A stretch of 64,000 nucleotides of DNA from Blasia pusilla. Taxonomy: Eukaryota. How positions within the stretch are numbered: position 1 is the first letter of the stretch; each line of letters begins with the position of its first letter. This document shows positions 1 through 64,000 of this stretch, piece by piece. A program made the position numbers and the translations under genes. The notes beneath the pieces were generated by a model. The model searched no databases. It saw only the letters and a program-made list of their open reading frames with translations, and had not been told where the DNA came from. Where the stretch lies: the NCBI GenBank assembly GCA_050084515.1, contig CM114271.1, forward strand, positions 45,012,001 through 45,076,000, in the 5' to 3' direction.

Positions 1-1071
1 TTCAAGGTTTCTCCAAGGAGATACACCTATCTTGATGGATCATATCGCCCATGGAGAGGAGGGGGACTTGTTATTTCAAAACAACTAAGATCTGCACGAG
101 TTCTTCTTCCTCTTGCTACACAAGCAATTCTACCCCCTTTCAATCAACTGATTACGGAAGGGTTTGATCGACTTCAAGAGTATATCTCCAAGAATCTACA
201 TCAAATCAACTTTTCCAACATTCTCTCCGAGGCATCCTCTAACGCTAATCGAGCTCGTCTACGTTCATGTGTGGGTACCGGAGCGGGGGCGTGGCTTACT
301 ACAAATCCTCTTATTCTTCCATTTTGTCTTCCTCGAAGAATATTCTCGACAACTTTGCGGTAACGTCTTGGACTTCCCCATCCTTCTCTCTTAGGTGTGC
401 CGAATTGTGTATGCAGGGATCCCATTTATGCCAAGGGTATTCATATTCTCCGATGTGCACATGGTGGAGAACGAAAAACCACACATGATGTCATTAGAGA
501 GGCGATAGCATCGCTGGCTCGTACTGCAGGATACACCGTTGGGCAAGAGCAACTCCATGTCCTACCTTCAACCACACAAGCAACCTCTCGTCGGAGAGTG
601 GATCTTGTTATATCTAGAGGTGGATTCCGGACACTAGGTGATGTGGTGGTTGCTGATCCAACACGTTCGGACTTGGTGTGTCAAGCCGCACATACCAAAG
701 ATTTGGCGGCCCAAGCTGCAGCAAGAATCATGGAGTTAAGTTATGGTGTGAGATATGTGACTGATGGATTTATTCCTTTTGCAGTGGAAGTATTCGGTCA
801 TTTACATGTGTCTTTTGATACTTTCCTGAAAACATGTGCTCACTACTCCCTCGAGAATCATCACCTTGCCCCTTCCCGTAGTCCTTCTCTCTCGGTAATT
901 ACTACTTATTTTCGGCAATGCATCTCAATGACCTTACAACGTGCACAAGCCTTGGCATTGATATGTCGTGTGGAGGTGGTGAGGGATCGCTCGCCTCATT
1001 GGTCATCCACGTATGACAAACCACTCGTGGTCTTGTTAGATTTGTTTGCATTCACTTATTACCATTTTTAA
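1..1071 (+). mobile_element. 3' part of a CRE-clade non-LTR retrotransposon (zinc knuckle + restriction-like endonuclease), degenerate
   Basis: The frame reads ARLRSCVGTGAGAWL...FSTTLR*RLGLP (stop at 361), then CVC..H..C zinc knuckle, THDVIREAIA (RHD-type motif), RRRVDLVI..DVVVADP (PD..D core) and FIPFAVEVFG. This motif order is that of CRE/R2-type RLE elements. An AT-rich tail follows. Confidence 0.75.
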
Positions 1072-2541
1072 ACTCCTCTTTATCTTCTTTTGAAGTTTAT
1101 TTTATAATAAAATGAATATATAAAATTATTTCTCGACATCAACTTGTACGGGAAGAATTAAGCAAACTCCTGGTTTGCGCGGCGGTGCTACGTACAAAGT
1201 GAATCATACGATCGATCTAACGTCGTAGATACTGTCTCCAGCGATAGTAAGGGCAATGAACGAAATTAGGAACCCCCAGTAGCGGAGCGTGGATTGGTCA
1301 TTGCGAATACGCACTCTACGGACGCAGTTGGTGGGAACTTTTTCCGCGATTGACAACAAACCATGATAATAATGAATGAAAGGATGCCCTGAATGTCAGG
1401 CATTAATGAAAGGTCCCACACTTGACGAACCGGAGCCCATGAAAATGTTACGAGTCAATGTCAGGTAGATCTGTAGAAACCGTTCATTCATGAGATGACA
1501 CGTTGGGCTCTCCCAAGCAGCTGATCCCGACATACTCCCTACGTACAGCCGCTGCAGCGGCGCTCTCCGCTCTGCATAACAGAGACGTTGGGCGGTCTGT
1601 TTCAAGTTAATGCTCTGCAGCGATGAATGAATCAGCAGCACTCAACTCTTAGGACAATGGAGTCGTCCAAATGGTATATTATTATAAGGAGTGGCGCGGT
1701 AAAGAAAAGACCCATATTTATAACAATCTCATGAATGATGTAGATTTATCTCCTTAGTTGTAAGGGGTTACGAGGAAGAGGTTTGATTAATTTTTTACGG
1801 ATTTCGTCCACATCTCCAATGGAGTGGGTTGTCTTGGGCCATTGCGATTTTCTACTGTAGGCAACGGGTTTTCGTAACGGGTTCAGGCCGTTGGAGACAT
1901 CAATGTTAGAGGCGATTAGAATAAAACCCTGTGGATTTTTTTTCTGTGTGGCCTCCTTTGTATCCCAAGGTTTGGTTTTCCATCCAAGTTTCTATTAAAG
2001 ATTTCATATTTTACTCCTCCCCGACTGGCATGGACCCCCGCTACGGAGAGTCCGAGTCTCTTCTATGAGACGCTTGAGTTCAGAGTAGGTGTATGTATCA
2101 ACAGCATTGAAGGACTTGGTTCCTGTGGAGAATCCACGAAGGGATTCCTGGAGTTCACTTTCTTTTCATTTCAAAATCGTCACATGTCACCTTCTATCAG
2201 CGCGAGACAGGCAGGACCTGATGGAGGGCCGATACGGCGCCTACGATAGGCGTGAGCGCCATAACTCGCTCTCCCCATCTCCCCAACTTTCTCTGAATCA
2301 CAAGCTAATTCACGAGAACGAGGGAATCGCTCTTCCATCTGGCGATCCGCACTTGATCCCGTGGGGACTTGTTTTCGACTTCGCGACGTACCGTGGCCTC
2401 CAGCGGTGTCCACAGCTCTTGATCGCCACTGAAAGTTCGGGTAGTGCGATACTCCCGGAGTCACTTCAGTCGTGGAGTGGGCTCGAATGCCCTCGGGACT
2501 GACGGGTGCGTTCCAAGGACTCCGGTTTGAGTCGAAGAGCC

Positions 2542-5500
2542 ATGGCCCAAAGGTTGGTTTTAGCTCTTGCACTTCTGTTCCAGGTGGAGGCTATCGTAAT
2601 AGCGCAGGTCCGCAGTCAGGTGCCAGGTCGAAGTTCTGTAGCGAGGCCGGATGGTCTGTGTGCAACATTCGTGCTACCCCAGGGTTATACATGCGACGAA
2701 TTCGTGGTGCGTTGGTCAAAGCTTATATTTCCTTATCCTACCACGAGGCTCACCGGTGCACTCTCTACCTTTGTTTTGTTGAACCGATTGAGTTCGCGAT
2801 CTTTGCTTCTATTACGATTATTATGACGGGACCGTCCAGAAGTCGAGTCGCGGCGTCATTTTGGGAACGTTGAAATGAGGCAATGCAGACGTGCATTTTG
2901 AAGAGACGTTTGGGATGTAAAACTGCACGTAAATAATTACAATGTACCGTATCCAGGCCGAAACAGGTGACGGATTCCTCTTGGGGTTGCAAAGGATGTC
3001 CAAGACTGCTGAGCTGATCACAACGAAAAAGCCTGTGTTTCTCAATCATGGAATGCTCTCGGTAACGCCTTCCTGTTTCTCCAGCTCGCACTATTTCTTC
3101 CTACAGGTCCCTACTTCGCGTCAATCAACATGTCGGGTTGATAAATTCCGTGTTGATGTTTCGTCCAAGGTTCCGACACAACGTTATCATGGCCCGTCAT
3201 GAACAACTAATACATATTGGAACCTACTAGAAAGTGTAGTCCAGCGAGAGGTGCAAGATCGAGGGCAGCTCTAATTCTTGTGGATAGTCCACTTCATAGA
3301 TCTCTAATCCGTTATCGGCCCTTGAGAGATGTGCTCGCTACAGACGCGCACTGTCCCCTTCCCTTCCAGCGAAAGCTTAAACCAGCCAGATAAATTGGAG
3401 TGTCATTGATGATGCAAGTTTAGGTTCTATTTTCTCATCTTGTGGTGGTGCATCGTGATCAGGGTGGCGAGTCATGGCTCCTCAACCCCCCGCCAAACTC
3501 CCTCCCGTTCTTGTTGGCAGATGCTGGTTATGACGTCTGGATCGGAAATTCTAGGACGACCAACTTCAGCAGTGGACACGTCACATTGACAAGAAATGAC
3601 GAGGTTTGAGCTTAAGCTCTCGCAGACCCTCAAGAAAAATTGTTTTCATCACACGTCTTATATCTGGGTGTCGTTCTGCGAGGTCTTACTGCAGCAATGT
3701 ACGAGTTTTTTGCCCTGCTTGTTCTCATCGAGTGGTTTGTACATGTTGTAAAAATCGTTTCCAAATTCTCACCCGGAGCACAATGTTATTTTGCAATTCC
3801 TGATTATCACGGAAGCAAGACCTCTTAGATAGGATACCCCGCGGTTTTATGGACACTGAAGGTTAGATAGCCTCCCGGCCTCGCTGTCGATGTGACACAC
3901 AGCTGTTTGACACAAGAGGGTACGACTGTCATTGCACGACCCGAAAGTGGGGATAAGCTAATTGTCAATGTGGGCCCACAGAAATTCTGGGATTGGAGCT
4001 CAGACGAATTAGTTGCGTACGACCTACCTACCATGCTACAGCTTGTGTCCGATAATACAAATAGCACCATATACTATATTGGATTCTCCCAGGTACTCTT
4101 ATTTACTGAAGTGTGCACTTGTACGCTCGTAGAGTTGGAACCCGCATGCGCTTTGAAAGTGGGAGTGGGAAGAATGCTCTCTGATACTGACTTTTTCCAC
4201 GCCTCAAGTTTTTCTTAGTTTTCCAACCAGAACCCTTCAAAATTGTGACAAATAGCTTTCCAGAGTTGGAGGGTGGATTTGGTCTGCAGTTTACGTTGAC
4301 AGTCTGCTATGATTCTCGCAGGGCACACAAGTTGTGGTCGGAGCTTTTTCAGAAGGTCATATGTTGTCCCTCGTGGACAAAGTGGTGCTCCTTGCACCCA
4401 TTGTACATGTGGACACTATTAAGCCTCCTATGGCCGTGGCCGCTGGGCAGTTCCTACTCGATCAGGTAAGCACGTGCAAGAAAGAAAGTAGTTTTGAATT
4501 CAGACGAGTCTTAAGTGGATAGCCTCCATCATTCATGGAAACTCGTTCCCATTGTTGTTTAAGTGAGAGCACTCGTTGTAATTATTCGGCGTCTAAACGA
4601 ACCTGCTCTACCAGAATGCAGGATTAGATGCGCTTAGCATCTAATCCACGTGTGATCTAATCGCGCGATTTTCTCTCCAGCCGCTGCGTCGTACAGAATC
4701 ATTGAAAGAGCTCACTATGCCTACATACGGGAAAGGATTCATGTGGTCGCTCTAGACCATACCGGCATGTGTAAATGTAACTAGACTGGAAATGTATCCT
4801 TTTGTGCAGATGATGCTTTTAGCGCATGTGTACGAGTTCAACATTCACATGTAAGTACTGCCACACGAGCTACAGATAGTAGGAATCCTGAAGTAATAGA
4901 GGCTGGTATTTCTCTGGCTCCTCACGGCGTCAATCGCCTTGATTCATGATTCTGATACACGTTACCGAGAGAAGAAATGGGAACATGCCAGTTCTGATCG
5001 TCTTTCAAAGACCTCGCTGGCAATGGTTTACAGGAAAGCAGGAGAGCAGTTGTTAGATGCTATTTGTCAGAGTCCCGATGCCCAGTGCGACGCGGACTAC
5101 ATGTCAGCCTTCACAGGTTGGTCATTTTCTTCTTGCGAATGTCGTTGTTTCCTCTGAAGCACTTCACTATCAAGCAGCCAGATAGGTATGGTTTGGCAAC
5201 GGGCGATGCAAATTTGCGCATGTATCCCCGTTTCATTTTGCCATCCAAGATCGCAGCACTTCTGTTTTAAATCGTCTGCCACTCTGACCGCCATGCAATT
5301 TTTCGGGATACTAAGAAACCGTGATTTCCTGAGAATTCTTCAGTTGATCCGGTGCGTTACTGTCCTTTCATGGGGCTTAGTTCTTAATTTGACGTTTTCT
5401 TTGTACATGCAGGCGCCAATTGCTGCTTCAATATGAGTGAGAAACCTCATTACGAAGTATATGAGGTTCAGTCTACTGCCACGAAGAACTTGGCACACTT

Positions 5501-5958
5501 CGCGCAGCGTGAGTGATAATCTTCTCCTCTTTTCCCTTTCTACTGCGGCCAATGTTTTGATTTCTGAGTAGATGGTATCCTTTTGCAATTACCTCAGAGT
5601 GTGAGCATAGGAAAGGACTTCTCGTACTGAATTCGCTCTCGATTTCGCAGAGTACCGAACAAATACATTCGCGAAGTACGACTATGGATTTTTTGGAAAT
5701 TTGATAAACTATCACTCTATCTTCCCTCCCCAGTACGATCTTTCAGCCATTCCTTCGATGCCCATGCTCATCATTCATGGAGGCACCGATGGGCTATCAG
5801 ACTTAGCAGACGTGCAACTCTTCATTAGAAGCATCAAATTCTCTCCGGAGGTTCTTTTCTTACCTACCTACGGGCACTTGGATTTCGTGGTAGGCACAAG
5901 AGCCAACATAGACGTCTATAGCAGAGTTCTGACTTTTCTTGCTCAGCCTGGCCTTTAG
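2542..5958 (+). CDS. Triacylglycerol lipase, acid/lysosomal lipase family (LIP1/MPL1-like), about 397 aa, 9 exons
   Basis: Exons 2542-2706, 2957-3061, 3463-3603, 3982-4092, 4322-4465, 4810-4850, 5034-5116, 5413-5508, 5651-5958. All are GT-AG and in frame (1194 nt). Hydrophobic signal peptide, [39 protein letters not shown], nucleophile motif GFSQG, DGLSD and YGHLDF are present, so the triad looks intact. Confidence 0.93.
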
Positions 5959-7369
5959 AAAGTGTTTCACTCATCCCTATACACAGAACTCAATACGTAT
6001 ACAACGAGCAGTGCCCGTTCCGACTCGTTCTCGACTCTGGTGGAATTGGTGAACAGCGCCGAAGTTCTGCAGCACTTTGGGGCCCGAAACTTCGTAGTGC
6101 AAACCTGTCTGTGTCCTCTCTTTTGAATCACGCCGTCGATCGTTTTAAGAACATGCAAATCGTCTAGAGTTTTAGAACATGTAAATCGTCCGGTCGAATC
6201 AATACACAAGACCGGGGGATAACGGAAGACTCCCCTCGACCCCCGTCTGAGAGGAGGATCGATCCGACGAGTCTCGCTCGAGTTATAATATTACTCCACG
6301 TTCTTTTTTCTTGTATCTGTGACGTGACCTGCAATTTCCACGCAGACATACCAGTTTTTGAGCAGTTAGTGGCAGTATCGTTTGCTTCAAAACTCATACT
6401 TTCTTGTTGGAGCTTCTTTGAATGGTCGTAACTGAGGGCTATTCGTATGCTGTCAAGAGCTGCGGAGGTTTGTAGTAGGACCGCCCTAAGCCTGAACCCT
6501 AGGGAGCAGGCATGCACCTATAAAATACGGTTGTTGCTTTGGGTGGTAATGGCTAGTCCCATTCGTTCGCCCTTTGTCACTCATGAAAACAGCGAGTCCA
6601 GGAGTTGTTTGAGATCTAGAAAGGAGTCCAAGATGGTGGATGACGAGTCTGAGCTCTTGGGTCCGTGGGTTGCACCTTGCCGCCTTATTTTGGATGCTTG
6701 TTTTGATTTTTCCTGAGAGAAATTGAACAATTGTCTATCAACATTCCAAAAGAGGATGAGAAGTGGCGGTCGAACATTGCTTAGTAAAAGACCGGTTGTA
6801 CAAAACGAAAAGTTGTGGAGGTGAGAGAGAAGTGGAGAATAGGAAAATAGGAAAATAAATAGGTAGAAAGAGGTGAATATTTAAACATCTTTCAAAAGTT
6901 CATCCATCCATGTGGCCCTGAATTGAATGTGTTCCTTCAAAATTGGCCACCACCATGGTAATTTCCCATGTCATATTGAAACCTACATGAATGAGGGAAT
7001 TTCCTATGCAGGGATATTTTCTTTGTCTTCATGAGAGTCATTTTTAGGAGTGTTACTAAACACAAGAACATAATTTTTATACAAATGGATACATTCTCAC
7101 CGCCAAGAGAAGAACATGGTAGTTGGACACTTTTGCCAATGACATCGAAGGCATTGGCATATTGGGCACTTTTGCTAGTAGGAATACATAAAGGGCGTCC
7201 AAGGGATCTAGAAATCGAGGATAAGGAGGAAAGATAAGATAATTCTTTGACTTATCAAAGTTAAAATCTAGATGAAATAGTAGCAAAATTAGTTATAAGA
7301 CTAATGTTAGGCAAGATGCACATGTATCTTGATAATAGCCTAGAGCGAGAAAAAGAATAGTTATTTATG

Positions 7370-7804
7370 CAAGATTGTACATGGGCAAAAGCCATGCTTG
7401 CGAACATGTGTCAGTTCGAGGGACAAATCTAGGCCCTTGCATCTTGCATCCGGGTCCGCAATGTAGACCCGCGCTCAATCAACACACACCCAATTTAGCC
7501 TTCCATCGCTTGTTCTTGCCATCTATTATGTATCTTGAACTCAGTCCCCACGAAATCTGCGGAGACTTGTCTAGCTTGCCGTAGGTCCATGCAAGATTTG
7601 CATTGGCCCATAGGTTGTGCTCAATGCGTGCCACGCGTTGGCTCCATGCAAGTTTGGTGAAAGCTTGTAACCGGTACACCTGTTCGATTCTTTTTCGTAC
7701 CTGTGCCTATGTCTTAAGCCCGCACGGGCGATTGAGATATCGAAAAAATCTGAGTTGGGGATCTACTAGCCACGGCCGTACAAGTTCATTTTCATGCAAC
7801 CTTG
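7370..7804. mobile_element. Non-autonomous hAT-like MITE, older copy
   Basis: Ends CAAGATTGTACA ... CATGCAACCTTG resemble the TIRs of the copies at 11061 and 14240. GC-rich interior. The flanks TATTTATG/TAGTCATA are at best a decayed 8-bp TSD. Confidence 0.6.
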
Positions 7805-7809
7805 TAGTC

Positions 7810-8400
7810 ATAGGGACAAAGGCAAGGCAAGAAAGGTTTGAGACCTTGGGGGAGTAGTAAGGAACATATGAGCAGTCAAGATGGCGAGACGCAACAATAT
7901 TAGATATAAAATGCGAAGGGCGGCAAGACAACCATGAGACACCAAATAGGGAGTTAAGATGGGCGATAACTACAACACACACGACTCGCACGTCCAAGTT
8001 TCAAGAGGGGTTTAGAAAGTGGAGAGTCGAATGATTTGCAAAAACCTCCACCAAGCCATCTTGATGGATAACTAGTCAGACGTCGACCCGTGGATGGCAA
8101 ACCACTTTTGAGTAGAGAGCCAAAATCAAGGTCACGAGAGTGATAATGGGGAAGTTGGGATTCCTATGGATAATTACATAAGTACTTGTAGTGGGGGACA
8201 CTCTCCCTTCCTTGAACCAAGAACTAATCATGATGCGTATTTGGTTGTATTTTAGATTTGAGCTAGAAGACGTACCTTGAGGAATTAATCGACGTACTCA
8301 AGTATAGGCAAGCAACTTGGGGGGATTGGTCGAGGCTGTGGGAAGAGACTTTCTAAGGAGACAATACACACTTGGGGAATCTCGACTCATTGATGGCTTC
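7810..8400 (+). repeat. LTR-like repeat copy (same family as 10300-11450 and 11750-13210)
   Basis: Shares blocks such as GGCAAGACAACCATGAGACACCAAA, AAGCCATCTTGA.GGATAACTAGT, GGGGGACACTCTCCC and GGTC.AGGCT.TGGGAAGAG with the other copies. Confidence 0.65.
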
Positions 8401-10299
8401 TCGACCACCTACAATACATGCAACATGTTAAGTCTTTGGAACTCAACCTAAGTCTTTCGCTTACAAAGCTCAAGGTTGGAGTGCTTTGTTGTAAAGCTAG
8501 GTGAAGAAGAGGTCGGACTCTACTTTGTGTGTCTATCCAATCAGAGATGGTTGGGGAGGCCTAGATGGAATCGCATTGTGGTAAAGGTACATGGTACAAT
8601 AAGGACTGCCAAAATAAGTAATGAGCATCCACACATGACATGAGTTACCTTCCAAGAGCAGATATCAATACAGGTCGGAAACTCCAAGGGAAAATCCCTA
8701 TTATATATGGTTTCTCTGAAAATGACCTCAAAATATGCATCCATCCAAGAAGATTGGAGTCTATATCAAGGGAGACAATTAAAAGGGAATGAGCCAAGAG
8801 ACAAATCCTAGCTTTGTCTAAAAGATGAGGCAAACATGTCTTAGTTATGTAGCAGTCATAACTTACAACTTGTTGGGTTGGCGTTGTCATACTTACTAAC
8901 TTAAAGACTACACATTAAAATATGTATGAATAAATAATTTTCACTCCTATCCCATTTTTTAGCCCATCCAACGTTCAAGATTTACTTACATTAACTTAAA
9001 AGTAGCGATAATACTACATCACATATTGGAATTATATGCTTGATTCTTTTATGACTATTAATCTGATTCCTTATAAATAATCTGGGACCAAACTTAATTT
9101 TTTTGGAATAACATTATAAACACATATGTACTAACTTGAAGAGATATATTGTAACATAACCCAGAGCCATATTCTAGTTTCAAACTTTGTGATAGCCTAT
9201 GTGGTTATAATGAAGAGATGCATGAATGCTTTTGATGTCATTTCATTTCTTTAAGTGAAATAAAAAACCAAATTTGGAATTTTGATTGTCATTTTTAAAA
9301 ATTCTTTAATACGAAAAAAAATCTAAACCTTTCAAGAGCTTGAAACAAAAAAATTTCTCCACTTTTCCAAAGTCTTGGTATCATCTAATGATTGAGATAT
9401 TATCCTCATTTCTCTAAATTTTTTAAAATAAAAAATTCTCAATTTTTATTGGTCTTAGAGTTTCATTTGCTTTAGGAAAATCCACATATTTGATTCATGT
9501 GAATCCTTGTTTATTTCAAAATTTTAATGAAAAATTTTTAGAAGCAAGAAATATTTTTCAATATACGTATGATTGAATTCATTTTGAAGATTGAATAGTT
9601 GAAGATGTTTTAAAAATAATAATTTTAATGACCCCCTTTTGTAACAATTGGATGATTTTTAAACTTTACAAGATTTAGAAAAAATATCCTATTGGATTCA
9701 ATGAATGGTAAAGTATTATCATATATTCTCTAGTATTACTTATATACTATTCTCAAATATTTCTTAAAATATTCCAATTATTCATTACTCTAGATATGGA
9801 ATTCTACATCCATAAAGATAAATATTTTAGTGTAGTAATTACTTGTAAGAGAAAACAAAGAAATTCACTTTTGATTTTCCTTCATGTTCCTTAGTTGTTT
9901 AGCTAGTGTGAGTTGTAGCTTAGACATGATCAACCCTTCACCTTCATTTTTCCTAACACGGCTTGCTTGAAAGAATCTTGTTGTACTATCTTGGATGGTA
10001 TGCCATATTTGTAGAAAAAAAATTCCCACACATCATTTGCAACTTCTATTCCTTGGAGGTTGAAAGAATCCCTCAAATTGGCTTGTCTACTTCGAGTGCT
10101 ACTACTTGATCAAGTCGGCCCAACTACTCCTCTACATTCATCACTACTATCATTTGGTGTCACTTTTGCAACCCCATCTACATTGGATGCAAGCCAAACA
10201 TTATTTCTTGTCTCTTGCAAGTCAGGATAGAATGGTGTTGTCTCCACCCCTTCACCATCATAAATAACTAAGTCTATGGCACTTATGCTTGTGGGGACC

Positions 10300-11450
10300 T
10301 TTGAAGCAAGTCTTAATTGCGGGTCCAAGGAGGAAAGACTTTGCTATGACCCACCAAAGTCGAAACCTAGACTAGCTAGTCGCTAGACTAGGAACGGCGG
10401 CGAAATCAGATACGAGATTGACGTTAGATGAGACGTGCACGCATCTTGAAACTAGCCTTTGGTGAGAAAGAAGCATAGCTAATCTCCGGGATAAGATAAA
10501 TGTAAGGAAGGTATGAGACCTTTGAGGCAAGCTCCAAGTCACGGGTGAGAAGCAAAGAACACGTAAGTAGACAAGATGCGCAAGACGTCACGAGACTAGT
10601 TAGAAAGCGCAATGGATGGCAAGGCAACCATAAGACACCAAACATGGAGTCAAGACAGGCGCTAGCTCTAAGACACACGAAATATGGGTCCAAGCGCAAA
10701 AATGCGTTTTGGGAGTTAAGAGTACCATAATTTGCAATAAGTATCCACGAAGCCATCTTGAGGGATAACTAGTGAAATGCAGGTTTGCAGATTGCAAAAC
10801 ACGTTTGGGTTGAGGGCCAAAATTAAAGTCTCGATGAAAATGGGGGATGCAGGGTTCCCATGGAGAACCCAAAATATACCTTTAGGGGGGAACACTCTCC
10901 CTCCCTATCTGCTCAAGTCCATGAACAAGGAACTAACCATGATGTGCATTTAGTCATGTTTGAAGTTTGAGCTAAGGCACCGTTAGAAATGCACCTTGAG
11001 GGGTGAATCAACGCACTCCGGTATAGGAAAGTAAATTGGGGATATTGGTCAAGGCTTGGGCAAGGTTGCACATGGATAAAGTCTGTGTCCACAGATGTCT
11101 TTCCATCCTAGGGACAGACATGTTTGTGTGAGCCTAGGTCCCCTTGGCCCACACCTGAGCCCATTGTGTAGCCCCCGCGGACCCTATGCAGGCTTGAGCC
11201 CGCCCAATGGGGGCCCATCCCACCACTTGGGTCACAAAATGGGGTCGAGCTCAACCTTCCCGGGTCTACACGGCACACTTGGTGGACTCAAGGGCGGGCT
11301 CGGATACAAGCTGCAAAAAGTGCTAGAACAAATATTTTTTAAGAGCAGGTACTCGAGCGGCATGTCCGTTTCTGTGCAACCTTGGGGTTGGGGAAGAGGC
11401 TTGCTAAGGAAACCGTACACACTTGAGGAGGCTCGACCCAATTAGCACTT
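10300..11450 (+). repeat. LTR-like repeat copy interrupted by a hAT MITE
   Basis: Block similarity to 7810-8400, to the inverted copy at 11750-13210, and more distantly to the LTR at 29314-30323 (GGGTTGAGGGCCA.AAT.AA). Confidence 0.65.
11061..11384. mobile_element. Non-autonomous hAT MITE
   Basis: Perfect 12-bp TIR CAAGGTTGCACA/TGTGCAACCTTG. 8-bp TSD GGCTTGGG (11053-11060) / GGGTTGGG (11385-11392), 7 of 8 identical. The corresponding site is empty in the sister repeat near 8335. Confidence 0.85.
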
Positions 11451-11749
11451 GATAGCTTTCCTATAAAACATTTACTCTCTTAGAGTTAATGATGAAAGCA
11501 ATTTTCCTGCCCCATATAAACTTCTTACTTACAACATCATCATTTTCTTGCGCATTTGGATGAAGTCTATGCGAGGATCTTTGACACCCCCCATTTCTGA
11601 TGTCTATTTTCAATTAATTTTGTCATAGAGTTCGTCCTCTACTTCACTTAGTTTCACCCCAAAGCACTTACGACCTTGAGCTTTGCAAGAGGAATACTTA
11701 GATTGAGTTCTAAGACTCAACCGGCTGCGCATTCCATAGGTAGCCAATA

Positions 11750-11935
11750 AGTCGCCAAGTGCTGATTGGGTCGAGTCTCTTCAAATGCCTACCGTCTTCC
11801 TAGAAAGCCTCTTTCCCAAGCCTTGATCAATCTATCCAATTCCCTCGCCTACATCGAAGTGCCCTCAAGGTGCTTCCCTTACTTCAAACCTAAAACACGG
11901 CCAAACACACATCACGGTTAGTTTATGGTTCAAGG

Positions 11936-12012
<77 letters not shown>

Positions 12013-13210
12013 CCCCCCCCACTATAGGTACTTCTATGGTTCTCTGGGAAACCTCACCTTCCCAATTGTCCCCCTCAGGCCCTTGCTTTTGGCCCTCAAC
12101 CTAATTTAGTTACCAACGCGCGGATCCGTGTTTAATAAGTTGTCCATCAAGATCGGTTGGGAGGGGCTTCCTGCAGATTATGCAACTTACGGCTTCTGAA
12201 ATGCATCTGGACCCGAATTTCATATGTCTAATGCCTTGCGCCCATCTTGACTCCCGGTTTGGCGTCTTATGGTTGTCTTGCCACCCTTTGTGTTTCGTCA
12301 CTAGTCTTGTGGCGTGTTGATTTTATCCTAAAGGTAGAATGGAAAAATATTTAAATACAATTATTATTATTGTTATTTTATTTTTCATTTATTGGATAAA
12401 ATGAGAAGGGGGGATAAGAGAATGGTTGGACAATATGAGTTTTTAAACATAAGAGTGATTTTTTTAGGGAGAGATGGGGATGGGAGAAGGGGATTTGCTT
12501 TTTTTCTCAAACCAATGATAATGTTTATGCATTGTTCCCAACTCTCCCTCCTATTTTTTTTTCTCCCATTTAAAAAATTAAATTTATCCATTCAAAGGTT
12601 TAGGTAAAGTAAACAGTTAATTTTCTGATTCTCAACCTTGGTTTAAAGGGAGAATTAAATAATATTATGGGTGAAAATGAGGAAGAAATATAGAAGAATG
12701 ATATGATAAGAAAAATATTTTCAAAATAATGAGAGTGATTTTATTTTCTTAACTGAGAGACTAAGTGAGGAAAGGAAAGGAAAAAAAAAATCCCCAAAAT
12801 TATGAAGGGAAAAGATATAATTTGCTTTCAAAGCGAAGTTAGAGTTTCATTATCACTCATTTCTAACTACAAATCTATTTTTACTATTTTTACGTCACCT
12901 TTTTGCATGCTCAACTCTAGAAATTCAACCATCTTGACTACTTACGCGTTCCTTGCTTCTTGCCTTTGAGTCTTGACTTGGCATTGGCTCCAAGGTCTCA
13001 AACCTGGCTTGCCTTGCCTTTTTCCTTGCAGATGGCTACGTCCCTTTCTCACCTAAGGCTACTCACATGAAAAGTGTGCGTCTTTCCTAGCATTAGTCCC
13101 GCAATTGGTTCTGCCTTCCTTCCTAGTCTCGCGAGTACCTAGTCCATGTTTTGACTTTGGTGGGTCATACCGAGGTCTTTCCTCCTTGGACACGCAATCA
13201 TGACTCGCTT
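11750..13210 (-). repeat. Inverted LTR-like repeat copy with an AT-rich insertion (about 12320-12900) and a (GA)n tract
   Basis: The reverse complement matches 10300-11450, e.g. GTCCAAGGAGGAAAGAC..TATGACCCACCAAAGTC. The spurious translations GWQDNHKTPNRESR and GWQGNHKTPNMESR also match. Confidence 0.65.
11939..12008. repeat. (GA)n microsatellite
   Basis: About 35 uninterrupted GA units. Confidence 0.97.
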
Positions 13211-13289
13211 CCGGGGTTCGTGTTAGCATGGACACCAAAGACTTATCTATTCACAACGTTTAGGCCTTCTATAATCCAACCTTAATCAA

Positions 13290-14090
13290 ATACTACATAA
13301 ATTCATGAGATTACCTTAAGGTAGAGTGGCTAGAAAACTTAGTTGTCTAGATGGTGAAGAGGGTGTTACACAAGTATGCCTTGTAAAAAGGTCTCCTAGG
13401 GGATTTGGACTTACATGTGCCGTGGTTAGTAATGATATAGGTCTAGTAGGCAAGCATCTTTGATGTCTTTTTTCAAGTTATTTTTTGCTCTATTAATAGG
13501 AGTCAAACTTACCTACCGCCATTCGTCATGACGCATAGGAGGTATGAGGTATTGAACCTTAATAATCCTAATGTGTGAATGGGAGCATTTTCTCAACCCA
13601 TTTCGATATTTCAGACTATTATGGCCTTTGAGAACTATTCTACAACCGAGTGTACAACATTGGGACACATTGAGATATACGTATATTCGGGAATGAGGCT
13701 ATTGACAAAAGACTCAAAGGTTTTATCAAGAAGACTATGTCTACTTACAAGAAACAGCACTTACGAAGTTGAATGTTAGAACAAGGCTCACTATTTTGAG
13801 AGTATGTGAAGTACTTCCATCTAGTGTTCTCTTGTTAGTGGTACATAATGATATGATTTGGAAGGACCATGTGCGTAACAATGTGTCATGTCACTTTTCA
13901 ACAATAGTGGGAGAGTTGATCCAAGATTGGTAGTAATACCTACATGCCTACATTATATGTTTTGGCACATGTGTGATCATCATGTTAGTATGCAATGGAT
14001 GTTCGAGAGGATAGCATATGCAGTGTGATATGAACAATCATTAAGGTTCCTCGGGCATGATGAATGTGTCCCAAATATGCATAGGGTAGA
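13290..14090 (+). mobile_element. Heavily decayed integrase C-terminus + PHD finger of the DNMT/PHD Gypsy family
   Basis: Colinear with 35700-36500: WDLHVPWL-like, MAFENY, WKDHVRN and IMLVCNGCSRG*HMQC...MCPK segments, with many stops and frameshifts. Confidence 0.7.
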
Positions 14091-14239
14091 TAGCCATAAA
14101 TCTAGACTGGCATTAGTGATATAGATGGCAAGAAGATGATTAATAATAGGATAACATGAGCACTTGGCTTTTCTGCTCTTCGTATCATAAAGGTGTATGT
14201 TAAAGAAATTTGAGACATATGGCAATCTAGAGTTACAAG

Positions 14240-14589
14240 CAAGGTTGCACACGGAAAAAAGTCCCTGCTCGTGGACATGTCCATGCAAGCGCGTGTAACC
14301 TACGTCCTGCATCGGAGCCTCCCCCGCCAATAACATACACCCGCGCACGGCCAGCTTGCACCAAATCTAAGCACTCGTCGCTCATTTTGTAGCCCGCCCT
14401 AAGCCTGCATTGGCCCACGCAGGGTAGACTTCTGCGGGCTACATGCAAGCCAATTCTAGCCCATCTCCCTTATATCTGAGCCCGCTCCCGCATCTTCAGC
14501 CCACACAGGCCACTGGGGTACCGAAAAAACCTAGACGGAGGACCAATTGGGCATGGCCGAACGGACATGTCGGTTTTTGTGCAACCATA
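14240..14589. mobile_element. Non-autonomous hAT MITE
   Basis: TIR CAAGGTTGCACA ... TGTGCAACCATA. Perfect 8-bp TSD GTTACAAG at 14232-14239 and 14590-14597. Confidence 0.88.
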
Positions 14590-14848
14590 GTTACAAGGAC
14601 CTAACCATGAGCTAATAGGACGATTGAAGATATTTTAATACATACTCACCTCTATGTTACGACTTCATAATTGAATTGTATTTTGTGCACACAGATAGTG
14701 ACAATGTAACAATATGAAAATGTACGAGAATTGTCATACCTTTTGTAACGAAACAGAGAATATTCGCACAACACGCATGGGAAGAACAAACTTTGGGAAG
14801 GTTTGCCGAGGATGACATTTTAAGAATATGTGTTCTTTGTTTTTGACA

Positions 14849-14945
14849 CATTTAGAATTCATTTGAAAGAATTAATATTTTTGGTAAATTTCTTCAACTC
14901 ATTTAGAATTCATATGAAAATTAATATTTTTGGTAAATTTCTTTG
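14849..14945. repeat. Short tandem duplication (about 50-bp unit x2)
   Basis: CATTTAGAATTCAT.TGAAA..ATTAATATTTTTGGTAAATTTCTT occurs twice. Confidence 0.8.
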
Positions 14946-16014
14946 GTTAGATAGAACTCATATTCTATTTGTAGAACTTTTCAAGAAAAACATCTTTTAT
15001 CAAACCAAATCCCCTTACTTGGTTTGCTGTGAGAAAAACCGAAAGACACATATCTCTACTATGTTTAAGCTTTGATACATAATAGTCTTGTTTGGAGACC
15101 ATGATTGAATGTAGGGCATAGTGTTTTGGGTACGTGGAAGATGATACTGATGTGTATCACACTATAAGAGCATCTATTTTCAACAAAGAGTCTAGAAAAA
15201 GAAGTGTTCTTAAGACCCAACTCCAAGTTTCATGAAAATGAAGATAATGAAATGGAAACCATAGATTGAATTGCATTCAATCAACTCTTGATCGGTATGT
15301 AATACATGGCTTGCACTAATGTGGATGCATTACATACTATGAAGATGCATCACGATTGTGAAGGACATGGAAACATGTTTCCATAGAATGTTTCCCTTTC
15401 AACCTCTAATCCTGCTTTCAAAAATTTCGGAAGGAAAACAGAAATTGTTAGTGTTGTGGAAACATGTTTCCCCTGTCGTGAGCAAGATGGACATATTTCT
15501 GCCAGATGAAGCCGAACATATGTTTGCTAGTAATCTAGAAGTTAACCAATGCTGATTGTATATTTCCCAAGATGGTAAGATAGCACACCCATATCATGCA
15601 TTGACAGAGCGACCCATTGAAATTCCCGCAATTATGTCTTTTTATTACAAAAGCTTTCCGCTTTCAAGAACTCTATTTCAAAATGGAAGGGAGTCTTTCA
15701 CTAGAAACCCGCAACTACATGCTCAAAACTGTTGCAGAATGTCAATAAATATTCCAGGACCCACTTCCTACGGACAATCCCCACCTGGCGTCCGGTTCAC
15801 ATCCATTATGCCCACTACTGTCTGAAAGAGCCCAAACCGATTTCATTCTTAGTCAGTAGTTCTGGAAATGAATCCCAGAATCTGTGCCAGCGATGAACAT
15901 ATCAAGAACTTTGAAGGCTAAAACTGGCTGTGAAATCTTTGACCTCTTTCACCACGAAAGTTTGGATTCCACAGAGTGGCCATACAATATACAAGTTGTA
16001 AGATTATCCTTTCA

Positions 16015-19000
16015 TCAAAAAACCACAGCTGCCAGACAACTTCGCTTCCCCAAAGCACAATGTTGGACCGATTCCCACGATGAATTTTCCATGAACAACT
16101 GGATCTGCAGAAACAAGTTCAGCAATAAAAACAAAGTTTGAATTAAGAATCCACCATTTCTGGCACCAACTGTTACAGTCCAACCAAAAAACCAAAAAAA
16201 AACCCTCTAGTCAAACCGAGTCTGATGGACTAGTATGAGGGAATGATAATTACTGGTCAGACCAAGGAAACTGCATGAACATCATGAACCAGAATACCCA
16301 CTGAGCTCAAGGAAAAACATGACATCATCCTGTACATATCAACTTCCACAGAGGACAGATGACCATGCCTTTCCCCAAATATTCATGTCTTTCAAAACAG
16401 CGTTTATGAATTGGAGAAAAGGAGACCCCGGTCCAGTTAGTGAATCTATCATCTCCAACTTAGTTCACACTCTACCTGGAAGTACCGCTCAGACCCAGGG
16501 ATGGTTGAGGCTATTGACACTGGAATGAACAAAGTTAATCATTAATCATTAGTTGGCATAAACAGGATATGATGACAGAAGTCTCATGTGGTGTGCTGTC
16601 TTGGAGCTGCTGCTGATTCTTCCTGGACATTTGATATGAACTTTCTTTCGAAGATATCGTAGTGGACTAACACCTTCATGCTACAACACTTGAGCTTGAG
16701 GTTTGGGATCTAATGATTAGACAACTATATGCTTCAGTATTGTCATCAGGATCGTATCTATATTCTTCAGTCATGCTAGGAAGCTGTATGAGCAGCATGC
16801 CTCTAAAAGATGCAATTTCTATCCAAGATCCATGCAGAGTAACTTGCTGGTAGGGCTACTGTGCAAGAATCTGACATTACGAATACACTGTCTATACCTC
16901 TTCACAAAAGCAGCACCCTTGCCCTGCTGTAGTCACACATATTCAGCCCCAAGTTAGAAATCCACCTGATGACTAGAGTTGATATATAACCCTGGAACAC
17001 TACTTCCCAAAGTATATTGCTGCCAAGAGGCCTGCCATGGGGATCTCCAAGACACATAACCACCCTGCAAAATTACACAACTTTAAACACCACGTCCATG
17101 ACTACTGTCCCAGCTATGAATATACAACTCAAAATCAGACCTATCAACGTACAGGACGGGAATGACTCAAAGGAAATCATGAGGGAATGACTCCAACCCC
17201 TATCTCTTTCCCAGAAAACTACTAGATCTCACTAGTTCAAGGAACCAAAAGGCCCTCACAAAAAGAGCCAAAATGAAAAACTTGAAGTCTTTTGACATTA
17301 TGTGCAGATTACTGTTATTAGGAGGATGAAGCTGCCTGCTAAGTAGCCATGCAGCATAAACATAGTATAATACAATTAAGTATACACCACAGCAAGTCCA
17401 TAAGTCTTAAAAGTATCATGGTTGTGCGTGGGCACGGGGAGAGACTCCCTTTGCTCAAGCACCTGCACATTGTGCACACTTGCTCTTAAAATAAAGACTA
17501 ATAAAAGCTAATGTTTCCACAAATAGTGCGTACTATCCAGACTAACCTAAATATTTCAAGCACATACCCACTTCCCCATGTCCATTCACAGATATGATTG
17601 ACTGATGGAATTTCCACTGGTGTAACCGACTAACAGATGCTAGTGTTGGTCACTCCATTTTTAAGTATCAGTTCTTCATTTTACTACTACTATGACCCTT
17701 TACTGTGTGACAAAGAAAGAACATGAAAAGCTAGGATGACAATGGCTTGATGGCATGGTATTGGTCCCTGTGACACCAAGGCAATTGATGGCTTCATTTA
17801 CACAGCTAAGCAAGAGTCACCTACGTCCACACATAATATTGTCCCTCCTCTTAAGCTCGAGCAGCGAAAGAAAAGGCCCACAACACTCAGGATCTCACCT
17901 AAGCTCATTGACGAAACCCTGAGACTTCAATTTTGGGTTTATCACAACTCCCCAATTGAAGCAAGAAATGCACTTCTAGTACTTGAGGGGACGTAGAAAG
18001 CAATCAATGTGGAGAAGAACTCAGCACCACTCAAGTTAGTTTTCTAACATGTCCCAGCTACAATAATTCATGATGGCTACAACTCCAATCACCGTCACAC
18101 TCTGGGCCCTAGACTGTTCTCATGCATTCCATTCCTGCAGGTGCAGTAGCTGCTCATACCAGAACATGTGGCGAAGCCTTATCTATCAGTAGATGAAAAG
18201 GGGAAAGAAGTAACCTAACTCTCCTCAAACACAGGAAAAGCAGATGAAACCTAGTAATCAAGAGACTTGCTATAAGTTCAATATTTATCTAGTCCAACTA
18301 CTGTGATTTAAGAGATCATGTTTCCTTTCAGATATTCGTTTAAGGACATTCATTTTCTGCCCAAATATATCTCCGGAACAATTACATTCCATTATAAGAT
18401 CTTACATCCTCTCCATCTTTGCCAGCTTCATCTTCATGCAATCCATTCATTAAATTTGTGCTCCTTTGTTCCTGAATGGAGTCAGATCAACCATCCCTTC
18501 ACATAATTTGCTAACCAAATCTTACTGTAATTTGATTGCAAACAATAATTAACTCTGTATTTCTTCCTCTAGGTGCAGCCCTCTTAAGCACAAGAAGAGA
18601 TCTCGAATTTAGGTGAATTTAGATCAATTCTATCTATTAGTTCTGTGTTGGGCTCTCTTTGGACACCAAAATGTATGTAGACTGTTGACGTCCGGAAGAA
18701 CCCCAGGCTCTAATTACCAATACTGGCTTAGTATTGAAAGATTGACAGTGTGCTGAATTTACCCAGAGTGGATATCATAGACCTCCTAGAAAGAGAGTAC
18801 CATATATGTCATGTGCAAGAGAAATTCTCAAAAAACACTATCATCTCTTCAGTATTGTAGATAGAGGTCACCCAAAATAACTTATAAATATTCATAAAAC
18901 TGATCTCCTTAGGTGTAGGGGTGAATGTTTGGTGCAACTTTGTAATTCTGCCTTATGGCCCTTCTGGTCCCACAAGGGATTACCACACTATACACATCTT

Positions 19001-22000
19001 TTATCTTCAGTCAACACTTAGACCCATTTTTCAGTGAGGTCATCACAGTCCTCTTTCACAGCTTTTAGTACCAAGATCTTCCAGTGAACTTTTCCTAGAC
19101 AAAATCTTCACCAGAAGCTGGCTTTTTCCTTTCTTCTGCAAAACATATCTCCCAAATCTTATGACTTGCACTTTCGAGACAAAATCTTATTCCTCCCTGA
19201 GCATTTTTCCCTGCTTGAGGTAAAAGTATATGCTTTATGAATAAAGCCATAATCCCTGCATTCTAGTTGGACTTCTAATTGGAATAAGATGGCAAACTTC
19301 CAGCCCAATCCAATCACAAAAAGTTGAAAAGTCACTGGTGAACAGGAAATTTGTAACGACTGGCTCATTTTTTACACTGAACATATGAAACATTCATATC
19401 AAGATTCAGTTTCTATAGACAAGCACAACTCTTCCCGGACATCCGCAGACTGTGGGAAGAGACTAAGAGGTTTCACTAAGAGGGTACAGGAGCACTCACT
19501 CTCTCGTAGAAGAGTCCAGATCTGCTGGAGGTGTGAAAGTCAAGCTAATGTCCATCAATTATCTTTTGAGCTTTCATGGTGTAGCATGCACTTCTCTCAC
19601 AAATAACATTTCAAAATTGGAGGCTAACTAGGATAGTCGAAGGTAGAAGCAAGTTTAAGAAGATGTCTCAGATTTGCTAATATTGCTCAAATTAGACTGG
19701 GAAAACTTACAGGATCAACAGCTTCCTCTTCAGACAAGCCACCAATGTAGTAAAGAGCTTCACCAACAACTGCCGCTGCTCCATAGGCTCGAGGGCACCA
19801 CATATGTGGGCCCTGTAATTGCCAACAACAATCATTTTGTCAACAGACTGGGATGCCAGACGTAAATCAAACAATTTTCGTCTTTAGGAAAGAGTGGGTT
19901 TAACAATCAAGAAAGTTTATTGCAAACACTTACACCCTCACACATAAAAGCCAGATTCACGTCCCCTAACATGTGACTCCCTCACCAGAGGTAAAAAAAA
20001 AGTCTTTAACGAGCATAAATAAGATCCATCTCACTGTGACATAAAGGGTGTCATCAAGTGTCTGGTGTCAGCACGCAACCAAATTCCAATTACTGTGAAA
20101 AGGACACAAAGAGGCCCCATCCCTTTTGTGCACATGAAGGTCATACCATCTTAATTGACACAAGTAATTAGAGCTTACCGCATCCCAACGGCCTGCAATA
20201 GGATCAAACACTTCCATGGTATCTAGAATACCATCACCATCATAACCTCCAAGCGCATAACTGCAAAGATCTCTTTCATTATTGTTTGCATGACAATTGA
20301 AACGATTAACGCTGCTAGCAAAGAGTGAATACATAAGGAATAATATGGAATTATCTACGTACATTTTGCCATTTAGTACAGCGGCCGAGAGGCTACCACG
20401 TTTCACAGTCATTGAGGGCAATTTGCTCCACACAGCTTCACGGGGATCATATCGTTCTACAGACCTAGACAGCAAGAAAAATCAGTTTAGTACCCAAAGT
20501 TGCCCTTCATTGACCTAGATCTAGAACTACAGAACAATACTAATCAAGAAAAGATAGAAGGAACTGAGTGTTCTCTAAAGCTGGAAAACATCAAAGGAGA
20601 ATTGTGAGTGAGCATCTCAGTGAAGTGATCCTCCTGCGAGCAAGCAAAACTCATTTCCCACAACCCGTTTGACATCAGAAACAGTATGACAGGGAATACT
20701 GAACTCACATTAAATACTGCTCACCATCAAAGCCTCCTAGTGCGTACATGGCTCCTGCCAGTTCAGTTGCTGCAACACAGAATCGCTAAACACCATACGA
20801 ACATTCATTAGTTTATTTGACAATCTTCACCTGTACGACACAGAGAATACTGATGGGAGGTAACCCAAGAATATTCTTGGAATTGTTCACATTACATTTA
20901 GACAGTAAGGAGCTCTTAGGGAAAGTAAGAACCCTGGAAACAAGGCTGAAAAATGTAAGGGGTCAACCAACCTTTTCCAGCATAGAAGCACAAGGTAACC
21001 ATACTCCAAGGTAAGGATCAAATGCTTCCACCTCCGAAAAGCTTACGAGCCCATTCCCACCTCCAACTGCAAATATTCTATCTCCCACAGTCACTCCACC
21101 TAAGCTTCCACGTTGTATCTTCATGGATGCACAAGATATCCATTGGTCAGCTCTTCGATCATATTTCTCAACTGCAGGCATAAATGCAACAAGAGTCAAA
21201 GAATACAACAATTTAAAAAGTTGGATTTGAACCGAGGATTGTATTAACAGAAAGAAGAGCTATCTCTGACAAAACTACACCAAATAATATAGACGACCCT
21301 CACTTAACATTGTCAAATCCAATTTTCTAACATGAAGAGTACAAGTACATCAAAATGACTCTACTCAACATGATGTACTCACCCGTATCATACCAAGAAC
21401 TGCCATCTCCTCCTCCAAAGACATATATGTGCTCCCCTAAGACACTGGCACCAGCACAGCAGCGTGGGGTGAGCATTGGTGCTGCAGCTCTGAGTGTGTC
21501 AGTGAGTGGACTCCAAACCATGACACTCTCAAGCCTAGAGAGCTGATCACCCAATCCACCAATCAGATAAATATCTGGAAGACTTTGACAATTAGGAGAA
21601 TAACTGCGCTCCGATGCATTCGATGCAATTTGATGTAAGCAGTGGACGCTCTTCTGAGCCACCGACTCCCCTTCTTGACCATGAATATGAGCTACCCGCT
21701 CCCTCAAAGCCTTGATTTCAGCAGCCATGGAAATCTGCAACAACCCAGAGATTGCGTCAAAGGAACTACAGCAGAGAGAATTGGATCTTGATGACCCACC
21801 AAATGCCACATGAAAGAATAATCCACAAAATGGCACACTGAGCAATAGGAAAGACATTGCTTGGGTTGGAGAAACACAGAATGAGAGGGCCTACCTGGGA
21901 GTTTTCATAGCCAGCCACAGTGGACTTCATCTGTTGAAATTCATCTCTTTGTGCTCTTGCTTCATCTAGAAGACGCCTCAAGTCCATGCCATCTTGGCGT

Positions 22001-25000
22001 ATCTTCAGCAGCATACACAATAAACTAGGCGTTTAGAAACCGATAACCACAATGCAACCATCAAAACTTTGACATTCCAAGGCTTCGGACTACCTTAGAC
22101 TCAGTGTATACCTGGGCTATAGCTGAGGCATAGAGTTCTAAATTCTTCGAAACTGTCAATGCGACTGCAGTGTCAAGGCTGCGAAGAGTGACTTCAATCA
22201 AGTCCCGTTCCTCCTTAAGGATGGCCTGTTCTTCATCACATCTTTCCATTTCAAGCCTTTCCCACTCAGGACTGCTTTGCCTTGCATCTGATGGAACACA
22301 CTCTTTGTCTTCCACAGGGGACACTTGCTGCAGTTTAGCTTGTACTCTCTCTGGTTCATCTCCAACAACTGTCATATCCTTCAGCCTTTCTAAGACCCTT
22401 TGCATTTCATTCCTCTGCACTTCAGTCAAACCATCTTCTTCAACTGCTCTGCTCTTCTGACTCTTGTTTGAAGTTGAGGGCTCCAAATCGGCTACTTTTG
22501 CCCCACGACCATTATTCCCCTTAAGTTGGGCAGCATAATCCACCAACTTTTCCACTTTCGCAATTGGGGATGCTGAATACCAATTACTCTTCACATTAAT
22601 ACCCTGGACCGACTCAGCCTTCTCCACCTTAACATCTAAGTGTCGCTGTTTAGCTGGTTCTATGGTTCTCTCCACAACTTTACCACGTGCTTGAGAGGCA
22701 TCTTCACTGACATCTGATTCACATTCATCATCTCGACTTGATTTAGAGCTCCACAACGACTGGTGATAACCATCCTCTAGATTGGCTTCCTTTGAAGAGG
22801 AAGGATTGTACTGTGCCCCTTTTCCCCATTCAGACATGACAACAGTGGCAGGCTTCTTTTGCTTCATTTTCTCATCTATCTCTGACTTTTTCCAAAACTT
22901 GTTAGAGGTTACAGTTTGCCATGAATTGCTTGTACTGGTGGAACATTTCGATGCGAGTGGCACCTGCCTAGAAGAGTTTCCAGCAACTCTTTCAAACATC
23001 CTGATTAGCCTCTCTGTTTGCTCATGGTCCAATTCAAAAACGAAGTGTGTGGGTGAGTAATAGTTATCAGTGATAATCTCTCTGAATGTAACCTCTGGCA
23101 CAGACACAATCCTTGTGAAATCTGACCGCAGTTGAACACGAACCTGCAGAAAGACGAAACAAATGATAGACCCATAATTGCACCCTTTCAATTCTCAAGT
23201 ATCTCTCATCAAATAGATAGAACTCAAGGGTCCACCCTATAAATTAGCTAATCCCAAAGAAACACAGTTTCAGGAACATTCGTGCATCCATCATAGGGAG
23301 AGTAGGCATCTCCAAGAAGCACAAACTTGATAGTGCAGACAGCACTCATAAAGGCATTTGAAACACATACTAGCAGAGATTCTTGGGAGGACTGAGAGGA
23401 CTTGTGGTTGTAAATGTGTGGTTACCAGCCATGTGAAACCTAATTTTGAAGAAACTGGTACTAGAATTCTCAATCATTCTTGTGCATGAGATATAAGCAA
23501 TAAGATCCATCTCTCTATGGGTCAAGCGACATGAAAAACGCCTCCCAAACAACAAAAGAAATCACAAGTTGTGTCATGCAATACCAAGAAAGAGGTACGG
23601 TGATATATTGACCTTTTTCAAACAGACTTGAACTAACACTTGATCACAATCAGGAGCCATTATACTGATAACCCATTGCTAGGGTTCCCACTTCCACTGA
23701 TGAACCACAAGCTTTACTTGGGATCTCATCTGGACTTTCAGGAAATCCCAATCTGGGTCAACTTTATTCCATGCATTGACAAGAAAATCCTGGCTAAGAA
23801 TAAGCATCTCATCGTGTACACTAAGAGATTACTTTGAGGGTAATTGGCCCTTTGTTAGGGCCTAATATTAAGCCACAAACTCACAGTTCTCCATTCAACT
23901 CTTTACGGCCTCTAAAGCAAGTGCTGTTTTCGGTCCGCTTCATACAACCCATCCGTGTGGACTCCACTCACCATTCACCATATCTTCTCGTAAGTGTGAT
24001 AGTTCTTCGCCTGTGAAAGGGGAAGAACTTTGCACTTTGGACTTGGGTACTAATAGTCTGAATTTGGGAGAGTTTGTCGTACCCTTGAGACTACAAGTCT
24101 CATCCTGAATCAAAAGCAGCATTTTGATGGATAGGGTATAACCTAATCCCTCAAAAGAATTAATCCACTGGCATAGTCTACACTCCGAACATCCTACTGC
24201 CGGGACATACAGATTCATAATGATGGAGAAGTTCATCCAAAATGACAGAAAATAAACTCATCAGCTAATTGGCCATTACACTTGTGGTCAACAGAATCAG
24301 AGTTTGACTAATGATCAGGGTTTGATGGTGACTTTAAGAACAGATTCCTCCACTTTGTCCATAATACTTTTTCTGTTGTCTACAAACCACTGAGTATGAC
24401 TGTGGCCTTCTTTAAGCTCAGTAGGTGAACACATAGACCACATTGAGAATCTATTCAGCAAGAACAAATAAAAACCCAGGGTTTGAATAATACAGGTAAA
24501 GTTGTTATGGATGTGGATATCAGGAAGAGTCTCTACTAGAGACTGCATAGGCCCACACGCACACAGGTTCAGCCTTCCTTTGTCTGTGACGAGCAGTTCT
24601 TTACTCAGTCAAATGCTAATGCCTATAGAAAAAGAAGAATGGATATCCTACCTTTCCGTTCCACTAGCAATATTCAGAGCATTTGGCCACCAGGATGGAC
24701 ACATGCTTTCGCCCTGCATACTTACAGACTAGGTGGCGGATGCCAGATGAACTGCAAAGTTCACATGATAATTCAAGAGTTTCATTGATGCGTAAAGAGA
24801 ACAGAGGTTCACAAACCTGTAGAAGGGGAATCAGCTACGGGGAACCTGTAAAGTTTCCTCACTTTCATCAACCTCCTCTTGGAGATAGACAAGGGTGGTA
24901 CTTCTCCCTGGCTGTGTGTGGCACATCGAGCAGCAATTGGGACCACCCCTCGGAGGCATTAGACAGGAATTGGAGGATGAATCCAACATCCCTTCGGCCA

Positions 25001-27390
25001 GTTGTTTGCACCCCCAGATTGAGAGAATTTCATGAAGAAGAGGCACTGTACAATAGCCTCTCTAGACTACAACATCGATGCTGGCCTAAATACGGTAGTG
25101 AAGCATTCCGTTTTTCTGCATATGATCAACCTTCTGGATTACATCCGTTATGCTTGCAGATGCAAACAAGTTATTAGCCGTCAACTGTTCAGGCAGGATG
25201 CAATTCTTGAGACAACCAGGGCATTTTCCATACATGCCAGACTTGCAGAGGGAGGGACTTTTTCTTTGCTACTCGGCAGTTCAAAGGGCATAGAGCCAAG
25301 AGGGCGTGGTCGTACATTACCCTTCAGGACAAAAATGAAAACGGAAAGCCTTGGAAGAAGGTTCCAGAGCCACGAAATTAAGTCTCACAAGACAAGCTAA
25401 GTCTCGATAGCGAAGGTCAAGAAAACTCAGATGCCAGGGATCCTTATTGTACACACTGTCCAGCTCACACCTTAAGTAGCAGAAATGAAACATCAAATAA
25501 CTCCAATGGTTCTTCCAGAAACCACCCATCATGATTAGCGATCTAATCTCTCCTCATTCAGGTGTGTAGACGTCAAAAAAGATATTTGCTTACAGGGGCC
25601 CACTTTGAAAGTAAGTTCTCTGCAAGCTCTATTCCTTGGAAGTGGTTTAGAAGCCAGCTCAGGGTGTATCCCATACCTGACTGGAGTTAAGGATGAATTT
25701 TCCGCTTGAGAGAACTCTGCTCACTTCCTTTTGCATTGCAAGAGATTCTCGGCCAATAGTTAAAAGCTTCTTCATCACACTGCCAAAAACGTGACTGCTG
25801 GACTGTTCTGTCGCTTGAATAGCTTATAGAAGAGGTCTGAGATTGTAACATCGATGGTGTTGACTCTTACAGAAGGCTTTCGTGGAGAAATCCTGGAAGG
25901 CCCAAACCATACGATGTTTGGTAAGTCTCCTCACCATATGAGTGTGTTTACCACTCAGACAGTTTCTCCCTTCCTGTCTGTATCTTAATGCACCGTCCAT
26001 ATCAGTTATGGGGTAAAGAGGTGGGTCACCTGGTGGGTCACTACAATTGAGTGCCATCTATTTGTTCCACATTCGGAAACTGGGATCAAAACCAAACGAG
26101 AAATTCTGAGAAGGTCAGGTCGTCATATCCAGATCATCTTCATCCGTAAATGTGTCAATTATCAGGGCCAATTTGACCGAATCGCAGGCCAATGTGACAC
26201 CTGAAAGAGTGGACCTACTTATGATATGAATCTCTACAGAAACAACATGCCTCATTTTTCACGATGGCAAGCTGTAGAGACCAAGACCCAGAACTCTCCG
26301 CTTGACAGAAAACACGCAACTGCTTAAAGAAATCCCTCTGCCCAAACTGCCGTCCGCAGGTGAGAAAATATTTTTGATAAGATCGATCAGTAACCATAGA
26401 CCATCCTGGGGTGCGCAGATGTTCTAAATAGGAGAAACCTACTGGCAATACTCGTTCGTTGGATTAATATTGGTATTGACCAAGTAAAATTCTGGGCTGG
26501 TTGTTTGAATTGACGACTGGCTAGGCTTGTTTCTGTTCATCCCTTAGCCTCTCTTGGTCCCGTTGGGGTAGGAGTTTGATAATGAATTCAGCAAAGAACA
26601 CAACGAGCAGCGTGATGAGCTCGAGTCCAAGACAGACTCAGCGCATACGCAGGCAGGATAAGGGGACTCCGTACGTGCCTTCGCTTGTTAAGGCTACGTG
26701 GGGTTACAGTGCAGTCAATGATTCAAACATTCACGCAACACGTGTAGCGTAGAACCGGTAAGCAGAAGTTTTCCGTCATGAGAGGAGAGAGCGTACCTGT
26801 GCAGGATATTGTGTTCGAGCCCCAGAATCGGAACCTGTCCATGCGTATGGATTAATATTCAGCGCTCCTTCAGAGACAGCTTCGAAGATTCCATGCATTT
26901 TTCGGTCCACATAATTGAAAAGAAACAAGGGCATCCCGGGATCGATATGGTCCACGTATGTGTGATGAGAATACGGTAACCCTGCGATACCGAAAATCAG
27001 CCTCTCGATCTTACAATATTGAGATTTTTCTCCGTAGCATTGTTAAGCAGGTTAATCGAAGCCAAAAGAGCACTTACAGGAGCCAAACCGATGGACGAAT
27101 TCTCCAAGTTTTTGCCTGACCCTTCATACGTTCTCCTATAGAAATCGATCGACGGAACACTAGCCACTCCTACTAAAGCTTGAAAATGGAGATTCCTGTT
27201 CAGGACAAGTACCGAAAAGTTTATTTGTTACGCATTCATTGTAGGTGGAGCTGGTGCAACCAAAGATGACCGATCCCAGTTTCGAACGCTCCGCCAATTT
27301 GCGCTGCTGGGCCACTTTCACGGGACCGCCACCGAGTCCCGGCGTATGCCCGTTGTAATTGAACGTCTCTGTCCGCCTTCCCGCCCCCAT
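16015..27390 (-). CDS. DCD (development and cell death) domain + C-terminal Kelch-repeat protein, about 835 aa, 11 exons
   Basis: Exons 27390-27213, 26981-26797, 23143-22112, 22002-21895, 21734-21383, 21171-20972, 20785-20709, 20464-20363, 20260-20179, 19812-19711, 16104-16015. All are GT-AG and frame-consistent (2508 nt). DCD motifs: LGSVIFGCT..TYNEC...LFGLP, PGMPLFLFNY.DRKMHGIFEA, YPAQVR, FVFEL. Kelch repeats: IYLIGG, IYVFGG, IFAVGG, MYALGG, IYALGG, LYYIGG. The C-terminus is GKRSCLAAVVF*. Confidence 0.9.
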
Positions 27391-28842
27391 TTGATTCCTT
27401 CCCAACTCTACTCACACGTGCCGATGTCACTCAGTTCCCAATCTTCATATCCACAATTTTGCATGCCAGAATCTAGCTACGTTGACGACGTCAAGTGTGT
27501 CGACGATGCCCTGGGGCAATTCAATGCAAAGTTCGGCCCATTTCTCTCGCTTCGAATTCACCTCCCCGACTTCGCAAAACCATCCTGCGAGTCAAATGAA
27601 CCGCCCGGATGAGGTAATAAGAAAACAAGACACGTGAAATGTCACTCGGGACCGGAGACGCTGACGATAACCATGTCTTATCTCGACCTATTTCTCAGAA
27701 ACAAATAAGTGTCGACGCGTCACCAACAAGAACAAAAACAGAAGAAACTCCTCCCAAGGCCACACTTCTGGATGCTCCTACCACATCATAATCCCTCCAC
27801 CTTCCCACCACAGCTGACTATTAATCAAAATACTCAGATCCAAAAGCTCGCAATTCCTTCGGTGAGCGCGTCCCGACGACAAGCATTTCAGAAAGACGCC
27901 GCGCGTCAATTACAGACGAAACTGCACACGGATGCCGGCACATGAAACTCGGTATCCACCCGCAGTGCACTGATGAAAACTTCGAATCGCTCGACTGAGA
28001 CAATACTATACGTAGAGATCACCTCTACAGGATAAACGATCACACACCGCCTTCAGCAAATTTCTTCTCTTCCACTCGTCTTTAATGAAAGGACGTGGTT
28101 CCCTTCCGCTTCAACCGCCACAAGCTCAAAAAAAGAGCGCCACCACTAGCACTACAGCAAGCGAAAAGCCACGCAGACACGCTGCGAATTCCTCCACAGC
28201 GTCATCAGTTCGTTCCTCCTTCCATTAACCCGCCGTCTTGTGTAAGCCTGGGAGGACAACAAACGACGGAGACGACGACAAGCGGAATTGGTGGGGCCGC
28301 CGAATACAACAACAATCGAGGGAGCCCAATGGAACGCAAGGCAAAGGCGCGCGGGGGCACGATGACATGGCATTCCCCGCGTAAAAGAGCCACGTCATCC
28401 CCGCATAACGATCCGTTACTGTTTGCATGGAATCGAGGGACGGGGCTCACGGCGGAGCAGGAAGGACGGACGGACGGACGGACGGGACGAGAAAATGCCG
28501 GACGAGATCATATTAGGGCTATTCAGCCCCACCCTTTAATGAAGAAGTCCGGTCATGTACGGAACCGCCGTCAAATGGGTTTCCTATAAAAATATATAAT
28601 TCTTATTAAATGATTTCCATTTGATGTGATATCATAAAGAGGATAGGATGTTATTTATGATGTTAATATTAATTTAATGCTTGAAAATTTTCCAATTTCC
28701 ATATGGACATAGAAACTCCTTCCTCCAAAAGGAAATCGTGTAACCATAGAGTCCATGAGTGGTCCGGATTTGTCGACAGATTTGAGTAGCCCTATTTCTT
28801 TGAAAACCAGTGTGCGGCCTTGAGAGGGGGGAAATCTAGATT

Positions 28843-29170
28843 AGTATGGGAGAGTGCCTTCTTAATTTGCAAACATCTCTCTGCTTGACACATGGCAATT
28901 GGGCATGCTACGGTCAGCAAGAAAATAATTTGAATTTGTGTACAACGTGATTAATCTCTTCCCTTCATGGGCTATATATTAGCCCTTTAAACACTTTTAT
29001 TTCCTGTGCATCGTACGGACACATTATATATATTATTATGGGAGAGTACCTTCTTGATTTTCAAACACCTCTGTGCTTGACTTGTGATAACTGGGCAGTA
29101 AGAAAGTATTTTACATACTACAGGAAGCGAGAAAAAAATGCATCATTAATTTCTTCCTTTAACAGGCTAT
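28843..29170. repeat. Diverged direct duplication (about 190-bp unit x2)
   Basis: TATGGGAGAGT.CCTTCTT.ATTT.CAAACA.CTCT.TGCTTGAC occurs at about 28845 and 29037, each followed by a similar ATTAAT.TCTTCC..GGCTAT block. Confidence 0.7.
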
Positions 29171-29313
29171 GCACTAAGTCTTCCAAAAAAAAAATCGTGC
29201 AACCCACGAGCAGCTTACTAGTAGTATTATTGAATTTGTCGTGCACATACACATCGCTACACAACATACATCCCTGTCATCGAACACACACACAAACACC
29301 CACGATCCCATGT

Positions 29314-30323
29314 TGTCGCGACCCTCATGACCAAACGAGCGCCAAAGCGGAACATCGGAACACTAGCGGGCTCACGCTAAGATGGTTTGCGCGTTGGAGT
29401 GGTCTCGGAGAAGAGACAAGAGACGAGACCCAAGCGAGGCTTCGCATTTCATATGTTGTGGTCGCGACTAAGAAACCTTGACCAAACGCGGATCAAGACT
29501 TGAGAGGAGTCAAGTCTAGGAAGTGGGTTGCCAAAGGAAGGGATCCGGATTTGGGACGCCACTAGCGTTTGAGAGTTTCCCACTGTATTTATGACCATAA
29601 CTTTTAGTGCCAAGATGCGTTTGGGACGAGTAAGGATGCGTTGGAAAGCTTATGGAAAGTCACTTCAGAGGCATTAAATATCTTTGCAAACGCAGAAGTA
29701 GCGGCTCAGAAACAGCCCGAAAACGACTATAAGTAGATTCGGGTTGAGGGCCACAATAAAAGGCCCGACCATCCTTTTCCAAAGGTGGGGGGTTAGTGGA
29801 GATCCCCAAAAGTACTAGTAAGGGAGAAGGTCTCCAAGGATGCTTCGGACTCGAACCCCACTTTGGGCGCCACGGGGCGGTTCAAGGGCATGGAACGGAT
29901 TGGGAGTTTGGAGTTGGGCTTGAAAACCTGAACCAAGTCTATTGAGGTGAATTTTAGAGATCCCTCTTGGATTCCAACCCGTGACTCGATTACTTGGGTC
30001 CCGGTTAAGAACTCGCGCAAGGTTTGTTGAACACTTGGGACCGCTAGGCGCGCAAGTGTCGTTTTAGGTTCCTCGACTAACCAGAAAGTCTCTTCCAAGT
30101 CTTGAAGGACTTGCCGTGTTGGGAACCTAGGAATGAGGTAAGGTTGAGCTTGATGAGATGCGGAGTTGAGGAGTTGAGGACTCGGTGGGTTGGAAGGCCG
30201 CTTGACCCAAAACCATACTAACGTGAGTGCGTTTGGGTGCAGGTGGGCGATGAGAGCATGTCCTACTAAATGTACGCTTCCGCAACACTAAGATTGACAT
30301 TCAAGGAGAGTAGGCGCGCGACA
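29314..30323 (+). mobile_element. 5' LTR (about 1.0 kb) of a Ty3/Gypsy element
   Basis: Ends TGTCGCG...CGCGACA (TG..CA with a terminal inverted repeat), followed at once by a PBS and gag. Confidence 0.85.
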
Positions 30324-30325
30324 AG

Positions 30326-30336
30326 TGGTATCAAAG
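30326..30336 (+). promoter_or_regulatory. Primer-binding site complementary to initiator tRNA-Met
   Basis: TGGTATCAAAG lies 2 nt after the LTR end (plant consensus TGGTATCAGAG). Confidence 0.8.
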
Positions 30337-30555
30337 AAAATCCTTGGTGAGCGAGAACTTGGGGTCGTGGGATTGACCGGACGCTTGGGGAAACTCAAGG
30401 TAGCGGCTAGACCCAAACGCTTTAGGAGGGACGCAAGAAACAAGGAGGAGATCTGAGTGAGGCGACTTGAAGATGGCGATCGAGGGAGACGAATCCAAGA
30501 ACGCCGAATGAAGCGACGTGAACCGAGAGTCATACCAATGCCGGACCGTTAAGCT

Positions 30556-31200
30556 ATGGAGGAGACGGAGACTCCCGAAGAGCCGAGCGCCAGACATGAG
30601 GATGTTCTAGAGGCGAATCCTTCCGCGAGGCCATGGGTTCCAAACTCAAGGGAACCGACTGAGTCGAGCCAGACGTTGGACTTATTGAAGTTGTTGGTAG
30701 AGCAGATGTCCCAGCAAAGTAAGCAGATTCCAGAGCTAGAGGCAGACTGAACTCTGGGTGCTAGTAAAAAGCTCTGCAAGACATACCTGCCCACACCATT
30801 CACTAGGATGGGGCGTTCTCGGAAAGTGAAGGATTTCCTTACGGAGTTGGAATTGTACTTCGAGGCGCGGAGGGCAATTGAGCAGGACAAGGTGATGGTA
30901 GCCGTCACTTTCCTAAAGGATCATGCGCTACAGTGGTGGACACTTCAATGCGAGGAACATCTGGCCGGCGAGTCACCTTTGAGTTGGGAGGAGTTTAAGG
31001 TGTTGATTGGTGACCGATTCACTCCGGAATACCAAGGGTTGCGCGATACAGTGGAATGCGTGCAGTTGCGGCATAGTAGTTCCTTAAGCGCTTAGGTGAG
31101 GGAGTTTAGTGCAAAACTGACTTCTCTTCCTAAAATGGATGAGCACGCGAAGAAGGCTATCTTCATTAGCGGACTCGAACCGAGCGCTGGAAAAGCCCTC
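30556..31200 (+). pseudogene. gag: Gypsy gag remnant (retrotransposon gag/capsid), truncated
   Basis: DFLTELELYF..DKVMVAVTFLKDHALQWW..SWEEFKVLIGDRFTP..AIFISGL. In-frame stops are present and the similarity ends near 31200. Confidence 0.8.
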
Positions 31201-31485
31201 TACTATTAACGTATGTCCTTTGAAGACTCCTCTTCTCTTGATATGTGTAAAGCATATAGTTAAGTTAAGAGAGAATAGAGCTAAGTTAAGGGGAGATTAC
31301 ATATGAATTGGGAGAAAAGTGAGGAGAGAGAAAAACACATAAATTTTTTTCTTCATGTATAGTTTTTTGCATAACACAAGAAATTTAATAGTTTATTGAA
31401 AGAAATTAAAGTTTATAAAAGAAGAAAATAATACATAGTTGGATTTTGTATAAAGCTTGTAAAAAACTACTTAAAAAGCATGATT

Positions 31486-31945
31486 GATGGAATACGACTC
31501 TCATACACACACACACAGCACCATCAAGAACGAAATTTGGCAACACGAGAATGAAAAGGGACTAGTCCCCTTCTCAATCATGTAGAGTATGTACAAGCAA
31601 CCATAATCCTAATCCCAAGCATGGTCTCAAGTTATATTAGTTGTGGCTAATTAATCCTAGGTATGATAATAGTACTTAATTGACTCACCAAGATTACACT
31701 TGTATACATCATTATAGAAAATTGCTAAAGAAGCATAATAGATGGGATACGACTCTCACACTCACACACCACCATGGAAAAAAAATTTGCAACGAGAGAA
31801 TGAGTGGAGTTTGATCCCCTTCTCAATTATATCCGATATGTACAAGAAATCCTAATCCTAACCATAATCTTGAATTAGACTAAATATGATTAACTAACCA
31901 TAGTTAAGATAATCACGCTTAAATGACTAACCAAGATTAAGTTTC
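31486..31945. repeat. Diverged tandem duplication (about 255-bp unit), probably within the Copia LTR
   Basis: GATGG.ATACGACTCTCA.AC..ACAC...GAGAATGA..CCCCTTCTCAAT..TATGTACAAG..AATCCTAA occurs at 31486 and 31741. Confidence 0.7.
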
Positions 31946-32003
31946 CTATTTTGTGTGAGTATCAAATGTAGCAGTTCAGGTGTCTGATGAATTTGACTAT
32001 TAC

Positions 32004-33990
32004 TCAATCTTCAATATTCCTCTTCAAGCTCATATCGATATCTCTAACATCTAAAACACTTATAAATATCTCAAACTTATCTTTAGACAATATCTTTGTA
32101 AAGATATCATCAATTTGCTGATCTATACCTATATACACAAGATCAATTTCTTCTCCAAATATTTTCTCTCTTATTAAATGATAGTGTACCTCAACATGTT
32201 TTGTTTGAGCATGAAACACAGGGTTATTAGCAAGCATGATACTACTAATATTATTTGCATATATAACACTAGGTTCTAATTACTAATATCAATCTCAACA
32301 AGTAATCAATGAACCCATATCATCTCACATGCTGTATTGGTTGCTCCTCTATACTTAGCCTCTGTTGAAGATGAAATAATTGTAGGTTTCTTCTTTGAAG
32401 CCCAACTTATAGGTACGCTTCCCAAGGTAAATGAATAATCAGATGTGGAGTATCTATTAGATACGCATCTTCCCCAATAAGCATCTATGAATCCTTATAA
32501 TTATAAACTCGGAGAAGGTTCAAATTGAATCACGAATTAAACAGAGAATTTCATATATCGCATAATCCTCCTCGCAACATCAAGGTTAGGTTTGCGAGGT
32601 GCTTGTATAAATTGGCTCACTAGGCCAACTGCATAGCTCAAATCTGGCCTGATTATAGTTAGAGTGATCAAACTTTCAACCATTCTCTTCTACATATTAG
32701 AATATGCAATCAATTCTCCTTCATCAACTCTTAGCTTCACACTTTGGTCCAACGATGTAAAGATTGGCATACAAGCTATCATACCATATTTTGAAAGCAT
32801 GTGAAGACCATATTGTTGTTGTAATAACTACATGCTCTCTCCAACCTTCATGAACTCAACACCAAGGAAGTGCTTGAGTTCTCACATGTCCTTCACATCA
32901 AATTCTGCCTGTAACTTTGGCTTGCCTTGTTGTACCATATCCTCTATATCATAGCAATCAAGAGGTCATCAACATACAACACATCGATAATCGTATGATC
33001 TTATCCTCTTAAGAGATATGACAAGGAGTCAGAATAACATATCCTAAAGCCCAACTCTTGTAGGACGAATGTAATCTTGCCATACTAAGCTCTTACAGCT
33101 CGTTTGAGCCCGTATGTAGCTTTCTTTAATCTCCATATGCGGAATGGAAACTCTGGATGCTCATATCCATGTGGTTGAGTCATATATATCTCCTTATATA
33201 GATTTCTATTCAAGAAGGCATTTTTTATGTCCATGTGATATAATCTCCACTTCTTATATACTGCAACTGCAACCATTATTCTCGTATTCGCCATCTTTGC
33301 AACAAGGCTAAATTACTCCTCATAATCGATGCCATATTGTTGTGCATAGCCCTCGGCTACCAATCCAATTACCAATCTAGCTTCATATTTGTTCATTGTA
33401 CCATCTTGATTGCACTTGACTTTGTAAGTCCATTTGCCACGAATAACTTCCTAACGGAAAGGTATATCAACAAGATCCCAAGTCTGTTGATGTTTTAATG
33501 CAACAAGCTCTTTCTCTAGAGCTTGACCTTGCTTGCAACTCTTTCAAAATAACTCAGCTCTTGTTCTTGAAGGGTAGTTGTCATATGTGTATGATGTGTC
33601 GTAAGGAATTCTTCATTTATGAATCTATAAACATGATGTGTGATTCTACTTGATCTACGAAGTTGTTGTTTAGAGGTGGATGCCTCTGACATCTGACTCG
33701 AGCTTTGACTAGTGTCAACAAACTGAATACGCACTCTTTCCAACCATGAATTGACAGATTTAACTTAAGAATCTAGAACCTCTCCTAATCCTTCACTGGT
33801 GCTTGGGGACTTAAAAGGCAATGTCAGTTGGTTTATAGTCATATTTCCCCCTCAATAGACAAGTTTAGGGATGGAATAGGTTAAGATGGAGCATATCATG
33901 ACTTAAGCTCATCAAAGACAACATTGCGACTAATAATAAGCTTCAAAGAGGATGGAATATAGCACTTATATCCCTTAGTTCCATCAGCAT
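32004..33990 (-). mobile_element. Ty1/Copia pol remnant (post-integrase linker, RT, RNase H, PPT)
   Basis: KGYKCY; KWTYKVK; LVAEGYAQQYGIDYEE; HMDIKNAFLN..EIYMTQPHGY; VYVDDL; NPVFHAQTKHVEVHYHLIRE; DIFTK; PPT-like TTGAAGAGGAATATTG. Many stops. Confidence 0.9.
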
Positions 33991-34004
33991 GGTCAATGAA
34001 AATA

Positions 34005-36575
34005 GATCGGCGAAGAAGGATATGTATGGCAATTGGAAGGATAGGCGAATGTGTGGAGATTACCGTCCTATCAACCGACAGACGAGGTCAGATCGGTATG
34101 CCATGCCTATTCCTGAGGAGATCTTTGATGCGGTAGGGCATGCAAAGATCTTCAATACTTTAGATCTCCGTGCTCGCTATCATCAGCTTCCTATGAGGTT
34201 GAAGGACAGGGAGAAGACAACATTCTGGGGGATAGATCGGTTCGGGAGAGATTGCTTGTATCAATGGTGGTTCTTACCATTTGGATTGAAGAACGCGCCT
34301 GCAGAGTTTCAGAGAGTGATTGATAAGATTTTGGTTGGCTTGGATTTTGTACGATGTCACATAGATGATATTCTTATCTTCAGTTCCACGCTTGAGGAGC
34401 ATGAGCGACACCTGGAGGAGGTATTTCGGCGATTGCAGTTACATGGACTGAAGTTATATCTAGGAAAGTGCAGATTCTTTCAGGAGCAGATTGAGTATTT
34501 GGGACACACCATATACCCAAGTAGGTTAGGCGTTCAGCAGACGAAGGTAGAGGCTATTGCACAGATTCCACGGTATGTCAAGGTTTTTAGTGCGATCGCA
34601 AAGTCTTTGACCTTGTTGACGAGACTTGATCATGTTTGGTTGTGGGGAGATGATCAGGAGCGAGCATTTCAGGAGTTCAAGGATAGGTTGATGTCCTTAC
34701 CCATTTTACAGAGACCGGTTAGGGGTCGCCCATTCCAGTTACATATGGATTGGAGCATGTTGGGTCTAGGAGCAATGCTTACCTAGAGGGATGACGAGGA
34801 GAGGGAGTTCGTTGTGGCTTACGCAAGCCGATTGAACAACATTGCAGAGGCAAAATACAGTTCCTACAAGCAAGAAAGCTTGGCTACAGTCTGGGCCGTG
34901 GCACATTTCAGGTGCTATTTATTTGGCGACCCTTTCATACTTATCACTGATCATCAGCCGTTGAGGTGGTTGATGGAGTCTGAAAAGCTTACGGGAAAGC
35001 TTGCTAGGTGGGCTCTATTACTACAGGAGTATGAGTTTGAGGTGGTTCATAGGCCAGGTTGGCTGAACCAGGATGCGGATGGGTTGAGTTGTAACCCATG
35101 TCCGAGTCAAAGAGACGACAGAGGAGCTCGATGGCACGAAGAGAGTGATGAGGAGATGGTGCCCGGTTGGCATGCATCTGCCTATCTTTGTTGGTTGACT
35201 ATGGCAAGTCAGCCACAGCTGATGACTTCAATGGTGGGGTTGGATGATGAGTCTTTGGATCTGGAGGTCAGTGAGGAGGCGACAGGTGGTCGTGATATCC
35301 ATGACGACGTGGAGGTTGTGGAGTTCTTGCGCACTGGGGTACAGCAGTTTGTGGCCAGATGTATGGTATGTGACAAAGTGCGAGCATCCTTCAATGCTCA
35401 CACTCTGCAGTTGCATCCTTTTCCGATTATGGGTTTAGGTTATCGGTGGAGTCTAGACTTTGCGGGACCTTTGCCATTGACGAGGCGTCATCATAGGTAC
35501 GTGTTGGTCATGGTGGAGCATTTCTCCAAGTGGATAGAGTTGGTGGCACTACCGGACAAGGCGAGCGAAGGAATAACTTATGCGTTTCTAGATCGTGTGC
35601 TTAGTCACTTTGGTGCACCGGCGGAGGTGTTGACTGACTAGGGTACCGAGTTCAGGGGAGAGTTTCAGGCCTTGTGTGATCAGGCGCTGATAGATCACCG
35701 CACCACGTCCAGAGATCATCCTTAGGCGGATGGGTTGGCGGAGAGAGTGGTACAGACGGTGAAGAGAGGATTGCGAAAGTATAGCTTGTAGCGGGGACAG
35801 TTGAGGGAGTGGGACCTACAGTTGCCATGGTTGGCTATGGGTTATTGCTTTAGTGTGCAAGCATCCTTGGTGTCATTTTCACCGTACTTTTTGCTCTTTG
35901 GGAGAGAGCCAAATTTACCTGCAGTGATTCGACGTGACATGGCAGAGATGTTAGATCTTGATGATCCAGATGTGTGGGTACAAGCATGTTCTCAGAGGGC
36001 GGAGGTTTGTTGTAGAGTTATGCCTATGACCTTTGAGAACTTAGCTATTGCTCAGCATAGAGATACATTGAGGTATGTGACCATTCGTGGAGGAGGTTAT
36101 CGCCCGGGATTAGGAGGTTTCATCCTGAAGATTACGTGTATTTACAAAGAAGCGGCACCCACGACGCTAGATGTCCTTTGCGCAGGCGCACGATCCTACG
36201 TGTGCGCGAGGTATTACCGACCGGAGTCCTCATGTTGGAGGAACGGGATGGTATGGTTTGGAAGGATCATGTGCACAATTGTGCACCATGTAATCTTTGG
36301 AACGTAGATGGGACAGTGGATCCGAGCTTGGCAGTGGTACCTGCAGGCTTGAGGTGTATGTTGTGCGGATCTGCGAGGGATGCAACCATCATGTTGGTAT
36401 GTGATGGTTGTTCTCGAGGGTGGCATATGTCATGTCTGACCTTCCCTCTTGATGTGGTTCCCACCGGATGATGGATGTGTCCGAGATGTGTATAGGGTAG
36501 TAGGTCATGTCAGAGAGATGTGATATTTTCTATTTGGAGTTGGGGGGATCCAACTGCGAGCTAGGGGGGCGGTTG
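34005..36575 (+). mobile_element. Ty3/Gypsy pol remnant: RT - RNase H - integrase - PHD finger - PPT
   Basis: RMCGDYRPIN, LDLRARYHQ, PFGLKNAPAEFQR, HIDD (YxDD decayed), AYASR, TDHQPLRWL, LARWALLLQEY, WSLDFAGP, VEHFSKW, VLTD*G.EF, AERVVQTVKR, then C4HC3 CMLC..CDGC..HMSC..*WMCPRC and PPT AGGGGGGCGGT. Confidence 0.92.
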
Positions 36576-36659
36576 TGTAATCTCCATGTATATGTATGAG
36601 TTGATTTTTTTACATGTGTGGATCAACCCGTGTGTGGGGAAGATCGGTGTTGTATGGTG

Positions 36660-37140
36660 TTGCGGTCTTGGATTGGACCGGCGGTGTTGTTGGCTTGCGT
36701 GCACATCATCCACGCTTGTGGTGGACAAACTTGTTGCCTAGGGAGGTTCTCGTCGAGCATATGATCTGATCTGCAGCGGGATCCTTGCCTTACAATGGAT
36801 AGTATCTTGGATACTGGGAAACTTTCTCAGGTGGTGAGGGTTATTGATCGGTCACCCAAGGCAGGGGTGAACCGTGTGGGCCAGCCTAGGATGACACTAT
36901 CCACATTTTTGAGTTTTCCCTCGTCACATGCCTATAGGGAAGGTGGTCCCGGGCTTGTATGGGATTCTCATGTGCGACAGTTGGTGGAGCCTAATGCTGA
37001 TGAGAGAGAGCGTGCGATGGGATTTGCTACTGGTGTGATAGCGATTGCTTCCATTTCTGAGGCTTCACGACGTCATGTGTTGGGTCAGGCCATGGACCTG
37101 AATTGTTTGACTTGGATTTTGAGTCTTGGTATGGCCGAGC
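36660..37140 (+). pseudogene. C-terminal half of a DNMT3-like C5 cytosine methyltransferase inside Gypsy pol
   Basis: RAHHPRLWWTNLLP (motif VIII; DNMT3 AAHRARYFWGNLP), LTMDSILDTGK (LELQECLEHGR), ERERAMGFATG (motif IX, EMERVFGFP), ISEASRRHVLGQAMD (motif X, MSRLARQRLLGRSWS). Motif order and spacing are right. Confidence 0.75.
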
Positions 37141-38690
37141 AGCGTCGACTTCGGACTATGTCTGTGGGTCTTCCACCCCTTGTAATGAGCTCGATGGCTA
37201 CCATGACAGTAGAGGCATCGGTTGGGGGCGAGGAGAGTAGTATTTTGCATCCTTGGAGTAAATGGGATGTAATGGCTGGGCATGTGGAGTTGGTTGCTCA
37301 TGCTGGTGGAGGAGTTATTTGCTCAGATGATGGTGTAGCTAAGGGTGTACCATCTTGTGAGGGGATTATGAGACCAATGGCATCGTCCTCTCCCTCTAGT
37401 GTGCTAGTGGAGGAGACTTGGGAGCCATTACTTGGGCCCAAGCTTACGGGAGGTGAGAAACGACGCTTGACACAGTTCCTACATGCTTATAGGAGTTGTT
37501 TTGCCTTTAGCATGAAGGAGTTGGGTGCTCAGTTGAACCGGTATATGGATTGATTTGGCTAGTGATACGCCAATCTTCCGTCATCCCTACCGATATAGTG
37601 ATATGGAGAGGGACCTGATTCAAAGTAGGACGTTGGACCTTTTGGAGGCTAGATTAGTGGAGTTTTCGCATGGAGAGTATGCATCAGCCACTGTCATGCC
37701 TCCTAGAAAGGATATGCATGGCAACTACACGGATAGGCGAATGTGTGGAGATTACCGTCTTATCATTCGGCAAACCAAGGCCGATAGGTATGCCATGCCT
37801 TCACCTGAGGAGATCTTTGATGTGGTGGGACAGGCAAAGATTTTCAGTACTTTGGATCTTCGGGCAGGATACCATCAATTGCCGATTCAAGAGAGTGACA
37901 AGGCCAAGACAAAGATTTTGGGGTGTCAACTCTCATGGCAAGGATTGTTTGTACCAGTGGAAATTCTTATCCTTTGGGTTGAAGAATGCACCTGCCGAGT
38001 TTCAGAGAGTGATGGACAGAGGCTTCACATACCTCCGATAGTATGTTCGCCAATCCCTTCATAGTACATACCTCCGATTAGTGCTATGGCAAAGCCTTTG
38101 AACCAATTGCTGAAATCAGATCAAGAGTGGCACTGGGAAGATGATCAGGAGAGAGCTTTTGTGGAGCTCAAGGCCCAATTGGTGGCGGCGCCTATGTTGA
38201 GGGGAGACCTATGAGAGGGCGCCCATTTCAGATTACACTGATTAGAGTAGGTTGGGACTTGGAGCGGTGTTGACACAACATGATGATGAGCACATGGAGT
38301 TTGTGGTGGCATATGCAAGTCGTTTGAATTAAAATGAGTCGCTATAATTCATATGAGGGAGAGTGCTTGGCAAGAGTGTGGGTTGTGGCACACTTTAGGT
38401 GTTACTTTTGGCATACAATTTACCCTTGTTATTGATCACCAGCCGCTCAAGTGGTTGATGGAGTCTGACAAGCTTACAGGGAAGCTTGCACGGTGGGCTC
38501 TTATCTTACAGGAGTATGACTTCCAGGTGGTACATAGACTTGGAGTTGCCAACCTTGATGCTGATGGGTTGAGTAGGAACCCATGTACTAGTGAAGAGGA
38601 TGCAATTGGGGCTAGATGGCATGGCGAGGTTGATGAGGAGATGGTGCCAGGTTGGCATGCATCCGCCTTTTTATGTTGGTTAGGGGTGGA
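36660..38690 (+). mobile_element. Second Gypsy copy: DNMT-like domain - linker - RT - RNase H (decayed, with internal deletions)
   Basis: ORF 36795-37553 runs from the DNMT motifs into the pre-RT region (LTGGEKRRLTQFLHAYRSCFAF). It is followed by PIFRHPYRYS, RRMCGDYR, LDLRAGYHQ, FGLKNAPAEFQR, DHQPLKWL and LARWALILQEY. Confidence 0.88.
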
Positions 38691-39322
38691 TATATGTTGT
38701 GTAGCGATATGTATGTGCACGACACGGTCTAGAACTCCGTACTCAATCACTCCATATGTGGCAATGATCAGTTGCCACATGCGGTTGGACGCCTCTCTTA
38801 GACTTTTAACTAATCTCCACTGAAACTCCTATAAACTCTTCAGCTTGTTGGTTCCCACAACCTGGTAGCTCCAACCATGGATGGGAGTTGGAATGGTTCC
38901 TCATTCTAATTAAACCCCTCAATACATCACTCCACTTCGTGTCACTCCACTACCACTGCTCGCACTATCCCGTTCTTTTGAACCCTGGAAGAATGCCGTG
39001 ATGAAAACCTTGTCTCACACGCTCGAGCACTGAGACTCACCAAGAATCTCCCACACTCCTCACTAGTTCACTAATGCTAATGCTAATATTGTTATGACAC
39101 ACCCGGCCTCACGCACACTTAACACTTGGGCTTACCGTGAGCCTCTCCAAGAAGCTCACCTAAGCTATTGACACTCTCTCGGGTCAAACACGTGACCACT
39201 ACTCAGGAAATCTCCATGTTTCCACAAACATGCTATACATGCAAGGATTCTACACTTGTCACCATCACTACACTTGGCTAACCTAAGCTCTACTCGATAC
39301 CCAACACCCTCAATGACACTAG

Positions 39323-39380
39323 ACTTGAATGGGTAACTTGAATGGGTAACTTGAAAAGGGACTTGAATGGGTAACTTGAA
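39323..39380. repeat. 13-bp minisatellite ACTTGAATGGGTA, about 4.5 units
   Basis: Read directly from the sequence. Confidence 0.85.
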
Positions 39381-41451
39381 CACGCATGCCATCACTGTGT
39401 TGCACGTTCAGCACTAACTACTCCATGTGGTACAACTACCTCTACGACACGACAATCTCCTCGAGCAGCATATCGAATCTTTCCTCAACGGATGCAGACT
39501 ACTCGTCGGCATTGGCACGTGAATTAGAATGGGTGGGTCTATCAGGCCTGCGCAGCAATGCCCCTTAATTGCCCGCACTACCCAGGCACTCCTCTCGGTT
39601 GCGGCTTCCGTCCATCTGTTCCTTCTCTCCCAACTCGACTTCTCACGGTGCTCGTCTCGACTTTCGGCTTGGCTTGGCTTCAACTTACGGCCCGTAGGCC
39701 CATGCGTCCTTCATCATTTTGTCTACTCAACCACGTTAGACCTAAAATCTATGACCTAAAATGTGACAAGAGACCTAAACGACTACCAAGACCTAGCCGA
39801 AGTTTACTCAATAGCCTCCCACGCCTAGAAGACCTAAAGCTCCTTCTCTTCTCTTTCGACACTCGACATTCGCCACTCACCCGTCAATCCCACACTGCAC
39901 TAAATTTGAGTGTCATTCCCCGACACTCTACTACAACCTTACGTCGTTTGCACCAACAAAACATGAGAAAACAGAGAGCGCTTCCGTGCACGACCTTTGA
40001 TTTAATGAAAAATGATAAACCCACACACCAACGAACGTCTCCTAGAGCTCCCCACTGAGGCAACTCACTTGCCTACCTGCATACAATGAATTTTCCCTTG
40101 CCCCTAGACATCTTTCTTACGTAAAATCAGAGTAAAAATGACTCACCCAGCCTAAAACTCCATTCATGAATCTAGATGGGCATATCGAGCCACATCCATC
40201 CTCCGCTATGAGGGAATCCGGACGCTACCATCTCTCCCTCTCTTATAGCCTCTTTTGGGAGGAAGAGCCTTTTTGGCTCTTCCCCCCAAAAATAGCCTCC
40301 AAATGGTAACCAACGAGCACAGGTGACCATTGACTTGGTCAATGGGTCACATGGGCAGAAATAAAAAAGAAGGAGAATTGTCATAAATGACATTCTTGAC
40401 GCAACACACCAGTCATCAATTAACCTCATCCGACACCTTAGGACGAAGTTATACCCAAACCTCCCTTTGACCCTCTATCCGACGCGGTAGAACTCTACAC
40501 CGTCGGCTAACTGTTGTGACGACCAACATCTCTCTACCATGAGTGTTGTAGACCAGATTTTCACTTGGTGTTTAGTGCCATAGACTTCGTGACTAGCACT
40601 TTTGCTTACATTGCCAACAAATGCACAATTTTGAAGTACTCTCATATTATCTAATGTGTTTTTCCAATGAATGGTATCTCCACTTACATTCTTTATGGAC
40701 ATTTAATTTCTACCCAACTTTTCGTGTCTTATAAATGGCCAACAATCCACCATTTAAATGGACTGTTCTAGGGCCGCACACTTGTTTCAAATTTGCGGGA
40801 GGAAAACTCAATGTTGGGAGATCTAGATGAGGACTAGTTTGACACCATGAGTGACATAGGTGTCACCTTTGGGAGGTAATCCTCCCAATAGATGGAATTT
40901 CTGCAAACATAAATAACTTCATGAAAGAACACAAGTTTTGATTTATGAAGAGCTTTATGTCATACTCTAAGTTGGTTCACAAATCTCTTCACACAAGTGG
41001 AAAATACATATGGATCTTATTAGACTCTTCAAAACTAGTTATAGGATGTCGATTTGTTAAATAGATAAAGAAAATTTTTCATGGCCCAATATTTTAATGA
41101 TGTTCGCAAATTGTTTTTAATGATGTAACTCACATAGGAGCGCACGGAAGGATTTAAATTATTAAAACTAAAGGCATTTTCCACTAGAAGACAAAAGTAT
41201 CAACGTGAAAAAAAATAATTTAAAAGAACCTCTCCATACATATAAATGTGGGTAAGAATTAAATTAATTGGAGATCAGTAATGAGTGCGATCTTAAGAGG
41301 TGTTGCAAATCCAAGAATAAATACTTCAAATGGGCACATTTTAAGTATTTATTCTTGGATTGTGGGTAGCTTGGGTTGGACTAGTTCTTTGTATTCACAA
41401 TGCTCTGCGGGATATCATGTTGAGTATTACTTGAGAGAGTGGTTTCCACGT

Positions 41452-41455
<4 letters not shown>

Positions 41456-41491
<36 letters not shown>
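41456..41491. repeat. (AG)n microsatellite
   Basis: About 18 AG units. Confidence 0.95.
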
Positions 41492-41492
<1 letters not shown>

Positions 41493-42231
41493 CACTACTC
41501 CATGTGGGAGTCCCTTATCCATGGTGATCTTTGTACGACACGAGAGACTGAGGTGATGGTAGCGGTCGTTGTAGTGACATATCCTACGCAAGGGCCTGTG
41601 CGAGCGCAGGTGGTGGCACAAGCGAGATTGCCACAAGGAGCTGCAACGAAATAGACCCATCTCTATAATCGACTTCATGATGGACATCGAAATGTCCCCC
41701 TATCTAGAGATGTATGGGGCTATGGGGGAGAGGTTTGACTCGTTCCTTATGGATTGCAATCATCATCTCTAATTGTTGTAATTCTTTGTTGCAAGCATCG
41801 GGTTTGAACGTACTAGGGGCTCACTTAGTGGTAATCATGTCTCTCTAGGTGTTGCGGATAATGTCCATGGTGATGGGGAATTTAGCTGGATGGTGGATTT
41901 AGCCGGTAAGGAGGTGCCACCTTTCTTTTTCCGAGCCAGTTGTGTCTTTCGCCAACTCCACTTTTTGAAATCCCGCCTTTTTTAATTCTATGATGAGGTT
42001 TTCTTCTCTCAATTTCACCCGGGCAAACTTGTACAACTCGACATAACTGGCCGACATAAGTAACTACTTGAGATGACAAAAGCCAGATACAAATCTCGGA
42101 GAATCTGATAAAAAATGCGGAAAAGTTGGGAAAATTTCACTCGCAAAATGTATGAAGCAATTGTACCCGATTCCAACGTCGGATACATTTCGTTGGGTTA
42201 CATACAAAGAAATCACATTGTTTTTTCTTTA

Positions 42232-45200
42232 CTAAAGGGGAGGCACCGGACAACCGCAAGATGCATGTTCGGGCATGTTCCTCAAAGGACTATGGACTAA
42301 CGCTTCCGAGGAACAAGAGGAGTGATCAGCTGATTTGCACCATGGCTTGTTGCAGTTGCCAGTCGCAAAAGTTTTGCCTTGAGGTTTGGCGAGGTGTGAA
42401 TCTCCAGAGAATGCAATTACTACATCCGAGGGAGAACTTCCGCTCCCTTGATGTTGAGAGCTACTCGTTGCAGAGCAGGATGCTGGATTTCTCCGTACTA
42501 ATCGCGATGAACTCCCAGAACTGCCCATCTCGCAGCAAGTCATCGACGAAGCACTCTGCGCAGAGCCGCACAAATGACCGATTGATGGCTCGAGAGTGCT
42601 CTTGAAGCCATGGTTCATATCCTGGGTACTGTGTTCTTGTTCATGATCAGATCTGTTGGCTTCTCCTGTACATTTCTTGCTCGAGCAGCACTTTTGCTCA
42701 GAGTTGGTCCCAGGGCAACTTTCATCGGCGTTTGGAGAATTTCCTACACTGATGAGGCGGTTGCACTTGGTAGTATCTGGAATGATTCCTGAAGTACATT
42801 TCTTGCTGACCTCTAGTGAAACTGAGCAACACTTCGTCTCTGGGCCTGCTTTTGAGCTGGGTGCCGGACAACACTTTTTGCCTGATATGCCCAAGTCTAA
42901 ACCAGATTTTGAGCTGCAAGTAGGTCCCGAACGACATTTCATCTCGGGAACTTTTGAATCTGGGGAACGCTCGGTCTCAAAACGAGGTTTGGATCCCGAA
43001 CAACACTTTTTTTCAGTAACCTTGGAATCCGAGCAAAGTCTGCTCTCCACATCACTCGTTGAGAGGCAGGTGGTTGTTTTGCAACACTTTTTCTCAGGAT
43101 TCCTAGGATCTGAGTGCTGCATCGTCTCTAAACTGGGTCTTAGGCAGCATTGAGTGCTCAGTCCCAGTTCTGATCCGGCGACCATTTTTCGGGTGACTTT
43201 AAACGAGCTTCCAATATCTTGGTTTGCTACTGTGCAACACTGTTTGCCTCGACATGACTCTGATCGTTCGTACTTTTCCCTCAAATCATGGCCATAGCTA
43301 TTCTGTCGAAGCGGCCAGCAGGTAACCCTCACTCTGTGATGATCGTGGTCTTCTCCATCATGCTTGTGGTCACTACTGCCATATTTTCCTGTCTCTTGGT
43401 CATTCTGACCGAGTTCGTGTTGATGAGTTTGCTGGCAATGATTATGACTATGACTGTGATGCGCATGTTGTTGGTGTTTCTTCGATTCGAATTTAGGCAA
43501 AACAACACCCACTTTCCTGTTGAGCAGACGCATACTGTTGAATATCACCACCAAGCACGTTCCAACGTCGGCCAGCACTGCCGCCCAAAGGGATGGGTAT
43601 CCTGCTGCAGCAATAATGATGATGGCGATTTTCGTGAAGAAGGAGAAGGACACATTTTGTATTATCTTTCTTCTGCAATCCCTTCCCAATTCGATTGCCA
43701 CAACCAGCTTCCGCAGATCGTTTGTCATTAGGGCTATGTCCGCTGTTTCCATAGCAACTGCGGACCCTGCAACGCCCATTGCAAGTCCAATATCGGCTAC
43801 GGCCAAAGCTGGTGCATCGTTGATGCCATCTCCCACCATTGCTGTAACTCCGGTCGGCTTGAGATCCTTTACGAGATTAACCTTATCTTCGGGTAGGAGC
43901 TCAGCATGAACTTCTATGTCACCAAGCTGGAAACATATCACCAGAATGCCCGGTTAGGACTGAAAATACCATGCTACGACAGATTTTGCAACCTAAGGTT
44001 ATTTGGTGAACGTGAGTAACTTGGTTATAAAGGAGGACTAGGCGCCCATACCTTGTTATGGACAGCTGTAGCCGCAAGTTCACTGTCACCCGTGAGCATG
44101 ACAACACGCACCCCCATATTCTATCAACAACAAATAGAACAATCAGAAATTTCTTTGAAGGAATGCGAAATCTTGCGCAGGACAAGGAGGCTTCATAATC
44201 ACTGAACCTTAACAAATCCATGTGGACTTGACTTCGCTCTTCTAATCACACATTATAGGGACCGTCAACTTACCTTAAGACTTGACACTGCCTCGGCTGC
44301 TTCAGGTCGAACTGAATCAGCTACTGCAAAAATGCCTATCGGTCGCCCGTCGACAGCAACCCAGCCAACGGTGGCGCCCTGACCACTCCACTGGTCCGAG
44401 ATTCCAACGTTTATATCTACGATCCGAGAAGATACTGTGGTAAGTTTTCTAAATTGTGGGAGATCATCTCATCTGTTTGTAAGTTCCAATACCCACTGGT
44501 AAGTAGATATATACACTAGCCTCGACATCTGTTTACAAGTTACAGACACATTTGCCGGACCAGAGAACCCATGGATATGACAAATTACCACACTGAGTCC
44601 TTGTCTGTTCGTGAACGATGCTTTATCAAACGAGAGAGCAAACTTTCAGCAATTCCACATCCTTTTTCTACTCGAGACAGAATGGCGTACCTTGAACACC
44701 TTTCAGGCGTGCAGCCAAACGAGCATTTCCTATCTCCACCTTTTGATCATCAACTACTGCAGATACTCCCTCTCCTGGTATGATCTCAAAATCTGTGGTA
44801 TCGCCGTATGGTTCCACCCCATGAAGGCGTGCATATGAAACAAGTGCTGGTGCTAATGGGTGGCTAGATTTGTTTTCGACACACGCAATCCTGGAGACGT
44901 CACACATCAAAAGAGTCTTAGACAGTGATGTGTTTGATGTACACGTACACATTTGCTTCTCCCCTTAACCAGCGTCACTTTGGAAAGGTAGGAAACCAGG
45001 AACAGGGCATCATGGTTGGAGATGGAGTCATCCATAATCCAATCATGTTCCGTTCAGGAGAAAATTCACTGACCTGGAAAAGCTGATAGTTAAATTTAAG
45101 TGGTAGATTACCGCATTATGCCCGACTTTCGTCACTTCTGGTCTCCGGCATCGTTAGACAAGTATAACTTTTCTTTAGTATGATATGTTTCATTCTCGAA

Positions 45201-47872
45201 TTACATGAAACATACCAGTGTAAAATTTGTCGGTTATTCGTGGTGCCGTCGATTGCATGGACGTCTAAGACTCGGAAGTGACCCTCAGTCAAGGTTCCAG
45301 TCTTGTCCATCGCCACCACCTTCACCTTTCCTAGTGCTTCTAAGTAGCCACCTCCCCTGACAATTAGTCCTGCTCGAGCAGCCTGGGCAATTCCACATGT
45401 CGTTGTCACAGGGGTAGATATCACCAATGCGCAGGGCAGGCCACCACAAGCAGAACGAGGGCTAAATACACCCAGTGCTTGGGATTATGAACACCCGAGG
45501 CCCATGGTATGACTGCTATTAGCACTGCTGAGGCCACAATGACTGCAAAACATAATTTAGAACATTAGAGTGGATTCTGCATGAGGGTAGCTGGGTAAGA
45601 TTGGAGATGGATCATAAATGGAGCTACAAGTAGTCAACTCTAAGTCTTGGAAGCAAGCACACCTCTCGGGGAATTTTAACCTAGGTCTATAGAATCTGCA
45701 GCCATTGCTTTCTTGGCCGAAACCTGAATGCCAAGAGGCAAGCAGGGCCATGCTTTTGAATGTCTTGACTTTCCACGTTATGCAGGGAAGGAGGACGTTG
45801 AAAGGATGCACAATGTTGACAAAATTTAGGGATATATGAGTAGTTGAACCCACTTGGAGTGTAAAATTTTGCGACTTTCTCAACCAGCTGCTCTGTAGGG
45901 GAGTGCTGATTTTGAGCCTCTTCAACGAGCCGCACCATCCTGGCAACGGCTGAGTCTTCAGCCAGAGCTGTAGTCCTGACTGTTATGTAACCTAAGAAAG
46001 ACCACAGAGAGAAAGACTGGTAAGAACGGGTGGAAATTATTTGTTAGTTCATCCAATCATTCGCTTTGTATGTCATATTGTCCAACCATTCATAAGCTCA
46101 TGCCAAATTTCCATATACCTGAAAGATTCATCGTGCCGGCCCACACCAAATCTCCAGCAGTTTTCTCTACAGGCTTTGATTCACCTGTTACATTGCTCTG
46201 ATCTACGGAACTCTTGCCTGATATCACTTCCCCATCAATTGGAATGAGCTCTCCTGCTTTCACAGCGAGCGAAGTTCCAATACTAACATCCTCCACGGGA
46301 ACTCTCTGACCATCCATCAGAACAGCGCTCTGGGGTGCGAGATCAGCCACACTTGATATTGCCTGACGAGCCTACAATAGAAGTAAGCGCAAACACAAAG
46401 AGATCAGATGAACCCATACGTCTTACTTATATGGAGGACGAAGGCAGACTAGTTAGCTTAGCTCAACGTCACAAGAAGTCGTGAGGTTACTTCTACTTCT
46501 CTTTTGAAGTAAGTTCTGCCGATCTTACAACAATCAAGGCAGCGCTTTACCTTATCACTAGACCTGGATTCTAACCAGTCTGCAAGGGTAAATAAGAAGG
46601 CGATAGAGCCTGCCTCCAGGTAGTCTCCTAATGCGATTGCGCCACCAACTGCACATGCACGTTGCAAGGCTCAGATTAAAGACCATAATCAATTTCACTG
46701 AATTTCTCTTATTCCCTCCTTAGCCTTGACTCGCAACGAATCTATCAACTTTGTTAATGACAAACAACAACACTACACGTTTGGGCTGTCCTTGAAACTT
46801 GTCGATCTACAGAAAGCGATTAGTCGGTAAGTCTCATCTCATCGTTTAACCTCGACCAAAAAATAAAGCAATAGGTTGGTACTGTTAAGGTATTACTATC
46901 CATTAACCGAAGTAAGAGACTTCACACCCAATCAGGGGTTTTTCAAGACTCTTAGGATAATGCTGCCATGCGCATTTTAATACGGCGATGACGCTGTACC
47001 TTGTGCTGCTCCAACAAACGGATGGGAACCCTACCCGAGATACACTTTAAGGAGATAATTTTGTTGACAGGGTGCCCCGGCCCATGATCTAGGTTCGTCA
47101 AAACAAACACAACTTCCAACTGAAATGATTCAAATTTTCGTATCCCCACAATTGAACAAATCGAAGGTTGACGATTCCACTTGCCTGCTATAAGCATAAG
47201 GCAGTTGATGTCTAACACCAATCTGCGTAAAGCCACCAGACTACGGGCGATTATTGGAGGAGCACCAACAGCGACCGAGCCGAGAGCTACCCACTTCAAA
47301 GGCTCCCAAATATAATGAAAGAAAGCCACACAAATCAGAAGTCCGAGCCGATGGTCCATGGACTCGGCCATTTGTGCGTTGCCCTCCCTTTGCCACGCTG
47401 GTGAATAGAAGCATCCAACCTGGCTTCATTCAAGATTTTGACTGGTACACGATCACAAATCCAATGAAGGTTAATAAAAAATTTTGATCTCTTCCCGAAG
47501 AAAAGTTTGCACAATGTTTCACTGAGCATCAAAACATGCGATCCACTTTATGAAGGTTACTAACAGAGAAATTCTATGGTTCAAGCGCAGAGGTTGCCCA
47601 CGCTTGCCCCTTCACCAATGGGCTACTAATAGGACTGAGTAGATTTGAGAGACGAACTCACCAATTTGTACATCGGACACAATTTTTGGATCGTGGACAA
47701 CCATGACCGTCTTAGAGGTCGCATTAACGTGTACTTCTTCGACACCAGGTAATGGCTCCAGGATCTTTTTTATGAGGGGAACCTCAGAGGGACAGCAAAT
47801 TCCCATGACGTCGAAAGTTGTCTTAGCCACCCCCTGACCTTTGAAGCCCCTCGGTATGGTCATCTTCACCAT
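42232..47872 (-). CDS. HMA2: P1B-2 heavy-metal (Zn/Cd) transporting ATPase, HMA2/HMA4-like, about 1130 aa if two 1-bp deletions are corrected; 10 exons
   Basis: Exons 47872-47662, 47441-47185, 46648-46551, 46371-46119, 45991-45854, 45542-45216, 44890-44691, 44416-44274, 44120-44052, 43926-42232. Motifs GICCPSE, TGES, CPC, DKTGTLT, SSHPLA, MLTGD, MVGDGINDAPALA, ADVG. His- and CC-rich C-terminal tail. The start codon is uncertain, and the symbol marks the subfamily only. Confidence 0.9.
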
Positions 47873-50800
47873 TTCTTCCGGAGGTACCTGCGCCCTAGGA
47901 GAAGCCAAACTTACGCATCCATGAGAGGGCGAATTCTGATAGCAATGATACTTTGGTCACTCGGTGTGTTCTCGTCTGTAGTCAGGGGAGACTTTCATAA
48001 CCTTTCCTTTTCGGTACCTCGTAGGTGAACAAATTAACTAGCTGCTTAGGCCTTCTCTTCAACTGGCCGAGAGACTCGCCAACTTTAACAAGCCTCCCAT
48101 GTTCAATGAATTGGGAGCCGCCTTCAACAGATTCCTGCGCATGACTCAAGACATACGACCCATCCTTTAGAGGTATGAGCCAGTCGTAGTGATCACCATG
48201 AGCTATCTTGTTGTGGCCACATCCATCCTGGTGTCGTGATTTGACTCTTCACCGCTAGATATTGGTGTGAATGTGCTTCCGAGATCCCATGGCATGGGCA
48301 GAACGCAACCCGCTTCTTCCATACACTAGAAACATGGAACAACACAACCAAAAGAGAGTGAGCTGATAGGTAAATTCTAGCAAAGGTTTCGGTAGTAGCC
48401 ATCCAGAATTCCAGATCAAACAAAAGTAGAATATTCTAATAAGCTTGAACAACCAATTTAGGAGTCAGAGAGTATACATTGGATTGAAACCCAATATCCT
48501 CTACTAAACAGATTTTATCGAATACTCAAAGACTCTAGCGCAGAATCCCCGTCTAACGCAGAAAGGAAATTACCTGTTCGAGGAGAACGTCTTCTGTGAT
48601 TTCCCCATGGTGAACATGGGCATGCACATGACCGGCATCTCTCATGCAGCACATGTCGGACAGAGGATCCCATGCCTGCCTACGGTGGTCTAGAAAGCAT
48701 AGTTTCTTTTCTGCCTCTGAAATTGACAGAAGTGGAGGCACAGAAAGATATGCAAATCTACCATCTTCAAAAACCAGGAGATGTTCGCCTTCATTGTGCC
48801 GCCGCTGCAGCCAACATAGAATACGCCAATCAGTCCATATATAGTGATTAACGTGAGCTATCCCTTGACAATCTTGCACTTCAGCAAAAGCGAAACAAAT
48901 CGTTGTCCTTCACGTCTCCACTTGACGAATCGATAGCTGAACTCTTGACAATCTACGACTTCACTTTCCAGAGCATGGTTGTGGCATGTATGTAGGACAT
49001 ACGAACAGAGCACTTGAATCTTAACGAGAAAACCAAACCAGACTCTCGCCAAGAAACTCGAGGGAGTCGTGAAAGGTTACGGTAGGCGGTACAATTATTC
49101 GCGACGCGCGAAGTCAAACATCTAATAGTCTAACAGTCTAATAGTCTCAGCTCAAGGATGAATCGATCACTCTAAGCTACATGAGCCACCGAGATTTGAA
49201 TGGTGGTTTGGGCAGGATCGCGAATCCAACGTTTCGACCACCGCACGCCCATGTTGTACAGAATGTGCCTACTGATTCACAAATTGGACGACTAGTACCA
49301 TAAAAGATCATCGGTATGGGAATCTGAGGGCGAAGACAGCGACACTTGACATTAGTTTCCGCTCTTACAAAAGCGGGCGACATTTCTCAGCTCTACTCTG
49401 GGTGTGAGTTAAATACTTATCCTACACTCTCTGCATACGAGTACAAATCCAAGTCTAGCCTGCTACGCTTCGAATCATGTGGACTCTCAAACTGAGACAG
49501 GTTCCCTGAAGGATCGCAACTCTGTTGTAATGCCGGTGGAGACCATGCTAAGAGATGTTCGGGTTACAAGATACCAGTTACAAACGCCGAATGAATTGGC
49601 GAGACTTCACTAGAGAAAAACACCATCGCGCATGATACCTGGATAATCTACTACTGGGATACCATACACGTCCAGTATCGAGAGATCTGCTACGTCATAC
49701 AGAGGTTGGCTGCGGGACGTGGAGATTCTGGACAAAAATATCCGCTATTCGAGGCATTACTACTTCCTACTATTTAAATAGGTACAGCCGATAAAAGGAA
49801 ATTCAAACGAACTTGACCATGTGCACACGAGTCAGCGGGCGATTTCAATGGATAGCGCTGTAGGATAAGATGGTGAAAGAACCATGCGAAATATTGAGCC
49901 CTCCAATTTAAATAGCTACAGCCGATATCAGGTACCCGACCATATGTAGACGAGAAATCGAGCGATAAAAGATTAGATAGTAAAAGAATGATGTTATTGC
50001 TGAAGGATGGACACATCACCCGGGAGCTCATTGTTCCCCATAGCCCTCGTGATTTTCCAGGTCAGACGAGGCTGAGAGTCTTCTTCATGCGCGACAGCAA
50101 TGGCTATGCTTGCATTTGGCAAGGTCTGGCTAAAAGTGCCACAGAATAACAACGAAGCAAGATACATATGCATGCAAGCTAGGATGACGAAAGGCTCATT
50201 ATCACAGACAATGACCGTGAAAACCTACTAAATTTCTTAATGCGGAACGAATGGCTCTGGCCTCAAGCAATCAATCTTCACAGCTGCGTTATTTCATGAC
50301 TTCCAGGAAAATTCTACCGGTGTAGAGAGGAGTTAGACCCAGTCTTAGACCCCTAACTTCCAAGAACTCAAATCTCTTCGTCCTCATGTGGAATTGGTTG
50401 GAGACAAATCATTCGATTATTTCAAATGCCTATCAGAGCGTGGGTTTCTAATTCTCACACCCGCTTGTCTATGAACGACATACCACAATTGCAAAGGGAA
50501 CGTTGAGGGATTTACCTCTGGGGTAGAGTTGCCCATAGGGCTCTCAGTTTTTGGTGAGGACTTCGGGGGTGACAATGGAAGCTCCGTATGCTCCTGGTGG
50601 TCGAGAAATACCCCGGCATATTTTCCTCGATTGGCTCTTGTTGCTGGCTGAAAAGATTGCGGTCTCAGTGCTGCGATTGTAAAAAAACTCCAACCGATTC
50701 GTTACTGGACGAAAGTCACCACTAGATCCTCTACTCAGAATTGCCTTCAAATTATTCACTCATCACTCTCACCGAAGTATCGACAGAAATCAGAAGTGAC

Positions 50801-53800
50801 TTCTCTTCTCTTGATCGCCCCAGTTCATGACACACATGTGTCTTTGCATTGGACGACAATCACGACAAGACTCCTGAACGACATTGTCCGCGGAATTCTT
50901 CGGTTGCATCATTCACAACACTCATGCTATCCTTGGCCGGCTCTCCCCGTCTACCCTAGGCCTCGCTACCGATCACCCCCATCAAACTCATACCACAGAC
51001 ACGGTACCACAGTAGCTCTGGAGTCCTTTTCACACTATGAGATACAGGATACACGGGCAGAGATGCCAGACGCCAGAGATACTGTTGAGGTGCGAAGATG
51101 AACGATGAATTTATAGCCACTCCGGTATCACTTTCGTCCCAAACAGCTACTACGCTCTCCAAATGCTTGTGGCGGTTAGCGTGCCAGTGCCCGAAAATGT
51201 TGTTTTTAAGGTAATGGTAACATTTCACTCCTATAAATCATAAGGACCTGATATTCACTTCAAATTAACAAAATGAAATATTCTATTCTTCTAAATGATT
51301 TCATCTTTCCATAAAATAATTAAAATAAAATTATTTCTCTTCTATTTTTCTATCCCTCCTACCAAAATAATATCCAATAATTAAATCATTAATTAATTGC
51401 ATTTTTCATTAAATTATATATATGAATCCATAAAAATTTACAAAATTATTATTATTTTATTGTTCATGCATCGGGAAGACGACATCTGACTCGAAAACGA
51501 AATTCCCCTCACGCATGAAGACAAATAGGCCTCATACAACCTCCAGTAGGAAACGCCATAAGTTTCATACGTGCTTGCTAGGCGTCCACGGGAGATCAAA
51601 TTCTGTCCATAGTCAGGTACGGGGTATCTCACTAGGTACCCGTTTAGCTTTCAAATTTCTACCCTGCCAGTCCTCCAAAAACGGTTACTCCGTGAGACGC
51701 CCTAGTACTGCCCAGCTATGGGAAAGTAACTACAAAGTAACTTAGATTTTATTTTACGCAGTACTGCTAATTATCACTTTGTTAGACTCTCCCCCCTATG
51801 ACTGTCGTTCCTGCGTTGCTGTGAACGGCTTTCCCTATCCGTCCGTCTTTCGCCACCTACGTAAGCCTATTTTCCTCCGCTTATGCCTCGAGGCTTCCAC
51901 CGAATCCGGTCTGCGGTTGCCGTACCCGTAGCAAGGTTCGAATTTTAAAGTTTTGTGTTTTCATGGGTAGATATATTATCGGAGAGTATCTTCTTGGTTG
52001 TAAACATTCATGGCCAGAAATGTGGCAATGGGAAAAAACAAATATTACCTTTTGCATGGGGCGGCGAATAAAGAAAAAGTTTGTGTAACATGATTAATCC
52101 CTTCATTTGACAGAAATGGATGGTACCGATTGGCCAAAAACAAAACCGGCGTAGTTCTAGCCTCTACCATACCACAACACTATGTTCAACATGGGAGCTA
52201 AATAATCTATCATACCCATTGACATTTGAAAATTTTATGGTCTTAATAGGGCGTGTCACGTGTCATCCCATTGTATTTTTTTGTCCTTAGTAGGAAGAGA
52301 TAGCTCAACTGAAATAAGGTCTTCTCAAAGAAGTCCATAGTTCAACTCTCCCTTTGGATGGTGGGGGTCTGTCTCAACCCTAGGGCTACGGCGTCCCCTA
52401 TCTAAGACATGGATGGTCCATGTTCGAGAGAGCGTATGCCTTGTGCCTTTCATGTGTGTATGCCTTGACTATGCTCTCGGGTCAAGAATTTGGAAAAAAA
52501 AATTCCAGGCCTTCACTCCAAAACCAAATCTCCTTCATGGGAACCCCAAACACAAAATGTTTGAAATGTAGAGGTGAAGATCCCTGTCATATGCGATTTC
52601 AAGATCATATATGTGGAAGGGGCCCATAGGGCCATAAACCAAGTCGGCTTCCAATGGACTAGAAATCACTTCTAGTAGTGGGAATTTCTATTAATAGAAC
52701 CATTCTTGTTAAACGGAACTCAAATATGTTCCCCTCCACACCTCAATATGAAAAAAATTGATACCTACTGATTTTTCCATGAGATATTGTATGACATTCC
52801 CTACTACCTCTCCTTACTTCCTAAGACATAATTCCAGGTTGGAAGGAGAAAACTAATAATATGTCCTGTCCAAGTGATGCATGGTTTTTATGTAAGTTTT
52901 AAAAATAACAAAAATAAAATGTAGGAAATTATTTTTAAGGAAGAAAATTTTAACCTTCAAAAGATTAAGAGAAAAATGAAAAGGAAAGAAAAAGTAGAAA
53001 TGCATAAAAAGTTATGGAATAACACTTTGTGATTGTTTTTTATTTTATACTTCTTATTTTGAAATGGAATTTCCCTACCCTAATAATGGTCAATTTTTTA
53101 CATTTCCAAATTTGGAGGGAATTAAAAACTTAGGAAGAATCAATTTGGATGACTTTTTTTAAAACCTAATTGCCCTACTTTTTCGAGAAAGATAAAAAAT
53201 AAAATTTAATGGAATAGAAAAAAATTTGAAAAAAAAATCTCAACTCTTTAAAGGCCTGAAATATCAACTCCGGCAAGACACTCCCTAACCCTCTTGGAAT
53301 ACCCTCTCTTCTCTTAACTTAACTACCCCCTCATTGACTTTCATTCTTTTTTTTCCTTAAATGGACACATGTCACTTGCATACATGTATTGCAAGGAAAC
53401 ATGACATCCCAAGGAGGCACCTTGGGTAAGTTCATCCTCTATTAATAGTATAGCTTTTTAAAACTAAATATAAATGTATGATGTAGGTTATGATAAGAGG
53501 AAATGAGATATCCTCTAGTGTAATTGAGACATCCTTAATAAGGCAAGTCAAAAGAGGATAGAGAGGCCCTTTTAAAAAAGGGAATGTGATTTTCCATGCT
53601 AATGTGATGCACAAGTTTAAATGATTGATGTTTAATTAACTCCCAAAATTATTATGTGACATTTTACATCAATTTTGAATAATCCCATTGGTTGAGACAT
53701 CAAGCGATCCTATTGGCTAAGAGGGCCACATGCGAAGAGTAGAAGAGTTTCAAAAATGAAATGACATTGTCCAATAGTAAAATAGATTACCTCATATGTC

Positions 53801-54132
53801 TTCTCACAAGGACAATGGATTCAAAAAGAAATTTTGTAAACAAGACTAAAGAATTCATACTATCATAAGAAATTGCTTACATAGCTAGAATACCGATATA
53901 GTAATCACTTTCATTTTATGACCAATTTATATGCAAGATATCAGGAAGGGATTTCACCAAGAAGAAGGGAAATCTTTCCAATTTAAAAAGAAAGGGATGG
54001 AGGATTGGAGTGGGATAAAGTAAGGAGTTTTTTTCTTTCCAAAAAAAGGAATTTCAAATGGGAATGATGAGGTAAGATTTTTTAAATTTAATCAAGACAA
54101 GATCTATACATTGGTAGTTAAGAATGAGGCAT

Positions 54133-54580
54133 GTTGATCAACCCCCATTGAGTGTGATGAATCGAGTGGATTTGCCGAGGGCACCATTTCTCACGCTCGT
54201 GATTTTTTTGCCTCATATGCTTATAGGGAGAGTGGCCCAAGCTTGATTTGGGATGATCTGACAAAGTAGTTAGTAGCACCCAATGCTAATGAGTAAGAGT
54301 ATGCGATGGGATTTTCCACATAAGTGATGACAGTACCGTCATTGATAGAGTTGCCTTAACACAACGTGCTTTTCCAAGCTATAGATATGAAGTGTGTCAC
54401 ATGGATTATAAGTCTATGATTGGGTAAACAACATCAAATGTGATTGAGGCATATCACCTCAAAATCCTTAGAAAACCCTAGTCGTACTAAGATAGTACAA
54501 GCCTTGGTGGGGAGCGAGGCAGGAGAAAACCCAAAGGTCCGAGTCGATTGCCAGAGATATCCTTGGAGATCCTGGGATAC
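54133..54580 (+). mobile_element. Decayed DNMT-like domain + linker of the Gypsy family (a second DNMT-bearing copy)
   Basis: Reads (with indels) MNRVDLPRAPFLTLV..SYAYRESGPSLIWD..LVAPNANE*EYAMGFST..VLFQAIDMKCVTWIISL, then ALVGSE..YPWRSWD. It is colinear with 36845-37270. Confidence 0.75.
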
Positions 54581-55224
54581 ATAAGCTATTATAAACACAA
54601 GTCTAAGATTCATCTATCTATGAATCCTAGCACATCTATACATAAACGACTCGACAACCCAAATATAAAAATGTGACGTTGATAAAATCTGCAATCAACT
54701 ATGCCTCATCAAGCATTCACTCAATGATACACACTACGGTAGCAGTAAGAAATAGTTTGCAATGAACTCCCAATTAATATGTGTAATCTCCAATCAATCC
54801 TAGCCCAATCTTCAAGGGAGAATCAAGGCTCAATACATGTAAGCTATATTGAATCACGGATCCCAACATAGGTCTGATCTAAGGAAGATGAGATTTGAAT
54901 GAACTTTATCCGAGGTATACACCTGTGGGCACCTCCATGGGTGACTTGAACACACATGTAACCTCCTTCTAGTAGATCATGAAAAACCTAGAGTAGACAA
55001 GATACTAACTCCCTAACAGGTCATATATGAACTCTCAAAATAAGGAAGTACAAGATCCCTCTAAGGCCTCGATATTGTCTTGCCCTATGTCTCATATACT
55101 ATGACAACTTTCATGCGAATAGATATTTTTTCCGACATACATCACTTGTCATGCACACAAGTCTAAGATCCATGTAACTATAAATCCTAGGATATCTACA
55201 CATAAAAAATTAGGCAACCCCAAT

Positions 55225-57915
55225 TTCTCCCTAGCTAGTGGTTAGGTCCCTCTAGCTCAAGATAGCCTATAAAATAAGTCTACATGCCATGCATCTTCTA
55301 GGCGCTAAGATCAGGAGGTGTGGTGTTATGTGGCCTCATCATTAGTCACCTTCTTGCAATCCATAACATCAATACTCCTATCCTCGTTCAAAAGATGACA
55401 TGGTACACAATTATGCATATGATCTTTCCAAACAATACCATCATGATCCTCTAAAATAAGGACTCTTGAAGGTAAAATCTCTCGTACTCATAAAATAGTG
55501 CATCCCAGCATCACATCCAATGTCATCAACGCCATATAATGTAGGTAGACATAATTTCTAAGATGGAATCATCATATCCTTGGTCAATAGCCTCCTCCAC
55601 GCTTGATCACGTAGCTTAGAGTATTAAAATTTTGAGCGATAATTAGATTCTAAAACACCATAGCCATGACTTTCTGGAAGAGGTCAGCCCGTTGAAAACA
55701 CGCTTGCATCCATACGTCTGGATCATCAAGGTCAAGTACCTCAAACACATCTTGTCAAGTAGCTGATGGTAAATCTAATTCTTCCCCATAGAGCAAGAAA
55801 TATGATGAAAATAATGCCTAGGATGCATACCGACTAAAGCGATAATCCATTCCTAACCACGATAATTGTAGGTCCCAATCTACTAAGTATCCTCTTTGCA
55901 GCCCATGCTTGTACATTCACAATCCTCTCTTCATTGTTTGCATAACTCTCTTTGCCAAACCATCTCCCTCTAAATGATCTTGAGAAGAAGTACAATGATG
56001 TATTAGCGTCTGATCATAAAAGGCCTAAAATTCACCCCTAAACTTAGTACCTTGGTTTGTCAACACCTCCCCTAGTGTGCCCAAATGACCAAGCACTATA
56101 TCAAGAAATGCATAAGCCACTCCCTCACTTGTCCGGAAAAACTACCAACTCAATCCACTTGGAGAAGTGCTCCACCATGACCAAAGCATACCGACTATGG
56201 CGTCCTATCAATGGTAAAGGCGTTGCAAAGTCTAACTCCAATGATACCCTAATCCCATGATAAATAAAGGATGGAAGTGTGGTGTCGGAGCATTGAATGA
56301 TGTCTGCATCCTATCACATACAATGCATCTGGCTACAAATTTTTGAACATGAATTTGCATACCATGCCATCAATATTGAATCTGAAGCAAGCTATATATA
56401 CATTAGACTACAAAATGACCAGAATCCTTGAGAACATGCCTCACGATTCGTGATTGCTATGAAGGATCCGACACCATCCGCACTCATCCATCCTCCTAAA
56501 CTTGAAGCACATACGTTCTCTTCCACCTAAACCTCTTGACTCACTATGGAACTCAATCCCACTCTCTAGCACCCACCATGCTTGCTAAGAAACCATTGTG
56601 TAGGTACTCCAAGACCATCTCATTATCATGGATGTCTAGGAGTCCTTGTCAATTCCTCACTAGCATCCGGATCTGAGGACTCACCATCCAACCTCCCTCT
56701 TCGAGTGGATGCCTCATGCTAACATCACATAGCCAACCAAAAAAGAGAAAATACATGCCAACCGGACACCATCTCCTCATCACTCTCACCATGCCACCAC
56801 GATCCAATTGCTCTAGCTCGTACATGGGTTATGGCTCAACCCGTATCCATCTCGGTTCAGATATCTTGGACAATGGAATACTTGAAAAATCATCCTGCTA
56901 AAACAAGATTATCTATCTAGTAAGCTTACCTATACGCTTTTCAAGCTCCATCAACCATCTGAGTGGTTGATGATGAGTGATGAGCATGAAAGGGTTCCCG
57001 AACCAAAAACATCTGCAGTGGGCCACTGCCCACATTGTAGCTAAGCACTCCTTCTTATAGGAATTTTACTTTGCCTTCACAATGTTGTTTGAGTGGCTCG
57101 TATATGCCACTACAAACTCCTTCCCTCATCATCTCACTAAATAAGCACAACTCTGAACCCCAACATACTCTAGTCTATATATAACTAAAATAGACGACCA
57201 AGCATATGTCTCCTAATAATGGGCGAGGACGTCAACCTTTCCTTGAGCTCTTGAAATGATTTAATACTCATTCTTGATCATCTCCCTAAAACCATTGCTA
57301 GTCAAGCCTAACTAGCAAAGTCAATGCCTTTGCAATTGCACTAAAACCTTCCACATACAGTCACTAGTAGTTCATTAATCCCATAAAAGCTTGAAATCGA
57401 CTCACATATGTAGGGATGGAATCCATGCTATGGCCTCCATCTTTGTTTGCTGAACTCCAATCCACTGTAGATATTGGTATGTTAAAGGTACTCAATCTGG
57501 TCATGAAAGAACCTATATTTGTCTAGACGTAACTTCAACCCATGTAACCGCAATTGTTGAAACACCTCCTCCAAATGTCTCTCATGCTCCTAAACCATGG
57601 CATAAAACACAATAATTTCATTGATGTTATATCTCAAGAAATCTAGACTAGCCAAAATCCTATCCATAACTCGTTGAAACTCTGCATGGGTGTTCCTCAA
57701 CCCAAATGGTAAGAACCGCCACTGATACAAACAATCCTTTTTAAAAAGATCTATCCCCCCAAAAATTTCTTCTCCTTGTCATCAACGTGAATGGGAAACT
57801 GATGATAGCCAACATGTACGTCCAGAAAATGAAAGATCTTTACATGCCCCACTGCATCAAAGATCTACTCGGGAATAGACATAGCATAACGATCGGCATT
57901 CATATGCTGGTGGAC
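55225..57915 (-). mobile_element. Gypsy pol remnant (RT - RNase H - integrase) of the same family, on the minus strand
   Basis: The reverse complement gives ADRYAMSIPE*IFDAVGH, FLPFGLRNTHAEFQR, MLITHHQPLRWL, HHCC-type ..GHF..CIVCDR, RYALVMVEHFSKW and VWKDHMHNC, then a PPT-like AGCTAGGGAG. Many stops. Confidence 0.85.
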
Positions 57916-59939
57916 CAGATTGGGGCATAAACTAACCTTGTTTTTCCAGGCTTGGAAAAACAAGTAGACCTAAGAAGACCACTTCAAACATGCCTCCATC
58001 ACTCTCCACGTGAGCCCAATTTTTTTCACGTTGCTATTCTAAACCAGCTATAGAGTAAGCCATCTAGAGTGGGTCTTATTGTTGGAGGACCATCTGCATA
58101 TAATTTTATCAGTACAAAAATTCAAAAAAATGATAGGTGCTAATAAAGATTCTGACTACAGTATCAATAGACTACATTGCCCTTGAGGGTTTTACTTCTC
58201 AATAGATGAGAAAATTATGGACTGTTGATGTAGGACTCTCACCCTCACCATGTTGAGTAGGAGGGCCCTTGATGCATGAAGGCATGAAATATCCCATCCG
58301 ATCGATACAGATCCATCAGATGGGATTTTCCACAACAAAACACTTGAAATCCGCTCAAAGTAAACTCGACCATTTAGCGAGCCAGACTTTCATGAGTCTT
58401 GGATATTGAGAAAGTGGAGGGTTCCAAAAAACTCAGAGGCCACGATTCACTTAGATATGTTGGCTTATGAATGGGTACATGGAGTCTATAGGAGTTTGAA
58501 TCAAACGGGTTACGAACAACTCCAACCGAAGATTAGAGTCTATGAGAGCACGCACACCACACCAAAGGAATAGCAGGAAAAAAATTGGAAAAGGTTGTAG
58601 TGAAGATATTTTCAGGAAAATATTTGCAGTGAAAAGACATTCAAGCAACCCGTTGGTTTCTGAAGGTTTGCAACAACATAAAAGCCTGACTCCAATTTCT
58701 GACGGGTCATATCTAAAATAACATCAAACCATGAGCGTGAAGAGAATTTGGTGCAAAACATTGATTTCTTTATTTAAAACCGTTTGCAAATCGGTTATTT
58801 ACACTTGATTTCCTGAACAAGAGAATCTAGTCTATGATCTCATCAGCCTCATCATCTACAAAAATGTTCCTAACTCTTGCGGGTTCCTCTACAAGTGACT
58901 TCTCTGGGCTAGTCAGTGGCTTTTCTGTAAGATTTTAGATTGGAATTGAGAAGAAAGGAGGATCCAAGAGCCTTGTACCCCTAGAAATCATGTATCGGTC
59001 CAATGTAATACAAGAAAAGTCCCAACACTTGCCCCGACATGTGATTTTGAAGGTTCTGCAAAGGTAAACCCATCGATATCAATATTTGCTCCTCCGCGAG
59101 AACCATCATATGTCAACTCTAAAATGCTTGAAATCCAAGACACCTATACTCACTTGTCATCATCTGGAAGCTCCTCCATAATCACCGGTGGCCTTGCCCT
59201 TCTAGTTTTTGGGATCACTGGTAGTGACGATGGCGTCACAACCACTAGCTCTAATACTGGTTCATTCATCCGTGGAGGCAACTTGTAAACGCCCATCAAC
59301 GTCCAAATCTGACAACTTGCAAGGCATAATGAGTGTGGAAAAACTTGCAAGATGTGACAAATCAAAAGGTAAGAAAAAAAATAATGAAATGAAAAGATAG
59401 AAAATCATGTAGATATGCATGCAACATGTTGAAATCCAACAAGTTGCATGACATGACAAGTGCAGAAAGAGTTGTAAGACATGATTCATCAGAGGAAAAA
59501 AAAATGAGAGGAAAAGAAAGACAATCATCTAAACATGCAATGTGTCAAAATCAAACAAGTTCCAAGACATGTGCATGACAAGTGCATAAATAGTTCTAAG
59601 ACATGACAAATGAGTGGTAAGAGAAGAAAATGAAGGATAAAAGAGGAAAAAGAGATTAACATTCGGACATGTAATTTGTCTGAATCCGATAGGTTGCAAG
59701 ACATCACATCTTCAAAAAGCCATGAAACAATTTGTAAAACAAGATGATAGACATACAAATGAAGAAATGATAGGAAACAGACAAGTTCCATTCAGATATG
59801 AAACTTGTCGGAATCAAACAGGTCGAAATCTGACAAGTAGCTAGTAGGCAGTGTCAAAAAGCATACTTGGTAGAGGGAAAAATCAATTTGCAACGTGTTA
59901 GAATCTGACAACTCCAAGAAAACACATGACCATCACAAC

Positions 59940-61212
59940 CGTGAACCAAGTTGTTGAAGTGGGCTTATGATGGAGTTCAAAGACCATCGCTACATACATT
60001 GGAGGTGATCTTGGATCGAGGGCGACGATCTCAGACTGTTACTTGTGATGATATACCATTGTTGGTAGTGGCCAATTGGTCAGGCTACTAGAGGGCAATA
60101 TGCGTTGCCTACATTGGTGAGTTTTTCCGTCAGCTCATGCTTTTCGTCAAGGAGAACAAGGCATACTATGGGATGAGCGGGAAAATATATTGGTAGAGCC
60201 CAATGCCGAGGAGCGAGAGCAAGTTTTGGGATTCTCTACAAATATAATCGTAGAGGCATCACATAAATAGGTGTTGGGTTAGGCTTTGGACATAAATTAT
60301 CGTACTTGGGTGATTAATCTTGGTTTGGCTAAGCAAGGATAAATGCAAGAAGTATTTGTGACATTATGTCCATTTTGTAGCTCAATATCTATCGAAATGG
60401 GTGAGACAAGAGTAGGGGGCATGATGGTGATGGAGAGGCATCCATGGACTTTATGGGACATGTTACAAGAGCAAAGAGAGATGGGAGTTCATTTTTTTGA
60501 TGCGAGACATAGCGGAGTGCCTAGAGAGTTGGTGCTTGAGTTGGGAGAGTATGTTGTTACTACTCTAGAGGTTACTAGTTAGCTACCACCACTCTTCTAT
60601 GCTATATATAGAGATCATCAATGAGACTTAGAGCCCGATCCCATGGACATGCTTTGAGGTCACGAAGACCCTCATTTTTGCGTCCAAAACAAATCATTTA
60701 CGAGTGGATAATGTAACAAAATTCCGAGTCCCTAATAACTACTTCTAGTCATTACTAGGTCAAGGTTGCTCAACATTGGGCCATTTTTATACCCAAAATT
60801 TTTGAGCGTAGAAAAATTGGCGACCCCCCTATGGTCTCCAACTTGGTGCGCATGGGATTTGGCCCATAATTGGGAGTTACTGATTCGTCCTAGATTGACA
60901 AGAGCCGAGAGGAGACAAGTGTTGCAATTCTTGTAGAGATGAGGGACTATTTTGCATAGAGAATCCATGATTTGGATACGTTGAAGGATCCAAGTATTTG
61001 GATCGAGTCGGATAGTGATATATCCATCTTTCAAAAACCCTACAAGTATTTTGGCATGGAGTGAGCCTTGATTTAGAGCAAGAGTCAATATTTGGTTGAT
61101 GTCAAATTGGTGGAGAGATTGTTTGGAGAGTATGCATCCACCATAATTATGCTAACAAAGAAGGACATGCATGGCCATTCGACCGATAGGCAAATGTGTG
61201 GGGATTACCGTC
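59940..61212 (+). mobile_element. Decayed DNMT-like domain - linker - RT N-terminus (a third DNMT-bearing copy), with an insertion at about 60580-60860
   Basis: AYDGVQRPSLHTLEVILDRGRRSQ..LPTLVSF..AHAFRQGEQGILWDE..LVEPNAEEREQVLGFST..VLG*ALD..TWVINLG; linker RVGG..HPWTLWD; WELLIRPRLTRAERRQ..IFQKPYKY..GEYAS..KKDMHGHSTDRQMCGDYRP. Confidence 0.8.
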
Positions 61213-61631
61213 CGAGGCGCAGTAAGAGGAGAGGAAGAGAGGAAAGAGGAGAGAGGAAACTTCCTTCAACCCAAAGAGATACTTTTTTTTTAAGAGAGTT
61301 TCCTCTAAGTTGAAGAGAGATTTTGTTGGGTTGAAGAGAGGAGGTTTCTTATGTGAACTTATTTTTCAATTTTGTTTTGTGTGCTTAGTCACTTCCTCAA
61401 ATTGGTTTCTCCTCTTTCCCATTTTGATAACCCGTCTGAATCCAACGAGTTGCAACTTGCACTGAAGTAGACAAACTAAAAAAATCATTGGAACAAAACT
61501 TGTCAAACTAATGCTTTTTTCCATCCAAGGTCTGAAAAAGATTTATCATTTTTCCTCAGGTGATTAGAGTTCAAGCTTATAGTGAACATTCTGGCACTGC
61601 AAAGTACACTCTAACACCTCATGTTGCATCC

Positions 61632-62900
61632 TCAGAGTGGTTTGTTTAGGATACTTTGCACTTCTTTGAGGAACAAAATTGGTTGGTGGATTCCTACTCC
61701 CACCTCCAACTCTCTTAAAACTACAAGCAACACATAGTAAATGTGCTTACAAGGGAAATACTTTTTTCTCACTTGTCTCTCTTTGGACAAAGTCATCACA
61801 GGAACATGTGGGAAAACAACAGATGTGTACCACATATACCCCTGTCACACTTGGATTCATAGTGTTGTTCCCAACCCAATACATCCTTCCTATTCAATTG
61901 CCACTATGAACGTCTTTTGTAGCGATGATTTCCATGTTGGCCTCCCGAGTTGATGCGATTCGCTTTGCTCTCTCCACCGTTGGCCTACACATTCTGTTTT
62001 TCTTCATCCCATTTCTAAACTTGAGTATAAATAGTGGATTGATATCATCCACATTCTCCGGATACATGTTGACATCAATCTTGGGTTGGATCCAAAATGC
62101 AAAGATCTATGTAATGCAAACATGCTCCGAACTCCCTCCGTCTATGAGTCTGAAACCAACACTTGTAAGATTGTTCACTTCCTCGTGAGTGCAATTGATC
62201 CCTACAGCAATACGCCTAATCGTGGGGGTATTCCCTGGAGCTCCAATGGTAGTTGGATAAGATGTTCCCAAAGCGCATGATTCATTTGGGCAGAATAAGT
62301 ACTTCAATTGAACCCCGGTTCTCGTAAAATGATCAAAAGTTTTCAGCCCCAAGAAGCCTGGCACTGATCGTCCTGTCCTTGTAAAATTCTTATTTAGGAT
62401 AGTGCCACATGCTCTCCTAAATCCATTTGATCCTGCTCTGCAAGTGGAGCCACGTCCAGGGTTGCTTCGAGAAATATGCCTCCGCTTGAGGTTGCAATCA
62501 ACCTCAATGACCGGAATCCCATACTTTTGAACTTCCACCGAGACTGTCTGTTGGGAAGTTCTAGCAAAAGAGGCATTTTGAAATAAAACATTCATTAATT
62601 TTGAAGGATTTCTTGAATTTGGGAGCAATTCGGTGTCTTCGAATACCTGGGCAGGGTAATTTCATCATCCGAATAAACCACCGGATTCTTTCCTTGATGT
62701 TGACGCTTGACTTGCTTGAAGTCAATATACTATTTTGGTCTCCAAGAGTCTCGCTCAGACTGCTCTACCACCATCTGTATGGGACATCTCAAAACACATC
62801 CACGAATGTCCCCACCAATGTGGACATCTTTCTCGAGAGGAGTTCCACCTACGCATCGGTTGAAGGCTTCCACATACAGTTTTTCATAGATCTTACAGCG
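61632..62900 (-). pseudogene. Frameshifted SWIM zinc-finger / Cys-rich coding remnant, probably from a DNA transposon
   Basis: Joined frames read VYVVHICCFPTCSCDDF...KYFPCKHIYYVL (SWIM CxC..CxH), preceded by a Cys-rich ORF (62107-62628). Palindromic motif repeats flank it. Confidence 0.55.
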
Positions 62901-63169
62901 GCTCTAACATAGAGCTCATAAATTGAAGGGCCCTTTCCCTTGGTTATGCCTTTTGTGAGGAAGATGTGGAATACTGCAGATTGTAGGATTGCTCTTGCTT
63001 GGTCTTGTTGGCATGCCTCAACGAGAGATATTTTTTGACATGTTTGTGATGAACTCTAGGAGGAATGGACACTCTTGGCTCCATTTGTGTTGGGGCAGAG
63101 GGCATTTTTGTGAATGTTCAGTCCCTGCATAGGAGAACTTGTCAATTGAAGGAGGGAACGCCTAAGTGT

Positions 63170-63730
63170 TCAACCCTTGCAACCTGTCGCAATCTGACGG
63201 GTTGCAAGCAAGATACAACTATAGGGACCAAAATCTAGCTGCAAGAAGCATTTAGTTGTAAACAACCAACCCGTCAATAAGAAGTATGAACAGAAATTGC
63301 AACCTCCATGTTGCTGACAACTACCAACGCGGGAGTGGTTCGACGGGTTGCAGCATGTAATTTGCAGGACAAGCAGCAATCCGTCGGAATCTGACGGGTA
63401 GCAAGCAGCTTTTTTCCGAAATGTTCTACTTGCAACCCATCCGAATGGGACGGGTTGCAAGTTGAACTTTTTTCACAAAAAATTACTTGCAACCCATAAG
63501 ATTGAAAGATGATTTTTTTTTGCAAAAAAGTTACTTGCAACCTGTCGGATTCCGATGGGTCGCACCTATATGTTTTTCGCAAAAAATCTGCTTGCAACAT
63601 GTTGGAATCTGACGGGTTGCAACCCGTCGGATTCGACGGGTTTCTTAACTCTGATGCAACCTGTTGGTTCCGATGGGTTGCTTAACCTACCTATTTTTCA
63701 ACCCATAGGATTCCGACGTATTGCAACCTC
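63170..63730. repeat. Array of palindromic motifs (TTGC)AACCCGTCGGAATCTGACGGGTT(GCAA)
   Basis: About a dozen imperfect copies with irregular spacing. Single copies also occur near 58500, 58650, 59680, 59810 and 61430. Confidence 0.8.
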
Positions 63731-64000
63731 ACACTTGGACTGCATACTTGGAGAAAATGGAGAAAACTCAACTGCCGCATGAAGTTTCCCCATTGCCTCA
63801 TGCGAATGGTCCACCAACTAAGCCACAAACACAACTCTTTGTATTTTACCTCAATCGCATGCTTCCTCCACCACACATGAAGCTCTTCTTGGCACTCCAT
63901 GGCTTGTTTCAAGATTTTGCTATCCTTGCAATGTTGAAGTAGAGCTACATGCTCAGTTCTCTTAGTCTACTTGATGCAAGATTTTGTGTAGCGAGTCATG

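What the first reader, a model, noticed from the sequence alone, without database searches (positions are those of the whole stretch)
36660..38690. Ty3/Gypsy retrotransposon carrying a DNMT3-like cytosine methyltransferase domain fused upstream of RT
Seen: between 36698 and 37140 the pol region encodes RAHHPRLWWTNLLP ... LTMDSILDTGK ... EPNADERERAMGFATG ... ISEASRRHVLGQAMD, and ORF 36795-37553 runs on through a linker into the region just before RT. Known: these match C5-DNMT motifs VIII, IX and X in DNMT3-type order and spacing (DNMT3A AAHRARYFWGNLP / LELQECLEHGR / EMERVFGFP / MSRLARQRLLGRSWS). Retrotransposon-borne DNMTs have been reported in dinoflagellates and the charophyte Klebsormidium (de Mendoza et al. 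2018, Nat Commun), but they are not part of standard land-plant Gypsy architecture. Inference: this family encodes its own methyltransferase in the polyprotein, possibly to methylate its cDNA or insertion site. Caveat: motifs I, IV (PC) and VI (ENV) are missing because the copy is 5'-truncated.
Basis: partly seen in the sequence, partly recalled or inferred. Interest (0 to 1): 0.92.

Follow-up and report, generated by a model that had tools for sequence, protein, structure and literature searches.

The report
Dead fragment of DNMT3-carrying Gypsy retrotransposon
This stretch is a broken 2-kb piece of a plant jumping gene whose family carries its own DNA-methylating enzyme, a rare kind first described in a green alga and here seen in moss- and liverwort-type genomes.

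Summary
Window 36698-37148 encodes the C-terminal half (motifs VIII, IX, X) of a DNMT3-type cytosine-5 methyltransferase, directly upstream of a Ty3/Gypsy RT and RNase H.

The peptide alone matches no Pfam family or solved structure. It matches 643 proteins elsewhere. Their full-length forms carry PF00145 with motifs I, IV (PCQ) and VI (ENV). The family profile hits DNMT3A at 6.7e-20, ahead of DRM and bacterial enzymes. A relative's model superposes on DNMT3A/B/C.

Full-length elements in metagenome loci read LTR, GAG-PR-DNMT, in-frame stop, RT-RH-INT-PHD, LTR. A Klebsormidium nitens protein shares the GAG-PR-DNMT order. Named closest relatives are Sphagnum, Marchantia, Calypogeia and Riccia.

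The window copy is dead. It is a 2,028-bp internal block (36661-38688) lying in the 3' UTR of a related element. It lacks motifs I-VI, GAG, PR, INT and LTRs, has frameshifts, and has lost the RT catalytic part.

Verdict: a real new member of a known kind (Gypsy-DNMT3), in a bryophyte-like genome. Its function is unproven.

The parts
36661..38688 (+). Block B: 2,028-bp internal fragment of a Gypsy-DNMT3 element (DNMT C-half, linker, RT N-part, RNase H), inserted in the 3' UTR of element A
   Evidence: blastn to the L001 element: window 36689-38019 and 38078-38690 match element positions 4653-5992 and 6309-6926 at 79-81% identity. It is collinear with P0121 residues 1133-1793. Three DNA reads join 36660 to 38689. 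The flanks are collinear with L001, L051 and L014.
36698..36739 (+). DNMT motif VIII (AHHPRLWW..; the first Arg of the relatives' AHRPR is His here), frame 2
   Evidence: hmmsearch of the family profile: positions 198-221 at 36686-36757. The same profile stretch aligns to DNMT3A's AHRARYFWGNL. Relatives read AHRPR or AHRAR.
36759..37148 (+). DNMT target-recognition region plus motif IX (36987-37025) and motif X (37068-37115), frame 3
   Evidence: Profile positions 222-351, score 187.9 (the profile includes this sequence). Independent hits: 72% identity to P0231, which carries PF00145. Profile positions 304-345 align to DNMT3A 246-287.
37149..37536 (+). Linker between DNMT and RT. In relatives it holds an in-frame stop that ends ORF1; here there is no stop
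   Evidence: Three-frame comparison of the window with L001, L051 and L014.
37537..38019 (+). RT N-terminal part (frameshifted twice). The catalytic YxDD part is missing after 38019
   Evidence: Pfam RVT_1, weak, profile 18-94 only. tblastn P0121 1359-1512. Element positions 5992-6309 are absent. 220-318 DNA reads run on with unlike sequence after 38019 and 38043.
38078..38688 (+). RT C-end and RNase H, with stops and frameshifts. The block ends just after GWHAS..CWL
   Evidence: Pfam RT_RNaseH 2.4e-08. tblastn P0121 1622-1793. 336 DNA reads run on with unlike sequence after 38690.
34007..36492 (+). Element A: a related but distinct copy (about 77% nucleotide identity to B), RT-RH-INT-PHD, 5'-truncated, with no DNMT between RH and INT
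   Evidence: Pfam RVT_1 3.2e-26, RT_RNaseH 9.7e-25, rve, PHD 2.8e-07. Direct repeats shared with B at 74-82% identity. tblastn. blastn to L001.
36493..36660 (+). Element A 3' UTR, upstream part, with a purine-rich PPT-like tract at 36563-36572
   Evidence: Local alignment of window 36535-36595 to L001 14208-14268: score 34 against a shuffle maximum of 31. The signal is weak on its own.
38689..38724 (+). Element A 3' UTR, downstream part, resuming after block B. A's LTR presumably follows (inferred)
   Evidence: Local alignment to L001 14325-14360: score 42 against a shuffle maximum of 27. The L001 3' LTR starts at 14363. Repeat-level DNA depth lasts to about 38867.
54207..54437 (+). Copy D: a second degenerate DNMT C-terminal piece (motifs IX-X)
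   Evidence: hmmsearch profile positions 275-351, 1.6e-20. tblastn 40% identity with internal stops.
59945..60336 (+). Copy C: a third degenerate DNMT C-terminal piece, followed by linker (60805-60933) and RT start (61106-61213)
   Evidence: hmmsearch profile positions 216-266 and 274-349. tblastn. blastn to L001.

Best explanation
Window 36661-38688 is a dead internal fragment of a Ty3/Gypsy LTR retrotransposon lineage that carries a DNMT3-type cytosine-5 DNA methyltransferase in its polyprotein.

Intact relatives are about 9 kb long. They read: LTR; ORF1 = GAG (CCHC knuckles), aspartic protease, DNMT3 domain; an in-frame stop in the closest (moss-type) relatives; then RT, RNase H, integrase with a C-terminal PHD finger; LTR.

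The window fragment keeps only the second half of the DNMT domain (motif VIII, target-recognition region, motifs IX and X). It also keeps the linker, the first part of RT and RNase H. The AdoMet-binding motif I, the catalytic PCQ cysteine and ENV are absent, so it cannot methylate anything. It lies in the same orientation in the 3' UTR of a second, related element (A), just upstream of where A's LTR should start.

Inferred, not shown:
- The block arrived by a double template switch between co-packaged RNAs during reverse transcription, or by break repair.
- In live elements the DNMT is made with Gag and PR, released by the protease, and methylates the element's cDNA or new insertion. This is the idea of de Mendoza et al. 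2018 for related elements.
For: Homology:
- 643 hits at E<=1e-3.
- Homologs carry PF00145 immediately N-terminal of the matched stretch. In P0025 DNMT is at 264-352 and the match at 399-516. In P0121 the order is CCHC 530, PR 796-888, DNMT 978-1226, RT 1421, RH, INT.
- Motifs I, IV and VI are visible in the relatives' sequences.

DNMT class:
- The family profile hits DNMT3A at 6.7e-20, DNMT3C/3B at e-17, DRM at e-10 to e-11, M.HhaI at e-8 and DNMT2 at e-6.
- The AlphaFold model of P0267 (pLDDT 66, pTM 0.71) has DNMT3A, 3B and 3C as all its top Foldseek matches (E 2e-15, TM on target 0.72-0.78, about 325 columns).

Element anatomy:
- L001, L051 and L049 show an LTR pair (307-344 bp, 91-94% identical) around GAG-PR-DNMT-RT-RH-INT-PHD.
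- The in-frame stop is seen in L001, L051 and L014.
- The window block is collinear with that order.

Inserted-block status: (joint 36660->38689 in 3 reads).

Selection: dN/dS of the DNMT C-half, window against 66 of the 80 loci, has a median of 0.30.

Distribution:
- Named relatives are Sphagnum (3 species), Marchantia, Calypogeia and Riccia.
- Algal relatives are Closterium, Monoraphidium and Scenedesmus.
- K. nitens GAQ93235.1 has the CCHC-PR-DNMT order and is 40% identical to the window piece, E 4e-21.

Activity of the family in the source organism: DNA depth reaches about 290 in 37058-37238 against about 0.2-1.6 in unique bins. Strand-biased RNA reads of 10-26x carry the other copies' letters.
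Against: - The window peptide alone has no Pfam or PDB sequence hit.
- No copy in this window holds motifs I-VI.
- No whole genome is held, so I could not show an intact copy in this organism.
- Only 3 reads support the empty-site joint. The upstream flank alignment barely beats shuffles (34 against 31).
- The structure model is of medium confidence (pLDDT 66), and the target-recognition part at residues 269-299 is below 50.
- RNA reads come from other copies and were laid at >=97% with many partial fits (142 of 217 in X20), so they show family transcripts, not function.
- No methylation activity has been shown for any member of the bryophyte clade. I found no such report in six literature searches.
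- That P0140 is the published KnitGypsy-Dnmt3 is presumed, not checked. Supplements were closed.
Confidence: 0.9

Rival explanations
1. A and B together form one rearranged, non-autonomous chimeric element that spreads as a unit. Under this reading the DNMT C-half is kept as part of a propagating variant rather than being a one-off insertion.
For: Same orientation and related families. DNA depth of 12 in 36515-36695 shows that the flank itself is repeated. The block's ends are clean.
Against: Three reads show the flank without the block. Most reads reaching 38690 (336) and 38019/38043 (220-318) run on into different sequence, so the abundant copies are the canonical long form. Element A is itself 5'-truncated by a Copia fragment.
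Confidence: 0.07
2. A remnant of a host DNMT3 or DRM gene that came to lie next to a Gypsy RT by chance or by local gene capture in this genome only.
For: The DNMT piece has no GAG, PR or LTR beside it in the window, and plants do have host DNMT3 and DRM genes (established knowledge).
Against: The same DNMT-linker-RT junction recurs in window copy C. It also recurs in Marchantia P0356 (DNMT 460-529, RT 833-919), in Riccia P0289 and in loci L001, L014, L047, L049 and L051. DRM ranks far below DNMT3A, and the motif order is not rearranged. 36 to 37 of the 122 long DNMT-bearing proteins fetched show PR-DNMT or DNMT-RT order.
Confidence: 0.02
3. The ORF 36795-37553 still makes a catalytically dead, DNMT3L-like accessory protein that modulates host or TE methyltransferases.
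For: An open frame of 252 codons from ATG 36795 covers motifs IX-X and the linker. Sense-strand RNA reads overlap 37058-37600. Catalytically dead DNMT3 paralogues act as cofactors in mammals (titles of the DNMT3A-DNMT3L structures; established knowledge).
Against: The RNA reads carry the variant letters of other copies, for example 37044 A>G in 16 of 16 X20 reads. RNA depth is 0 in 36696-36876, where the ORF starts. The MTase fold cannot form from the C-half alone, because motif X packs against motif I (established knowledge of the class I MTase fold). The frame is flanked by frameshifts.
Confidence: 0.02
4. Chance resemblance of short motifs to DNMT motifs VIII-X.
For: No direct Pfam or PDB sequence hit for the window peptide.
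Against: E-values of 5e-48 to 2e-83 to proteins that hold PF00145 in register. Family profile to DNMT3A at 6.7e-20.
Confidence: 0.005

Closest known systems
KnitGypsy-Dnmt3 of Klebsormidium nitens (de Mendoza et al. 2018, Nat Commun 9:1341, PMC5890265; I read passages and the Discussion)
   Same: A DNMT3-type, non-rearranged MTase domain inside the polyprotein of a Gypsy LTR retrotransposon, under purifying selection. A K. nitens protein (P0140, GAQ93235.1) has the same CCHC-PR-DNMT order. It is 40% identical to the window piece. It falls on the same side of the DNMT tree as the bryophyte copies (long branch, so its placement is unsure).
   Different: The host is a bryophyte-type land plant rather than a charophyte alga. 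The paper describes a DIRS-like repeat arrangement for K. nitens, whereas L001, L051 and L049 show a plain LTR pair. The closest relatives have an in-frame stop between DNMT and RT and a PHD finger after integrase. The passages I read mention neither feature ('PHD' occurs 0 times). That P0140 belongs to the published family is presumed.
Chlorophyte-type Gypsy-DNMT elements (for example 'pol' of Scenedesmus sp. PABB004 KAF8056149.1, Monoraphidium neglectum MNEG_11595)
   Same: A homologous DNMT domain with the same idiosyncratic motifs (AHRxRxxWTN, EPNxxERE), a Gypsy RT-RH-INT backbone, and a PHD finger after integrase.
   Different: The domain order is RT-RH-DNMT-INT-PHD, not PR-DNMT-RT. The two orders fall on opposite sides of a branch with support 99: 53 rows (39 a, 13 unclassed, 1 b) against 78 rows (76 b, 2 unclassed) (FastTree, midpoint root, no outgroup).
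Mammalian DNMT3A, DNMT3B and DNMT3C catalytic domains
   Same: Best sequence-profile and fold matches, with the same motif order I-X.
   Different: About 20-23% identity. There is no PWWP or ADD domain. The stretch between motif VIII and IX is longer and was modelled with low confidence. It is embedded in a retrotransposon polyprotein.
SymbioDIRS-Dnmt3 and SymbioLINE-Dnmt of dinoflagellates (same 2018 paper), and EpiLTRs with DAM plus DNMT (bioRxiv 10.64898/2026.05.21.726589; passages read)
   Same: Retrotransposons that captured a cytosine methyltransferase.
   Different: The backbones differ (DIRS, LINE, chromovirus). The EpiLTR DNMT is sister to DNMT4, not DNMT3, according to that preprint.

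Membership tests
C5 cytosine DNA methyltransferase, DNMT3 type (PF00145) | Significant sequence-profile match | tested here: met
   The window peptide alone shows no match. Through the family, the profile A2 hits DNMT3A at 6.7e-20. Relatives score PF00145 at 1e-8 to 1e-15. The window peptide matches those relatives at up to 2.2e-83.
C5 cytosine DNA methyltransferase, DNMT3 type (PF00145) | Motif I (FxGxG, AdoMet binding) in this copy | tested here: not met
   No window match to profile positions 1-197 with --max at E<=10. The block starts at 36661. Relatives have LFGGI (24 of 25).
C5 cytosine DNA methyltransferase, DNMT3 type (PF00145) | Motif IV (PCQ catalytic cysteine) and motif VI (ENV) in this copy | tested here: not met
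   Absent from the window. The weak DNA similarity upstream of 36661 lies outside the block and belongs to element A's UTR. In relatives GWPCQ is present in 20 of 25 and LENV in 23 of 25.
C5 cytosine DNA methyltransferase, DNMT3 type (PF00145) | Motifs VIII, IX and X in canonical (non-DRM) order | tested here: met
   36698-36739, 36987-37025 and 37068-37115. Aligned to DNMT3A 175-183 and 246-287 through the profile. The first Arg of motif VIII is His in this copy.
C5 cytosine DNA methyltransferase, DNMT3 type (PF00145) | DNMT3 fold | tested here: met
   Tested for the intact relative P0267, not for the window fragment. The top 50 Foldseek matches listed are all DNMT3A, 3B or 3C. The model is of medium confidence.
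C5 cytosine DNA methyltransferase, DNMT3 type (PF00145) | Methyltransferase activity | not testable with these tools
This copy lacks the catalytic half.
Ty3/Gypsy LTR retrotransposon | RT-RNase H-integrase order with flanking LTRs | tested here: inconclusive
   Block B has RT (partial) and RH only, with no INT and no LTR. Element A has RT-RH-INT-PHD. Full relatives L001, L051 and L049 have the order plus an LTR pair. The family is therefore a member, and this copy is a fragment.
Gypsy-DNMT3 (K. nitens type) | DNMT3 domain inside the polyprotein, between protease and RT | tested here: met
   Block B is collinear with P0121 1133-1793. P0403 and P0170 read PR-DNMT-RT-RH-INT-PHD, and K. nitens P0140 reads CCHC-PR-DNMT.
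Gypsy-DNMT3 (K. nitens type) | [quoted passage not shown] | tested here: met
   NG86 dN/dS median 0.30 over 66 window-against-locus pairs for the C-half. The pairs are not independent, and both partners are decayed copies.
Gypsy-DNMT3 (K. nitens type) | DIRS-like arrangement of terminal repeats (legend of Fig. 4c of the 2018 paper) | tested here: not met
   L001, L051 and L049 show one simple direct LTR pair. This could not be examined in the window copy.

The most novel reading that the evidence does not exclude
Bryophytes, and hence land plants, carry a live Gypsy lineage inherited from streptophyte algae, with roughly 100 or more close copies in this organism and sense-strand transcripts. 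The lineage makes a catalytically competent DNMT3 as the C-terminal domain of a Gag-PR-DNMT ORF1, set off from RT by a leaky in-frame stop. It pairs this with a PHD-finger integrase. On this reading a transposon-encoded de novo methyltransferase acts in land-plant nuclei and may shape both the element's own methylation and the host's.
Probability: 0.3. Interest if true: 0.75.

Novelty: new member of a known kind. Interest (0 to 1): 0.5.

Why it matters
Retrotransposons that carry the enzyme normally used to silence them are a rare inversion of the host-parasite relationship. They have been described in print only for dinoflagellates and one charophyte alga.

This finding shows that the same Gypsy-DNMT3 lineage, with the same PR-DNMT-RT order, is widespread in mosses and liverworts. 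Ten of 25 bryophyte-clade proteins examined keep all six motif patterns, among them gene models of the genetic model Marchantia polymorpha. The question of what a transposon-borne DNMT3 does therefore becomes testable in a tractable land plant.

It also flags that some proteins annotated as 'DNA (cytosine-5-)-methyltransferase' in bryophyte proteomes are transposon ORFs. This matters for counts of host DNMT genes.

The particular copy in this window is itself inert.

Tried and rejected
- Whole-genome search of the window's assembly: none is held. Earlier findings: not open.
- Single-sequence Pfam and PDB searches of the window peptides gave nothing relevant.
- I first read the DNA alignment as showing a degenerate ENV position at about 36610-36630. 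I rejected this after searches showed that the sequence upstream of 36661 belongs to element A's 3' UTR.
- I considered a retropepsin reading of 'ILDTGK'. I dropped it because there is no protease Pfam hit, and the stretch aligns to the DNMT target-recognition region of relatives that have their own protease upstream.
- Whole-protein alignment A1 was useless because the domain orders differ. The IQ-TREE-type search did not finish, so FastTree was used.
- The metagenome scan did not return the contigs of the intact ORF1 proteins P0379 and P0396. Most of the 80 loci have no ORF of 400 aa or more (3 of the 36 loci longer than 9 kb do).
- Flank searches found no second copy of A's UTR or LTR in the window, except a 36-nt match at 29272-29237.
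- The organism's name stayed coded. No listed indexed holder is on record as RNA.
- Six literature searches (one search failed on a short term), with passages of five papers read, found no statement that bryophyte or other land-plant Gypsy elements carry DNMT3. Two later papers speak only of 'streptophytes'. Supplements were closed and may list such elements.
Full report
WHAT IS THERE. RAHHPRLWWTNLLP lies at 36698-36739 in frame 2. After a frameshift, a stop-to-stop frame 36765-37553 holds LTMDSILDTGK, EPNADERERAMGF (36987-37025) and RRHVLGQAMDLNCLTW (37068-37115). That frame runs through a linker to the start of a Gypsy-type RT (frame 1 from 37537), followed by RNase H (Pfam RT_RNaseH 2.4e-08). 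Searched alone, these peptides match nothing relevant in Pfam or among PDB sequences.

IS IT A DNMT? phmmer of the 262-aa frame against 1.84 billion cluster representatives found 643 proteins at E<=1e-3, 247 at <=1e-10 and 11 at <=1e-30. The long hits carry Pfam DNA_methylase (PF00145) just N-terminal of the matched stretch. Their sequences show motif I (FGG), motif IV (PCQ or ECQ) and motif VI (ENV, ENT), followed by the same AHRxRxxWTN, EPNAxERE and LLGxAMD stretches as the window.

A profile of 13 family sequences hit DNMT3A at 6.7e-20 and DNMT3C/3B at about e-17. Plant DRM scored e-10 to e-11, M.HhaI e-8 and DNMT2 e-6. HMMER aligned profile positions 304-345 (family motifs IX-X) to DNMT3A residues 246-287, and the AHR.R..W.N stretch to DNMT3A's AHRARYFWGNL.

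An AlphaFold model of the intact relative P0267 (20-row alignment; pLDDT 66, pTM 0.71) gave only DNMT3A, 3B and 3C chains among the listed top Foldseek matches (E 2e-15, TM on target 0.72-0.78). The LTMDSILDTGK-to-DNMT3A pairing falls in the target-recognition region. No tool aligned it residue by residue, and it is modelled at low confidence.

THE ELEMENT. Among 80 metagenome loci that encode relatives, L001, L051 and L049 show a direct LTR pair of 307-344 bp at 91-94% identity. The pair encloses, on one strand, GAG, PR and DNMT (L001 6923-10954), then RT-RH, then INT-PHD (to 14088). The element is about 9 kb.

In L001, L051 and L014 the DNMT-bearing frame ends at an in-frame stop (..ASPKVFA*QPMA..), and RT follows in the same frame. 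Database proteins from Sphagnum jensenii (P0232), Calypogeia fissa (P0237) and an unnamed source (P0235) end at the same point. The last 25 residues of L001's ORF1 equal those of P0232. Other members (P0121, P0403, P0170) read PR-DNMT-RT-RH-INT(-PHD) as one frame.

TWO ARCHITECTURES. Another 36 to 37 show PR-DNMT(-RT-RH-INT-PHD) or truncations, and 10 show DNMT only.

A FastTree of 131 DNMT domains splits them at a branch with support 99. One side has 53 rows (39 PR-DNMT type, 13 unclassed, 1 other). The other has 78 rows (76 RT-RH-DNMT type, 2 unclassed). Named rows on the first side are Closterium, Klebsormidium nitens (long branch), Marchantia and Calypogeia. Named rows on the second are Monoraphidium and Scenedesmus. 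There is no outgroup, the support is SH-like only, and seven rows have deviant composition.

The bryophyte rows form one clade of 20 with support 100. I examined 25 bryophyte-clade proteins: those 20 plus five shorter close relatives. Ten keep all six motif patterns, among them Marchantia Mp_4g09160, MARPO_0008s0049 and MARPO_0020s0163, and a Calypogeia protein. GWPCQ is present in 20 of 25 and LENV in 23 of 25.

THE WINDOW COPY. blastn of the L001 element against the window gives block B as 36689-38019 plus 38078-38690. These correspond to element positions 4653-5992 and 6309-6926 at 79-81% identity. The RT segment that holds the catalytic YxDD is therefore missing. Frame 2 reads FGLKNAPAEFQRVMD and then breaks.

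A profile search of all six frames found no match to DNMT profile positions 1-197 anywhere in the window. Copies at 54207-54437 and 59945-60336 also hold only the C-terminal part. The first Arg of motif VIII is His in block B. The in-frame stop after DNMT is absent here.

Upstream lies element A (34007-36492), which reads RT-RH-INT-PHD. It is about 77% identical to B where they overlap, is truncated at its 5' end next to a minus-strand Copia fragment, and has no DNMT between RH and INT.

B IS AN INSERTED BLOCK. Laying reads of the same coded organism at >=97% gave 3 DNA reads, starting at 3 places, that join 36660 directly to 38689. That skips 2,028 bases whose ends are TG..TG. 336 DNA reads run on into unlike sequence after 38690, and 220-318 do so after 38019 and 38043. 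The abundant copies are therefore longer at those points.

Independently, window 36535-36595 aligns to L001 14208-14268 (score 34, shuffle maximum 31). Window 38689-38724 aligns to L001 14325-14360 (score 42, shuffle maximum 27). L051 and L014 give the same result. In those elements the two pieces are 57 bases apart and lie just before the 3' LTR (L001 14363).

Block B therefore sits in element A's 3' UTR, in the same orientation. My earlier idea that a degenerate ENV lay at about 36620 is withdrawn. A double template switch during reverse transcription of co-packaged RNAs would produce this structure. That mechanism is inference.

STATE OF THE FAMILY IN THIS ORGANISM. DNA depth reaches about 290 in 37058-37238, against 0.2-1.6 in bins such as 33800-33980, 35972-36152, 36696-36876 and 38868-39048 (about 1 in 100 of the run was read). 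This suggests on the order of 100 or more copies that are at least 97% alike over parts of B.

Three RNA runs give 10-26x over 37058-37600, almost all with the first mate on the minus strand. In most stranded libraries that means sense RNA. These reads carry the letters of the other copies (for example 37044 A>G in 16 of 16 X20 reads, and in 89 of 92 and 99 of 104 DNA reads). The family is therefore transcribed, but not demonstrably this copy. Many reads fit only in part (2007 of 2935 DNA reads).

SELECTION. Nei-Gojobori dN/dS between the window's DNMT C-half (126 codons) and 66 of the 80 loci has a median of 0.30. The 40 best pairs range from 0.22 to 0.44. The 66 loci are those with a plus-strand match spanning over 100 residues. 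Both partners have decayed since insertion, which pushes the ratio upward, so the domain was constrained during most of the divergence. The pairs are not independent.

COMPARISON WITH WHAT IS KNOWN. De Mendoza et al. 2018 (PMC5890265; passages and Discussion read) described Dnmt3 inside a Gypsy polyprotein in K. nitens. That domain had conserved catalytic residues and Ka/Ks below 0.2. They proposed cDNA methylation, among other roles, and demonstrated activity only for a dinoflagellate DIRS enzyme.

The K. nitens protein GAQ93235.1 (P0140) reads CCHC-PR-DNMT and is 40% identical to the window piece (E 4e-21). Two later papers refer to 'streptophytes (Gypsy-DNMT3)' without naming land plants in the passages I read.

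Six searches found no explicit report for bryophytes. Supplements were closed. The sequences themselves are public and auto-annotated. Several Marchantia and Sphagnum models are even named 'DNA (cytosine-5-)-methyltransferase'.

VERDICT. The feature is a new member of a known kind: the bryophyte branch of the streptophyte Gypsy-DNMT3 lineage. This copy is an inert internal fragment.

How the enzyme serves live elements is unknown. My working model is that it is made with Gag and PR, is freed by the protease, and methylates the element's cDNA or new insertion. I hold this at about 0.4, and it is inference throughout.

Interest is moderate (0.5). The finding is real, uncommon and little described in land plants, and it makes the question testable in Marchantia. 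But the principle was published in 2018, and the local copy does nothing.

Noticed in passing
L001:10900-11010; L051 and L014 at the same place; window 37330-37400: In the closest full-length relatives an in-frame stop separates GAG-PR-DNMT from RT-RH-INT-PHD, so the DNMT is the C-terminal domain of ORF1 and Pol would need read-through. Three database proteins end at the same residue. The window copy and some algal members have no stop there.
   Followed up: partly
window 36355-36492 (element A); also P0083, P0075, P0101, P0106, P0170, P0403: The integrase carries a C-terminal PHD finger (Pfam 2.8e-07 in the window, interrupted by a TGA at 36469-36471), where chromoviruses have a chromodomain. 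It accompanies the DNMT in both domain orders. These elements therefore combine a histone-tail reader with a DNA methyltransferase.
   Followed up: partly
proteins (no window coordinates): The DNMT sits either between PR and RT (named rows all streptophytes) or between RNase H and integrase (named rows all chlorophytes). The DNMT tree splits the two orders at a branch with support 99. This suggests one capture followed by a move within the polyprotein.
   Followed up: partly
window 38019-38078: 318 DNA reads and 27-46 RNA reads per run show an 'opposite strands' joint between 38023 and 38078. The structure of the other copies at the RT break is therefore not a simple deletion. This is unexplained.
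   Followed up: no
window 54207-54437 and 59945-61213 (+); 55229-57915 (-): Two more degenerate DNMT C-terminal pieces lie here, one followed by linker and RT start. Neither has motifs I-VI. A minus-strand Gypsy RT-RH-INT-PHD fragment lies between them.
   Followed up: partly
window 33085-34087 (-): A Copia-type fragment (Pfam RVT_2 6.7e-18; retroviral SH3-like integrase end 3.7e-10) abuts the truncated 5' end of element A.
   Followed up: no
window 42232-43953 (-): A long open exon with the HAD/P-type ATPase hinge (Pfam Hydrolase 5e-07) is followed by a roughly 450-residue Cys/His/Ser-rich tail. It looks like the 3' end of a heavy-metal-pump-type host gene (the name is recalled, not tested).
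   Followed up: no
proteins P0352, P0286, P0376, P0378: Transposon ORF1 fragments in Marchantia and Sphagnum proteomes are named 'DNA (cytosine-5-)-methyltransferase' by UniRef. This could inflate counts of host DNMT genes in bryophytes.
   Followed up: no
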